From the NCBI GenBank assembly GCA_002269645.1, contig NIVC01001873.1, positions 62,001 to 126,000 on the forward strand: a stretch of 64,000 nucleotides of DNA, in the 5' to 3' direction. Below are positions 1 to 64,000 of this stretch, one piece after another; position 1 is the first letter of the stretch; every line of letters begins with the position of its first letter. A program made the translations under genes and the position numbers. The notes beneath the pieces are model-generated. The model was not told the origin of the DNA. It ran no database searches and saw only the letters and a program-made list of their open reading frames with translations. Source of the DNA: Macrostomum lignano. Taxonomy: Eukaryota.

Positions 1-199
1 TTTACGCTTATGCCATAGACAAAATCTGCGGGCAACACACTGACGATTCCTTATAGGCCATCTTGCCCGCGAAATCGTGAGACAACGGGCTGTCTCTGTC
101 CTTTTTCAAGTTCTCTGTCCCAGAGGTCGAAGCAGAAATTCAGAAGAGTGGGGTAAGACAAAGCAACAGGAACCAAGAGATCTAGAATTTTAAATTCAA

Positions 200-1110
200 G
201 AAGATGCACTGCCGGATGACTTCCTTCAAAGGGATGTCTACATCGAAGAGAATGGCAGGCGCCACTTCATATTCGCACGCCAACGTCAACTGCAGCTGCT
301 GGGACGTTGCAAGGAGTGGTTTGGCGACAGAACCTTCTTCGTCGTGAAGGAGCCCTTTCTACAGCTCTACATCTTCCACAGCAATGTGCGCAAGAATGAG
401 TCAGTCAAACAGATACCGCTGGTCTACATTCTGATGTCCGGAAAGAGCAAGCGAGACTACCGACGTACGCTGCGGGCTCTCAAGGATATGCTTCCCAAGT
501 GCCGACTGACAAGCATCGTGCTCGATTACGAAGCTGAAATAATGTGCAGAGCTGCTAAGTCTGTCTTTCTGGCAGGTGTGAAACTGCATGGGGTGCAGTT
601 TTCACTATTCCCAGGCAATTTGGCGACACATCCAGTCAATGGGCCTGCAGCCAGCCTACGCGAACGACGAGACTGTACGAGCCTTCTGCCACAAATTGAT
701 GGCACTGCCGTTTCTGCCAGGCAATTGTATGCATATATGCTGCATTCACTGAGCTGCAGCAGACGATCCAGAACCAACAGCTGCGCGAGCTGTGCGAGTA
801 CCGCGTTGCCAACACATGGCTCAACAGCACAGTCTGGCAGCTGGACGAGATCAGCATCTTCCGCAGGAACATCAGAACAAACAATGGGCCTGAAGGCTAC
901 GATCTGCAACGCCTCAACCAAAGGGCACGGAGCGGCAACCTGGGCTTCTACAAGCTTGCCTCGCTCCTTTACGATGAAGCGAGGGTAGTCACTCTTCACG
1001 CCAAGCTGCATGGTGTCTCAGGAGCAGCTTAGCCGCTAACCGAGGCTTGCCCAGCGCACCAAGGAGGCCAAGCTGATGCGTTATTGGTCCAAGTAACAGG
1101 CAGGCACCAA
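200..1110 (+). pseudogene. Decayed Mutator-like (MULE) DDE transposase
   Basis: Frames give ...RRHFIFARQRQLQLLGRCKEWFGDRTFFVVKEPFLQLYIFH...PLVYILMSGKS...IVLDYE... and, after a frameshift, ...NIRTNNGPEGY. These match the MULE D(G)TF / DFE / RTNNxxEG catalytic motifs. Frameshifted, and DGTF has become DRTF. Confidence 0.8.
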
Positions 1111-1654
1111 AACGGCAGCTCAATTGCTAAGTGCTGCGACCAAGTATGTAGTCGCCAAGTGACCAATTGCTTTCGTGAGCATTGCGTAACTGTGAAAAAT
1201 GCATGAATATATTTACATTTTTTACATTTGTGCATAATACAGTGTAATTGTTTGTATTTGAACGAGCTGTAACTTTTATGTACATGTATGAGTATTTGCT
1301 TCAATATGTTATACTTTGTTCTAAAAAAAAACAATTATTATACATACTTTACAAGTGATACTTGTATTTTAGTGTAGCTACCTAGTATCTTATATATGTT
1401 CTGCAAATTGCTTTTGTTTTCAAATCAATGTAGACGAGCTCCGTGTATCACAAAAATCCAAACAAAAGTTAGCGACTTCCGAAATAAACTAACTCCGCAT
1501 TGTTATGGTTGCATGAATTATAACAGTGTTTATGTCTCTCAAAATATATTACACGTCTATCAAATTATATTGTAAAAAATTTATGCATTATATAAATATA
1601 AAATGCATCATTATTTTATAAAAACTTGGCAATATATACATGGTCGTCTTCTGG

Positions 1655-1700
1655 CGTTACCGAACTGTCCTGGAAAATGTTACCGAACTGTCTTGAATAT
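1655..1700 (+). repeat. Probable MULE terminal region (GTTACCGAACTGTC repeats)
   Basis: Two copies of GTTACCGAACTGTC downstream of the transposase; the same motif recurs at 5926-6002. Confidence 0.45.
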
Positions 1701-2170
1701 TGTGGCAGTCGGGTGCCACTGGTCTGAATTTTAATGAACTGTTTTATTTTTAATAGCCCTAATTTAAACTGTTAAAAAAATTAATTTTTTTCTGTCCGTT
1801 CGCTGATCATTTTTTCCCATGTTCCTTTGATTGAAGACCCAGTGAGTGTTTTGCCATCCCATTCTGTGGAAAAACAGTTTTCCCCCGCTGGAATTTTGCT
1901 TAATTTTTTTGTTTTATTTTCTCAATTTGCATGTCATTAAAGCCGTTCCATCCGTTGTGTCCACGAACGAGATTTTGGTCCACCAGCGCGACCAGCGGCA
2001 GCCCCACTCATTGACTGCGGCCTCCACATTAATATATTTATACAGCCCATGACGTGCCGCCTAAGGTTCATGCGTTTCTTCTCCTCCTCCACTTCAGTTT
2101 TCTTTTGTTTGCCAAGTTTAGTTCAATTTTACTTTTTTAACTCGTTTTGCGCACCGGCGCCCGCAATCAT

Positions 2171-2371
2171 TGTCGTCGTAACATATTAAACGCAAACCTC
2201 AGTAATTGTCCTAATTAGTAATAGCCTTAGTAACTTTCTTTAAAAAAAGGCTAAATAATAAACTGTCGTCGTCGTAATTGTCGTCGTAACATATTAAACG
2301 CAAACCTCAGTAATTGTCCTAATTAGTAATAGCCTTAGTAACTTTCTTTAAAAAAAGGCTAAATAATAAAC
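2171..2371. repeat. Tandem duplication, 108-bp period
   Basis: TGTCGTCGTAACATATTAAACG...CTAAATAATAAAC occurs at 2171 and again at 2279. Confidence 0.9.
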
Positions 2372-5300
2372 GAAACTTAATAAACATATAAACACCACCT
2401 TTATCTGTTGACATAAGCCATAGTATTTCTTTAGTCATTTGCCCGGGGGCGTAAAATAACCAAATTTCTCATCTCAAAGAAAGCTCTGAGACTTAATTCG
2501 TTCCGTAATACGTAAATTACGGTGGTGGCAGCAACTACCCTACTGAAAGTAACCAGCTCAGAAAATCAACACATTAATTACGGTGTCAGAATCTCCGGTG
2601 TTTTATCGTTTGAACGACCGCGCCGCTACAAGACCGCTCCGCTACGATTACGACTACCCTCCCCCCGGAAATTGAGGACCCCGCGGCTGTCGGAGTAAAA
2701 CAGGAGAAAGCAATTCGTTGTGATTCGTCTGCGCAATTTCCGGACTCATTCGTGCGAACTCAACGCCGATCGGTTACGAAAAACCCAAATACAAATTTTA
2801 TCTTTTATTTTCTTCTCCACCCGGGTAGTTCTCAAATTAAGGTCATGATGTTTTGGTACAGAAAAAAAGTTTTTGAATAAAGTAATTATTTTGCAAAAAC
2901 GATTCTTTCGTCAATTTAATTAAAAAAACTGCCGTTAAAACCACAAGAAACCAAATATTTAAGACGAAATCTAGCAATTTGTTATTTTTCGCAACGGAAA
3001 ATAAAACGACCAAAAATTGTGAAATAATGCAAGTTTTCTTTTATTTTTTTATAAATTAGATACATCTTTTATTCTATGTTTACTATTTAATAAGTATTAT
3101 TTCAATAGAAAATGTTATTTTTAAATCAACATTTTGTTTTTTTCGTATAAATTGCTTGTATTTAAAATTATCGCGTAACAAGAAACACCCGAAATAATTG
3201 ATATTGTACCACTCAAGAATTTAATATTGTACTTAAACACCGAAATATGATGCTTAAAATATACAAAACTGGTTTAGCTAAAAATTAGGCTTGCAAAATA
3301 TGTCTTTTAAAGCATTAAAAGTTTTTTTGAATTAGAATATATATAGTAAACGAGCTAGGAAGCCATTTCTTTTAAAACCTAAAATGCATGTATCTTTTTT
3401 CGAACAGACTTGCGTTTTTTTTAAAAAATAATTCAGCAAGCATTTATATTCTGCAACATAGCTTTAATACTGTTTTACTATTTTACTATACTATTTTCTT
3501 ATGCTGCATAACTACTAAAAGAACAGCTTATAAATTTAAATTAAATACTTTGGTCTTGGTAAGTTAATTAGCCTATTACAGACGTCTGACTCGGCAGCCA
3601 CATGGATCACTGCAATTGCTCTGGCGAACCTCTGTAATCGATTCTGGCCCTGCACTAGCTGTCATGCTCGGTATACAATTCGTCTCATTTGATAAATTAC
3701 GTCGATGCCTGCAGAACTAACCACATCCAAAGGACCACTGCACATCTTAGCATTGTGGCACATACAATGATGCTGGTGTTCTGGCAGAGAAACAGGTAAA
3801 AGTGCAGCAAATGGCATTACATATCCGTCCGAGAGGTGTGCAGTTTACAGTGCTTTAGCCAATTGGGTCAGTAGAATTAAATCGATCACATTAGAATAAA
3901 AGTAGATGTTCGCTGTACATGTAACAAACCAATAGCAAGACACTATTGGATGTCTTTCCCTTTTACTGATGCTCGTACATCAGCTGGCTGTCTCCACAGG
4001 CCACAGCTCATCGCATTCTCTGTTAACCGCCGCTTCAGTGCTGTCAGCCGCACTTAACTGTGTCTGGCCTCGGTATATAGAGTCAGTCCCAATGGAAAAT
4101 CATCATCTAAAACATATCTAAAGCGTAATTGTCAATCGAAGAGTAATATAAAATATAGTATGTCTGTTATGGTACTGCCATGACTAATCTGTTAAACACT
4201 TCACAAATTCGTGTGGCAGCACTCTGTAGAGATTCCATCTTTCTGTACCATATTTAACATTACATTGCCAGCATCAATGGCAATTAAGTTTTTTCTTTTG
4301 TCTTTTTTTCTTGTTAGTAGCTATATGCATCCAAAGGTGGAAAGTATCAACTGAATGTTTAAGTTGCTACATATATATCTTTAATGAATTGCAGAACATA
4401 TGAGAATGAATTTAATGTTTCAAAGAAATTAATTTTTTGTGCTTCAGACAGCTAATTTCATAGATAATAAATCAGATGCAAAATTGTTTTTATACTATTT
4501 CTTGACTAATCAAATCATGCAACTTTTTTATTATTCGTTACTCTTATTTTCTTTTCAGTTTCTACTACCTCTTGTTTTGACTCATTATGTTTACTTGTAA
4601 CTTACAATACAAATTTTAAATCAGTTAAAAAAATTGTGTGAAAACAACAAAAAACGACTGTTTTTAAGAGAAAAATAGTCAATTTTATCTACATAAATGA
4701 AATTCTGTTTGTTCTGACTAACATATTGGGTGATTAATAGCAAAAATTCATCTAAATACGAGCGTACATAAAAAACATCCAAAAAACCTAACAATATGCT
4801 GAGAAATTTTTTTTTCATAACTAGAGACAAAAAAGTGGTACTTTTTCTCATCCCACAGATGAGGACTTTAAATTAAAATAACTTTGGTGCTACTTGCTTT
4901 GTTGTAGTCAGCGCAATCTCTCTTTGTTAGGTTAATTTTGTGCTATTGAAAAAAACTTAAAATTGAATTTATTTAACTTTTCTTTTTTAATATAGAATGA
5001 AACTGCCTTAATTGATACTTTAGTGTTAGATATGACTATCTTTCTTAAAAAAACAGCAGAAAACGCAGCTATTAGCTTATTCTATCAACAGAACAAATTA
5101 ATTAAAAGTGAATTTTTTAATCATTCATAATGTTACGTTTCTAGCAAAAATCGAAATAGCAACATCTGCTTTGCAATCGAAAGATTTAAATGGGTTCTAG
5201 GTTGTGTTAACCAAAGTATAAATAACATTTATCAATTTTCTTCTTTAATAAGACCACGTGAACAGAATGTAGCCTCTCTAAAGTGGGTATTATAGCTCGT

Positions 5301-5512
5301 GCGATAATAAAAATATATATCGAAAAATGAAATAGCGCACTCTGATGAGATTAACATCAAAAGTTCAATGTTAAAAAAGATTAAGACCCATGAGAGGCAT
5401 ATATTTTTTAAGTCCTTTTAGAGCTAAAATAAGAAAAGATTCAATATTTCAGGCTAATTTTCAAAAATATTTGTTTCACTGCTTACGACTAAACTTTGAG
5501 AACGACCCCCGC

Positions 5513-5892
5513 GGGTCTCCCTAAAACACGCCCCGCACCGCCCTGCAGCGCTACACATTAAAACAAATTGGACTATAACTGAAGACACTTCAAAATGCGT
5601 TTTCTGTTAAGCTTCAAAGTTTTTATTAAATTAAGTTTTTTTACTATGAAATATAAAATTCGGTGAATAATAAGTGATATTATTAATAATTAATAAAAAA
5701 TGAAAACAAGAATATAAAAAATAATAACAATATTTATAATAATAATTAAAGATATTTATAATAATAATTAAAGATATTTATTCCATTACTCGTACAACAA
5801 ATAGTTTTCTTTACAATTAAATACTGCATTGACAAAAAATGTTATAATGTGTAGCGGTTCGGGGCGGTGCGGTGCGTGTTTTAGGGAGACCC
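5513..5892. mobile_element. MITE, 380 bp, ~48-bp TIRs, 8-bp TSD ACCCCCGC
   Basis: GGGTCTCCCTAAAACACG...CTACACATTA (5513-5560) is inverted at 5845-5892; ACCCCCGC is duplicated at 5505-5512 and 5893-5900; core is AT-rich. Confidence 0.9.
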
Positions 5893-5904
5893 ACCCCCGC
5901 CACC

Positions 5905-6002
5905 AACTTGGAACTGTCCTTGCTGTTACCGAACTGTCCTTGCTGTGCCTGTTACCGAACTGTCTGTTACCGAATTGTCTGTTACCGAACTGTCCTGTAT
6001 TC
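5905..6002 (+). repeat. Second copy of the MULE-like terminal repeat cluster
   Basis: Four or five copies of (GTTACC)GAACTGTC ending in CTGTATTC; same motif as 1655-1700. Confidence 0.5.
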
Positions 6003-6729
6003 AAAATAATTTTGTTGTGAGTGGCAGCATTGCTTTTTATATAATATACTATTATTATATAATGACTAATAATAATTAATAATAACAATTGTATATGATT
6101 AGGCCCTAGCTAGCCTATAGATCTAAATTCTAAATTAGATTCTAAATCAGAATTTTACTCCTCTCTTTATTATCTTGTCAATAGAATAAAGGATACTGAT
6201 TATTAGTAATTCAACAATTTTTCTTTTATAATTTATTTTTTATTCTCTTTTTGATAAATCATCCATATTGAATTTAATGAAAGTAAAAAACAGCAGATAA
6301 CTTAGATCTTAAGTGGTATTTTTTAAACTTTGATTTAAGCTTTAGACTACATGTTCAAGGCACAAGGGTAAAAACTTGAAACAATGTTTATTTCAATGCC
6401 ACACTTAGAGACATGGCGACTGTGTCTATGATGCAAAAACTTATAGACATGGCAGCCGTGTCTAATAATGACTAAGTCCATACTTACATACAGCAAGCTG
6501 ATACATACAGCAGCCGTGTCGTTAATATTGAATGGGTTCATACTTAGAGACACGGTGGGTGGCAGTGTCGTTAATATTGACTAGGTTCACACTTAAAGAC
6601 ACAGTGGGTGGCCATGTCTCTAATATTGGACCATTGGAGCTTAAAGGCATGGCTGCCATGTATGCAATCATCGATCAGATGAAAAAAGAGAAAAGTTGTA
6701 AGGGAGTTTTTTAACTTGAAAGTTTTTAA

Positions 6730-6885
6730 AAATTAAATTAAATTAAATTTTTAAGAGTAACACAAAATCTTAAAAAAGTGTGGCTATAATTACATATGAA
6801 AAAGAAATATTCTTTCGATACATATCGGCCACACTTAAAGATTAAGTGTTACTCTTATTAAAAAAATTAATTTAATTTATTTTAA
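6730..6885. repeat. Foldback / imperfect inverted repeat
   Basis: TAAGAGTAACAC...AAGTGTGGC on the left is mirrored by GCCACACTT...GTGTTACTCTTA on the right, with matching AT-rich outer arms. Confidence 0.7.
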
Positions 6886-7169
6886 TTTATTATTTTACAA
6901 GCTGTTGAAACCCGCGGATTTTGAACCCTGGGAATTTCAATCCCTGGAACTATTTTTGCATGTACTCGTATTCTAAAATCTGAGGTCAAACTCAAACAAA
7001 AACTCGTTAATATATAGTTAGGTTAGAGTTAAACATAAAATAGAGTACATTTGTGAAAAATTAGGATTTGAGGCAAACATTTATATTGTTGGCTGGGGTG
7101 CTGCGAACAGGCAAACTCTGGCCTCTGCCTCTCCTTATGTCCCTTGGATTCTTAGAAACTTTGACCTTC

Positions 7170-7436
7170 TCTTCTGTTTCCTCTCCCTCTCTTGTCTCTG
7201 TCTCTTCTCTCTCTCTCTCTCTCCTATCCCCTATTCTCTCGTCTATTCTCTCTTCCTTCTATTTTTTTATCCCTCCTCTCCTCCCTCCTCTCTACTCTCT
7301 CCTCTCTCCTCTCTTCTATTGTCTCTTCCCTCACCTCTCTTCTCTCTTGTCTTTGCTCTCTTATCTATCTCTTCTTTTATCTTTTCTCTCTTCTCTCTTC
7401 TCATTCTTTCTGCATGTTTTCTCCTCTCTCTTTCCT

Positions 7437-7515
<79 letters not shown>

Positions 7516-8235
7516 ATCTCTCTGCTCTCTCCTGTCCCATATCTTTTTCTCCTCTAATCTCTCCCCTGTTTCCTCTCCTCTCTCATCCTTTCTCCAATTT
7601 TTCCTGTCCTCTCGGTTTTCTCCCCTCCCCTCCTCTCTCCTCACTCACTTCTCTCTCCCTTTGTCTCACCTCTCATCTCTTATTTCTATCCTTTTTTTCT
7701 TTTCACTCTCCCATCTCTCGTCTATTCACTCTCGTCTCTGGTCTCTCATCCCCCTCTCTCATCTGCCATCTTTACTCACTTATACTCGTATGTTTTCTCA
7801 CCTCTCTTATCTGTACTCTTCTCTTTCCCCTCTTTTGACTCCTCTCTTTCCTTTCTCCTTTTTCCCTTCTCTTCTCTTCCCTCTTCTATTCTCTCCCTCT
7901 CTTGTCTTCTCTCTTCTTTCTTCACTCTCCTCTCTCCTCTCATATATCGCGTTCACTCTCATCTTTGCTCTCTACCCCCTCTCTCTTCTGTCATCTTTAC
8001 TCTCCACTCTCCTGTGTACTCTTCTCTTTCCCATCTACTGAATCCTCTCTTCTTACTCCTCTTCTCTTCCCTCTTCTATACTCTCTCCCCTCTATTCTCT
8101 TCTCTTGTCTCTTTGCACTCTGCTCTCTCTTCCTTCATCTCTCATCTCTACTCTCTCATCTCCACAATCTCATCTTTCCTCTCTCCTCTTCTTCCCTTTA
8201 CTCTATCATTTCTCCTTTCTCCTCTCTTCTTTCTC

Positions 8236-8291
<56 letters not shown>

Positions 8292-8580
8292 TCTTATCTC
8301 CTCTCTTCTCACTCCTCTCTCCCTCTCTCTCCCCTCCTATCTCCTCTCTGTTCTCTATTCTCTATTCTCTTCTCACTCTTCTCTACTCTCCTCTCTCATC
8401 GATCCTCTGTCTCATCTCTCCCCTCTCTTTCTTCCTCTTCTCACCTCTACTCTTTCCTCTCCCTCCTGTCTCCCTTCCTCTCGCTTCCTCCTCCCATATT
8501 CTCTGCTCTCTCCTCATCTTCACCCCACTCGTCTCTCCTGTTATCTTATATCTTTTCTCTTACCCCCCTCTCGCCCTTCT
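7170..8580. repeat. CT-rich low-complexity tract with (CT)n microsatellites
   Basis: Polypyrimidine tract; pure (CT)n at ~7437-7510 and ~8238-8288. Confidence 0.95.
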
Positions 8581-8659
8581 GGCTCTCTACAAGTATCAAA
8601 AAGGCCAGCCTTCACTAGCCTAGAAAAACTGCTGCAAATGAAGTGCAATGCAAAAAGAA

Positions 8660-9320
8660 AACATCCCAGGACAGCAAGCAACCCCCCAGATAGCAAGCAC
8701 CCCCAGATAGCAAGCATCTCCAGATAGCAAGCACCCCCAGATAGCAGGCACCCCAGATAGCAAGCATCCACCTAATAGCAAGCACCCCAAGATAGCAAGC
8801 ACCCTTAGATAGCAAGTACCCCCCAGATAGCAAGCACCCCCAGATAGCAAGCATCCACCTAATAGCAAGCACTCCAAGATAGCAGGCACCCCAGATAGCA
8901 AGCATCCACCTAATAGCAAGCACCCCAAGATAGCAAGCACCCTTAGATAGCAAGTACCCCCCAGATAGCAAGCACCCCCAGATAGCAAGCATCCACCTAA
9001 TAGCAAGCACTCCAAGATAGCAGGCACCCAGATAGCAAGCATCCACCTAATAGCAAGCACCCCCAGATAGCTAGAACCCCCAAGATAGCAAGCATCCCCC
9101 CCAGATAGCAAGAACCCCAGATAGCACGCATCTCCAGATAGCAAGCACTCCAAGATAGCAGGCACCCCAGATAGCAAGCATCCACCTAATAGCAAGCACC
9201 CCCAGATAGCAAGCACCCCCAGATAGCAAGCACCCCAGATAGCAAGCACCCCCAGATAGCAAGCACCCCCAGATAGCACGCATCTCCAGGTAGCAAGCAC
9301 TCCAAGATAGTAGGCACCCC
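8660..9320. repeat. Minisatellite, ~17-19 bp unit (CAGATAGCAAGCACCCC)
   Basis: Visible tandem array. Confidence 0.95.
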
Positions 9321-9324
9321 ATTT

Positions 9325-9780
9325 ATGTTTGACATGGTAGCTGTTTTGTGTTTGACATGGTGGCTCTTTAATTTTTGACATGGTGGCTCTTTTATATTTG
9401 ACATGGTGGCTTTTTAATGTTTGACCTGGTGGCATTTTAATGTCTGCAATGATGGCTCTTTAATGTCTGACATGGAGTCACTTATACGCTTGACATGGTG
9501 GCTCTTTAATGTTTGGCATGGTGGCACTTTAATGTCTGAAATGGAGTCATGTATACGCTTGACATGGTGACTCGTTGATGTTTGACATAGTGGCTCTTTT
9601 ATGTTCGACATGGTGGCTCTTTAATGTTTGACCTGGTGGCACCTTAATGTCTGTAATGATGGCTTTTTAATGTTCGACATGGTGGCTCTTTAATGTTCGA
9701 CATGGTGGCTCTTTAATGTTCGACATGGAATCACATATATGTTTGACATGGTGGCCTTTAATGTTTGAAATGGTGCCACT
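9325..9780. repeat. Degenerate minisatellite, ~23-bp unit (TTGACATGGTGGCTCTTTAATGT)
   Basis: Visible tandem array. Confidence 0.9.
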
Positions 9781-9899
9781 TTTGTTGTGCTTCTTTTATG
9801 TTTAGCATTTTGTTTTTAAGATGTTTAAATATAAAAATTATTTTGCACTACTAAGTTTCGAACCCAGGTCGCTACATTAGCATTCCAGTCTGTTCGCAT

Positions 9900-10395
9900 C
9901 AGGGCTATCTCTTGTCGATTGGAGAACATGAATTGTGGCCCTTATAATTCAATTCTTATAGCAAATCGGTTGGAGTAAAAAGTTATGACATAATCAATTT
10001 CTCAGTCAGCCAGTATCAGTCTCAATTTAAGTTAGCAGTATGGTTACGCAATTTAAATCAAGTCGGGTGTGCATTTCTTCGACACTGTTTTCAACTTGCT
10101 GTGATGCAATCTTTATCAGAATTGAAATTCAGTCAGTCAGGTTTTTCTCTAGCATTCTTACAATGCATTTCAGGTCGAAAGAGCTGCTTGACCTTCGCAG
10201 AAAATCATGTTTTTCGAATATTTAATCCCTTTAATATTAATCAATTTCTTAGCCAAGATGCATGCACCATCCCAGGAAAATTTTTTATCGAATGGTGCAA
10301 GTTTGAAGAGAATCGGTTGAGCCATTCTCGAAAAAATCTATTACACGCACGCACGCACGCACGAATACAGCGCAAAATTAGTATATAGAGATTAG
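9900..10395 (+). mobile_element. Possible DINE-1/HINE-like (Helentron-associated) non-autonomous element
   Basis: AAGTTTGAAGAGAATCGGTTGAG followed by a (CACG)n microsatellite and an end of TATATAGAGAT; recalled as the typical HINE layout; boundaries approximate. Confidence 0.4.
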
Positions 10396-10587
10396 TATAT
10401 TAGCATTCATTTTACATTGAAAGTAGTATTATTATAACAATTTACAGTGGTAGACATCAAATATTCAAAATCTAAGCACTTTATATTGTTGGCATTTGTT
10501 TCCCAATGCGGAGCGGTTGTTCCACCGTCTCTAGCGATCTCGCTCACTGCCCACTAAATCCTAAACAACACAAGCAACTAATAAAAC

Positions 10588-10785
10588 ATGACCCGCGGCA
10601 ACCAGCGCGATCTGGCTAGGGCTAAGAATGCCAAAAAGCAGGCCGAGCAGGGCAAGAAAAAGGCCGCTAACGAGAAGAATGGCAACAGAGGCCTGACGCT
10701 GGAGGAGCGCCGTCAACGGGACGCTGAGATACTTCGACAAAAGCAGCAGAAAGCTGCTGAGAAGGCGGCCGGAGAAAAGAAATGA
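10588..10785 (+). CDS. SERF: Small EDRK-rich factor (SERF/4F5/MOAG-4 family), 65 aa, single exon
   Basis: N-terminus MTRGNQRDLARAKNAKK is diagnostic; AATAAA at ~10986. Confidence 0.95.
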   Translation: MTRGNQRDLARAKNAKKQAEQGKKKAANEKNGNRGLTLEERRQRDAEILRQKQQKAAEKAAGEKK

Positions 10786-11007
10786 TGGACAGGTGGCGAA
10801 GAGAAGAGGGGGAGCTGTCGATAAGACTCTTAATCCTGGACTAATATTCGTGCGCATACAGCAGTTCTCTACTTGCCCGACTGCTCTTAAGCAAGTTATT
10901 AAGTCCAAGTTCATACATGCGCAACCCCGCTGATTTACACCGGCCGTACGACTTACTTTTTGACCAAAAATGCAACTTACCTATGAATAAAAACAAGGAA
11001 AGTTTTT

Positions 11008-11073
11008 GGGTAAACGGTGGGAGTAACTATAACTGTATTATTGAGCCTAAATGCATCGTCAGGTAATTAGTGC
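11008..11073 (+). other. Degenerate fragment of 28S rRNA domain IV (R2/I-PpoI target region)
   Basis: GGGTAAACGGTGGGAGTAACTATAACTGTATTATTGAGCCTAAATGCATCGTCAGGTAATTAGTG aligns by eye with conserved 28S GGGTAAACGGCGGGAGTAACTATGACTCTCTTAAGGTAGCCAAATGCCTCGTCATCTAATTAGTG. Confidence 0.8.
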
Positions 11074-12042
11074 CCTAACAGTTTTTTTCGGTGGGCATTT
11101 TCGCGACCTACCTCGGCTGGGCCCCTTGCCAGCCGGCCGGGTGTTGCGCGTGTACGACTCCAAGTAATTGAAAACTTTGCAACAGTTTTGTTGATTGGCA
11201 AGACAGAGAATTGCATACTTAGTAATCGTATTGTATATGAGTATTAGCTGACAAATCTATAACAAATATTTTTGCTTGTTTATAAACAAGGGCAATTCGA
11301 ATTTGAAAGCAAGGTTGAACTTATTTATTCAGTCTTGCACTTTGCATGGGCCTTTCCTTTTTTTAAATTCGACCGCTCCTAATAAAACAGGCAACAACAC
11401 GCACTTTATATATATAACCTACTAATAGTACTGTAGCGCGCTTCATTCTATATTATTGTACTTATTTTTGCGTCAATTTAATCAACAAAACCCAGTTGAA
11501 ACGCACCGAAAGTAAGTGCTAAATTTGCTACTCACAAGTAGGCCCCTTGGCGATGCGTGTGTACAAACACTGTTCGAGCTATCTCAGTCTCCGCTTGTTA
11601 TGTTCGTTGTAGTTGCTCTGATATAGGATTATAGGAAGGCAAACCTCGAAAGTTCAGTTAATTTTGCAGTCCACTTTTACATTTGGTTGGTTTGTTTTTT
11701 TCTAATTTCACGAGACGGTGGCTTCAAAGCGGCAACAGTGATAGGTTTTTTGTACAACTATATTAATTCATTGGCTGACGGGTTCACCTTGTCAGTCTGT
11801 TTAATTTAAATATACCTGCCCTTTTCCTTTTATTCATTCATTGTCTAATTGTCGGCTGAGAAATTATTAACTTAAACTATTTATTGCTAGCTAGAATTTT
11901 CTGCCAAGTATTATTTATTTCCTTAACGTGACTAGTGCTTAGGTTAGTGTAATAGAACAGTGGACACTCCACAGGCTGCAGTAGTCAGTGCTGCATTTGC
12001 ACTATTGAGTCTGTATATGGACGTTTTTTAAGTTCAGTATTT

Positions 12043-12437
12043 TCCATGTTTGTCATCATTGCCGTCAGCACTTTCCATGTTGGTCATCATTGCCGTCAGC
12101 ACTTTCCATGTTGGTCATCATTGCCGTCAGCACTTTCCATTTTGGTCATCATTGCCGTCAGCACTTTCCATGTTGGTCATCATTGCCGTCAGCACTTTCC
12201 ATGTTGGTCATCATTGCCGTCAGCACTTTCCATTTTGGTCATCATTGCCGTCAGCACTTTCCATGTTGGTCATCATTGCCGTCAGCACTTTCCATGTTGG
12301 TCATCATTGCCGTCAGCACTTTCCATTTTGGTCATCATTGCCGTCAGCACTTTCCATGTTGGTCATCATTGCCGTCAGCACTTTCCATGTTGGTCATCAT
12401 TGCCGTCAGCACTTTCCATGTTGGTCATCATTGCCGT
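12043..12437. repeat. Minisatellite, 31-bp unit (TTGGTCATCATTGCCGTCAGCACTTTCCATG)
   Basis: About 12 nearly identical copies. Confidence 0.95.
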
Positions 12438-13457
12438 CGGAGCAACGCAGTCACACGAAATTCAAGAACACGGGCCAAATTTTTGTTGCGAACCTTCTCA
12501 AACAAGACTCAAGTCGCCAGCCCTCCGAACCGTCGAGGTATTCAACGATTCTGCCAGAAGGTCGGATTTTCCCCATAAGCGCTAGTGTATTCAGTACACC
12601 CTTGTGCGCCAAACAGCACTGCGCCTCAGTGCAGCCTTGCCAACCAAATTTCATCAGCACGTCGAACACATGTGTCTGCATCAGCACTGCCTTCGTTGGT
12701 CACTGGCCTTCACCCAGACGGGGCTTCTGGACCTTCATCACGTGGCAGCAAAGGTGACTTTAAAGGCCCTATTGCAAATTTCTCTGATGTCGCTGACCAA
12801 GCCTCGACAGTGGGCAAGCCGCAACTGCTGGGTATCCTCAGCTAGTCTCTCCAGCATTCGGTCGTTATCCAGACGCCATTCTTGAAAATTAGTTCGTATA
12901 TTTCCCCCCCCCCTTGGTAGTTCGACTGGCGGAAAAATGGCTTGGCATTCCTACTGTTGAGGAAGAATAGTGATCAAGTTTTATTGGATCAGTCTTCAAG
13001 CAATAATTAGTTTTTATGCTCAGGTTTCACTGCGATGCTTAGTCTGTACTGCACTGAGCTTTTCAGTGGGTTATGACTAATTGGTTTCTTGATCAAGTTT
13101 AGCAGTGAATTGACATTTATTCATTAGGAACTGGAGTTCTCAAGTGATAAAAAAGACGGTAAACTGTCGAGTGCAGCGTCCTACTTTAGTATCAATGAAA
13201 GGGCATTGCTCAACTGTCTTGCATTCACCCGCTTTTGAACACTCTTGCTGCTTCCATGCATTTCCATCATATAAATCATTAAACGCGCTTTGCTTGTCCA
13301 ATAGTACGCTTAGCCAACCAAGCCACGCGTTCTGTTGGTTAAATAGATCGAGGCGAGAGCTGAGTAGCAAATGCGCACTGCCTTGTCTGGGATATATCAC
13401 GCTGTGCGCTCTCCAATCGGCAAGATCATCAATTCAGCCATCGAGCTATCTAAAGCT

Positions 13458-13913
13458 ATGGAAGAAGGCCGCGAATGGCGCAGCAGGCGTCGCCGCCAAC
13501 GCCGCTGCTGTCGGCTAGCCCTCTGGCTGGAGCTCATGGTCGGCATTATCATGACTATATTGGGCCTCTTTATCTTGTTGCTAAGCGCCGAATCGCTTCG
13601 CGAAGGCGACTATCCGGCTGTGTACTTTTGCTCCCTGTACATCGCGCTCGGGCTGGGCCTGTTGCTGCTTTACTATGTCCACTACTACGGCTTGAAGTGC
13701 TGGTTGAAGCGTCAGGTGCAACGCCTGGACGCCAGTATTCGGTCGGACAGGGACGCTCTGGCCGCGTTGGCTCGGCGCAGTCTGCAGTTCTCCGGCATCG
13801 CCGGGCCGGTTCGGATCAATCGGAGCCCCCAGCAACAGCAGCAGGCTGACGCCGAAGCAGCAGTAGTTGATGACTGCGCTGTCGTTTGGGAGGTCAGGCA
13901 GTCGCTTGTGTAG
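13458..13913 (+). CDS. Uncharacterised protein with two predicted TM helices (151 aa from MEEGREW)
   Basis: GC-rich ORF like the other host exons; hydrophobic segments LALWLELMVGIIMTILGLFILLLSA and VYFCSLYIALGLGLLLLYYV preceded by an Arg-rich stretch; start may be upstream at 13371. Confidence 0.6.
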   Translation: MEEGREWRSRRRRQRRCCRLALWLELMVGIIMTILGLFILLLSAESLREGDYPAVYFCSLYIALGLGLLLLYYVHYYGLKCWLKRQVQRLDASIRSDRDALAALARRSLQFSGIAGPVRINRSPQQQQQADAEAAVVDDCAVVWEVRQSLV

Positions 13914-14390
13914 TTGCTAGGCTCGTATGACGACAGGATACCTGCCTTGCGTTTTAGCGAACAATTCAACAAGACCGCTCTTCGAACAGTCTGCTGACAC
14001 TTCTCTATGGCGAGGAAGCAGCGCGAAAACATCTGTAAATTTAATCTGTCAAAAAACCGCACTCGATTCGAGCACTGGGCACAAGATCTATACCAGCTAG
14101 CCCTTGAAAATAAGTAGAACTAAGCTTTGCACACAGACGAAAGAAGACCATTAGCAATATAGGCTCAAATCGTGTTAATGTGTTACGCCCTTAGGCCATA
14201 TCAACGTAGGTTACGCTACAGTATATAGGAAATTTTTGCTGTGCCCCAATATGTGTGCAGGGATGCGATGTGGCCACACAAAACTCGCTGTTTTTGAAAG
14301 CATTAAATGTAGCTCCTCTCTGCTGAAGGAGAGTTTAATTTGATTACTATTTCTGGCAGTTAAATTGCTGCGTCATTTGTCACTGATTTT

Positions 14391-14610
14391 TCTATTGTCA
14401 CTGACAGTCAATTGTCACTGACAGTCAATTGTCACTGACAGTCATTTGTCACTGATTTGTCAATTGTCACTGACAGTCAATTGTCACTGATTTGTCAATT
14501 GTCACTGACAGTCATTTGTCACTGACAGTCAAATGTCACTGGCAGCCAATTGTCACTGACAGTCAAATGTCACTGGCAGCCAATTGTCACTAGCAGTCAA
14601 TTGTCACTGG
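14391..14610. repeat. Minisatellite, 17-bp unit (GTCAATTGTCACTGACA)
   Basis: Visible tandem array. Confidence 0.9.
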
Positions 14611-14989
14611 TCATTGTCTTACTCTCGATACGTCTATTTGTTTCTTTTTTCTAAATGCTTTCTGCTCTCTGCTTATTCCTCTCTGATTGCTTATTCGTAA
14701 TTTTTTCAACTAAGTTCTTGTAAAACCCTTCTCTTGTATGAGCACATTTGTTAGGTTCCTATATGCATGTAGGGTCTTAACATTTGACATTGTACAGTTG
14801 TCCTTGATTATTGTGAAATAAAATTCGATAAGCAAGGATAAGGAGGATCGCATCGCATATCCTGGATCACGTGATCCAAATAAGGTTTAGCGTGAAATCT
14901 AGGAGCGCTTCATCTCAAAATACGAGTCTCTTTTTCTGCGAATCAGACATCCACTGCAAATTATTAAACGTCAGTCTCTTGTTAGATTC

Positions 14990-16810
14990 AAGGCTGTCAC
15001 CTGTTAAATCCAGGCTGTCACCTGTTATATTGGAGCTGTCACCTGTTAGATCCAGGCTGTCACCTGTTATATTGAAGCTGTCACCTGTTAGATTGGAGCT
15101 GTCACCTGTTAAATCCGAGTTGTCACCTGTTAAATCCGAGTTGTCACCTGTTAGATTAAAGCTGTCACCTGTTAGATTGGCGCTGTCACCTGTTAGATTG
15201 CAGCTGTCACCTGTTAGATCCAAACTGTCACCTGTTAGATTGGCGCTGTCACCTGTTAGATCCGAGCTGTCATTTGTTAGATCCAAGCTATCACCTGTTA
15301 GCTCCGAGCTGTCACCTGTTAGATCCAAGCTACCACCTGTTAGCTCCGAGCTGTCACCTGTTAGATCCAAGCTATCACCTGTTAGATTGCAGCTGTCACC
15401 TGTTAGATCCGAGCTGTCACCTGTTAGATCTGAGCTTTCACCTGTTAGATCCGAGCTATCACCTGTTAGCTCCGAGCTGTCACCTGTTAGATCCGAGCTG
15501 TCATTTGTTAGATCCAAGCTATCACCTGTTAGCTCCGAGCTGTCACCTGTTAGATCCAAGCTATCACCTGTTAGCTCCGAGCTGTCACCTGTTAGCTCCG
15601 AGCTGTCACCTGTTAGATCCGAGCTGTCACCTGTTAGATCCAAGCTATCACCTGTTAGCTCCGAGCTGTCACCTGTTAGATCCAAGCTATCACCTGTTAG
15701 CTCCGAGCTGTCACCTGTTAGATCCAAGCTATCACCTGTTAGCTCCGAGCTGTCACCTGTTAAATCCAAGCTATCACCTGTTAGCTCCGAGCTGTCACCT
15801 GTTAGATCCAAGCTACCACCTGTTAGCTCCGAGCTGTCACCTGTTAGATCCAAGCTATCACCTGTTAGATTGCAGCTGTCACCTGTTAGATCCGAGCTGT
15901 CACCTGTTAGATCTGAGCTTTCACCTGTTAGATCCGAGCTATCACCTGTTAGCTCCGAGCTGTCACCTGTTAGATCCGAGCTGTCATTTGTTAGATCCAA
16001 GCTATCACCTGTTAGCTCCGAGCTGTCACCTGTTAGATCCAAGCTATCACCTGTTAGCTCCGAGCTGTCACCTGTTAGCTCCGAGCTGTCACCTGTTAGA
16101 TCCGAGCTGTCACCTGTTAGATCCAAGCTATCACCTGTTAGCTCCGAGCTGTCACCTGTTAGATCCAAGCTATCACCTGTTAGCTCCGAGCTGTCACCTG
16201 TTAGATCCAAGCTATCACCTGTTAGCTCCGAGCTGTCACCTGTTAAATCCAAGCTATCACCTGTTAGATCCGAGCTGTCACCTGTTAGATCTGAGCTTTC
16301 ACCTGTTAGATCCGAGCTATCACCTGTTAGCTCCGAGCTGTCACCTGTTAGATCCGAGCTGTCATTTGTTAGATCCAAGCTATCACCTGTTAGCTCCGAG
16401 CTGTCACCTGTTAGATCCAAGCTATCACCTGTTAGCTCCGAGCTGTCACCTGTTAGCTCCGAGCTGTCACCTGTTAGATCCGAGCTGTCACCTGTTAGAT
16501 CCAAGCTATCACCTGTTAGCTCCGAGCTGTCACCTGTTAGATCCAAGCTATCACCTGTTAGCTCCGAGCTGTCACCTGTTAGATCCAAGCTATCACCTGT
16601 TAGCTCCGAGCTGTCACCTGTTAAATCCAAGCTATCACCTGTTAGCTCCGAGCTGTCACCTGTTAGATCCAAGCTACCACCTGTTAGATTGCAGCTGTCA
16701 CCTGTTAGATCCGAGCTGTCACCTGTTAGATTAGAGCTTTCACCTGTTACACTTAGAGCTGACCTGTTACATTTAGATCTGTCACCTGTTTAGATTGGAA
16801 CTGTCACCTG
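14990..16810. repeat. Minisatellite, 21-bp unit (GCTGTCACCTGTTAGATCCGA)
   Basis: About 85 copies; generates the spurious 640/585/486-aa ORFs. Confidence 0.97.
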
Positions 16811-17689
16811 CTTGACAATTTCACGCTCTAATCGAGTGCACAATACACCCCGTAGATACGCATGCTATGCATTTTTGGAAAATTGTAAAGTACTCGTACA
16901 ACAGTGTTAAAATGCCCCCCATTAGTGGCTGCCTGCTAGATAGAGGTGCAAAATGCACCAGCGAAAACTCCATTCAACTAAAAGCATGGGTGAATGTTTC
17001 ATTCCTCTTGGAAAACAGATCATCCACTTTTCAGTTATTAGTCAAACTAAACTCATATCCACGTTGACATCCGGTGTAAGCCTACACAAAGAGCAGAATT
17101 AAAGTGCACAAAGTGCTAAACTGTACCTATGACCATAGCAATAGAATCAGAATCCAATTATCCAGTAACACACACCATTGGGGCAGAGCGGCTCGGTATG
17201 AGGGCTTGTATGTGCTCAGAAGTCAGTATAATTAGGCAGAGAATTGCCCCAGCGCTGGTTGTGGGACAATGTCCCCTGTAGGACAAAGATTTACTGTGTT
17301 TTAGTTAGTCCCGCACTTATGGCCTCGGGCACGGAACAGGAGCTTGATTGATCGGCGGCTATAAATTCAACCCAAGCTGCAATAAGCTTCTCTATTTTTT
17401 TTCTATTCCCATGTAGGTCTCTCAAATGATCCCCGTATATTTTTTCTCATTTCTCCCTATTTCAATCGCTATGGCGCCTCGCTGAAGTGGCTGCTCAGCT
17501 TATTCGTCCACTCAGATCCAGGCTTCTGTAGACTGAATGCCCATTGCTGCCAGCCCTGCGCCTTGCTTGAGCCTCTGCTGTTTTATGAATGACTTCCTAT
17601 TGAGCTCTGGGAGCCTGCTCATTTCATCCTTCATCTCTGTTGTTTCTCCCTCTCCGTTTATTCAAAGTCAGGTCAATCCATCAGCTAAC

Positions 17690-18930
17690 TCTCAGTAAGA
17701 TCTATAGACACCCGAATTCTCAGTTAGATCTATAGACACCCGAACTCTCAGTTAGATCTATAGACACCCGAACTCTCACTCAGATCTATAGACACCCAAC
17801 TCTCACTTAGATCTATAGACACCCGAACTCTCGCTCAGATCTATAGACACCCGAACTCTCACTCAGATCTATAGACACCTGAACTCTCACTCAGATCTAT
17901 AGACACCTGAACTCTCACTCAGATCTATAGACAACCGAACTCTCACTCAGATCTATAGACACCCTAACTCTCACTCAGATCTATAGACACCTGAACTCTC
18001 AGTAAGATCTATAGACACCCAAACTCTCAGTTAGATCTATAGACACCCGAACTCTCACTCAGATCTAAAGACACCTGAACTCTCACACAGATCTATAGAC
18101 ACCCGAACTCTCACACAGATCTATAGACACCCGAACTCTCAGTTAGATCTATAGACACCCGAATCGTCAGTTAGATCTATAGACACCCGAACCGGCAGTT
18201 AGATCTATAGACACCCGAACTCTCACTCAGATCTATAGACACCCGAACTCTCACTCAGATCTATAGACACCCGAACTCTCAGATCTATAGACACCCGAAC
18301 TCTCAGATCTATAGACACCCGAAATCTCAGTCAGATCTATAAACACCTGAACTCTCAGTCAGATCTATAGACAACCGAACTCTCAGTTAGATCTATAGAC
18401 ATCCAGACTGTTAGATCTATAGACACCCGACCTCTCACTCAGATCTAAAGACACCTGAACTCTCACTTATATCTATAGACACCCGAACTCTCAGTTATAT
18501 CTTTAGACACCCGAACCGTCAGTTAGATCTATAGACACCCGAACTCTCAGTTAGACCTATAGACACCCTAACTCTCACTCAGATCTATAGACACCCGAAC
18601 CGTCAGTTTGATCTATAGACACCCGAACTCTCTCAGATCTATAGACACCCGAACTCTCACTCAGATCTATAGACACCCGAACCGTCAGTTTGATCTATAG
18701 ACACCCGAACTCTCACTTAGATCTATAGACACCCGAACTCTCACTCAGATCTATAGACACCCGAACTCTCAGTTAGATCTATAGACATCCGAACTCTCAC
18801 TCATATCTATAGACACCCGAAATTTAAATTAGATCTGTCAACACCCGAACTCTCACTCAGATCTATAGACACCCGAACCGTCAGTTAGATCTATAAACAG
18901 CACTAAATTTCAGTCAGATCTACAGATCTA
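17690..18930. repeat. Minisatellite, ~28-bp unit (AGATCTATAGACACCCGAACTCTCACTC)
   Basis: Visible tandem array. Confidence 0.95.
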
Positions 18931-19405
18931 TAGGTTTCCATGAGTTTGGCAATCTATCTGTACTTAGTTTAAAGTAAAAAAATGCACTATTGCCTAGTCC
19001 AGTGGAGCGTGAACTAACGCCATACATAGATCTATAAATATTCTTGTTTTTTCTGTTTCGAGTGCTCGCACGAAAGTAACAAGCCGGGGCCACAAGGCTT
19101 GAAGTCTCCGTCTTAGATAGTCCAATTTAAATGAGGTTATTTGCTGTTATTACCATAAGCCCACTTGCAACCTTAATAAACAGTTGGCGGATCGGCTGTT
19201 GCGTTCCCACTGTCTCTGCTTACTTGAGAAGGTAGGAATGGCTGTCAAGGTTTATGTATGTTTCTGTATTAATGGTGTTTACCGTAATAGGTGCATTAAT
19301 TAAACCATTCCTACTAAGTCTAGCACAGCTTATAATTGCTTCATACGCAAGTAAATACCGGTATACTCCTTATCCTTATATAAAGACCCTTGCATGAATG
19401 CGAAG

Positions 19406-21613
19406 TATCTACTGAGCATCACATTAGCTACTGAGCATCACAATAATCTACTGAGCATCACATTAGCTACTGAGCATCACAATAATCTACTGAGCATCAC
19501 ATTAGCTACTGAGCATCACAATAATCTACTGAGCATCACATTAGCTACTGAGCATCACAATAATCTACTGAGCATCACATTAGCTACTGAGCATCACAAT
19601 AATCTACTGAGCATCACATTAGCTACTGAGCATCACAATTAGCTACTGAGAATCACAATTAGCTACTGAGCATCACAATTAGCTACTGGCCATCACAATT
19701 AGCTACTGACCATCACAATTAGCTGCTGACCATCACAATTAGCTACTGACCATCACAATTAGCTGCTGACCATCACAATTAGCTGCTGGCCATCACAATT
19801 AGCTACTGCCCATCGCAATTAGCTACTGACCATCACAATTAGCTACTGGCCATCACAATAATCTACTGCCCATCACAATTAGCTGCTGACCATCACAATT
19901 AGCTGCTGACCATCGCAATTAGCTGCTGACCATCACAATTAGCTGCTGACCATCGCAATTAGCTGCTGACCATCACAATTAGCTACTGGCCATCGCAATT
20001 AGCTGCTGACCATCACAATTAGCTACTGGCCATCACAATAATCTACTGCCCATCAAAATTAGCTGCTGACCATCACAATTAGCTGCTGACCATCGCAATT
20101 AGCTGCTGACCATCACAATTAGCTGCTGACCATCGCAATTAGCTGCTGACCATCACAATTAGCTACTGGCCATCGCAATTAGCTGCTGACCATCACAATT
20201 AGCTACTGGCCATCACAATAATCTACTGCCCATCAAAATTAGCTGCTGACCATCACAATTAGCTACTGACCATCACAATTAGCTACTGCCCATCGCAATT
20301 AGCTGCTGACCATCACAATTAGCTACTGGCCATCACAATAATCTACTGCCCATCACAATTAGCTACTGAGCATCACAATAATCTACTGCCCATCACAATT
20401 AGCTACTGAGCATCACAATTAGCTGCTGACCATCGCAATTAGCTGCTGACCATCACAATTAGCTACTGGCCATCGCAATTAGCTGCTGACCATCACAATT
20501 AGCTACTGGCCATCGCAATTAGCTGCTGACCATCACAATTAGCTACTGGCCATCACAATAATCTACTGCCCATCACAATTAGCTGCTGACCATCACAATT
20601 AGCTACTGACCATCACAATTAGCTACTGACCATCACAATTAGCTACTGGCCATCACAATTAGCTACTGCCCATCGCAATTAGCTGCTGACCATCACAATT
20701 AGCTACTGGCCATCACAATAATCTACTGCCCATCACAATTAGCTGCTGACCATCACAATTAGCTGCTGACCATCGCAATTAGCTGCTGACCATCACAATT
20801 AGCTGCTGACCATCGCAATTAGCTGCTGACCATCACAATTAGCTACTGGCCATCGCAATTAGCTGCTGACCATCACAATTAGCTACTGGCCATCACAATA
20901 ATCTACTGCCCATCAAAATTAGCTGCTGACCATCACAATTAGCTGCTGACCATCGCAATTAGCTGCTGACCATCACAATTAGCTGCTGACCATCGCAATT
21001 AGCTGCTGACCATCACAATTAGCTACTGGCCATCGCAATTAGCTGCTGACCATCACAATTAGCTACTGGCCATCACAATAATCTACTGCCCATCAAAATT
21101 AGCTGCTGACCATCACAATTAGCTACTGACCATCACAATTAGCTACTGCCCATCGCAATTAGCTGCTGACCATCACAATTAGCTACTGGCCATCACAATA
21201 ATCTACTGCCCATCACAATTAGCTACTGAGCATCACAATAATCTACTGCCCATCACAATTAGCTACTGAGCATCACAATTAGCTGCTGACCATCGCAATT
21301 AGCTGCTGACCATCACAATTAGCTACTGGCCATCGCAATTAGCTGCTGACCATCACAATTAGCTACTGGCCATCACAATAATCTACTGCCCATCACAATT
21401 AGCTGCTGACCATCACAATTAGCTACTGACCATCACAATTAGCTACTGACCATCACAATTAGCTACTGGCCATCACAATTAGCTACTGCCCATCGCAATT
21501 AGCTGCTGACCATCACAATTAGCTACTGGCCATCACAATAATCTACTGCCCATCACAATTAGCTACTGAGCATCACAATAATCTACTGCCCATCACAATT
21601 AGCTACTGAGCAT
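19406..21613. repeat. Minisatellite, 20-bp unit (AGCTACTGACCATCACAATT) with higher-order structure
   Basis: 39-bp dimers at the start, then 20-mers; variant CATCAAAATT recurs in units starting at 20041, 20221, 20901 and 21081. Confidence 0.97.
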
Positions 21614-21655
21614 AATTGCAGTGCCCCACGTATTGCAGTGCCCCATCTGGTTGCC

Positions 21656-22322
21656 ATGGAGATCCCGCCCCAGCTAGCCAAGGACTGCGGCTTCGGCCCT
21701 CACCCGGTCCGCGTGCTGCCAAACATCTTCGTGGCAATGAGCGACGGAATTCGCTTAGCTGTTCGACTCTGGCTGCCCAGCAACAGCGGCGTAATTAGTG
21801 AACAGTTTCCCGGCCAAACAGTCTGGCCGGTGTACACCCCAGGCGAGGCGCCGGGCTTGGCGAAGTGCCCGGCCGTGCTGGAGTACCTGCCGTATCGCAA
21901 AGACGACATCACGGCAGTCCGCGACCACCGTCGGCACGTCTGGACGGCTTCGCACGGCATCGCCGTGGCCAGGGCCGACCTGCGCGGCTGCGGCGACTCG
22001 GACGGTCACTGCTCGGACGAGTACTCGCCTCAGGAGCTGCTAGACGGCCGCCAGTTGATCGCCTGGCTGGCCGGCCAGTCCTGGACAAATGGCCGAATTG
22101 GGCTCTACGGCAAGAGCTGGGGCGGATTCAACGGCCTGCAGCTGGCCGAGATGGGCTGTCCGGGCCTGGCCGCAGTCGTGAGCATCTACAGCTCGGACGA
22201 TCGGTTCAACAGCGACATTCACTACACAGGCGGCTGCGTTATTGGCACCGAGGCGCTGACCTGGAGCTCCTTCATGCTGGCCATCAACTCGCTGCCCCCC
22301 AGCCCGGCAGTTCGGCCAGCCG
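21656..22322 (+). CDS. CocE/NonD-family (peptidase S15-like) alpha/beta hydrolase, exon 1
   Basis: AMSDGIRLAVRLWLP, LEYLPYRK (oxyanion Tyr), ADLRGCGDSDG and nucleophile elbow GKSWGG; phase-1 donor G|GTGACC (alternative at 22331); an upstream exon is possible via the AG at 21637-21638. Confidence 0.9.
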
Positions 22323-22424
22323 GTGACCCGGGTACTTGATACCCCAGCCAAGTGAACCGCTGCTCTATAGGAAAAAATTCCCCAATCCACTCATAAACCC
22401 CTGTGTCAGATTAAGTAGATTCCG

Positions 22425-22700
22425 CCCACATTGAATAGAATTCCCCCACTCAACAACTGGAAAATACCCCCACATTGAGTAGAAGAATTCCCTCCACCCA
22501 ACAACTGGAAAATACCCCCACACTGAGTAGAAGAATTCCCTCCACCCAACAACTGGAAAATACCCCCACACTGAGTAGAAGAATTCCCCTCCACTCAACA
22601 ACTGGAAAATACCCCCACACTGAGTAGAAGAATTCCCCTCCAATCAACAACTGGAAAATACCACTCATGTTGAGTAGAAGAATTCCCCCCTCCCACTCAT
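22425..22700. repeat. Intronic minisatellite, ~48-bp unit (GAGTAGAAGAATTCCCTCC...)
   Basis: Tandem array inside hydrolase intron 1. Confidence 0.9.
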
Positions 22701-22795
22701 GAACCGGAAGATTCTCATAATTTAGTAACTACGAGCTAAAAAGGTTGAAGAAAAATGCCCGGTGAAGAAAAATACTACACTAATAGATCCCACAG

Positions 22796-23667
22796 GCAAT
22801 GACTGGCTGCAGGCCTGGCGGGACCGACTCAACTGGGACGGGCATCGGCCCTGGATTGACAGGTGGCTGCGGCATCAAACACCGGACGATTACTGGCGCA
22901 GGGGCTCTGTGAGGTTCGGCCTGAACCAGCTGACTGTCCCGGTGCTGCTCATCGGCGGCTGGCACGATCTGTACTCGGACGCGCTGCTCCGCCTGGCCGA
23001 CCGCCTGCCCAACACGGCCAGCTGCGCCCTGCTTGGCCCCTGGTCTCACGACTGGCCGGACACGGCCGCCCCGGGCCCGAGCCTTGCCTTCACTGACGAG
23101 TGCCTGCGCTGGTGGCGGCTGCACCTGGTCGGAGAGGCCGGCGTCAGCCAACAGTTGGCGCCGATCTCGCGATTTCGCGTCTTCCAACGACTCGACAACA
23201 ATGTCAGGAATGCGACGGTGTGGCGCGGCCGCTGGCTGGCTGCCGACAGCTATCGGGAGCTGCTGGCTCCAGCAGGCCGGGCTGCCCAGTTCCGGCTGAC
23301 TGGAGGTCAGCAACTCGAGTCTGGCTCGGCCGAGCCCGGGCCCGACTGCTGGTCTGTCGATTTGTCGTCTCGGGTCGAATGCGGTTTCGCCTATCCGGAG
23401 TTTCTGTCGTTTGGCGATAAAGACGACGCGCCTGATCAGGCGATTAGCAACCGCATGGCAACCGTGTGGCGGGTGGACAGCCTGGGCGAGGATCTGGACC
23501 TGTTTGGCAGCGCCGAGGCGTCGCTGAATCTTCAGCTGGTTCAGGCGAATCCGTCGGCCAATCCAACCGCTTCGCCCACTATCGGTGTCCGACTGTCCGA
23601 ACGCGATCCGGACACTGGCCGGGAGACCCTAGTAACCTGGGGAGTGGCCAATTTGAATCTGATGCAG
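22796..23667 (+). CDS. CocE/NonD-family hydrolase, exon 2
   Basis: Acceptor CCCACAG|GC; HQTPDDYWRRGS, LIGGWHD (catalytic Asp), LGPWSH (catalytic His); donor CAG|GTAGCT. Confidence 0.9.
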
Positions 23668-23769
23668 GTAGCTGACTGTGATGTATTCACTGCGGTACTA
23701 CTGATAGTACCTACCACTGATAAAATGCAAGACAACATTCACGTCGCCAAAAACTGGTTTTTCAGAGGA

Positions 23770-23882
23770 GAGCTGAAGAGAGGAAGAGAAGAGAAGAGGA
23801 GAGGAGATGAGAGGGGAGGAGAGGAGAGGGGAGGAGAGGAGACGAGAGGGGAGGAGATGAGAGGAGAGGAGAGGAGAGGAGC
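23770..23882. repeat. (GAGGA)n-like purine microsatellite in hydrolase intron 2
   Basis: Visible. Confidence 0.9.
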
Positions 23883-23905
23883 AGATGGTGTAAAGATCCC
23901 ACAAG

Positions 23906-24302
23906 CGGTCCAGCTGTGGCAGGCCGCAGCTGCAGCAAACCTTCACCGATCCGCCCTCGCAGGACACCAACGGATTCGCTACAAACTCGACTCGTCAATT
24001 CTCGGCCGGCCGAGTTATTGTCCGGCTTCGAGCCGCCACCCACCGGTTCGCCCGCGGCCGGGGCGTGGTGCTGGCCCTGTCTTCGGGCCTGTGGCCGCTG
24101 GCCTGGCGATGCCCGGGCACCAGCGGCTCGGTGCTGCGAGTTCGCGTGTCAGCAGAGCAGCCGGAGCCGAACGTTCTGCGTCTGCCACTGCTGAGCGCTG
24201 AGGCTGCGGCTGAGGCGGCTCAGCTGGCTAAGAAGGACGAGCTGTTGAGCGCTCCGCCCAGGCTGGGCCCGGCGCCGCCTCTGCTTCAGCTGAGCAGTCG
24301 GG
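23906..24302 (+). CDS. CocE/NonD-family hydrolase, exon 3 (PepX_C-like beta domain)
   Basis: VRLRAATHRFARGRGVVLALSSGLWPLAWRCP...VLRLPLL matches the CocE C-terminal motif; acceptor position uncertain (several in-phase AGs from 23905 to 23935); donor G|GTTGGT. Confidence 0.75.
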
Positions 24303-24479
24303 GTTGGTTGGCTGACAATTTTTAGCTACTGTTAGACTAAGCATTTGCAATTGCTCTTTATTTAGGCAAAAAGCTACCGCGTTCCTCACAATGGGTAGAA
24401 ATGCATAGGTACCACCGGGAAATTCCACCTCATTTAGTAGACGAATTTCTCCCACTCATCAAATAAGACGATTCCCCAT

Positions 24480-24893
24480 CGAGTAGAAGAATTCAACAGA
24501 GAATTCCTCTCTTTGAGTGAAAGAATTCCCCTCATCAACAGAGAATTCCTCTCTTTGAGTGAAAGAATTCCCCTCATCAGCTGAGAATTCCTCTCTGAAA
24601 GAAAGAATGCCCCTCATCAACTGCGAATTCCTCTCTTTGAGTGAAAGAATTCCCCTCATCAACAGAGAATTCCTCTCTTTGAGTGAAGGAATTCCCCTCA
24701 TCAACTGCGAATTCCTCTCTTTGAGTGAAAGAATTCCCCTCATCAACAGAGAATTCCTCTCTTTGAGTGAAGGAATTCCCCTCATCAACTGAGAATTCCT
24801 CTCTTTGGGTGAAAGGATTCCCTCATCAACTGAGAATTCCTCTCTTTGGGTGAAAGGATTCCCTCATCAACTGAGAATTCCTCTCTTTGGGTG
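24480..24893. repeat. Minisatellite, ~40-bp unit (GAATTCCTCTCTTTGAGTGAAAGAATTCCCCTCATCAAC), left part
   Basis: Array interrupted by a hAT-like element; resumes at 26182. Confidence 0.93.
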
Positions 24894-26181
24894 TAGGGGT
24901 GTTCGGGTCGGCCATTTTTTCGGGGTTCGGGGTTTACCCCGAACCCGGTACCCCTACCCCGAACCCCGAACCCCGTCCCGAACATTTCTTCCAACCCCGA
25001 ACCCCGAACCCGGTACCAAAACCCGACCCGACCCCGAACGTAACCCCGAACATTTTCACGCTTATTTTGGTCAATCATTTTAATAAATTCAGTTTTCAGT
25101 TTTCAATTTTTCAGTTTTTAGTTTTGAATTTCAGTTTTAAAATCAGTTTTATACATTGAGATGTGCCTTAACAGCTTCAACCACTTAGCCTTGTGGTTTT
25201 ATTTCCCTTAGCTACTCTACAACTAGGAAAAGAAATATGAAACACTTCTTGCAATGGGATTGGGATTGAGATGGAAGGAATACCAAGACCCAAGATCTAA
25301 TAGTAAGATACATGAAAGTTCACAACTAAAATCAGGACCATTTCGTACCTATACTTACAACGAAATTGCTTTCATAGTAATATTACATCTATGAGCTTAT
25401 TTAAGCTGCAAAAATAGAGTACAATAAAATTAGATTATACCCTGTAGTGCAGATATCAGTAGAGATAGAACTAGAGCGATAGAGATAGCACAGATAAAAC
25501 AATGAAACAATGAAACAGGAGAGTTAATCACAAATATTTATTTATTTTTACTTTTGACTACAGTTAACAGTAAGTCAGTAGTGGTATAACAGAATTGCTA
25601 TGTAAAAACTAAAGTGACGTCTTTACATAAAATTGTATGCTGATATGAGTAGGTAATCATTGTGATAATTGATTGGCGACTGATGCGTGGAGAATAATAG
25701 TGTATTTATACATTTTAAGCTTCCTCATCCAATCCAGAAGTTCAGACCATGTTACACGTAGCACATGCAAAATTATTACTGAACGTAATTTTTTAAATCA
25801 TCAACTGCAAGACTGAATGGGTCGAAAAACTACAATCGTTATTTACCAGAAAGTGTAAATGAATCCATGGTTCTATCTGCTATTTCCGTTTCAAATTGTA
25901 TGTAAAATATAACTTAAGTTGTACCTGAAACTCAATGCATATCTTTCGTATTGTGGATTTTGCATAAGGAGTAAAAAGTGCTTGAAAATATTCTTGAGAA
26001 TGATAATTGTTCAAAACCCCGAAAACCCCGAAAACCCGGTGGCCAAACCCGACCCGAACCCCGAACCCGGTACCCCTACCCCGAACCCCGAACCCGACCC
26101 GGAACACCTACCCCGAACCCCGAACCCGGTACCAAAACCCGACCCGAAACCCGACCCGACCCCGAACCCCGAACACCCCTA
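24894..26181. mobile_element. Non-autonomous hAT-like DNA transposon, 1288 bp
   Basis: TIRs TAGGGGTGTTCGGG / CCCGAACACCCCTA; 8-bp TSD TTTGGGTG at 24886-24893 and 26182-26189; subterminal CCCGAACC repeat clusters; no ORF. Confidence 0.92.
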
Positions 26182-26690
26182 TTTGGGTGAAAGGATTCCC
26201 TTCATCAACTGAGAATTCCTCTCTTTGAGTGAAAGGATTCCCTTCATCAACTGAGAATTCCTCTCTTTGAGTGAAAGGATTCCCCTCATCAACAGAATTC
26301 CTCTCTTTGGGTGAAAGGATTCCCTCATCAACTGAGAATTCCTCTCTTTGGGTGAAAGGATTCCCTTCATCAACTGAGAATTCCTCTCTTTGGGTGAAAG
26401 GATTCCCTCATCAACTGAGAATTCCTCTCTTTGGGTGAAAGGATTCCCTTCATCAACTGAGAATTCCTCTCTTTGAGTGAAAGGATTCCCCTCATCAACA
26501 GAATTCCTCTCTTTGAGTGAAGCAATTCCCCTCATCAACAGAATTCCTCTCTTTGAGTGAAGCAATTCCCCTCATCAACAGAATTCCTCTCTTTGAGTGA
26601 AGGAATTCCCCTCATCAACAGAATTCCTCTCTTTGAGTGAAGGAATTCCCCTCATCAACAGAATTCCTCTCTTTGAGTGAAGGAATCGTT
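26182..26690. repeat. Minisatellite, ~40-bp unit, right part
   Basis: Same unit as 24480-24893. Confidence 0.93.
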
Positions 26691-26909
26691 CTTCATCGAT
26701 TTAACTGGTAGGATTTTGCCTGCACCTTCTGCTCACGTCGGATAACAAAGAAGTGAACTCGAAGCACGGTATTTCTGGGCCCAGGCTGCTGCGGCCTACA
26801 GCCCAGCCGAGGCAATGACCATGCCTTTAGGTCCGCAGATGCGGGCGCGAGAAAAGTGAAGCAGCGCCTCCACTGTCTCTCCTTTTATAACTTTGAAAAA
26901 AACCTTTCA

Positions 26910-26915
26910 TGAGAG

Positions 26916-26970
<55 letters not shown>
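26910..26970. repeat. (GA)n microsatellite
   Basis: Visible. Confidence 0.95.
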
Positions 26971-26978
<8 letters not shown>

Positions 26979-27068
26979 AAGAGAGAGAGTGAGATTCCCC
27001 TTCATCAGATGAAAAAGAAGAATTCCCCTTTCTCAAGCCATAAGCCTGATTAACTCGTCAATTTCCAG

Positions 27069-27487
27069 ACGGCAGTTTCGGCTCCGCAGACCCCAACTTT
27101 CGCCGCTGGCTGGAGTGGGACCTGGTCACCGAGCGCTGGGTTCACCACCTGGAGTCAGACTATTGCCCCGCGATCGAGCTGCTGCTGCCTGATCAGCACG
27201 GGGTCAGGCTCAGGTGGCACCGGCACTACTGGCATGGCATCGGAGGCGGCGAGGCCCACGGAGACGACTGCAATCCCACATCGGAGGCTGATCACCAGCT
27301 AGAAGTGAGCTGGCCTGCTCAAAAAACTGATGTAGCAGTCCACGCCAGCTGCTACCTTGGCTACGACTCCAGCAGCAGTGGAGGTGGCCACCACTTTGTC
27401 TCGAGAGCTCGACTGAGAATTCTGCTCAATGGCCGAGAGTTCTTCTGTCGGGATTATTCGGACAGAATAGCGAATGCGACCGCTTGA
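27069..27487 (+). CDS. CocE/NonD-family hydrolase, exon 4 (terminal)
   Basis: Acceptor TTTCCAG|AC in phase 1; stop-free ...WDLVTERW...FVSRARLRILLNGREFFCRDYSDRI...*, resembling the C-terminal extension of long bacterial CocE proteins; joined CDS 2355 nt, in frame. Confidence 0.75.
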
Positions 27488-27524
27488 TTGACATTCCTTG
27501 TCGGCGCTTAAGTACACTCAGACT

Positions 27525-27830
27525 GGGAATTCCCTGAGATGGACAGGAGAGACTCAGTGGGGAATTCCCTGAGATGGACAGGAGAGACTCAGTGAGGAAT
27601 TCCATGAGATTGACAGGTGAGACTCAGTGGGGAATTCCCTGAGATTGGCGGGAGAGACTCAGTGGGGAATTCCATGAGATTGACAGGAGAGACTCAGTGG
27701 GGAATTCCATGAGATTGACAGGTGAGACTCAGTGGGGAATTCCATGAGATTGGCGGGAGAGACTCAGTGGGGAATTCCATGAGATTGACAGGTGAGACTC
27801 AGAGGGGAATTCCTTCAGATTGGCTGGGGA
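27525..27830. repeat. Minisatellite, 35-bp unit (GGGGAATTCCATGAGATTGACAGGTGAGACTCAGT)
   Basis: Tandem array between the convergent 3' ends of the hydrolase and ABCG genes. Confidence 0.93.
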
Positions 27831-28070
27831 GACTCAAAGTTATCAGTGCTTTTAAGCTGGTGGAGGCTTGATACGAGGGTAAATAATCATAAATCTGTAG
27901 CAATGTAGCATTTTAGGCAACTTTGAGTCAAAATGTTTGAAATAAATGAAGAATAACGAAACGTTTTTCGATATAATCTATTGTTGTATTGTTAAAGAAT
28001 GAACAGAATGAACTTCATGTTTGTTTCCAACGCATTTTGGTTACCATGGCAACCGATGCTCATTTCCTGG

Positions 28071-29983
28071 TCAGTTCCTAGACTTCTCCCTGGCCCTCAG
28101 CCACAGACAGGCAAAGGCCAGCAGCCGCAGGCCGAGAATCAGGGCGCACAGCATGCCCAGATTGAAGCCCGTTCGCTCCGCGCTAAAGTTCAAACTTTCG
28201 ATGACGTCACTGCCGGTGCGGAAACACCTGCCGCTGCTGCCGTCCAACGGACAGCTGATGTTGGCCACGCGGCTCCACTGGTTCACCACCAGGGTCTCGT
28301 AGCCGTAGCTGAACCAGGACAGGTAGCGGAGCCAGTCCAGCCAGACAGGTATGCTGGCCTGGTTGAGGAAGAATCCGCCCAGGAGCAGGAAGGGCAGGAT
28401 GGCCGGGTTGGACACGGCCAGGGCGATGTCGATTCGGCCGCTGGCGGTGGCTACAAAGTAGGCCAGGGAGACGGCCGACTTGCAGATGAGCACAACCACG
28501 AGGAGGGCCATCAAGAAGGCCGGCAGGCTGCGCTCCAGCCCGATGGCCCAGTAGATGACCACAGTGAAGCTGAACGGAAGCAGCAGGAAGAGCGGCGTCT
28601 CTGCCAAATTCTTGCACAGGAAGTAGGCGTCCACCCGGTACATGCCGTTGTGATGCTCTCGAAAAAAAATCGGCAACTCCAGCGGGAAAGAGTTGAGCAC
28701 AGTGTAGAAGTTTGAGAAGGTCGTGTTAGTCAGGAATAGGAACAGCGCGCCGTTCAAGTTCATCACTCCGTTCTGGTCGTAGCGTTGGTCAAAGTAAACG
28801 GCGGCCACGATCACCGCCACCACGATGGTCTGCAGGATGCGCACGGCGAAGACGTTCGCGTCGCGAGCCTGGGCCAGCCAGCAGCGCCACAGCAGCGCCA
28901 GCACCTGCCGGCTCCAGGACGCTCGGTAGGGCGACTGGCCCGTCAACTGGCTGGCCACGCTGGCCACCTGCTGGCTGTCGCAGAAGTCCCGACAGCGGAC
29001 GGCCTCCAGCACGGCCTCGGCCAGGGCCGATTTTGCGAACGTGACGGCCAGCTGGTCGACTCGCTGCCGGCACTCGGCTTCCGAGCCGGCGCGCACAGCC
29101 AGCGCGTGCACGAAATGGTCGGCCGGGTTGAAGTTGGCCGGGCACGGGTAGCCGCAGTCGGCGAAGAATCCGAGCGCGTCCGACGCCGGGCCCAGATAGG
29201 CGACCCGGCCCTCGGCCATCAGCATCAGCTGGTCGAACAGGGCGAACGACTCCGAGGACGGCTGGTGGATGGTGCACAGAATGGTGCGGCCGTTGGCGGC
29301 CAATCGCCGGAGAGTCCGCACGACAGTCTCGGCCATGTAGCTGTCCAGCCCGGAGGTCGGCTCGTCGCAGAACATCAGTGGCGGATTGGTTAGCAACTCG
29401 GACGCGAAGCTGAGGCGCTTCATCTCGCCGCCTGAGATGCCCTTGCGCGTGCCGGGATTCCCTATGTAGTCTTCGGCGCACTTGACCAGTCCCATCTCGT
29501 CCAGCACTTCCTCGACTCGTTGGCGCCGGTCCCGCAGCGACATTTTCGACTCCATGCGTAGCAGCGCCTGAAACCAGAGGTGCTCCCGAACCTTCAGCGT
29601 CCCGATGAACATGTCGTCCTGCTGCACGTAAGCCGACAAAGCTTTGATGCCTTTGTCAACGCTAAGGCCGTTCACCTTGACTGAGCCCTGAATGGTCAGG
29701 CTGGACTGGTTTCTGGCCGTGAGCACGTTGAGCAGAGTGCTCTTGCCGGCCCCGGACGCGCCCAGGATGGCCAGCAGGGTGCCAGGCTTGGCCACGCCGG
29801 TCACCCCGTGTAGGATCTGCTTCCTGGCGTCCGTCTCGTAGGCCCGGCCGCAGCAGTCGGTGGCGATGACAGGCGCGAATACGTTGACATTCTCCCAGGC
29901 CAGTGTGATGGAGCTGATTGTTTCTACCAGGGTGAGGCTGCGCCTGTACCGACTCGAGTCCCGGCTGGGCTGTCTGTCAGTGC
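28071..29983 (-). CDS. white: ABCG half-transporter, white-like, exon 2 (NBD + TMD)
   Basis: Walker A GASGAGKST, Q-loop YVQQDD, signature ISGGE, Walker B/D-loop FCDEPTSGLD, H-loop TIHQP, six-TM ABC-2 domain; phase-1 acceptor CTCTTCAG|GC. Confidence 0.93.
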
Positions 29984-30664
29984 CTGAAGAGCGGTGGTTG
30001 TGCTGCAGGGGTGACAGTCGGCCGCCTCATTCGGGCTCCGGACCCGGCTAGCTTTCCTTGCTTTTGCCAATGCTTTCTTGTCATTTACTATTTCGAGCGC
30101 CTTGCCCATAGACATCTGAATAAAACTATAAATACGTCCTTAATTAACAGATCTTTATAGAAAGTTCCGACACTTTTAAGCCCGGTGCAAAAACGGAAGC
30201 AGCTCTGCAAACACAAATTTGGTGTCATTTCCTGACAGTCTGACAGTGAAAGCGACAATGAATATAGAACACGATGGCTTGTCCTTAAAGAAACTAACTG
30301 TTGGCTTTAGTCGTCATCAACCTTCAAGGCAGCCTTCTCAACATAAGCCTCAACCTGTAGCACCACTGCGTCCACACGCAGTTGCGCTATAAGCTGAACA
30401 CTGCCCCCCCCCCGCCGTTCACTGCTGCCACACCTGCATGACCACATGAAAAGTTACAGCAATTGACGCAATTGAATATTACGCAGTTTTATGAAATTTG
30501 TTTGCGCAAATTTTCTTATCGGGCGTCCATGACTGATAAGTAGAAGTTACTAATGGGCACACACTGGAGGACGGGCAGTGCAACTGACAAAAAATAGAAG
30601 TTGATAGCCAACTATCTATCATTTCCCTGTCCCTGTCAGTGTGATATGCGTTGTCAATACCACA

Positions 30665-31512
30665 GAACAGCAACTGAGGATCTGGGAGGCTGGCACAGCA
30701 ACTGAGGATCTGGAGGGCGGCCCTGTCCAGCAACTGAGGATCTGGGAAGCTGGTCCAGCAACTGAGGATCTGGGAAGCTGGTCCAGCAACTGAGGATCTG
30801 GGAAGCTGGTCCAGCAACTGAGGATCTGGGAGGCTGGCACAGCAACTGAGGATCTGGGAGGCTGGCCCAGAAACTGAGGATCTGGGAGGCTGGCACAGCA
30901 GCTGAGGATCTGGGAGGCTGGCCCAGCAACTGAGGATCTGGGAGGCTGGCACAGCAGCTGAGGATCTGGGAGGCTGAATCATCGACTGAGGATCTGAGAG
31001 GCTGGCCCAGCAACTGAGGATCTGGGAGGCTGGCCCAGAAACTGAGGATCTGGGAGGCTGGCCCAGCAACTGAGGATCTGGAGGGCGGCCCAGTCCAGCA
31101 ACTGAGGATCTGGGAAGCTGGTCCAGCAACTGAGGATCTGGGAGGGCGGCCCAGTCCAGCAACTGAGGATCTGGGAAGCTGGTCCAGCAACTGAGGATCT
31201 GGGAAGCTGGTCCAGCAACTGAGGATCTGGGAGGCTGGCACAGCAACTGAGGATCTGGGAGGCTGGCCCAGAAACTGAGGATCTGGGAGGCTGGCACAGC
31301 ACCTGAGGATCTGGGAGGCTGGCCCAGCAACTGAGGATCTGGGAGGCTGGCACAGCAACTGAGGATCTGGGAGGCTGAATCATCGACTGAGGATCTGAGA
31401 GGCTGGCCCAGCAACTGAGGATCTGGGAGGCTGGCCCAGAAACTGAGGATCTGGGAGGCTGGCCCAGCAACTGAGGATCTGGGAGGCTGAATCATCGACT
31501 GAGGATCTGGGA
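30665..31512. repeat. Intronic minisatellite, ~28-bp unit (CAGCAACTGAGGATCTGGGAGGCTGGCA)
   Basis: Tandem array within the white intron. Confidence 0.95.
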
Positions 31513-31592
31513 GTTACTGTAGCTCTCATGTTCTCACCCAAATCAGGACCAGCAACTCTGGTAGATCACTCCAGAATCGAACCCCTGCTCAC

Positions 31593-31809
31593 CGTAGGTA
31601 TTCCCATTTCCAAGCGTCATGCCGGCCGCAGCCTTCTGCCTCGGCGTTGGGTACTCCTTCTCGATGAAGGTCTCGTAGCCTGACTGGTCGCTGGCCGCTG
31701 CAGCCTCCACATCCGACGGCATCAACGGCATTTCCTCCTCAGCCGCTGCCTCTGCTGCTGAGTTGCTTCGGCGGCCGAACCTGCCAGAACTCGACTGTGT
31801 TCTCGGCAT
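31593..31809 (-). CDS. white: white-like ABCG, probable exon 1
   Basis: ATG ORF MPRTQSSSGR...GNGNTYG ending at strong donor G|GTGAGC; phase matches exon 2; joined CDS 2130 nt (709 aa). Confidence 0.7.
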
Positions 31810-32959
31810 TCCTCTCCTACGCCCTTCGTTTTACTCAATAGTAATAAAGAGCTCTGAGCGCCTGGCTAAATGCTGTGTTGGGCTGATCTGGTTTCAAAGG
31901 TAGCCTTTGCGCTGACCAATTTTCTACAAGCGAGCCTCCGCGCGAAGGTGAGAGTAAACCCCCGATAAGCGACTGAACTGATAGCGAGGGTCGAGCAAGA
32001 TCGAGACAGACAGAGAGACACGATAGAATTTCGGCACCAACCCCCTTCCACCCATAGCCGTGCCAAGTGCTGTCAAAGCTCCTACCGTCAGCCTTTCAAA
32101 ATCAACGTGCGCGGTGGTCTGATTTATTTAAACAAATAAACGTATAGTTTAATTAGCAAGTTGTAAAGATAAGACAATTACGAGCATATCCTATTTATAC
32201 ATTGAATCAGCTGGACTCTCCTACACCCCATACTGTGCGCTTCTATTGCTACTGACAGTAGCCAGGCTTGTCTGAAAAGCAGAGAAAACTATTTCAATTA
32301 GAAATAAAAAACATTATGGCTCATAATAAAAGTACAGCAAGGAATAGCAAATCCGAACTCGGAACTCGGTGAACTAAAAAATGTGATTTCTTCCAATTCT
32401 TCTTATCAGAGTCGCCGCGCACCTGGGACACCTGTTTACTGGCGGCTGTCAGTCAGATAAAACTTTCTCCTCCTCGAAGTGATGAGCGACTAACTGCGGG
32501 CTCGCCATCATCTTAATATAAAAAGTACAAATGCAGCAGCTTTGTATTTGTATTGGTCCGGTGCGCAGTGGAATGCGTCAGGGCGTGAGGGGAATGATGC
32601 CAATTCCTGTCTCTGCTGATTTGCACTTTTTTTGCGCTGAATTCTTACATTTCCCAGCATCCTCTTTCACGGCTAGGCTTTGCTATGATTGCAATTATTT
32701 TCAAGACTTCTCTTCTTGACTTTGAGAACTTTGGTGTTGAAATCTGACACCAGCGCTCACAGCTGACTGTGCTTGTTGTGCCTGTGCGCTTTCAAAAACT
32801 TCGATGTTCAATGATTTTCTCTTAGAGAAACTCCGTCTTTGCCTGCCAGCGGCCCTGTCTGCTTTCATCTGCCCTCCTCGCTCCTCTTTTGCCAGGATTA
32901 ATCTGACTTTTCCTTCTCTCTTACTTCCCTCCTAATATTTGTCTCTATAATCTTACTCC

Positions 32960-33520
32960 ACTTCTCTCCCTGCCTGTCCCTCCACTTCTCTCCCTCCCTG
33001 TCACTCCACTTCTCTCCCTCCCTGTCAGTCTACATCTCTTCCTTCCTGCTCCTCTACTTCTCTCCCTCCCTGTCACTCAACTTCTCTCCCTCCCTGTCAA
33101 TCTACTTCTCCCTCCCTGTCACTCTACTTCTCTTCCTCCCTGTCACTCTACTTCTCTTCCTCCCTGTCACTCTACTTCTCTCCCTCCCTGTCACTCCACT
33201 TCTCTCCCTCCCTGTCACTCCACTTCTCTTCCTCCCTGTCACTCCACTTCTCTCCCTCCCTGTCACTCCACTTCTCTCCCTCCCTGTCACTCCACTTCTC
33301 TTCCTCCCTGTCACTCCACTTCTCTACCTCCCTGTCAGTCTACTTCTCTCCCTCCCTGTCACTCAACTTCTCTCCCTCCCTGTCTCTCTACTTCTCTCCC
33401 GATCTGTCACTCTACTTCTCTCCATCCCTGTCATTCAACTTCTCTAACTCCCTGTCACTCCACTTCTCTCCCTCCCTGTCACTCTACTTCTCTCAATCCC
33501 ACTCTACTTCTCTCCCTCGG
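32960..33520. repeat. Minisatellite, 24-bp unit (CTTCTCTCCCTCCCTGTCACTCCA)
   Basis: Visible tandem array. Confidence 0.93.
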
Positions 33521-34129
33521 TGCCTCATCCTCACATCCCAACACCTTTGCGTGACTTACGCCATGTTAACACCTGCTTATATGCCACTCCCCAGCTCCCT
33601 TCCTGGCCCTATTTAAACTCCCCCCATATCCGGCAACTAATGGCTGCGCCCTGACCCAGGTATGCCGCTGGCTAATGCCCCGCAGCCTCAGCCTCCATCA
33701 TCAATCAGAGAAGGCTGAAATTTCGGAAGCGCCACACAAAAAAGCTGATCTAATGGTCGGTCTCGCAGAGGTCATTCAATGTCAAACAGAGTTGACCCCC
33801 AGACTGGAAAATTTGCCTGTCTTTTAGCTATAAGAAGCCCCGAAGTCGGTTTAAACGGAGACTGCAGAAACATTTTTTGTTTCCTGGTAGCTTCATTTTA
33901 TTTTCGCGGAGTCATGAAGGGGATTATCCAACAGTTTCGTTAAAACTATACAGCCTCCACGGGGTCACGGAGGTCAAATTTAAAAAGCATTTTTCCGTCT
34001 CGCCCAAACTTCTCGTTTCTTGACCCGACAGCACCAGTTTTAATTGGGTGTTTCTTGGAAATAAGAAAACTCGATGGCAAGGCACCCCTCATCTTCATCA
34101 TCTCTTCATTCATCATCTCATCATTCATC

Positions 34130-34760
34130 AGTCTCTCCCTCTCAGTCTCCCTCTCAGACTCTCCCTCCCAGTCACTCCCCTCCGAGTCTCTCCCCTGTCA
34201 GTCTCTCCCTCCCAGTCTCTCCCTCCCAGTCTCTCCCTCTCAGACTCTTCCCCTATCAGTCTCAGACTTTCCCTCCCAGTCTCTCCCTCTCAGTCCCTCC
34301 CAGTCTCTCCTTCTCAGTCTCTCCCCTGTCAGTCTCTCCCTTGTCAGTTTCTCCCCTGTCAGTCTCTCCCCTGTCAGTCTCTCCCTGTCAGTCTCTCCCT
34401 GTCAGTCTCTCCCTCCCAGTCTCTCCTTCTCAGTCTCTCCCCTGTCAGTCTCTCCCTTGTCAGTCTCTCCCCTGTCAGTCTCTCCCCTGTCAGTCTCTCC
34501 CTGTCAGTCTCTCCCTGTCAGTCTCTCCCTCCCAGTCTCTCCTTCTCACTCTCTCCCTCCCAGTCTCTCCCTTGTCAGTCTCTCCCCTCTCAGTCTCTCC
34601 CTCTCAGTCTCTCCCTCTCAGTCTCTCCCTCTCAGTCTCTCCCTCTCAGTCTCTCCCGCTCAGTCTCTCCCGCTCAGTTTCTCCTCTCAGTCTCTTCTTC
34701 TCAGTCTCTCCCTCTTTAAGTCTCTCCCTCTCTCAATCTCTCACTCAGTCCCCCATCTCT
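34130..34760. repeat. Degenerate (CAGTCTCTCCCT)-type minisatellite
   Basis: Visible. Confidence 0.9.
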
Positions 34761-34989
34761 GAGACTTTCCCTCGGTCTTTTCTCATTTCGGATTACAATT
34801 CCTCATAGAAAAATATTTTACACAACATATCGTTAGATGGCCATCGATTTCTCAGTATGAAAGCTTCAAGGCTCAACAAGGAGGTTCAATTATAATCGAT
34901 TACAAGAAAAAACTCATGTCGAAAGCTGTAAAAGTGCAATGCACAAAGAAATTAGTCCGTTTTATATCTGCTCAAGTGCGCAGAGCAAC

Positions 34990-35415
34990 CGGGAGAGGGA
35001 GAGAGATGGAGAGGAAGCGAGAAAGATAGGAAGAGAGGGAGAGAGGGAGAGAGGGAGAGAGGGAGAGAGGGAGAGAGGGAGGAAGAGTTATAGGAAGAGA
35101 GGGAGAGAGGGAGAAGGGAAGGGAGAGGGGAGAGGGGGGTAGAGGAAGAGAGGGAGAGAGGGAGAGGAAGAGAGGGAAAGGAAGAGAGGGAGAGGATGAC
35201 AGGGAGAGGAAGAGAGGGAGAGGAAGAGAGGGAGAGGAAGAGAGGGAGAGGAAGAGAGGGAGAGGAGGAGAGGGAGAGGAAGAGAGGGAGAGGAAGAGAG
35301 GGAGAGGAAGAGAGGGAGAGGAAGAGAGGGAGAGGAAGAGAGGGAGAGGAAGAGAGGGAGAGGAAGAGAGGGAGAGGAGGAGAGGAGGGAGAGGAAGAGA
35401 GGGAGAGGAAGAGAT
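34990..35415. repeat. GA-rich microsatellite (GAGAGGGAGAGGAA)n
   Basis: Visible. Confidence 0.92.
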
Positions 35416-35690
35416 GGAAAACCATCTCTTCTGGGTTGCCCAGAAGGAATGGGCAACCCAGACGGCAACCACCGTCTAATGAGGCTGCCCATTTCTAGGT
35501 CGCAAGTCGCCCGCCAAATCAACAGGTGGCTCCATCAGCAGCACCAGCTCCACTGGAACAGCTGCACCGACTACAGGCAGACCCGCTCTGCAATGCCTAA
35601 GCTGAACAGGAAAGTCTCTGAATATCTGATCTCACTTAACAGAACCGACCGCAGGGAGATGTGCATGTCGAAAGCTGAGCAACCATATAG
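35415..35690 (+). mobile_element. Decayed LINE fragment (end of RNase H and downstream region)
   Basis: [56 protein letters not shown] aligns by eye with PLAPIPATVINRQINDWADILHLRRWDGISNCRQSRAAVPNPSLKLRRILLNQNRKD of the LINE at ~61440-61630. Confidence 0.65.
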
Positions 35691-36089
35691 TAATGCACAA
35701 AGAAATTAGTCTGCTTTGGCTGCTTAGAGAACGCGCAGTATATAATATGAATCATTATTATTAAGCTATATGCTACTGTATCAGACGGACACTTCAGTAG
35801 TATTCTTGAATACTTTTTAAGAGCTAAGCATAATCTTTGACTCTCTTTCTATTCACCCTTCAACAGTTGCTTTCTGAAGTTAAACTGTCCATAGCACAGT
35901 GGCCGCAGGCTATGCATGGGCTTGCAGAAACTCAGATCAGATATAGTCAAGGGGTGGGTTTGAAAACTAAGGTCGGCTGTTTGCACTTTTAATAAGTCAA
36001 TTCTAAACGGCCCAAATAGAAGAGCTGTCTGCAATTTTAGTTTGTAAAGACAGTCAATTGAATGATAAAAACCTGCTGTGTCTGTGGCT

Positions 36090-37650
36090 CAGTGTCCTAA
36101 TGGCTAAATACTCAGAGGCCTAATGGCTAAATACTCAGAGGCCTAATGGCTAAATACTCAGAGGCCTAATGGCTAAATACTCAGAGGCCTAATGGCTAAA
36201 TACTCAGAGGACTAATGGCTAAATATTCAGTGTCCTAATGGCTAAATATTCAGTGTCCTAATGGCTAAATACTCAGTGTCCTAATGGCTAAATATTCACT
36301 GTCCTAATGGCTAAATACTCAGTGACCTAATGGCTAAATATTCACTGTCCTAATGGCTAAATACTCAGTGACCTAATGGCTAAATACTCAGTGACCTAAT
36401 GGCTAAATACTCAGAGGCCTAATGGCTAAATACTGTGTCCTAATGACTCAATACTCAGAGGCCTAATGGCTAAATACTCAGAGGCCTAATGGCTAAATAC
36501 TCAGAGGACTAATGGCTAAATACTCAGTGTCCTAATGACTCAATACTCAGAGGCCTAATGGCTAAATACTCAGAGGACTAATGGCTAAATATTCAGTGTC
36601 CTAATGGCTAAATATTCAGTGTCCTAATGGCTAAATATTCACTGTCCTAATGGCTAAATACTCAGTGACCTAATGGCTAAATACTCAGAGGCCTAATGGC
36701 TAAATACTGTGTCCTAATGACTAAATATTGAGTGTCCTAATGACCCATTACTCAGTGTCCTAATGACCCATTACTCAGTGTCCTAATGACTCAATACTCA
36801 GAGGCCTAATGGCTAAATACTCAGAGGCCTAATGACTCAATACTCAGAGGACTAATGGCTAAATATTCAGTGTCCTAATGGCTAAATATTCAGTGTCCTA
36901 ATGGCTAAATACTCAGTGACCTAATGGCTAAATACTGTGTCCTAATGACTCAATACTCAGAGGCCTAATGGCTAAATACTCAGAGGCCTAATGGCTAAAT
37001 ACTCAGAGGACTAATGGCTAAATATTCAGTGTCCTAATGGCTAAATATTCAGTGTCCTAATGGCTAAATACTCAGTGTCCTAATGGCTAAATATTCACTG
37101 TCCTAATGGCTAAATACTCAGTGACCTAATGGCTAAATACTCAGAGGCCTAATGGCTAAATACTGTGTCCTAATGGCTAAATACTCAGAGGCCTAATGGC
37201 TAAATACTCAGAGGACTAATGGCTAAATATTCAGTGTCCTAATGGCTAAATATTCAGTGTCCTAATGGCTAAATACTCAGTGACCTAATGGCTAAATACT
37301 CAGTGACCTAATGGCTAAATACTCAGAGGCCTAATCGCTAAATACTGTGTCCTAATGACTAAATATTGAGTGTCCTAATGACCCATTACTCAGTGTCCTA
37401 ATGACTCAATACTCAGTGTCCTAATGGCTAAATACTCAGAGGCCTAATGGCTAAATACTCAGTGTCCTAATGACTCAATACTCAGTGTCCTAATGACTGA
37501 ATATTGAGTGTCCTAATGACTCATTACTCAGTGTCCTAATGACTCAATACTCAGTGTCCTAACGACTCATGTCCCAATGACTCAATACTCAGAGGCCTAA
37601 TGACTCAATACCCAGTGTCCTAATGACTCAATACTCAGTATCCTAATGAA
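36090..37650. repeat. Minisatellite, 23-bp unit (CTAATGGCTAAATACTCAGAGGC)
   Basis: Visible tandem array with recurring variant blocks. Confidence 0.96.
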
Positions 37651-38129
37651 TTCATGCTCATCCTTGCCTAATGGTTAATACCATTAATGCCCAATGCTAA
37701 GCGATAGGGAAAAGGAGAAATAATTAAACAAACAATGCGCCAAGAAAGAAACAGCAGCAATGGTGCACTGCAAGGCGAAGATACAAAGCAAACAGACACC
37801 CCTTGCAGGCTTCGCTAGTAGCAGATAAATGCCAACAGCCGACAGAACTGACATCATGTGCAGAGATTAGAAAGATTAGCACAAAACTTAATTTCTATAG
37901 CCTTTTCTATAGAAAAGTTGCTGTTGACCAAGTTCGCAATCTAGCTGAATAATTTTGGGGTGAAATGTAGCAAAAAACTTGTCGAAGTTCGAATGGAAAA
38001 GGGGTTTAATGCTTCTGTACCAAGGCATGTAGGCATTTTCATCCTGTTCTCTTGTTTGCTGCAGTTTGCAGAGACTGCAGTTGGAAGTGCTGTGGGTTAG
38101 GGTTGCAAAACTTTGCAGCGACTCGCGAT

Positions 38130-39090
38130 GTGGCGAGATGAAGGGGAGAGATTGGGAGAGACACGAAGGGAAACTGGGGAGATGAAGGGAGTAAGATAGG
38201 GAGAGACACGAAGGGAAACTGGGAAGATGAAGGGAGGAAGATAGGGAGAGACACGAAGGGAAACTGGGGAGATGAAGGAAGGAAGATAGGGAAAGACACG
38301 AAGGGAAACTGGGAAGATGAAGGGAGTAAGATAGGGAGAGACACGAAGGGAAACTGGGAAGATGAAGGGAGGAAGATAGGGAAAGACACGAAGGGAAACT
38401 GGGAAGATGAAGGGAGGAAGATAGGGAGAGACACGAAGGGAAACTGGGAAGATGAAGGGAGGAAGATAGGGAGAGACACGAAGGGAAACTGGGGAGATGA
38501 AGGAAGGAAGATAGGGAAAGACACGAAGGGAAACTGGGAAGATGAAGGGAGGAAGATAGGGAGAGACACGAAGGGAAACTGGGAAGATGAAGGGAGGAAG
38601 ATAGGGAGAGACACGAAGGGAAACTGGGAAGATGAAGGGAGGAAGATAGGGAGAGACACGAAGGGAAACTGGGAAGATGAAGGGAGGAAGATAGGGAGAG
38701 ACACGAAGGGAAACTGGGAAGATGAAGGGAGGAAGATAGGGAGAGACACGAAGGGAAACTGGGAAGATGAAGGGAGGAAGATAGGGAGAGACACGAAGGG
38801 AAACTGGGGAGATGAAGGGAGGAAGATAGGGAGAGACACGAAGGGAAACTGGGAAGATGAAGGAAGGAAGATAGGGAAAGACACGAAGGGAAACTGGGAA
38901 GATGAAGGGAGGAAGATAGGGAGAGACACGAAGGGAAACTGGGGAGATGAAGGGAGGAAGATAGGGAGAGACACGAAGGGAAACTAGGGAGACGAAGCGA
39001 GGGATATAGGGAGAGACACGAACGGAAACTGGGAAGATGAAGTGAGGAAGATAGGGAGAGACACGAAGGGAAACGTGGGAGATGAAGGGA
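38130..39090. repeat. Minisatellite, 45-bp unit (GGGAGAGACACGAAGGGAAACTGGGAAGATGAAGGGAGGAAGATA)
   Basis: About 21 copies. Confidence 0.96.
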
Positions 39091-39915
39091 GGAGCCAAAG
39101 AAATGCAGATGCATAGAGAAGGGACAAGTAAGAAATGTTAATCAGGTGAAGGAATGCAGACGAGGGGAGAAAAAGTGCAGGCAGGCGGCAAGGTGCAGAC
39201 GGTGCACTTTTGGCCAAACCTCACCTTTGTGCACTTGAAAAGCCAGGTATAATATAAAATATTCCACAGATCCCGTTGAATAGAAGATCTAGCTGATTTC
39301 CCAGACATTCTTAGCTAGTTCAGCCTCTCTTCCTCATGTCCCCTCGAAGCACTCTAAAGAGACACTGCATACTTAAGCTTCAGTCTCTGTTGTACTTTAA
39401 TTGAGTCAACAAGCTCTACTGCTGCCAACTACACAGCTCTATCCTATTGGAATTTATTATAAAAGAACACGAAAAAGGCCAAGAATACACCGCTATGTGT
39501 CTGCTCTGCCGTAGGCATTGAACACGTGCGAGTACATGCTTGGCGTGTCAACTATTCTGGGGAAGGCGGGGCGGGGGAGGCAGAGCTGAGCGCGCACTGA
39601 TAAGGGGCATCAGACGGCTCCCCCCCTGTAAGCCATGGCCGCCGGTTGTGCATGCGTTCCCACCTCCTCGCTCTCTGATAGGCTCTGCCCCTAGAAGAAG
39701 AAGCCAGCGAGATTCTATATTTCGGCTTCAACCGGAGAAAACACACACATTGGGCGCGCCTGTCTGCCCGAGAGAGAGAGACAGAGAGAGCATTCCAATT
39801 TGAAAAGAACAGAACAGGGCAGACTGAGACACAGCTGCTGGCTTCAATTCGCAAATCTCTGGGTCCCAATAAAGTTATGAGGAGCTGAACTTCATTCTTC
39901 TAATATTATTGCCAA

Positions 39916-40781
39916 ATGGCGTCAGCTACTCAGCCTCTGCTCTCCATCATTGCCAGCTGCTGCATTTTGCTTGTGTCCGGGGAACAGTCACCGCTAGCGG
40001 CGGCAGCGGCGGTCCAACGTGCGCCCTGTTCAACAGACCCGACGGGGCCTCCCAGCTGGACTGTCGGGCCGCGGCCACCGCAGCCTCGAGCAGCCGCGGC
40101 CGCCGGCACCTGTTTGTCGGCATTCGCCGTAGCGACCAGCTGCTGCACTGGGAGCTCAGCCCGCCGTTGCTAGGCAACCAGAGCGTTAACCGGCTGCCGG
40201 CTGGCGCCCTCGCCCCGCTGCAGGCCCACCTCCGCCCGGACGTGGCTCTCGTGCTGCGCCGGCTGAACCAGCCGAGTCCCCGCCTGGCCGCCCTGTCCGA
40301 CCTGCCCAGCCTGCGGCACCTGGTGCTGGCCGACTCGAATTTCACCTGCCTGCACGCCGGCCTGCTGGACTCGGCGCCTGGCCTGGCCAGCCTCAGCCTG
40401 CTGGACAACCGGCGGCTCGCCTGCCTGCAGCCGGGCGCCCTGGCCGGTCTTGGCCGGCTGCGCCGGTTCAGCGTGTCCGGCAGCCCCGCCCTGCTGCGCC
40501 TCGATCCGGCCGTCTTCTGCGGCCAACCGGCCACGCGGCTGTCCGAGCTCAGCCTCCAGCTGCCCGCCGGCTCCCGGCCGCCTGTAGCAGCGCTAATCCG
40601 CCTGTTTGGCCTCGTCGATCTCCGCCTGTCGACGAGTTCGACAACAACCGACGACGCCGCGGCCCTGGAGCTGCTGCCGAGCCTGGCCGGCTTCATCTGC
40701 AGCCTCTCCGGCGAGCGCCTTCGACGGCTCCGGTTAAACGGCCTGCCGGTGGTTGACCGACTGCTCGGCGAGCGGCTGCAG
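39916..40781 (+). CDS. LRR-containing single-pass membrane protein, exon 1 (1-nt frameshift at GGGG ~39978-39981)
   Basis: Signal-peptide-like MASATQPLLSIIASCCILLVSG; after a one-base shift, LRRs LRHLVLADSNFTCL, LASLSLLDNRRLACL and LRRFSVSGSPALLRL; donor CAG|GTGAGG. Confidence 0.75.
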
Positions 40782-41308
40782 GTGAGGATTGGAAACCTCT
40801 ACAAACCTCTCCGCGCCGAAGCCTGAGAGAATAACAAAACCCGTTCCCGCGGGCGCGCTCAGCGGGGCTGGCCATAGACTATCGCTGCCGTTTCCACACC
40901 CTGCCTTATAGCTGAGGCTTGGCTGTACATTATACACTGTTTGTGCATGTGCACGACGAAAATTGACCGGAGGATTGACGTGCAATTTATACCCATATGA
41001 GGGCCAGCCCCCAAGTCCACAGGGAGTGTACATGCCTGACGATTATACAGTCAGGACTCCTGTACAGTGTACACCCTGTGTGAGCGTGTGCATGAGTGCG
41101 TGCTTGCGTACAGTATTGGCGCGCTTGTATGTGCTCAGGGGTCAGCGAAATCGGCAGAATGGCCACAGCGCGTGTCATGAAACGATGTCTATGCAGACCA
41201 GTCTTGCTCGGCAGGAAGGAACTGAGCCTGTCTCACCCTTAGCCAAGGACTAATCTCATCTTTTTTCTTGAATTTTTCTGTTCTGGCTGACCCACTTATC
41301 AACTGCAG

Positions 41309-41857
41309 GCCTCCGTTGAGGACTTCTGCGGCGGCAACGGCGGCAGCGGCGGCGGCGCAGAGGCGGACAGCAGAAGCGGCAGCTGCGTCGCCTCCGACGG
41401 CGGCTGCTCCGACGGCTGTCCAGCGCGGCGACTATTGTCGATTCCGACGATGTCGCCTAAGGACGAACTGACTCAGACTCGGCCGCCTCAGCAGAAGCGC
41501 CAGCAGCCTCAACGGCTCGACTCAAAGCTTCAGGACGACCGTCGGCAAGACCGGCCGAACCTGCCTGGCACGGTGCTGCTCACCGCCAGCGCCTTCGTAG
41601 CCGGCATCGTCGTGTCGCTCTACTGCCTGCTGGCGATTCAACGAAGACGCCGATTGGCGAAGAAGCGGCGATGGAGGCGGCAGCGGCTCGGATGCGACCC
41701 GCCAGCACCGGTGCGAGGGGAAGCACCGGTTGAGTGCACCGGTGCTGGCGCGGAACCGGTGCAGTTAATTGGATTCGCGAGACGGGGCAGCTTCTCAGCG
41801 GTGAACCGGGTGGCCGCTGGGGATTCGCAGCTGCTGCTGGCTGTCCAGCGGCTGTAG
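41309..41857 (+). CDS. LRR membrane protein, exon 2 (TM helix and short cytoplasmic tail)
   Basis: Acceptor ACTGCAG|GCC in phase 0, stop-free; TM segment VLLTASAFVAGIVVSLYCLLAI followed by the stop-transfer QRRRRLAKKRR. Confidence 0.7.
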   Translation, partial: ASVEDFCGGNGGSGGGAEADSRSGSCVASDGGCSDGCPARRLLSIPTMSPKDELTQTRPPQQKRQQPQRLDSKLQDDRRQDRPNLPGTVLLTASAFVAGIVVSLYCLLAIQRRRRLAKKRRWRRQRLGCDPPAPVRGEAPVECTGAGAEPVQLIGFARRGSFSAVNRVAAGDSQLLLAVQRL

Positions 41858-41949
41858 AGGAAAGTTTTCTGCTCAACTTCCCCGTAGCAACCAGGGGAAC
41901 GAGCCTTGGATACGGCTGCTTCTCGGGTAGCTCTAGTTGGCATTGACTC

Positions 41950-42700
41950 TGGGGATTCCAGGGATCAAAACACTGATCCCAGCGGGGATTCTAGGGATCA
42001 AAACACTCTGATCCCAGTGGGGATTCTAGGGATCAAAAACTCCGATCCCAGTGGGGATTCTAGGGATCAAAACACTGATCCCAGTGGGGATTCTAGGGAT
42101 CAAAACACTGATCCCAGTGGGGATTAAGGATCAAAACACTGATCCCAGTGTGGATTCTAGGGATCCAAACACTGATCCCAGTGGGGATTAAGGATCAAAA
42201 CACTGATCCCAGTGGGGATTCTAGGGATCCAAACACTGATCCCAATTTGGGGATTCAAGGGATCAAAACACACTGATCCCAATTTGGGGATTCTAGGAAT
42301 CAAAACACATTAACCCCAATTTGGGGATTCAAGGGATAAAAACACTGATCCCAGTGGGGATTCTAGCTACGGATCCAAACACTGATCCCAATTTGGGGAT
42401 TCAAGCGATCAAAACTCTGCGATCCCAGTGGGGGTTCTAAGGATAAAAACACACTGATCCCAATTTGGGGATTCAAGGGATCAAAACTCTGCGATCCCAG
42501 TGGGGGTTCTAAGGATAAAAACACACTGATCCCAATTTGGGGATTCAAGGGATCAAAAATCTGCGATCCCAGTGGGGATTCCAGGGATCAAAACACTGAT
42601 CCCAATTTGGGGATTTTAGGGATCCAAACAATAATCCCAATTGGGGATTCTAGAGATCAAAATACTTATCCCAGTGGAGATTTTAGGGATCAAAACACTG
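41950..42700. repeat. Minisatellite, ~33-bp unit (GATCCCAGTGGGGATTCTAGGGATCAAAACACT)
   Basis: Visible tandem array. Confidence 0.92.
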
Positions 42701-43654
42701 CAGTGATGACGGAAATTTGCCTATAAAGCATTTCGACAGGCACCGTATCCAAGCTAAACACACCCCGTTGCTAGGAGGGCTTCCCTCGTTAGTTCCCAAG
42801 TTTTTAACTTATCTATATGAGCGAATGCTTAGCTTAATAATGAAAGAAATTATTGATGTACATACTTTATCAAAGACAAAAACCGATTGCTGCTTTTACA
42901 CTTTACCTAGCTGTTACCTCATTTGTTATACATGTAGCTGTAGGTAATAGTAGTACATATAGTGCAATAATTAATGTCATTACATCTTGTTTTCTTTGTC
43001 AATTTAGACTGGTTTACCGCTTCAATAAAATACCTGCTTGTGCGTCTGACTTTCAGTTGTAAAAAAACCTATATAATTATCCAGTTGTTTTACCACCTTC
43101 TTATCAGGTGATAATTGACCTCAGATAAGCCGCAGCTTATTGTTAGCATTATTTGTCGGCCATAAAAAACTTTCGTCAGTGCGTAAAACCTAAGTTTTAC
43201 GAGGCCCGCAATTTGAGTTCTAAAACAGATTGCGGCCAGATAAACTGATATCCATGTGAATTGCTCACTATAAAGGACACGTTCAAGCCAAAATAACAGT
43301 GCACGTGTGGCCTTCACATGCTCATAGGTACTACGCTCGTAAGACGCTTACTTAGCTTTTAAGGGCTATAAAATGCAGAGGTAGATAACGAAAAGCAAAA
43401 CCTGCCAATCAACAATCCAGCAGATAAGCCGAGCTCAATACTGCAATAAAACATTACGCATATCGAACACAATAGGGCACGGACGGACTATGTAGTAATT
43501 AAGTACCTTCAATGACAAGGTGTCGATTTGAAATCTGCATTTTTATGAAATGGAGATCGGGATCTACCTGCAATAATAATTATGTATATCCCGCTTGCGA
43601 TCTTAGGATCGAGGCCTAGAAGTGTTTTGACTTCAACTCTGCAACTATAGAATT

Positions 43655-45295
43655 GGAACTTCAGGCAGCTTTGGGATCGGGACTTCAAGCAGCTTTGGGA
43701 TCGGGACTTCAGGCAACTTTGTGATCGGGACTTCATACAGCTTTGGGATCGGGACTTCAGGCAGCTTTGGGATCGGGACTTCAGGCAGCTTTGGGATCGG
43801 GACTTCAGGCAACTTTGTGATCGGGACTTCAGGCAGCTTTGGGATCGGGACTTCATACAGCTTTGGGATCGGGACTTCAGGCAGCTTTGGGATCGGGACT
43901 TCAGGCAACTTTGGGATCGGGACTTCATACAGCTTTGGGATTGGGACTTCGGGCAGCTTTGGGATTGGGACTTCAGGCAGCTTTGGGATCGGGACTTCAG
44001 ACAGTTTTGGGATCGGGACTTCAGGCAACTTTGGGATCGGGACTTCAGGCAGCTTTGGGATCGGGACTTCAGGCAACTTTGGGATCGGGACTTCATACAG
44101 CTTTGGGATTGGGACTTCAGGCAACTTTGGGATTGGGACTTCAGGCAGCTTTGGGATCGAGACTTCAAGCAGCTTTGGGATCGAGACTTCAAGCAGCTTT
44201 GGGATCGGGACTTCAGGCAACTTTGGGATCGGGACTTCATACAGCTTTGGGATTGGGACTTCAGGCAACTTTGGGATTGGGACTTCAGGCAGCTTTGGGA
44301 TCGAGACTTCAAGCAGCTTTGGGATCGAGACTTCAAGCAGCTTTGGGATCGGGACTTCAGGCAACTTTGGGATCGGGACTTCATACAGCTTTGGGATTGG
44401 GACTTCAGGCAACTTTGGGATCGAGACTTCAAGCAGCTTTGGGATCGGGACTTCAGGCAACTTTGTGATCGGGACTTCAGGCAACTTTGGGATCGGGACT
44501 TCAGGCAACTTTGGGATCGGGACTTCAGGCAGCTTTGGGATCGGGACTTCAGGCAACTTTGGGATCGGGACTTCATACAGCTTTGGGATTGGGACATCAG
44601 GCAGCTTTGGGATTGGGACTTCAGGCAGCTTTGGGATCGGGACTTCAGGAAACTTTGGGATCGGGACTTCAGGCAGCTTTGGGATCGGGACTTCAGGCAA
44701 CTTCGGGATCGGGACTTCATACAGCTTTGGGATTGGGACATCAGGCAGCTTTGGGATCGGGACTTCATACAGCTTTGGGATCGGGACTTCAGGAAACTTT
44801 GGGATCGGGACTTCAGGCAACTTTGGGATCGAGACTTCAAGCAGCTTTGGGATCGGGACTTCATACAGCTTTGGGATTGGGACATCAGGCAGCTTTGGGA
44901 TTGGGACTTCAGACAGCTTTCGGATCGGGACTTCAGACAGCTTTGGGATCGGGACTTCAGACAGCTTGGGGATCGGGACTTCAGACAGCTTTGGGATCGG
45001 GACTTCAGACAGCTTTGGGATCGGGACTTCAGACAGCTTGGGGATCGGGACTTCAGAAAGCTTGGGGATCGGGACTTCAGACAGCTTGGGGATCGGGACT
45101 TCAGGCAGCTTTCGGATCGGGACTTCAGGCAGCTTGGGGATCGGGACTTCAGGCAGCTTTCGGATCGGGACTTCAGGCAGCTTGGGGATCGGGACTTCAG
45201 GCAGCTTTGGGATCGGGACTTCAGACAGCTTTGGGATCAGGACTTCAGACAGCTTTGGGATCGGGACTTCAGACAGCTTGGGGATCGGGACTTCA
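43655..45295. repeat. Minisatellite, 24-bp unit (GGGACTTCAGGCAGCTTTGGGATC)
   Basis: About 68 copies; generates spurious repetitive ORFs in several frames. Confidence 0.97.
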
Positions 45296-46074
45296 TGCAG
45301 CAAGGTCTAAAAATATGAAAGGCAAAGTGGCACGCAAAGCAAATTTGTAACACGGTGATAACTAATCTTTAACTGTGTTGCCAGCAAGCCAAGAAACAGG
45401 AGACAACAAATCCTCGGATATATAATTGAACCAATGTCACAGAAACTCAGGCGGCAGTTAATTAAACAAAAAGATATAAAACAGCTTTGACAGACACTTT
45501 GTAGCTTTCTTCAAATTTGGGAGCCTGTGAGCGCGGCGTCACTTTGAAGACGACGCAAAGTTAACAGAATAAATAAATAAATATATATATCCAATCGGTA
45601 ACATAGATTTGAAAATATTTATGAAAAACAGTATAATTATAGTTATATACGAAGGCCATCTCGGACAAAATTGTCCATTTAGGATTAAAACATACGTCAA
45701 GATGTCCCGCTTAACAAATTTAAGCATAGAAGAGATGGGAAAGCGGGCAAATAGAACTCTGTATTAAACAATTTATACTACTAAATAAGCCTATAGCAGT
45801 AGTAGTAGAGATCGTATATGAGGAGTGACTACTTTTTATTTTTATTTTTGGGAAATATGAGAACACAAAAAACTGAATAATGACAAAGTCGATTTTCTTT
45901 ATCTGTCCCAACAGATACTGCAATAACCAGGGCATGGGCCACTAAGTAGATTTGCGTGCAAGCTACTTGTAGTTCAGTAGAAAGTAGCAAATATACGTAT
46001 TTTAATTTATTTAAAAAAACAGAGTATCATTGGTTCTATTAACCCGGAATGGCATTGGGAGAGCCATTCAAAGA

Positions 46075-46345
46075 GGTCAAGGGGGTCAGCTGACCTCACT
46101 ATTGAAACAGATTTACTGGGGGGTCAAAGGGTCAGCTGTCCCCCTCCCTAGTGAAACAGATTTACTGGGGGGCCAAGGGGTCAGCTGTTCCCCTAGTGAA
46201 ACAGATTTACTGGGGGTCAAGGGGTCAGCTGCCCCCTAGTGAAACAGATTTACTGGGGGGTCAAGGGGTCAGCTGTCCCCTTAGTGAAACAGATTTACTA
46301 GGGGGTCAAGGGGTCAGCTGTCCCCCTAGTGAAACAGATTTACCA
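46075..46345. repeat. Minisatellite, ~44-bp unit (GTGAAACAGATTTACTGGGGGTCAAGGGGTCAGCTG...)
   Basis: About 6 copies just downstream of the UBR stop codon. Confidence 0.9.
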
Positions 46346-46430
46346 ACAAGCCAATGCTAAAGAGGCCCATACAGTTAGTGGAGTACCCGTGATTTGTCCT
46401 CGGGACGATTGCCCTCCTTCTGTCCTCTAT

Positions 46431-46681
46431 TTAAACTTCAAAGAAATTTCCCGAGTGCGGATCGCGACCAGCTCTGGCGGCCAGCGAGTGGCGCAGCCAG
46501 TCCTCCTGCAGGCGGCTGTACATGGCGGAGCTCAGCTGCAGCGGCTGGCCCCGGCGAAGATATTCGTCGGTCTCGCCGTACCGATCAACGTAGGGAGCGC
46601 TGGAGATGCAGCCCAGGCGGTTGGGGGCCGACACCAGCAGCAGGGTGCAGTCTAGCACGCGAAGGAACACGCCGGTGCCGC
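46431..46681 (-). CDS. UBR1: UBR1/UBR2 E3 ligase, terminal exon
   Basis: GGTGVFLRVLDC...APYVDRYGETDEYLRRGQPLQLS is the conserved UBR1/2 C-terminus; acceptor CCCGCAG|GC. Confidence 0.9.
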
Positions 46682-47332
46682 CTGCGGGAGAGTCCAGATG
46701 GGCTTTTATTGATGAAGGCAGCTTAGCTTCGCGTTCGGGATCAAGAATATCGATCTTTAAAGTAGGGAACAGATTCTCAATACGGGATTTTGAACTAATC
46801 TGCAACACCCTATTTGAAGGACTGCGTAAGTGAGGATTCTCAAACTCAGTCACACACCAATCCCTAGGATGCAGGGTGAATGCTAGATAAAGAGTCCAGC
46901 TCATGACTGCGGGCCAGATGAGAGAGGAAAGGAAAAAGATGAGAGATGACATGAGAAAAAGAAGACTCAAATCTATATGAGATTTATGTAGAGCTTAAAC
47001 AAGGGCCGCATGTGAACTCAGGGAGATGTGCAATGGTCATTGCCTTCTTCCAGAGACATATTTCACTACACCGTGGTTGCTCTCCCATCTGCCCCTTTTG
47101 CGATCTAGAAGAGGGCGGGCGCATCACGGCCTCGCGGCCTATTCGCGGCGCTCTGCTCCCCCGTCAGTAGTAAGTAAACAAGTAGTATGTGGCCCCGTGG
47201 ACCTTATGGAAGCAAATGGGGTTTCAGGAGACAAGCTCAAAATTTGGGATTTTTTAGGAAGCACACTCCGATCCCCAAAAGCTAGGATTCTAGGAATCAG
47301 CGAATTATAACAGCTAGCCTTAGTCAGCTCAC

Positions 47333-47987
47333 CTGTGCACATAACGGCGTGCAGATTGGCTCCGCCGATAGCGCGATCGCCGTTGAACACAGGCATCTGG
47401 CAGCAGTTGGAGTTGCTGCACACCAGCTTGCCGCAGGCCAGGCACTTGGCCGGCTGGAGACTTCGGCCGGCCGGGCCCGGGCCAGCGCCGGACGGGCACT
47501 GGAAGTCGCTGCACTCCAGCAGCAGGTCGGTATAGTCGGTAGGCAAGCTGACCAGCCGGGCCGCCTGCCTGGGATACCTGACAGCCGGGCTGGCAGCTCT
47601 GGCCTGCAGCCTGGCAGAGTCTTGGCACCACAGGGACACCAGCTGCTCTGTGGGCAGGTCGCACGGCCGGCGGGGCAGCTGCAGCAGGCCGGCCAGCCAG
47701 GCGAACTCCGCCTCGGCCGAGGACGCAGGCTCCGGCTCCGACGGCGCCGGGGCGTCGGTCAGGGCGCGATAGAAAATGGCGGCGCAACGGAGCAGCGGCA
47801 GGCAGGCGGCGGCGACTTGATCGGCCAGGCCGGGGCCGGACAAGGCGGCTGGCGGCAGGCCGACGGCGCTGCGGCACTGGCGGACCAGCCGGTCGAGTTT
47901 CCGACAGTCGCTGTCGTCTCCAGAGGCGTCGGCATCGGAGTCGGCGTTAGTGGAAGCGTCGGGATCGCTCGGCAAGGTGAGGCAGAT
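47333..47987 (-). CDS. UBR1: UBR1/UBR2 E3 ligase exon (C-terminal Cys-rich region)
   Basis: LLRCAAIFYRAL...LVSLPTDYTDLL...PAKCLACGKLVCSNSNCC...GGANLHAVMC; splice sites CGGCAG|ATC and G|GTGAGC. Confidence 0.9.
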
Positions 47988-48059
47988 CTGCCGGGGTTGG
48001 TTGGGACGGCGGATATGAGGGAGTTCTGCTATAAGAAATCGAAGTTTACCCTATCTAGG

Positions 48060-48800
48060 AATCAGGATTCCCTTACTTGAGACGGGGATTCCCCTACAAG
48101 AAATCGGGATTTCGCCTATAAGAAATGGGATTTCCCTACTAGAAATAGGTATCCCCTACTATAAATGGGGATTTCCCTACTAGAATTCGGGATTCCCCGA
48201 CTAGAAATCGGATTTTCCCCTACTAGAAATAGGGTCTCCCTACTAGAAATCGAGATTTCCCTACAAGAAATCGGGATTTCCCTACAAGAAATCGGGATAT
48301 CCCCTATTAGAAATCGGGATTCCCCTACTAGAAATAGGGATTTTCCTTCTATGAAACGGGATTCCCCTACTAAGAATCGGGATTTTCCTTCTATAAAACG
48401 GGATTCCCCTACTAAGAATCGGGATTTTCTTCTATGAATCGGGATTCCCCTACTAAGAATCGGGATTTTACTTTTATGAATCGGGATTCCCCTACTAAGA
48501 ATCGGGATTTTACTTTTATGAATCGGGATTCCCCTACTAAGAATCGGGATTTTACTTTTATGAAACGGGATTCCCCTACTAAGAATCGGGATTTTCTTCT
48601 ATGAATCGGGATTCCCCTACTAAGAATCGGGATTTTACTTTTATGAATCGGGATTCCCCAACTAGGAATCGGGATTTTCCTTCTTTGAATCGGGATTCCC
48701 CAACTAGGAATCGGGATTTTCCTTCTTTGAATCGGGATTCCCCAACTAGGAATCGGGATTTTCCTTCTTTGAATCGGGATTCCCCAACTAGGAATCGGGA
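48060..48800. repeat. Intronic minisatellite, 21/42-bp unit (AATCGGGATTCCCCTACTAAG)
   Basis: Visible tandem array. Confidence 0.92.
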
Positions 48801-48849
48801 TTCATGGTTTCTCCTATCGGATATTGAGGAATTTCAATCAAATACAAAC

Positions 48850-49308
48850 CTGAAAAACGTGCGCCCCGGCAACCAGGCGAATCAGGCGACACAGATCGGC
48901 ATCCGAGCAGTCGGGCGGCTGCCCGGCCATGCGGTACAGGCAGTAGGTGAGCTGCACCAGACAGGTGGACATGTCCGCCTCTAGCAGACAGGGCAGAGGC
49001 AGATTGGGACGCTGGAGATGCAGCAGCAGGCTCAGGTTATTAATAGCCAGCTGATGCAACCGGTCGAAATCCGAGTCCGAAGCGACCGGCCGCTGAGCCA
49101 CTGCGCGGACGAGGGCGGCCAGGCCGACCGCGCATCGCTCCGGCAGGGCGGAGAACAGCGGCCGCTCCGTGGCCCGGCCGGCAGTCTCGGCCGCCTGCAG
49201 GCTAAATGCCACCGTCAGGAGCAGCGGGTCGGCTTTTTCTGGCAGCTTCCAGCCTGTCGGCATCAGCTCAGGCGGCAGGTCGGCGCCCAGACCGCGAACC
49301 TCGCACAC
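48850..49308 (-). CDS. UBR1: UBR1/UBR2 E3 ligase exon
   Basis: Phase-0 exon between CCCAG|GTG and CAG|GTTTGT; ...PCLLEADMSTCLVQL... Confidence 0.8.
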
Positions 49309-49489
49309 CTGGGTATAACAAATTAATATTTGCAGAAGGCTTCTGAAGCCAGCGCTGAGGCGAGTCTGCCTGACCCCGATGAATACGGTAACAGCAGAGT
49401 CGTTGCAGGTAACACACAGGTAAAAATAGGAAAGAAGTGACTCTAGACGACTTGAAACCAACGATATATGACGGTAATAATATAATAAT

Positions 49490-49778
49490 TTTTTAAACCT
49501 GCCTTAATAGGGCCAGATGAGCAACCGACAGCTCAGCCGCAGCTATTGCGCGGCGCATCTGAAGGCTGCGTACGGCTGTTCAGTCCAAGGACTGGGGGGT
49601 CGCCACACACCCTCAATTACCCCAGCTAATGCTGGCACCCATTTTACAGCTGGGTGAACTGAAGCAATGCAGAGTTAAGTGTCTTGCTCAAGGACACAAA
49701 TTGTTCCAGTGGGAACGAGAATCGAACCCCGGACCTTTCAGTCGTGAGTCCGATGCTCTGACCACTAGGCTACAACCC
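49490..49778 (-). mobile_element. tRNA-derived SINE with CORE-like domain
   Basis: Minus strand: A box TAGCCTAGTGG and B box GGTTCGATTC, then TGTGTCCTTGAGCAAGACACTTAACTCTGCATTGCTTCAGTTCACCCAGCTGTAAAATGGG, resembling the MIR/CORE consensus. Confidence 0.75.
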
Positions 49779-50223
49779 CATAATCACGGTATAAGTCGCC
49801 AAAGAGTCGCCTAACAGTCAATTTGAAAGGTATTATTGTCCGCGACTTCAAAACGACTCTGAGGCCGTAGAGCCGTACCTGAGGCGTGCTGGGGTCGCTG
49901 CAGAATCACCGACTTGCGTCTAAAGCGCATCTGCGTCACTTGATGAATTAGAATCGCATTCATTTCGCATCTAAAACAATTCTATTTAGATAGAAAGTCA
50001 ATCGCTCTTAGACTCTTCCGACGACTTTTAAGCGACTCTTTTACGATTCTGCAACTCACGTGAGCCGCTCGTGACTCTTGATTGCATTTTCAACGCTTGA
50101 GTCGCCAGGCATGTACACTCCCTGTGCCTTGGGTGGGGGCTGTCCCTCTTTCATATGAGTGTGAATCGCAAGCCCCACATAAATGTGGCCTCACAAATCA
50201 TATCGAACCCAACTCGCGCATAC

Positions 50224-50819
50224 CTTGGCCAAATTGTTCAGCGCCTGCGCAGCTTCGGCGCCGGGCCAGGAGTTGTCGTCGTGATTTTTTCTAAAAGCGA
50301 CAACTCTAGACTCGGCGGCGGCTTGCGGCGGCCATTTTGGCAGGCCGGCTGCGACCCCGTCCCGGATGCTTGACAGCCAGCTGTCGAAGCGGCCGCTGTC
50401 AGCGTTGGCATCGAACTGGTGCTGCTGCTGCTGCTCAGCTGAACACGGCAGGCTGGGGGCAACAGGCAGGGCGCAGTTGCACAGCTGCTGGCACAGAGGG
50501 CACAGGTAGCGGCTGCGGCCGAGCTCGCCGCCCCGGTTCACGTGCACATTAGACGGCGAGTCCATGAAGTCCGAATAGCAGGACCGGTGCATGGCGTGGC
50601 CGCACGACGAGAAATGCGAGCCTTCCAATAGTTCGGCCTCGACAAAGCAGCCGGACCAGTCGGTGTCGCGGGACCGGCCTCGGTCCTGGCTGAGCACGGT
50701 GGAGCGCTGCACCAGTCCGGCTAGAAGCATGGGGTCCCTGGAGTCGGGCCGGTTGGCCTCCTGGCACAGCAGGCAGGTCAGGCCCGGCTGCGGCTCGTGC
50801 GCCACCGTGCGATTGGGGC
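50224..50819 (-). CDS. UBR1: UBR1/UBR2 E3 ligase exon (RING-H2 domain)
   Basis: TCLLCQE...LVQRSTVLS...SSCGHAMHRSCY...YLCPLCQQLCNCALP; in-phase splice sites. Confidence 0.93.
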
Positions 50820-50944
50820 CTGCGAAGATTGGGGTGGGGGAGGATGGTTTTGATTAATTTGCTATCTGCGCTACTATAAGTAGGCGATGGCCTAGCAATT
50901 TTTAATTTAGGTAATTTCGACTAGTAAATGTGAAATACCAGTTG

Positions 50945-52030
50945 AGGAATGTGAACTGCCGGAAAAGGAGTGTGAAATGTTGATAAAGGAATGTGAAATG
51001 TCGCTAAAGGAGTGTGAAATGTTGATAAAGGAGTGTGAAATGTTGATAAACGAGTGTGAAATGTTGATAAAGGAGTGTGAAATGTTGATAAAGGAGTGTG
51101 AAATGTTGATAAAGGAGTGTGAAATGTTGATAAAGGAGTGTGAAATGTTGATAAAGGAATGTGAAATGTCGCTAAAGGAGTGTGAAATGTTGATAAAGGA
51201 GTGTGAAATGTTGATAAAGGAGTGTGAAATGTTGATAAAGGAGTGTGAAATGTTGATAAACGAGTGTGAAATGTTGATAAAGGAGTGTGAAATGTTGATA
51301 AAGGAGTGTGAAATGTTGATAAAGGAATGTGAAATGTTGATAAAGGAGTGTGAAATGTTGATAAAGGAATGTGAAATGTCGCTAAAGGAGTGTGAAATGT
51401 TGATAAAGGAGTGTGAAATGTTGATAAAGGAGTGTGAAATGTTGATAAAGGAGTGTGAAATGTTGATAAACGAGTGTGAAATGTTGATAAAGGAGTGTGA
51501 AATGTTGATAAAGGAGTGTGAAATGTTGATAAAGGAATGTGAAATGTTGATAAAGGAGTGTGAAATGTTGATAAAGGAATGTGAAATGTCGCTAAAGGAG
51601 TGTGAAATGTTGATAAAGGAGTGTGAAATGTTGATAAAGGAGTGTGAAATGTTGATAAAGGAATGTGAAATGTCGCTAAAGGAGTGTGAAATGTTGATAA
51701 AGGAGTGTGAAATGTCGCTAAAGGAGTGTAAAATGTCGATAAAGGAGTGTGAAATGTTGATAAAGGAGTGTGAAATGTTGATAAAGGAATGTGAAATGTC
51801 GCTAAAGGAGTGTGAAATGTTGATAAAGGAGTGTGAAATGTTGATAAACGAGTGTGAAATGTTGATAAAGGAGTGTGAAATGTTGATAAAGGAGTGTGAA
51901 ATGTTGATAAAGGAGTGTGAAATGTTGATAAAGGAGTGTGAAATGTTGATAAAGGAGTGTGAAATGTTGATAAAGGAGTGTGAAATGTTGATAAAGGAGT
52001 GTGAAATGTTGATAAAGGAATGTGAAATGT
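50945..52030. repeat. Intronic minisatellite, 21-bp unit (GAGTGTGAAATGTTGATAAAG)
   Basis: About 50 copies. Confidence 0.97.
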
Positions 52031-52121
52031 AGGTTAATAAATGTGAGAGGTTGGTGAGAAATGTGAAATGCCAGTACAGGTGAAGTGTCATAAAGTAGAA
52101 ACCGAAGCCCCCAGGCCTCAC

Positions 52122-52935
52122 CAATAAGCGGTCCGTCGGACCGTCGACCAGCAGAAGTCGACTCTGTCGAATTCTCCGACGCTGTCGCTCCGCCGCTTTT
52201 ATCGTCGGCCTGTTCAACCAAGTCGCCGTACTCGGCCAGGAAGTTCTTCTGCATTCGCATCATCTTGGCCATCAGGCGGTCCCGCCGATCCTGAGCCAGC
52301 TTCTGCTGCTGACGCCGACGAACCTCGGCCTCGGCGGCGTCCCTGGCCGCGTCCAGGCCGCCCGAGCCGCCACCGCCGACTTCTCCAGCCTCGTTGCCGC
52401 CACTTTCGCCGCCTTCGCCCTGACCGGTGCACAGTCGGCGAAGCCTCGCCAAAGTATAGCCGTGCAGCTGCCTGACTGAGTCCATCGCCAGGCGCGATTT
52501 CGGCACCGACTCCATCGCCGACATCAAGCTGGCCTCGCCGATGCCAGACAGCACGCAGTCGAGAAATCGTCGATCGCCCCGACGTTGGTCTTCGTCAAGG
52601 CCTACTAGCATCAGGTAGAGGACTCGTTCCAGCTGCACCTCCGACCAATGCCGCTTCGAGCTGGCGCCGGCGTCCTTGGTTGCCTGGACAACGGCACGCA
52701 TCAGGCCGAGCATGACGTCGCAGTGCAGCAATTCAACAATCGGCTGGTAGGCTGCGGCAAAGGCCGGCAGCTGCGGCGGCCGAACAATTGGCAGGTCGGC
52801 GGCTGGCGTAGCTGCCCGCCGTTTGGTCATGCTGTGCAGCGCCTTGGAGGTGGCCGACTTGGCCAGGCGCGGGTAGAACGGATTGAACCGGCTGTAGTGC
52901 TGCTCGCGCAGGTGGAACTCGCCTTTGTTTTGGCC
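52122..52935 (-). CDS. UBR1: UBR1/UBR2 E3 ligase exon (includes basic-rich region)
   Basis: GEFHLR...YSRFNPFY...LLHCDVML...WSEVQLERVLYL...QDRRDRLMAKMMRMQKNF; splice sites TGTCAG|GGC and G|GTGAGG. Confidence 0.92.
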
Positions 52936-53009
52936 CTGACAGTGCAGGTTAGAAATAATGTACATTCATTTTGTGTGTTAACTAGCAGGCCATCACTGCC
53001 CAAATCTTC

Positions 53010-53395
53010 GGTACTTCAGCGGGTACCCCTCAGGTATTTCAGCGGGTACCCGTCAGGTATTTCAGCGGGTACCCCTCAGGTATTTCAGCGGGTACCCCTC
53101 AGGTATTTAAGCGTGTACCTTCAGTTACTTCAGCGGGTACCCTCAGATACTTCAGCCGGTACCCTCAGATACTTCAGCGGGTACCCCTCAGGTATTTCAG
53201 CGGGTACCCCTCAGGTGTTTAAGCGGTTACCCCTCTGGTATTTACTGTAAGCCGGTGCCCTCAGATACTTCAGCCGGTACCCTCAGATACTTCAGCCGGT
53301 ACCCTCAGATACTTCACCGGTACCCTCAGATACTTCAGCCGGTACCCTCAGATACTTCAGCCGGTACCCTCAAGCACTTCAGCCGGTGCCCTCAG
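53010..53395. repeat. Intronic minisatellite, 22-23-bp unit (CAGCGGGTACCCCTCAGGTATTT)
   Basis: Visible tandem array. Confidence 0.92.
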
Positions 53396-53505
53396 ACACT
53401 GATTACGAAAAAGCCCACACTTTTAGCGAGTCAAAGGTTGACACTCAGTTACCTTAACTCGCTACTGACAGTAGCAACTACGGAAAGCATAAAACCCAGA
53501 CGCAC

Positions 53506-54166
53506 CTGGACCCCCCGGAACTCGGCCAGCTTGTCAATAACTCCGTCCAATTTAGCAAAGCACTCCAGCTGCCTATCAGCCGCTGGCAATTTCCGCACTA
53601 AATCGTTAGCCAATCGCAGCAGTTTAGAATGCGACTGCGGCTCCGCAACCAGATGCTGCAACAAATCTTCTTCAACCATTTCCATAAAGGCTACAGACTG
53701 GCCAACGCCCGGCACTCTACGTTCGCACACCACATTGATGAGGCAGCGCAGCATCTCTTCAACAATAGACCGTTCGGCCTCATTGTCGTAGCGCTCGGCG
53801 GCAGATTCACTAGAACTCGCAGCTCCCAGAGTCCAGCGTTGCAATTCGAAAGCGTCCAGCAGGCGCAGTATGAACTGGTCTGGCGGCACCGTGGCAGCGG
53901 CCAGTTGCACCAGGTGCAGGTCTCTGAGGGACATGCCGACGGCGGCTGACTGGTGGCTGCTGTACTGCAGGTTCACATTCATCAGGGCCAAGCCGTTGCG
54001 TTTCCACAGGCCGGCGGCGATCTGGGCTGACCAAGCCAGCTGCCTGGCGGATGTCAGCCAGGCGATCTCGAAGCCCGGCCGGTTGGCCAGCAGCTCCAGC
54101 TGACGGCGGCACTGCGGCGAAGCCTCGTGATTGGCCATGGTGCAGGCCAGCAGTGAGTCCAGGAAT
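53506..54166 (-). CDS. UBR1: UBR1/UBR2 E3 ligase exon
   Basis: AQIAAGLWKRNGLALM...MSLRDLHLVQLAA...IVEEMLRCLINVVCER matches UBR1/2 (W.RNG motif); in-phase splice sites. Confidence 0.92.
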
Positions 54167-54194
54167 CTGAGTAGGGGTGATGGAGAAACTTGTG

Positions 54195-54600
54195 GCAGTG
54201 AGATTCTGAGATGGGAGATTTCCAACAGTTTTTGAGCAGTGAGATTCTGAGATTGGAGATTTCCAACAGTTTTTGAGCAGTGAGATTCTGAGATGGGAGA
54301 TTTCTAACAGTTTTTGAGCAGTGAGATTCTGAGATGGGAGATTTCCAACAGTTTTTGAGCAGTGAGATTCTGAGATGGGAGATTTCCAACAGTTTTTGAG
54401 CAGTGAGATTCTGAGATGGGAGATTTCTAACAGTTTTTGAGCAGTGAGATTCTGAGATGGGAGATTTCCAACAGTTTTTGAGCAGTGAGATTCTGAGATG
54501 GGAGATTTCTAACAGTTTTTGAGCAGTGAGATTCTGAGATATCAGATTTCCAACAGTTTTTGAGCAGTGAGATTCTGAGCTGGGACACTTCAAACAGTGA
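54195..54600. repeat. Intronic minisatellite, 41-bp unit (GAGCAGTGAGATTCTGAGATGGGAGATTTCCAACAGTTTTT)
   Basis: About 10 copies. Confidence 0.95.
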
Positions 54601-54684
54601 GATTTTAAAGTTTGAGACTTTGATTAAATAGAGATAAAGAATATCGAAAGTGATATTTCAAACAAAGACTACAAAGAGTCTCAC

Positions 54685-55286
54685 CTGACCAGCGGTTGAA
54701 AGTGCGAAATGAACACCCGGCCGGACATCAGAGGAGCCAGCGCTCTCCCGGACAGCACGTGTCCGGCCAGACGGACTCTCTGTCCGGAATCGGCCAAGAA
54801 ATTGGCACTGAGAGGCGGTTTCTGTTCAATAGCGTCAAGCACCTTGTCCAGTATAGTTGAGAACACGTTTTCATCTCTAGACAGGAACTCAGCCAGCAGG
54901 TGGTTCTGGTACATTGAGGACAGGAAGAAGATAAACGGCATCTCCCATTCGAAGTCGAAGCCGATGTGGCCAACAATGTAGCGCCTGGCGCAGCAGGTGT
55001 CCTGGAACAGGCTGTACACCTGCAGGAAGCTTGGCAGAGCCTCGTTAATTGCCGCGAAAAAGTTCGGCTCCAGTTGTTCGAAGTCGTTATGCAGCAGGTA
55101 TTCGATATCGCGCACCAGGTGCAAGCTGCGATTCCAGCGCGAGAACGGCATTCGGTCATCTTCGCTGAACTTCAGTAACTGCCTGCCAGACTCTTGATGC
55201 TGCTGGACCGAGCGTTGCAGCACCGACTTGATGAGAATGTCCACCAGAATCTTCAGGGCCTTCTGCTCCGTGATCAGGTACATCGC
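54685..55286 (-). CDS. UBR1: UBR1/UBR2 E3 ligase exon (most 5' exon in the window; upstream exons not seen here)
   Basis: VRDIEYLL...RRYIVGHIGFDFEWE...RVFISHFQPLVR (cf. UBR H(I/V)ExExEWE and VSxHxPLxR); acceptor ACCGCAG|GCG, donor AG|GTGAGA; seven exons total 4038 nt in frame. Confidence 0.88.
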
Positions 55287-55338
55287 CTGCGGTAATCATG
55301 TTCAGTAATTAACGGTAAAATTAAAACATAGTCCTATT

Positions 55339-55504
55339 TGTACGTGCTTGCGTTTGGGGGGGTGGTTGTTTGCAACGTGCGGCTGCGCCCGTGTGTGTGC
55401 AACACCCAAACCCCACCTCAATCTTCGGCTTATAAAATATATCGATTGTCAGGCCTGAGCGCCAAGTCGGTTTTCTCACAATCTCAAACCTCGCTCGTTT
55501 TACA
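55339..55504 (+). mobile_element. 5' LTR of Gypsy/Ty3 retrotransposon (166 bp)
   Basis: TGTA...TACA termini, TATAAAA at 55431, immediately followed by the PBS; 3' LTR is outside the window, so not confirmed by duplication. Confidence 0.7.
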
Positions 55505-55505
55505 C

Positions 55506-55520
55506 TGGTGGCAGCGATGG
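55506..55520 (+). promoter_or_regulatory. Primer-binding site complementary to the tRNA-Leu 3' end
   Basis: TGGTGGCAGCG(A)TGG vs the reverse complement of tRNA-Leu ...CCCACCGCTGCCACCA. Confidence 0.75.
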
Positions 55521-56208
55521 ACTCAACTCACACAAGTGAAAATAATGCTGCTTTGCTACCGCCGAAATTCTCCGGCCAGTCAAACGTGCACAAATGGCTC
55601 AGTGTCTTCGAAGACTTTGTAGAGGACAAAGGCTGGGACGACGCACAATCTGCTTCGAAGCTGAAGCTCCTGCTGCATGGTAAAGCCCAGATATGCGTTT
55701 GGGATCTGCCGGAGGCTGATAGGAAAAGCTACAAAAAGAGGTGCTACAAAAGCAGCCAGCCAGCATCGCGCCATGGAAGAGTTCCAAGATCGACGGAGAA
55801 ACAGCGCAGAGACCCTGCGAGAGCTTTCGTACTCCTTGAGGCTGCTGTACATGACAGCACGGCCTGATGACTCCTCGGCGCTGCGAGATCGTGAGGTGAA
55901 ATTTCGAATAATTCAGCTGATGACTGCGGACATACGCGACACCCTGCTCAAGGACAGGGACCTGGACTCCTGCACGCTGGAGGAGCTGGTCGAGCGGGCC
56001 ACGAGGCTGGAGCAAATCGCGAGCAAATGCAAACCAGGCAACTCGCCCGCAGTGGCGATGGTTGACGATCGACTGGCACGGCTGGAGCAGCAGCTGGAGA
56101 CCCTGACGGCTGCGGTGACGAGGGGCGGCAGCGCGAGAGGACGCGGTGGCGGCAGGCCGAGAGATCAGCAGCAGCGGTCATCAGGCTGCTTTCGGTGCGG
56201 TAAGGAAG
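55517..56208 (+). pseudogene. gag: Gypsy gag, 5' part (frameshift near 55735; interrupted by LINE)
   Basis: PPKFSG...WLSVFE...W...L.G.A capsid-like motifs; ends in GCFRCGKE at the LINE insertion point. Confidence 0.85.
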
Positions 56209-56697
56209 CACGCGAAGGCGTATTCAGCATGCCAGTGAAGTATGAGACAGACTAGGCCTACGAGCTAAGGTCTGCGATGCTTCACGCCTGCCCCCATCTT
56301 CAGCAGGTCAAGGCTGGTGGGAGGTCTGCACCCTCTATTTGCCTCTGGCAGCCGCAGACTCCCCCACGCTGTCTCGCAAGTCGACCCAGGGGTACTCGTC
56401 CCCGCGTGTGTTCAAGGCAGACCCTAGGGCTGCTGGACAGACTGGGCTCCGGCGCTGGCGACCCTATCCAGTGGCTTCGGCCGAATTTGGGTATGCGGGT
56501 CTGGCTCACCAGCCTGCAGGCCGTGGTACTGCTTAACGTACCCTCTAATGCCTAAGGTGTTTGACCGTGCCGATGGGCTGGAAGGCCGGGGAGTAGTCCG
56601 GTCGCTAGCGGTCCTTTTTTCAAACCGGCTGGCTTGAGGTGTCGGCCAGTCGGGTACTCAACTCGCATAACGAGTAGCCCTCCCCCGCTTTTCAGCT

Positions 56698-58226
56698 ATG
56701 GCCACTAACGCCACCATCTCTAAAGAAACTGACCCGGTCGCCTCTGGCTCACCGGGATCAGCCGCTCCGGTAGCTACCACTGGTAGCACCAACGCCCAAC
56801 CTGGTCCAACCGGGCCAGCTGACGCTGCCGCCGATCACCCTGGCCGCCAGTCTAGCCGACCGCGCACGGCCGAGTCTCGACGACAGCGGAACATCCGCCG
56901 CAACCGTAAGCGGCAGGAGAAGCGGGCTGCTGCTGCGTCTGAGGAGGGCGGGCAAGCCGCGGTGAGGCCTTCGGGAGCCACCGCAGCGGGGAGGCCCTCT
57001 GGGGAGTCCGGTGGCGCGGCTGGGCCGTCAGGAACCGCCGTGTCCTCGGGCTCTCAGGGGGGCAACCCTGCCGGCCTACCGCCTTCCAAAGACAAAGCGG
57101 CCCCGCTCAAGACCTCCGAGTCCTACGCGTCCAAGGTCAAGCAGCCGCTGCAACCCACCGTGATGATCCTCGGCGGGGATTTCGACCTGACGCCCGAGCA
57201 GCTCGACGTCGCGTGGCGTACCATCGACGAGGGCTTGCTCAATCTAACCCTGGAGGGCGTCTTCGTGGACATCGTCAAGTCCACCAAGGCGAACGGGTGC
57301 ATCCTACTGTGGTGCAAATCCGAGGAGAGCACCCAGCTCCTGCGGGATCAGCTGCCCAAGTTCGACTGGCACAGCGACCTGGGCCAGCTGACCTTCGCCT
57401 TGGAGAGCGAGCGGCCGAAGACCATCCGCCATCGGATTTGGGTCCCGGCCGACAGTGCAATCAAGTCCGGGGAGCAGCTGCGGCAGCTCCTGCTCAAGCG
57501 GCACCCGGATCTCGACGCCAGTGGTCTTGTGTACCACAGCACGGTCCGCAAGGGCACGACCGGGGCCACAGTCATCCTCGGCCTGACGGAGGGATGGGCC
57601 AAGCGGCTACCGCACGGCACAAACCTCCACCTTGGTCTCCATCAACTGACCATCCTCCGCTGTGAGGAGGGCAAGGTGGAGACCAAGAAAGACGGGAAGC
57701 GCGCCGCTCCCGGAGCTGGGGCTCATGCCCCGCCGGCCAAGCGGCAGCAGCAACCCGATCCCGAGCCTAACAAGGCTATTCGCGCTGCTGAGTCCGCCTC
57801 GCGCGGACGTAGACCCGCCCGCAGTAGCCGGCGGTCCGGTCTAATCCAGCGCGCACTTGACGAAGCTCAGTCTCTGAGACTTCACCTCGAGCAGACTCGT
57901 GCCGCTCGCAAAAACACTGAAAGCCAGCCGAGGGAACTGGACGACGGCACGGCTCAGCCTTCCAACTGGTGGATTACCACCAGGAGGACGCTGCCGGCCG
58001 AGCTCAGACTCCCGACGGCGGGGCGCAAGGCGAAGGCAGCAGCCGTACCCCAGTCGCTGGGGAGGAGGGCGGTGTAGCGCGGCTAGGTGACTCACCTGCC
58101 GTGGGCGCCGTGTCCGCCTCCGCGGCGGCTGGGGAGGCGGCTGAGCCTGAGCCAATGGAAATTGGCGACTCAACTCTCACCGATGAGGCTGAGAATGAGT
58201 TGCTTTTCTCCTCCCCTGGACAGTAG
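56698..58226 (+). CDS. LINE ORF1 (DUF4780-like central domain), probable frameshift near 57960
   Basis: Low-complexity basic N-terminus; core ...GCILLWCKSEESTQLL...RIWVP...VILGL...LHLGLHQLTI resembles LOA-type ORF1; the acidic C-terminus in the alternative frame stops 2 nt before the ORF2 ATG. Confidence 0.7.
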
Positions 58227-58228
58227 AC

Positions 58229-61200
58229 ATGACTGTCTCCCAGGGCATCCACTGCTTGCAGGTCAACCTGCAGCACAGCATTGCTGCTTCAGTCAACCTC
58301 TTGAAGCACACTGACCAATACGTGCCAGGGATTATCCTTATCCAGGAACCTTGGACGCTTAGGGGCAGCCCCCAACATGTCCCCACCGGCTACCAGTGTT
58401 TAACCGCTGGTACCCGGGAGGGAAACCTGGCACCAAGATCCTGCATCATGGTGTCCAGTTCTATTAACGCATGGCTCAGATCAGACCTGTCCACCAGGGA
58501 CATCTGTGTCATCCAGTCTGAAGACATACTCCCTGGGAGGACTACCCTCATCGCCTCGGTTTACCTACCGGGCGACGGCGAGATGATCCCAGTAGAGCTT
58601 GTCACACTGGTCGAGCTCTGCTCCACCAGAAACTATGAGCTGCTCGTGGCAGGTGACATCAATGCCCACCACACCCACTGGGGCAGTTCTGATATAAACC
58701 AGAGAGGTGAAGACTTCCTGGCTTATATTGCTACTACAACCCTTGAGTTCTGTAACTCGGGTAGTACCCCTACCTTCAATAACGGACGCCGATCGGAGGT
58801 GCTGGATGCCACCCTCGCCACGCCCAGGCTCTTCCGAGCACTAGGGAGTGGCGGGTGCTTCCTGAGGCGTCCCTCTCCGATCACAAGTTCATCTCTTTCA
58901 CGCTGGCCAGCGCCCGTAACGCAGGCCAGCTTTACTGGAAACGGAATGCTAGGAATACCGACTGGACCGCCTTCAGGCTTGCCCTGGAGGAGACCTATCG
59001 TTGCACTAGCACTCCAGTCTCCATCAACACCTGCGAAGAAGCAGATGAATTTGCGGCCGCACTTACGGACTCGCTCACTGCTGCCTTCGAAGCCTCATGC
59101 CCACTAAAGGCATATAAAGGCAAACAGTCGGCCCCATGGTGGAACCCGCAGCTTGGCGACCTCCGTCGCAGAACCAAAAGGCTTCACCGCAGGGCCCAAA
59201 AAACTAAAAACCCGGCCGACCAAACCGCCTACCTGAACTCTATCCACGAGTTCAAGAGGCAGGTTAGGAACGCCAAAACCAACAAGTGGCGCGAATACTG
59301 TGAGGAACTTGAGGGCTCCCGCCCCACCTCCAGAATCGTTAAAGCCCTCACCCTGGACAAAATGTCCAAACTCTCCTCAGTCAAGAGAGCCGACGGCTCG
59401 CTCACTGAGAACCCAGGAGAAACACTGGAAGCGATGCTAACAGCGTTTTTCCCGAACGAGCCAGCTAGGCCCGACCCCCCTGACCACTCAGTGGGCGGTC
59501 ACGTACTGGCTGACTCAATCATCACGGAGGACCGCGTTACTAAAGCTGTCTCCTCCTTCAAACCCTTCAAATCCCCAGGACCGGACGGCGTTGTGCCAGC
59601 CTTCCTGCGGGAGGCGGTGAAATGCACCGGTTTCCTGCGGAACCTTTGCCGGCTTCTGAAAGCTTGCATTGTGCTCGGCTTTGTTCCGAAATCCTGGACC
59701 GAGGCCAAGGTGGTCTTTATCCCCAAGCCTGGCCGACCGGACTACCGGTCCATTAAATCCTTCAGACCAATTAGCCTCACCTCCTCATTGGTGAAGCTGT
59801 TAGAGAGACTGGTGCTCTGGCGCCTCCTCTCTGTGGAACTGAAGAACAAGCCGCTCAGTGAGAACCAGCATGCCTTTCGGGCAGGCAGGTCCACGGAGAG
59901 CGCGCTTCACGTTCTGGTTGACATGCTGGAGAAAGCCGTTCTTGGTAATGGCTACGCTCTCGCTGTCTTCCTCGACATTGTTGGAGCCTTTGATAATGTC
60001 CTCTTTGAGGCTTTTGACAGAGCTCTACGTGCTAGAGGAACCCACTCGCACCTCACCCGGTGGATCATGTATATGATCAGCCACCGTACTGCCACCGCAC
60101 ACCTGTTGGGCCACCAACGGACGGTAACCGTCTGCAAAGGCAGCCCCCAGGGCGGTGTCCTCTCTCCAGTTCTCTGGAACATGGTCATCGATGAGCTCCT
60201 CCAGGACAGCCATCTTGACCCCATCCTCAAGGTCGGTTACGCCGATGATGTCACTGCCGTGGCATCCGGACCGTCACCTGAAACCCTTAGAGATCTTTTG
60301 CAAAACTTCATTCGCTCTGCTGAACGTTGGGCGGACAGGTGCGGCCTCAGGCTCTCCGAGACCAAAACTGTCGCGATCATGTTCACCAGCAGGGTAAACT
60401 GGCGTATTCGCCCACTAAAGCTTTACGGGGTGGAAATTCCATCCTGCAAGCAAACCAAGTGTCTCGGCGTTACGTTGGACCACCGGCTGAGCTGGTCCAC
60501 CCACGTCCAGGCCAAAACCAAAAAAGCCCTCGCGATTCTTGCGCAGCTGCGCAGAGCCGTCGGCACCACCTGGGGCCTCACCCCAAAGCGTCTCTGGTGG
60601 ATCTATACCGCAATGGTCCGACCGGCCGTTACTTACGCCGGCCTGGTCTGGACCAGCGCCTTGCAGATTAAAACCTGCCACGAAGCCCTCAAAAAGGTGC
60701 AGGGACGTGCGTGCCGCATGATCCTGAATGCCCCGCTCTCTGCTCCCTTTGACGGCCTCAACGCCTTTCTCTGCCTCCCGCCTCTGGACATCTTTGCCCG
60801 TCGCGAGGCTGCTAAAACCACCCGCCGGCTCATCGAGGCTGGTGTTAGCTTCAAGCCACAAAGAGCGATGGCGAAGCGCAAGCTCCTGCCGCACTCTGAT
60901 CTGTGCCTTAAAGTTCTGGAGGAGAGTGGGAGTGCGGCTGTCCTTTCGGACGCTGAGCCGCGCTCCCTCAATCTCTACCAACGCTTCAAGGTCACGATCC
61001 CCTCCAGGAGAACGCCAACGACAGCTGGGCCCCTCAGGAGGTTCACTGCTTCACTGACGGATCCTCCAAAGACGGTTTATCCGGCTTTGGAGTCTGTATC
61101 CTTATCAACGGCCGCGTGATTGCTACTCACGCCCAACACACTGGCAGACTCTCCAGCGTCTTCCAGAATGAAGTCCTTGCCATCAGCTCCTGTGCAGCTG

Positions 61201-61931
61201 AGCTCCACTGCAGGGACTTCAAGGACAGAAGAATCTTCTTCCACTCTGACAGCCAGGCCGCTTTACAGGCCCTGTGTCACACCACTACGAACTCCCGAAC
61301 AGTCCGCGACTGTATCGGGCAGCTCAACAAGCTGGCTCGGAGAAACACCGTCCGGCTCACGTGGATTCCAGGACACGCCGGTTTCAAAGGTAACGAGCTC
61401 GCTGACTCCCTCGCTAAGGCGGGCTGTTCCGGCTCGCCCCTTGGCCCCGTGCCCCTGGCCCCCATCCCCGCCACAGTCATTAATCGTCAGATTAACGACT
61501 GGGCGGACATCCTGCACTTGCGCAGATGGGATGGTATCTCCAACTGCCGCCAATCTCGTGCGGCAGTGCCCAATCCGTCCCTCAAGCTGCGGAGAATCCT
61601 TTTGAATCAAAATCGAAAAGATATCCGCGCTCTCACTATGACCTTCACAGGTCACGGTTGCTTTGCCAGGCACTGCTTCCTCCGATGTGTTCGCCGGAGT
61701 GAACTCTGCCCCTTCTGCAGCCTCGAGAATGAAGATGCCAAGCACTTTGTCTGCTACTGCCCGGCCTTCAACCGAGACCGGCTCAACCACCTCGGGCCCA
61801 ACCCGTCCCTGGACGACGTTTGCCGGCCCGAGAACATCCCACGGCTCATCCGGTTCCTCCGGGCCACCAAGCGAGCCTCCGTCTTCCCCACCGAAGACAA
61901 CGCTGTAGACAGGACCGGCAGACCTCCCTGA
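58229..61931 (+). CDS. LINE ORF2: AP endonuclease, reverse transcriptase, RNase H and CCHC finger (two single-base frameshifts, ~58850 and ~61010)
   Basis: QVNLQHS, LIQEPW, GDINAHH..WGS, SDH (APE); KSPGPDG, FRPISL, QHAF, LDIVGAFD, QGGVLSP, YADD (RT); CFTDGS, SDSQAAL, WIPGH..GNELAD (RNase H); CPFC...HFVCYC. Confidence 0.92.
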
Positions 61932-62053
61932 CCGGCCCCGCGCCCTAGCCTATGCGGGTCTTTCAGGGATTAGCGGAATGGGCGACGCTCGCCTCCCCGC
62001 TGCGTCTTCGGACCGCCCTGCAGCTAAGTCAAGTAAGTCAAGCGGTAAGGAAG

Positions 62054-62178
62054 GCCACATCGCCCGCCGGTGCCCTGCTGGCGGATCTCAGGGCCAAGGT
62101 CGCTGCTTCAACTGCTCCGGCTGGGGCCACAGCGCGGCTGTCTGTCCGTCAAAGGCTCGGCCGTCGGGAAACTTCTGA
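62054..62178 (+). pseudogene. gag: Gypsy gag, 3' part (rest of zinc knuckle 1 and knuckle 2)
   Basis: GHIARRC completes CFRCGKE; then CFNCSGWGHSAAVC...PSGNF*. Confidence 0.9.
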
Positions 62179-62208
62179 GGGTTGGCAGCGAAGGGCCAGC
62201 TCCAACCC
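62166..62208 (+). promoter_or_regulatory. Predicted -1 programmed ribosomal frameshift signal (gag-pol)
   Basis: Slippery heptamer G GGA AAC in the gag frame, 6-nt spacer, stem GGGTTGG/CCAACCC; the -1 frame is pol. Confidence 0.8.
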
Positions 62209-64000
62209 GTCAATCAAGTGCCCAATCTGCACTCTCAATCTTCGTGCGTGCGCTTCTGCAAGGCAAGGAGGTCAGTTTCTTGCTCGACACTGGCGCACAG
62301 ACATCCTTGATCAGCCGCAGCCTCGCGCAAGTCTGCGGCCTTCAGATCGAGCCCGGTGGAAGCTGCTGCCCGACTTCGGTCGATGGTGGCCGCCTGAGTT
62401 GCATCGGGATTGCCCGAGCCACAATTCAAGTCGGCCAGTCAGTCAAGGTTGTCCATCAGCTCAACGTGGTGGAGAACATCAGTCTGGATCTCATCCTCGG
62501 CATGGACTTCATCACCCGAACCACCCGAGAGCTTCAGATCGACATCGTTGGTAGGACCGTATGCCTCAACGGAGAGAAAGTCCCGTTCTTAAACAGCAGC
62601 TCAAGCGTCCGAATGGTGACCGGCACCCTCGTTGCTCGAGTGGAAAGCAACACAAGTGTTCCAGCACGAAGCGAAAAGCTGGTGTGGCTCCGCGTCAAGT
62701 CGGAAGACGAGCAAGGCATCTTCGAGCCCGACGCCAACTTTACCCAAGCGACTGGTTTGCTTGTCTCGAGAGTTTTGACCGTTTCAGCTGATCAGAAGAT
62801 TCCAGTCCGGGTGTGCAATTTAGGCTCCGAGGAGGTGCTACTCTACGCCAACAAGGCCGTCGGCTCTTTTGAAGCTGCCGACCTGATCAACAACAGCGCT
62901 GGCACAGTCAAGCAGTCGGACTGCTGGGTTGTCAACCCTGACTTGGATGCGGCTGACAGGCAGAGACTACTGGCACTACTCAAGGCGAACGGTGACCTGT
63001 TCAGCACTCACGAGTACGACCTTGGCTCCACCGCGCTGCTGAAACATCGTATCGAGCTGCAGCCCGGCACGCAGCCCTACAAGCAGCGCCAGCGACCGAT
63101 TCCGCTGCCGGTTCGTGACCAGGTCGACCAGAAAATTGGCCAGATGCTGGAGCACGACATCATTGAGCCGTCCAACTCGCCCTGGGCCAGCAATCTTATC
63201 GTCGTCCGGAAAAAGAGCGGCGACATCCGCCTATGCACCGACTGGCGTCAGTTGAACGCTGTGACCATCAAGGACGCCTACCCCCTGCCGCACCTGCAAC
63301 AATCGATGGATGCTCTGGCGGGCTGCTCTTGGTTTACCACCATCGACTGCAAGCAGGGGTTCAACCAGGTCGTGGTCGACGAGGCAGACCGCTACAAGAC
63401 TGCTTTCTATTCCACACGAGGCCTTATGCAGTTCAAGAAGATGGGCTTCGGTATGTGCAACTCTCCTGCGACCTTCCAGAGGCTAATGGAGCTCGTTATG
63501 TCCGGCCTGACCTGGGAGGAGGTGCTAGTCTACGTGGACGACTTGATCGTGTTCAGTCGGAGCTTCGAAGAGCATCTGGCCAGCCTGCGCAAAGTTTTCG
63601 ACCGGCTGCGAGCTGCGGGACTGAAGCTCAACAAGGACAAGTCGGTGTTCGCTCACAGGAGCGTGAAGTACCTGGGCCACATCGTCAGCCGGGAAGGAAT
63701 TCGGCCGGATCCGGACAAAGTGGAGGCCCTGGCCAAGATTCAGTCACCAAGCTCTGCCGAGGAGGTGCGACGATTCATCGGCATGTTGTGCTTCTATCGC
63801 AGATTCATCAGGGACTTCAGCAAGACAGCGGCACCACTGCATGCCGCAACACAGAAGACGGGCTTCACCTGGACAGACGAGTGCGAGACGGCCTTCCAGA
63901 CGCTCAAGGAGCAACTTGGGCGAGCACCTGTGCTTCGCCTGCCGGACTTCCGCCGACCATTTGTCCTGAGCTGCGACGCCAGCGCCTTCGCAGTGGGTGC
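62169..64000 (+). CDS. pol: Gypsy pol (protease, RT, start of RNase H), open to the window end
   Basis: FLLDTGA and ILGMDF (protease); SPWAS, RLCTDWRQLN, YPLP, MGFGMCNSPATFQR, YVDD at 63531 (RT); LSCDAS (RNase H). Confidence 0.95.

What the first reader, a model, noticed from the sequence alone, without database searches (positions are those of the whole stretch)
21656..27487. Bacterial-type CocE/NonD hydrolase carrying spliceosomal introns (horizontal gene transfer candidate)
Seen: four GC-rich exons join through GT-AG sites into a 784-aa ORF with an intact Ser(GKSWGG)/Asp(GGWHD)/His(GPWSH) triad, the oxyanion Tyr, and even the long C-terminal extension. Known: CocE/NonD (peptidase S15-like) enzymes with this architecture are mainly bacterial and patchy in animals. 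Inference: a domesticated bacterial esterase/peptidase with gained introns and unknown substrate. It lies tail-to-tail with an ABCG transporter, which could be coincidence or a xenobiotic-handling pair.
Basis: partly seen in the sequence, partly recalled or inferred. Interest (0 to 1): 0.7.

Follow-up and report, generated by a model that had tools for sequence, protein, structure and literature searches.

The report
Old animal-lineage CocE/NonD hydrolase gene in flatworm
This is a real, intact, four-exon gene of the flatworm Macrostomum lignano for a serine hydrolase of a mostly bacterial family, but its nearest relatives are genes of other animals and protists, so it is an old eukaryotic resident and not a fresh bacterial import.

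Summary
Four GC-rich exons (21656-22331, 22796-23667, 23963-24302, 27069-27487, + strand) join through GT-AG introns into one reading frame of 768 aa. Alternative in-frame splice sites give 756-782 aa; I could not reproduce 784. The protein passes the curated CocE/NonD model (133 bits against a cutoff of 66). It keeps Tyr80, Ser154, Asp283 and His310, and it folds confidently (pLDDT 87).

The family is overwhelmingly bacterial, and named animal members are few: Capitella, Lingula, two copepods and Macrostomum. However, the closest non-self hits are eukaryotic. In neighbour-joining trees the flatworm protein falls in an all-eukaryote clade of animals, oomycetes and other protists, with 99-100% bootstrap support. 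The alien index is about -11. Codon usage matches the neighbouring ABCG gene. Capitella and Lingula share three intron positions, so the gene predates the split between those two phyla.

Any bacterial origin is therefore ancient and not specific to Macrostomum. The three Macrostomum introns are not shared with the other animals. The C-terminal extension also occurs in the bacterial homologues. ABCG adjacency was not seen next to the homologues I examined. The substrate remains unknown. This is an ordinary new member of a known family, of modest interest.

The parts
21656..22331 (+). Exon 1 (676 nt), starting at the ATG. It encodes aa 1-225 plus one base of codon 226. It holds the oxyanion Tyr80 (21893-21895) and the nucleophile Ser154 in GKSWGG (22115-22117).
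   Evidence: ORF and translation. The N-terminus aligns with the homologues' N-termini. tblastn of the model onto the window.
22332..22795 (+). Intron 1 (464 nt, phase 1, GTACTT..CCACAG). It contains a 48-bp tandem array at 22437-22687. In-frame alternatives are donor 22322/22323 and acceptor 22785-22786.
   Evidence: The junction AVRPAGDP|GNDWLQ is the one used in UniProt model A0A1I8JF83 (P0002).
22796..23667 (+). Exon 2 (872 nt). It holds Asp283 in GGWHD (22966-22968), His310 in GPWSH (23047-23049), and most of the beta (PepX_C-like) domain.
23668..23962 (+). Intron 2 (295 nt, phase 0, GTAGCT..TCGCAG). It contains an (AGAGG)n array at 23764-23881. Alternative in-frame acceptors at 23929 and 23935 would add 11 or 9 aa.
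   Evidence: Acceptor 23962 gives a gap-free alignment with the homologues and is used in UniProt models P0001 and P0002.
23963..24302 (+). Exon 3 (340 nt). It covers the end of the beta domain (..HRFARGRGVVLALSSGLWPLAW..) and the start of the C-terminal extension.
24303..27068 (+). Intron 3 (2766 nt, phase 1, GTTGGT..TTCCAG). Arrays of 42-bp and 40-bp units and CCCGAAC-rich stretches occur as direct repeats on both sides of an AT-rich core. An alternative in-frame acceptor lies at 27088-27089.
   Evidence: UniProt model P0001 reads through into this intron and lacks exon 4.
27069..27487 (+). Exon 4 (419 nt, including stop TGA at 27485-27487). It encodes the C-terminal all-beta extension, which ends LNGREFFCRDYSDRIANATA.
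   Evidence: Homology to the C-termini of animal, oomycete and bacterial homologues. The model is confident in most of this region, with loops of pLDDT 60-67. tblastn 100%.

Best explanation
The locus is an intact, nuclear, four-exon gene of Macrostomum lignano. It encodes a protein of about 768 aa, probably cytosolic because I see no N-terminal signal-like hydrophobic stretch (my reading of the sequence, not a predictor). The protein is a serine hydrolase of the CocE/NonD (MEROPS S15-type) family. It belongs to a subfamily of about 670-710 aa that carries an extra all-beta C-terminal domain.

Mechanism, inferred from conserved residues and the fold: Ser154 is the nucleophile, activated by His310 and Asp283. 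Tyr80, together with the backbone NH after the serine, forms the oxyanion hole. The enzyme should cleave an ester or an amide/peptide bond of a small substrate. The substrate is unknown.

Evolution: the gene belongs to a small, patchily distributed, monophyletic eukaryotic clade. Its members are Capitella, Lingula, copepods, unnamed marine animals, oomycetes and other protists. The clade is embedded in a very large bacterial family. The eukaryotic clade may ultimately descend from a bacterial gene, but that event is ancient. The Macrostomum copy has been resident long enough to take on host codon usage, acquire its own three introns and accumulate repeat-filled introns. The tail-to-tail ABCG neighbour is most likely coincidental.
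For: Shown:
- The spliced frame and its motifs.
- TIGR00976 at 133 bits against a cutoff of 66.
- Alignment to the CocE catalytic residues.
- Tyr80, Ser154, Asp283 and His310 are invariant in an 81-sequence alignment.
- 96 of 103 highly conserved columns are retained, within the range of the other eukaryotic members.
- AlphaFold2 model with pLDDT 87 and pTM 0.92. The best PDB fold match is cocaine esterase (E = 1e-33, TM 0.74), followed by aminopeptidase, alpha-amino-acid ester hydrolase and PepX structures.
- Eukaryotic genomic context: a white-type ABCG gene at 712 bits and an RT/RNase H element.
- The nearest relatives are eukaryotic.
- The unnamed relatives lie on gene-poor contigs. One of these has an animal-type neighbour, one relative comes from a marine eukaryote transcript catalogue, and one lies on a compact protist-like contig.
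- The all-eukaryote clade including the flatworm has 99-100% bootstrap support under Kimura, gamma and Dayhoff-6 distances. Capitella + Lingula has 92-95%.
- A 201-taxon tree gives an animal subclade and a protist subclade.
- Nine eukaryote-specific signature residues are shared by the flatworm, for example W in GPWSHDWP where bacteria have Y.
- Capitella and Lingula share three intron positions and phases.
- RSCU correlation with the ABCG neighbour is 0.88, and GC3 is 0.76 against 0.86.

Inferred: the chemistry, the cytosolic location and the ancient timing.
Against: - The trees are neighbour-joining on corrected distances only. No maximum-likelihood or site-heterogeneous model was available.
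- The flatworm protein is a long branch and its place inside the clade is unresolved: with oomycetes in 25-53% of replicates, basal to animals otherwise, and never with the other spiralians.
- Support for the clade drops to 65% when more 50%-identity representatives are added.
- None of the three Macrostomum introns coincides exactly with an intron of Capitella, Lingula or Lepeophtheirus.
- Several marine animal-like homologues are intronless. Repeated acquisition is therefore not excluded.
- No transcript evidence was available here. The public protein models of this gene are incomplete or frame-shifted.
- Seven columns agree with the bacterial majority but not with the other eukaryotes.
- The bacterial gene neighbourhoods are heterogeneous and do not fix a substrate: a peptide ABC importer, a BCCT transporter and an ATP-grasp enzyme.
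Confidence: 0.72

Rival explanations
1. Recent, lineage-specific horizontal transfer from a bacterium into the Macrostomum lineage, followed by intron gain.
For: The family is overwhelmingly bacterial: thousands of bacterial hits against a handful of named eukaryotes. No other named flatworm appears among the listed hits. The three introns are not shared with the other animals.
Against: - The best non-self hits are eukaryotic.
- The all-eukaryote clade has 99-100% bootstrap support.
- The alien index is about -11: ln 2.4e-100 (Capitella) minus ln 1.7e-95 (oomycete). Against the best named bacterium (3.3e-91) it is about -21.
- No bacterial protein exceeds about 37-39% identity.
- Codon usage is host-like.
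- Eukaryote-specific residues are shared.
Confidence: 0.05
2. Several independent acquisitions: flatworm, spiralians, copepods and protists each obtained the gene separately. The source would be one unsampled donor lineage, or one another (eukaryote-to-eukaryote transfer). The eukaryotic 'clade' would then reflect a common donor and not vertical descent.
For: - The distribution is extremely patchy.
- Oomycetes and other protists sit in the same clade.
- Many animal-like copies are intronless.
- Macrostomum introns are not shared, and the flatworm never groups with Capitella + Lingula as the species tree predicts.
Against: - Capitella and Lingula share three introns and group at 92-95%, and the copepods group together. 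At least part of the clade therefore follows the species tree.
- The 201-taxon tree separates an animal subclade from a protist subclade.
- No bacterial member of the clade was found in searches of 5.8 and 1.8 billion proteins. The nearest outgroup examined, P0110, is a normal bacterial operon gene.
- The flatworm's odd placement is what long-branch effects would produce.
Confidence: 0.17
3. The locus is a decaying or non-functional copy: a pseudogene or an unexpressed relic in a polyploid, repeat-rich genome.
For: - Other public Macrostomum models of this gene (P0001, P0003, P0209) contain frame-shifted stretches.
- The branch is long, and the usual C-terminal IPR motif is IAN here.
- Introns and flanks are packed with satellites, including a 2.2-kb 20-bp satellite that abuts the start codon.
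Against: - The window copy has an uninterrupted 768-codon frame across four exons, with all catalytic residues.
- 96 of 103 conserved columns are kept.
- The predicted fold is confident.
- Coding-type GC3 enrichment and host codon bias are present.
- The frame-shifted public models may be indel errors of an older long-read assembly.
Confidence: 0.05
4. Bacterial contamination or a chimeric assembly.
For: None beyond the bacterial flavour of the family.
Against: The gene has three GT-AG introns made of eukaryotic repeats. It has host-like codon usage. It lies 583 bp from a white-type ABCG gene and on the same sequence as a retroelement.
Confidence: 0.01

Closest known systems
Cocaine esterase CocE of Rhodococcus sp. 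MB1 (PDB 1ju3, 3i2j, 3pui)
   Same: It has the same three-part core: an alpha/beta-hydrolase domain, a helical insert and a jelly-roll beta domain. It has the same Ser-Asp-His triad and oxyanion Tyr at aligned positions. It is the best fold match, at E = 1e-33 and TM 0.74.
   Different: Identity is only about 20-21% in the structural alignment. By sequence, phmmer aligns only residues 71-315. The flatworm protein is about 190 aa longer, with an N-terminal insertion (aa 42-70) and a C-terminal domain of about 150 aa that CocE lacks. Nothing suggests cocaine or tropane esters as the substrate.
Bacterial ~670-685-aa CocE/NonD family hydrolases (for example Brevibacillus composti, Neobacillus niacini, Halomonas and Epidermidibacterium proteins named 'CocE/NonD family hydrolase')
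   Same: The architecture is the same along the full length, including the C-terminal extension ending ..F..W...IPR..V. Identity is 33-37%.
   Different: The bacterial genes have no introns and sit in operon-like contexts: a peptide ABC importer, a BCCT transporter and an ATP-grasp enzyme. They lack the eukaryote-specific signature residues. I found no characterised member and no solved structure of this subfamily.
Animal homologues: Capitella teleta CAPTEDRAFT_170378, Lingula anatina XP_013412643 (C-terminal part), Tigriopus californicus LOC131879004 and a Lepeophtheirus salmonis unnamed protein
   Same: They belong to the same eukaryotic clade (99-100% bootstrap), share signature residues, align along the full length (98% query coverage) and carry spliceosomal introns.
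   Different: Identity is only 31-32% by BLAST and 36-37% over trimmed columns. The intron positions differ from those in Macrostomum. Capitella and Lingula share three introns that Macrostomum lacks. The Lingula model is fused to methylthioribose-1-phosphate isomerase.
Alpha-amino-acid ester hydrolases (PDB 1mpx, 2b9v) and Xaa-Pro dipeptidyl-peptidase PepX (PDB 1lns, 6nff)
   Same: They are in the same structural superfamily and use the same catalytic machinery (fold matches at E = 1e-25 to 1e-20).
   Different: They are more distant than CocE. The PepX NCBIfam model scores 20 bits against a cutoff of 642. The amino-group-binding acidic cluster of the ester hydrolases was not examined.

Membership tests
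CocE/NonD family hydrolase (NCBIfam TIGR00976; Pfam Peptidase_S15 + PepX_C; MEROPS S15 type) | Whole-protein score above the curated family cutoff | tested here: met
   133.3 bits against a cutoff of 66.3. The match covers aa 26-607 of the protein and positions 1-548 of the 550-position profile.
CocE/NonD family hydrolase (NCBIfam TIGR00976; Pfam Peptidase_S15 + PepX_C; MEROPS S15 type) | Ser-Asp-His catalytic triad at the family's positions (CocE Ser117, Asp259, His287) | tested here: met
   Ser154, Asp283 and His310 align to the CocE residues. They are invariant in the 9- and 81-sequence alignments.
CocE/NonD family hydrolase (NCBIfam TIGR00976; Pfam Peptidase_S15 + PepX_C; MEROPS S15 type) | Oxyanion-hole tyrosine (CocE Tyr44) | tested here: met
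   Tyr80 in LPYRK aligns with CocE NPYDK. It is invariant in the alignments.
CocE/NonD family hydrolase (NCBIfam TIGR00976; Pfam Peptidase_S15 + PepX_C; MEROPS S15 type) | Alpha/beta-hydrolase domain followed by a jelly-roll beta (PepX_C) domain | tested here: met
   The AlphaFold2 model (pLDDT 87) superposes on full-length CocE over about 640 columns with TM 0.74. The homologues carry precomputed PF02129 + PF08530.
CocE/NonD family hydrolase (NCBIfam TIGR00976; Pfam Peptidase_S15 + PepX_C; MEROPS S15 type) | Hydrolase activity on an ester or amide substrate | not testable with these tools
   This needs recombinant protein and a substrate panel.
Xaa-Pro dipeptidyl-peptidase PepX (NCBIfam NF003780) | Score above the curated cutoff | tested here: not met
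   20.2 bits against a cutoff of 642, over a local stretch only.
Recent bacterium-to-animal horizontally transferred gene | Nearest relatives are bacterial, and the gene nests inside a bacterial clade to the exclusion of other animals | tested here: not met
   The best non-self hits are eukaryotic. The all-eukaryote clade has 99-100% bootstrap support.
Recent bacterium-to-animal horizontally transferred gene | Alien index above 45, or a bit-score excess (hU) of at least 30 for non-metazoan hits | tested here: not met
   From, the alien index is about -11 against the oomycete hit and about -21 against the best named bacterium. hU = 339 - 355, which is below zero.
Recent bacterium-to-animal horizontally transferred gene | Physically integrated in the host genome (introns, host genes on the same contig) | tested here: met
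   There are three GT-AG introns. A white-type ABCG gene lies 583 bp downstream, and a retroelement is in the same window.
Recent bacterium-to-animal horizontally transferred gene | Composition or codon usage that deviates from host genes | tested here: not met
   RSCU r = 0.88 with the neighbouring ABCG gene. GC3 is 0.76 against 0.86. Only one host gene was used as the yardstick.
Vertically inherited metazoan gene | Metazoan homologues form a clade congruent with the species tree, with shared intron positions | tested here: inconclusive
   - Animal monophyly has 32-67% support. Capitella + Lingula has 92-95% and three shared introns, and the copepods group together.
- Macrostomum never joins the spiralians and shares no intron exactly.
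- The distribution is limited to a few protostome lineages among the named hits.

The most novel reading that the evidence does not exclude
The Macrostomum gene was acquired separately from the other animal copies, for example from a stramenopile-like protist or an unsampled microbe. This would fit its occasional grouping with oomycetes and its private introns. It could since have been recruited, together with the adjacent white-type ABCG exporter, into a lineage-specific pathway for handling small molecules. More broadly, this could be an uncharacterised enzyme subfamily, with a C-terminal all-beta domain that matches no solved structure, that eukaryotes have captured or kept repeatedly.
Probability: 0.12. 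Interest if true: 0.55.

Novelty: new member of a known kind. Interest (0 to 1): 0.3.

Why it matters
The result corrects an attractive but premature horizontal-transfer call. A mostly bacterial family with introns in an animal is not enough, because here the nearest relatives are other eukaryotes.

It also gives a more complete gene model, with a fourth exon, than the public Macrostomum protein models seen here, which are truncated, read into intron 3 or are frame-shifted.

Finally, it points to a small and oddly distributed eukaryotic clade (an annelid, a brachiopod, copepods, a flatworm, oomycetes and other protists) of an uncharacterised CocE/NonD subfamily. The C-terminal domain of that subfamily has no structural match in the PDB. 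That is a modest lead for people who study ancient gene transfer, differential gene loss or alpha/beta-hydrolase diversity. It does not open a major question.

Tried and rejected
- Reproducing exactly 784 aa: the combinations of plausible GT/AG sites give 756-782 aa.
- Acceptors at 23929 and 23935: rejected in favour of 23962, because they add an insertion that no homologue has.
- Literature: searches for a published horizontal-transfer claim for this family or for Macrostomum found nothing relevant, and one search was uninformative because 'nond' matched ordinary words.
- Tigriopus: an exact look-up of the gene locus failed, so its introns were not mapped.
- Transcript evidence: the searches returned no close relative beyond the UniProt/MetaClust models and one frame-shifted fragment (P0209), and nothing that read as a spliced full-length transcript.
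- A second copy in the window: none found.
- Bacterial gene neighbourhoods as a guide to the substrate: three contexts, three different neighbours, no consensus.
- Fold search of the C-terminal extension alone: no significant PDB match, best E = 0.32.
- Conserved linkage with ABCG: not seen next to the Capitella, Lingula or Lepeophtheirus genes, but only 2-3 kb of flank was fetched.
- Bacterial contamination: rejected because of the introns and the flanking genes.

Full report
**What is there.** The window is eukaryotic, and the best protein matches are to Macrostomum lignano (UniProt A0A1I8JF83 at 97-100% identity and A0A1I8FTJ8). Between 21656 and 27487 on the + strand, four exons restore one reading frame:
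- 21656-22331
- 22796-23667
- 23963-24302
- 27069-27487

They are joined through three canonical GT-AG introns of 464, 295 and 2766 nt, in phases 1, 0 and 1. Exons are 60-69% GC and introns 42-52% GC. The introns consist largely of tandem arrays: a 48-bp unit in intron 1, (AGAGG)n in intron 2, and 42-bp and 40-bp units plus CCCGAAC repeats around an AT-rich core in intron 3.

My preferred product is 768 aa. Several alternative sites are also in frame and give 756-782 aa. The acceptor at 23962 and the junction 22331|22796 are the ones that leave no insertion relative to homologues. They are also the ones used in the public models. One public model (P0001) reads through into intron 3, and none seen here contains exon 4. 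Exon 4 is supported by homology of its product to the C-termini of animal, oomycete and bacterial relatives. Only one copy is present in the window.

**What the protein is.**
- It passes NCBIfam TIGR00976 (CocE/NonD family hydrolase) with 133 bits against a curated cutoff of 66, over aa 26-607.
- The best solved relative by sequence is Rhodococcus cocaine esterase (E = 3e-14). In that alignment Tyr80, Ser154, Asp283 and His310 fall on CocE Tyr44, Ser117, Asp259 and His287.
- These residues are invariant in an 81-sequence alignment.
- The flatworm protein keeps 96 of 103 highly conserved columns. That is within the range of the other eukaryotic members.
- An AlphaFold2 model built on that alignment is confident (pLDDT 87.1, pTM 0.92), apart from some loops of the C-terminal region.
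- Foldseek ranks CocE first (E = 1.4e-33, TM 0.74 on the target). It is followed by an archaeal aminopeptidase, the S. aureus CocE/NonD protein, alpha-amino-acid ester hydrolases and PepX.

The last ~150 residues are not covered by any of these structures. Modelled alone, they form a seven-stranded antiparallel sheet preceded by a helix (pLDDT 79) with no significant PDB match. This extension is not a peculiarity of the flatworm gene. The ~670-685-aa bacterial subfamily has it too, ending in a recognisable ..F..W...IPR..V motif.

**Where it comes from.** The family is overwhelmingly bacterial. A profile search gave 4652 proteins at E <= 1e-20 among the candidates scored, and almost all of the named ones are bacterial. 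The named eukaryotes are:
- Capitella teleta
- Tigriopus californicus
- Lepeophtheirus salmonis
- Globisporangium (oomycetes)
- Lingula anatina, identified through its cluster

About 25 unnamed sequences group with them. The ones I inspected are as follows:
- P0006, P0012 and P0233 lie on gene-poor contigs, and P0233 has an animal-type HTH neighbour.
- P0025 comes from a marine eukaryote transcript catalogue.
- P0281 lies on a compact protist-like contig with RCC1/WD40 and full-length ABCD genes.

The decisive point is that the flatworm protein's nearest non-self relatives are these eukaryotes and not bacteria. In the exhaustive search of 1.84 billion representatives the order was:
- the Tara animal-like group, 376 bits
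- the oomycete group, 361 bits
- Lepeophtheirus, 307 bits
- everything else, 303 bits and below

Tree results:
- Trees were neighbour-joining, with 82 taxa, 665 trimmed columns and 200 bootstraps. They place Macrostomum in a clade made only of eukaryotes, with 100% support under Kimura distances, 100% under gamma distances and 99% after Dayhoff-6 recoding.
- Capitella + Lingula receives 92-95%.
- With 201 taxa the clade gains four more members. Of these, P0233 and P0281 were inspected and look eukaryotic, the cluster of P0347 includes a Picozoa-labelled entry, and P0211 was not inspected.
- In that larger tree the clade splits into an animal subclade and a protist subclade, with support falling to 65%.

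Other tests point the same way:
- Nine alignment columns carry residues shared by the flatworm and at least 75% of the eukaryotic clade but by at most 6% of bacteria.
- Codon usage correlates with the adjacent ABCG gene (RSCU r = 0.88).

**Age of the animal gene.** I mapped the introns of the annotated Capitella, Lingula and Lepeophtheirus genes exactly onto their loci and projected them onto a protein alignment. Capitella and Lingula share three intron positions with identical phase. The gene therefore already had introns in the common ancestor of annelids and brachiopods.

None of the three Macrostomum introns coincides exactly with an intron in the other species. A Capitella phase-0 intron lies a few columns from Macrostomum intron 1. 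A Lepeophtheirus phase-2 intron lies two columns from intron 2. Macrostomum also lacks the three shared spiralian introns.

The flatworm branch is long and its position inside the clade is unstable. It is basal to animals in most replicates, with oomycetes in 25-53%, and never with the other spiralians. I cannot tell apart two scenarios: vertical descent with fast evolution and intron turnover, or a separate acquisition from another eukaryote. Both exclude a recent bacterial donor.

**Function.** The intact triad and the oxyanion tyrosine argue for an active serine hydrolase that cleaves an ester or amide bond. The N-terminus starts level with the bacterial proteins and has no signal-like segment, which suggests a cytosolic enzyme. 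This is inference from the sequence. The substrate is open. The bacterial homologues I inspected sit next to:
- an Opp/Dpp-type peptide ABC importer, with overlapping stop and start codons
- a BCCT transporter with a TetR regulator
- an ATP-grasp enzyme

**The ABCG neighbour.** The ORF at 28071-29804 on the - strand matches the eukaryotic pigment-precursor (white-type) ABCG family with 712 bits. It ends 583 bp from the hydrolase stop codon. I saw no ABCG next to the Capitella, Lingula or Lepeophtheirus homologues, although only 2-3 kb of flank was fetched. The pairing is best treated as coincidence until expression data say otherwise.

**Verdict.** The horizontal-transfer story needs to be moved far back in time and away from Macrostomum. 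This is a member of a small, old, patchy eukaryotic clade within a bacterial family. I rate it a new member of a known kind, with modest interest.

Main limitations:
- The phylogeny is distance-based only.
- The flatworm branch is long.
- There is no transcript evidence.
- Only one host gene served as the codon-usage yardstick.

Noticed in passing
window 19409-21613: A 2.2-kb satellite of about 110 copies of a 20-bp unit (CTACTGACCATCACAATTAG, 87% matches) runs to within about 40 bp of the hydrolase start codon. It leaves almost no conventional promoter space. Two TTGCAG motifs lie at 21620-21645, just upstream of the ATG, and could be spliced-leader acceptor sites. Trans-splicing is described for this species in the papers listed.
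   Followed up: partly
window 24303-27068 (intron 3): The intron has a nested layout of direct repeats. Arrays of 42-bp units (24493-24893) and 40-bp units (26182-26681), and CCCGAAC-rich blocks (about 24900-25050 and 26018-26174), flank an AT-rich core of about 1 kb. No inverted repeats were found. It may be an insertion into a pre-existing satellite, or a satellite-flanked mobile element.
   Followed up: partly
window 27525-27836: A 35-bp tandem array (8.9 copies) fills much of the 583-bp spacer between the hydrolase stop codon and the ABCG stop codon. Related GAATTCC-containing units recur in introns 1 and 3.
   Followed up: no
window 28071-29804 (- strand): A 577-codon uninterrupted ORF matches the white-type ABCG half-transporter model over positions 45-616 of 617 (712 bits). 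The N-terminal ~44 residues must lie in an upstream exon. The 338-codon ORF at 30479-31495 (-) had no family match.
   Followed up: partly
window 56698-62554 (+ strand): A run of long ORFs includes a reverse-transcriptase domain (58855-61119) and an RNase H-like stretch (61116-61931). It looks like a retrotransposon. It was not analysed or reconstructed.
   Followed up: no
window 14871-16793 (+ strand): A 640-codon ORF has only coiled-coil-type weak matches (SMC and Rad50 models far below their cutoffs). Long ORFs also overlap it on the opposite strand and in another frame. It is probably a repeat-rich or coiled-coil gene, or a compositional artefact.
   Followed up: no
Public Macrostomum proteins P0001, P0003, P0209 (no window coordinates): Other deposited models of this hydrolase are near-identical stretches interrupted by frame-shifted segments, and one is fused to a topoisomerase 2 model. 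They may reflect indel errors of an older assembly or decaying homeologous copies in this hidden polyploid (the abstract of PMC10468722 is listed).
   Followed up: partly
L005 2001-14118 (Lingula anatina LFEI02000157.1): The Lingula gene model fuses methylthioribose-1-phosphate isomerase (aa 1-366) to the hydrolase through an 1881-nt intron. It could be a real fusion or two neighbouring genes merged by the annotation.
   Followed up: no
L001, L002, L006 (marine metagenome contigs): Several animal-like homologues from ocean metagenomes are encoded without introns, on gene-poor contigs. This contrasts with the intron-bearing Capitella, Lingula, Lepeophtheirus and Macrostomum genes.
   Followed up: partly
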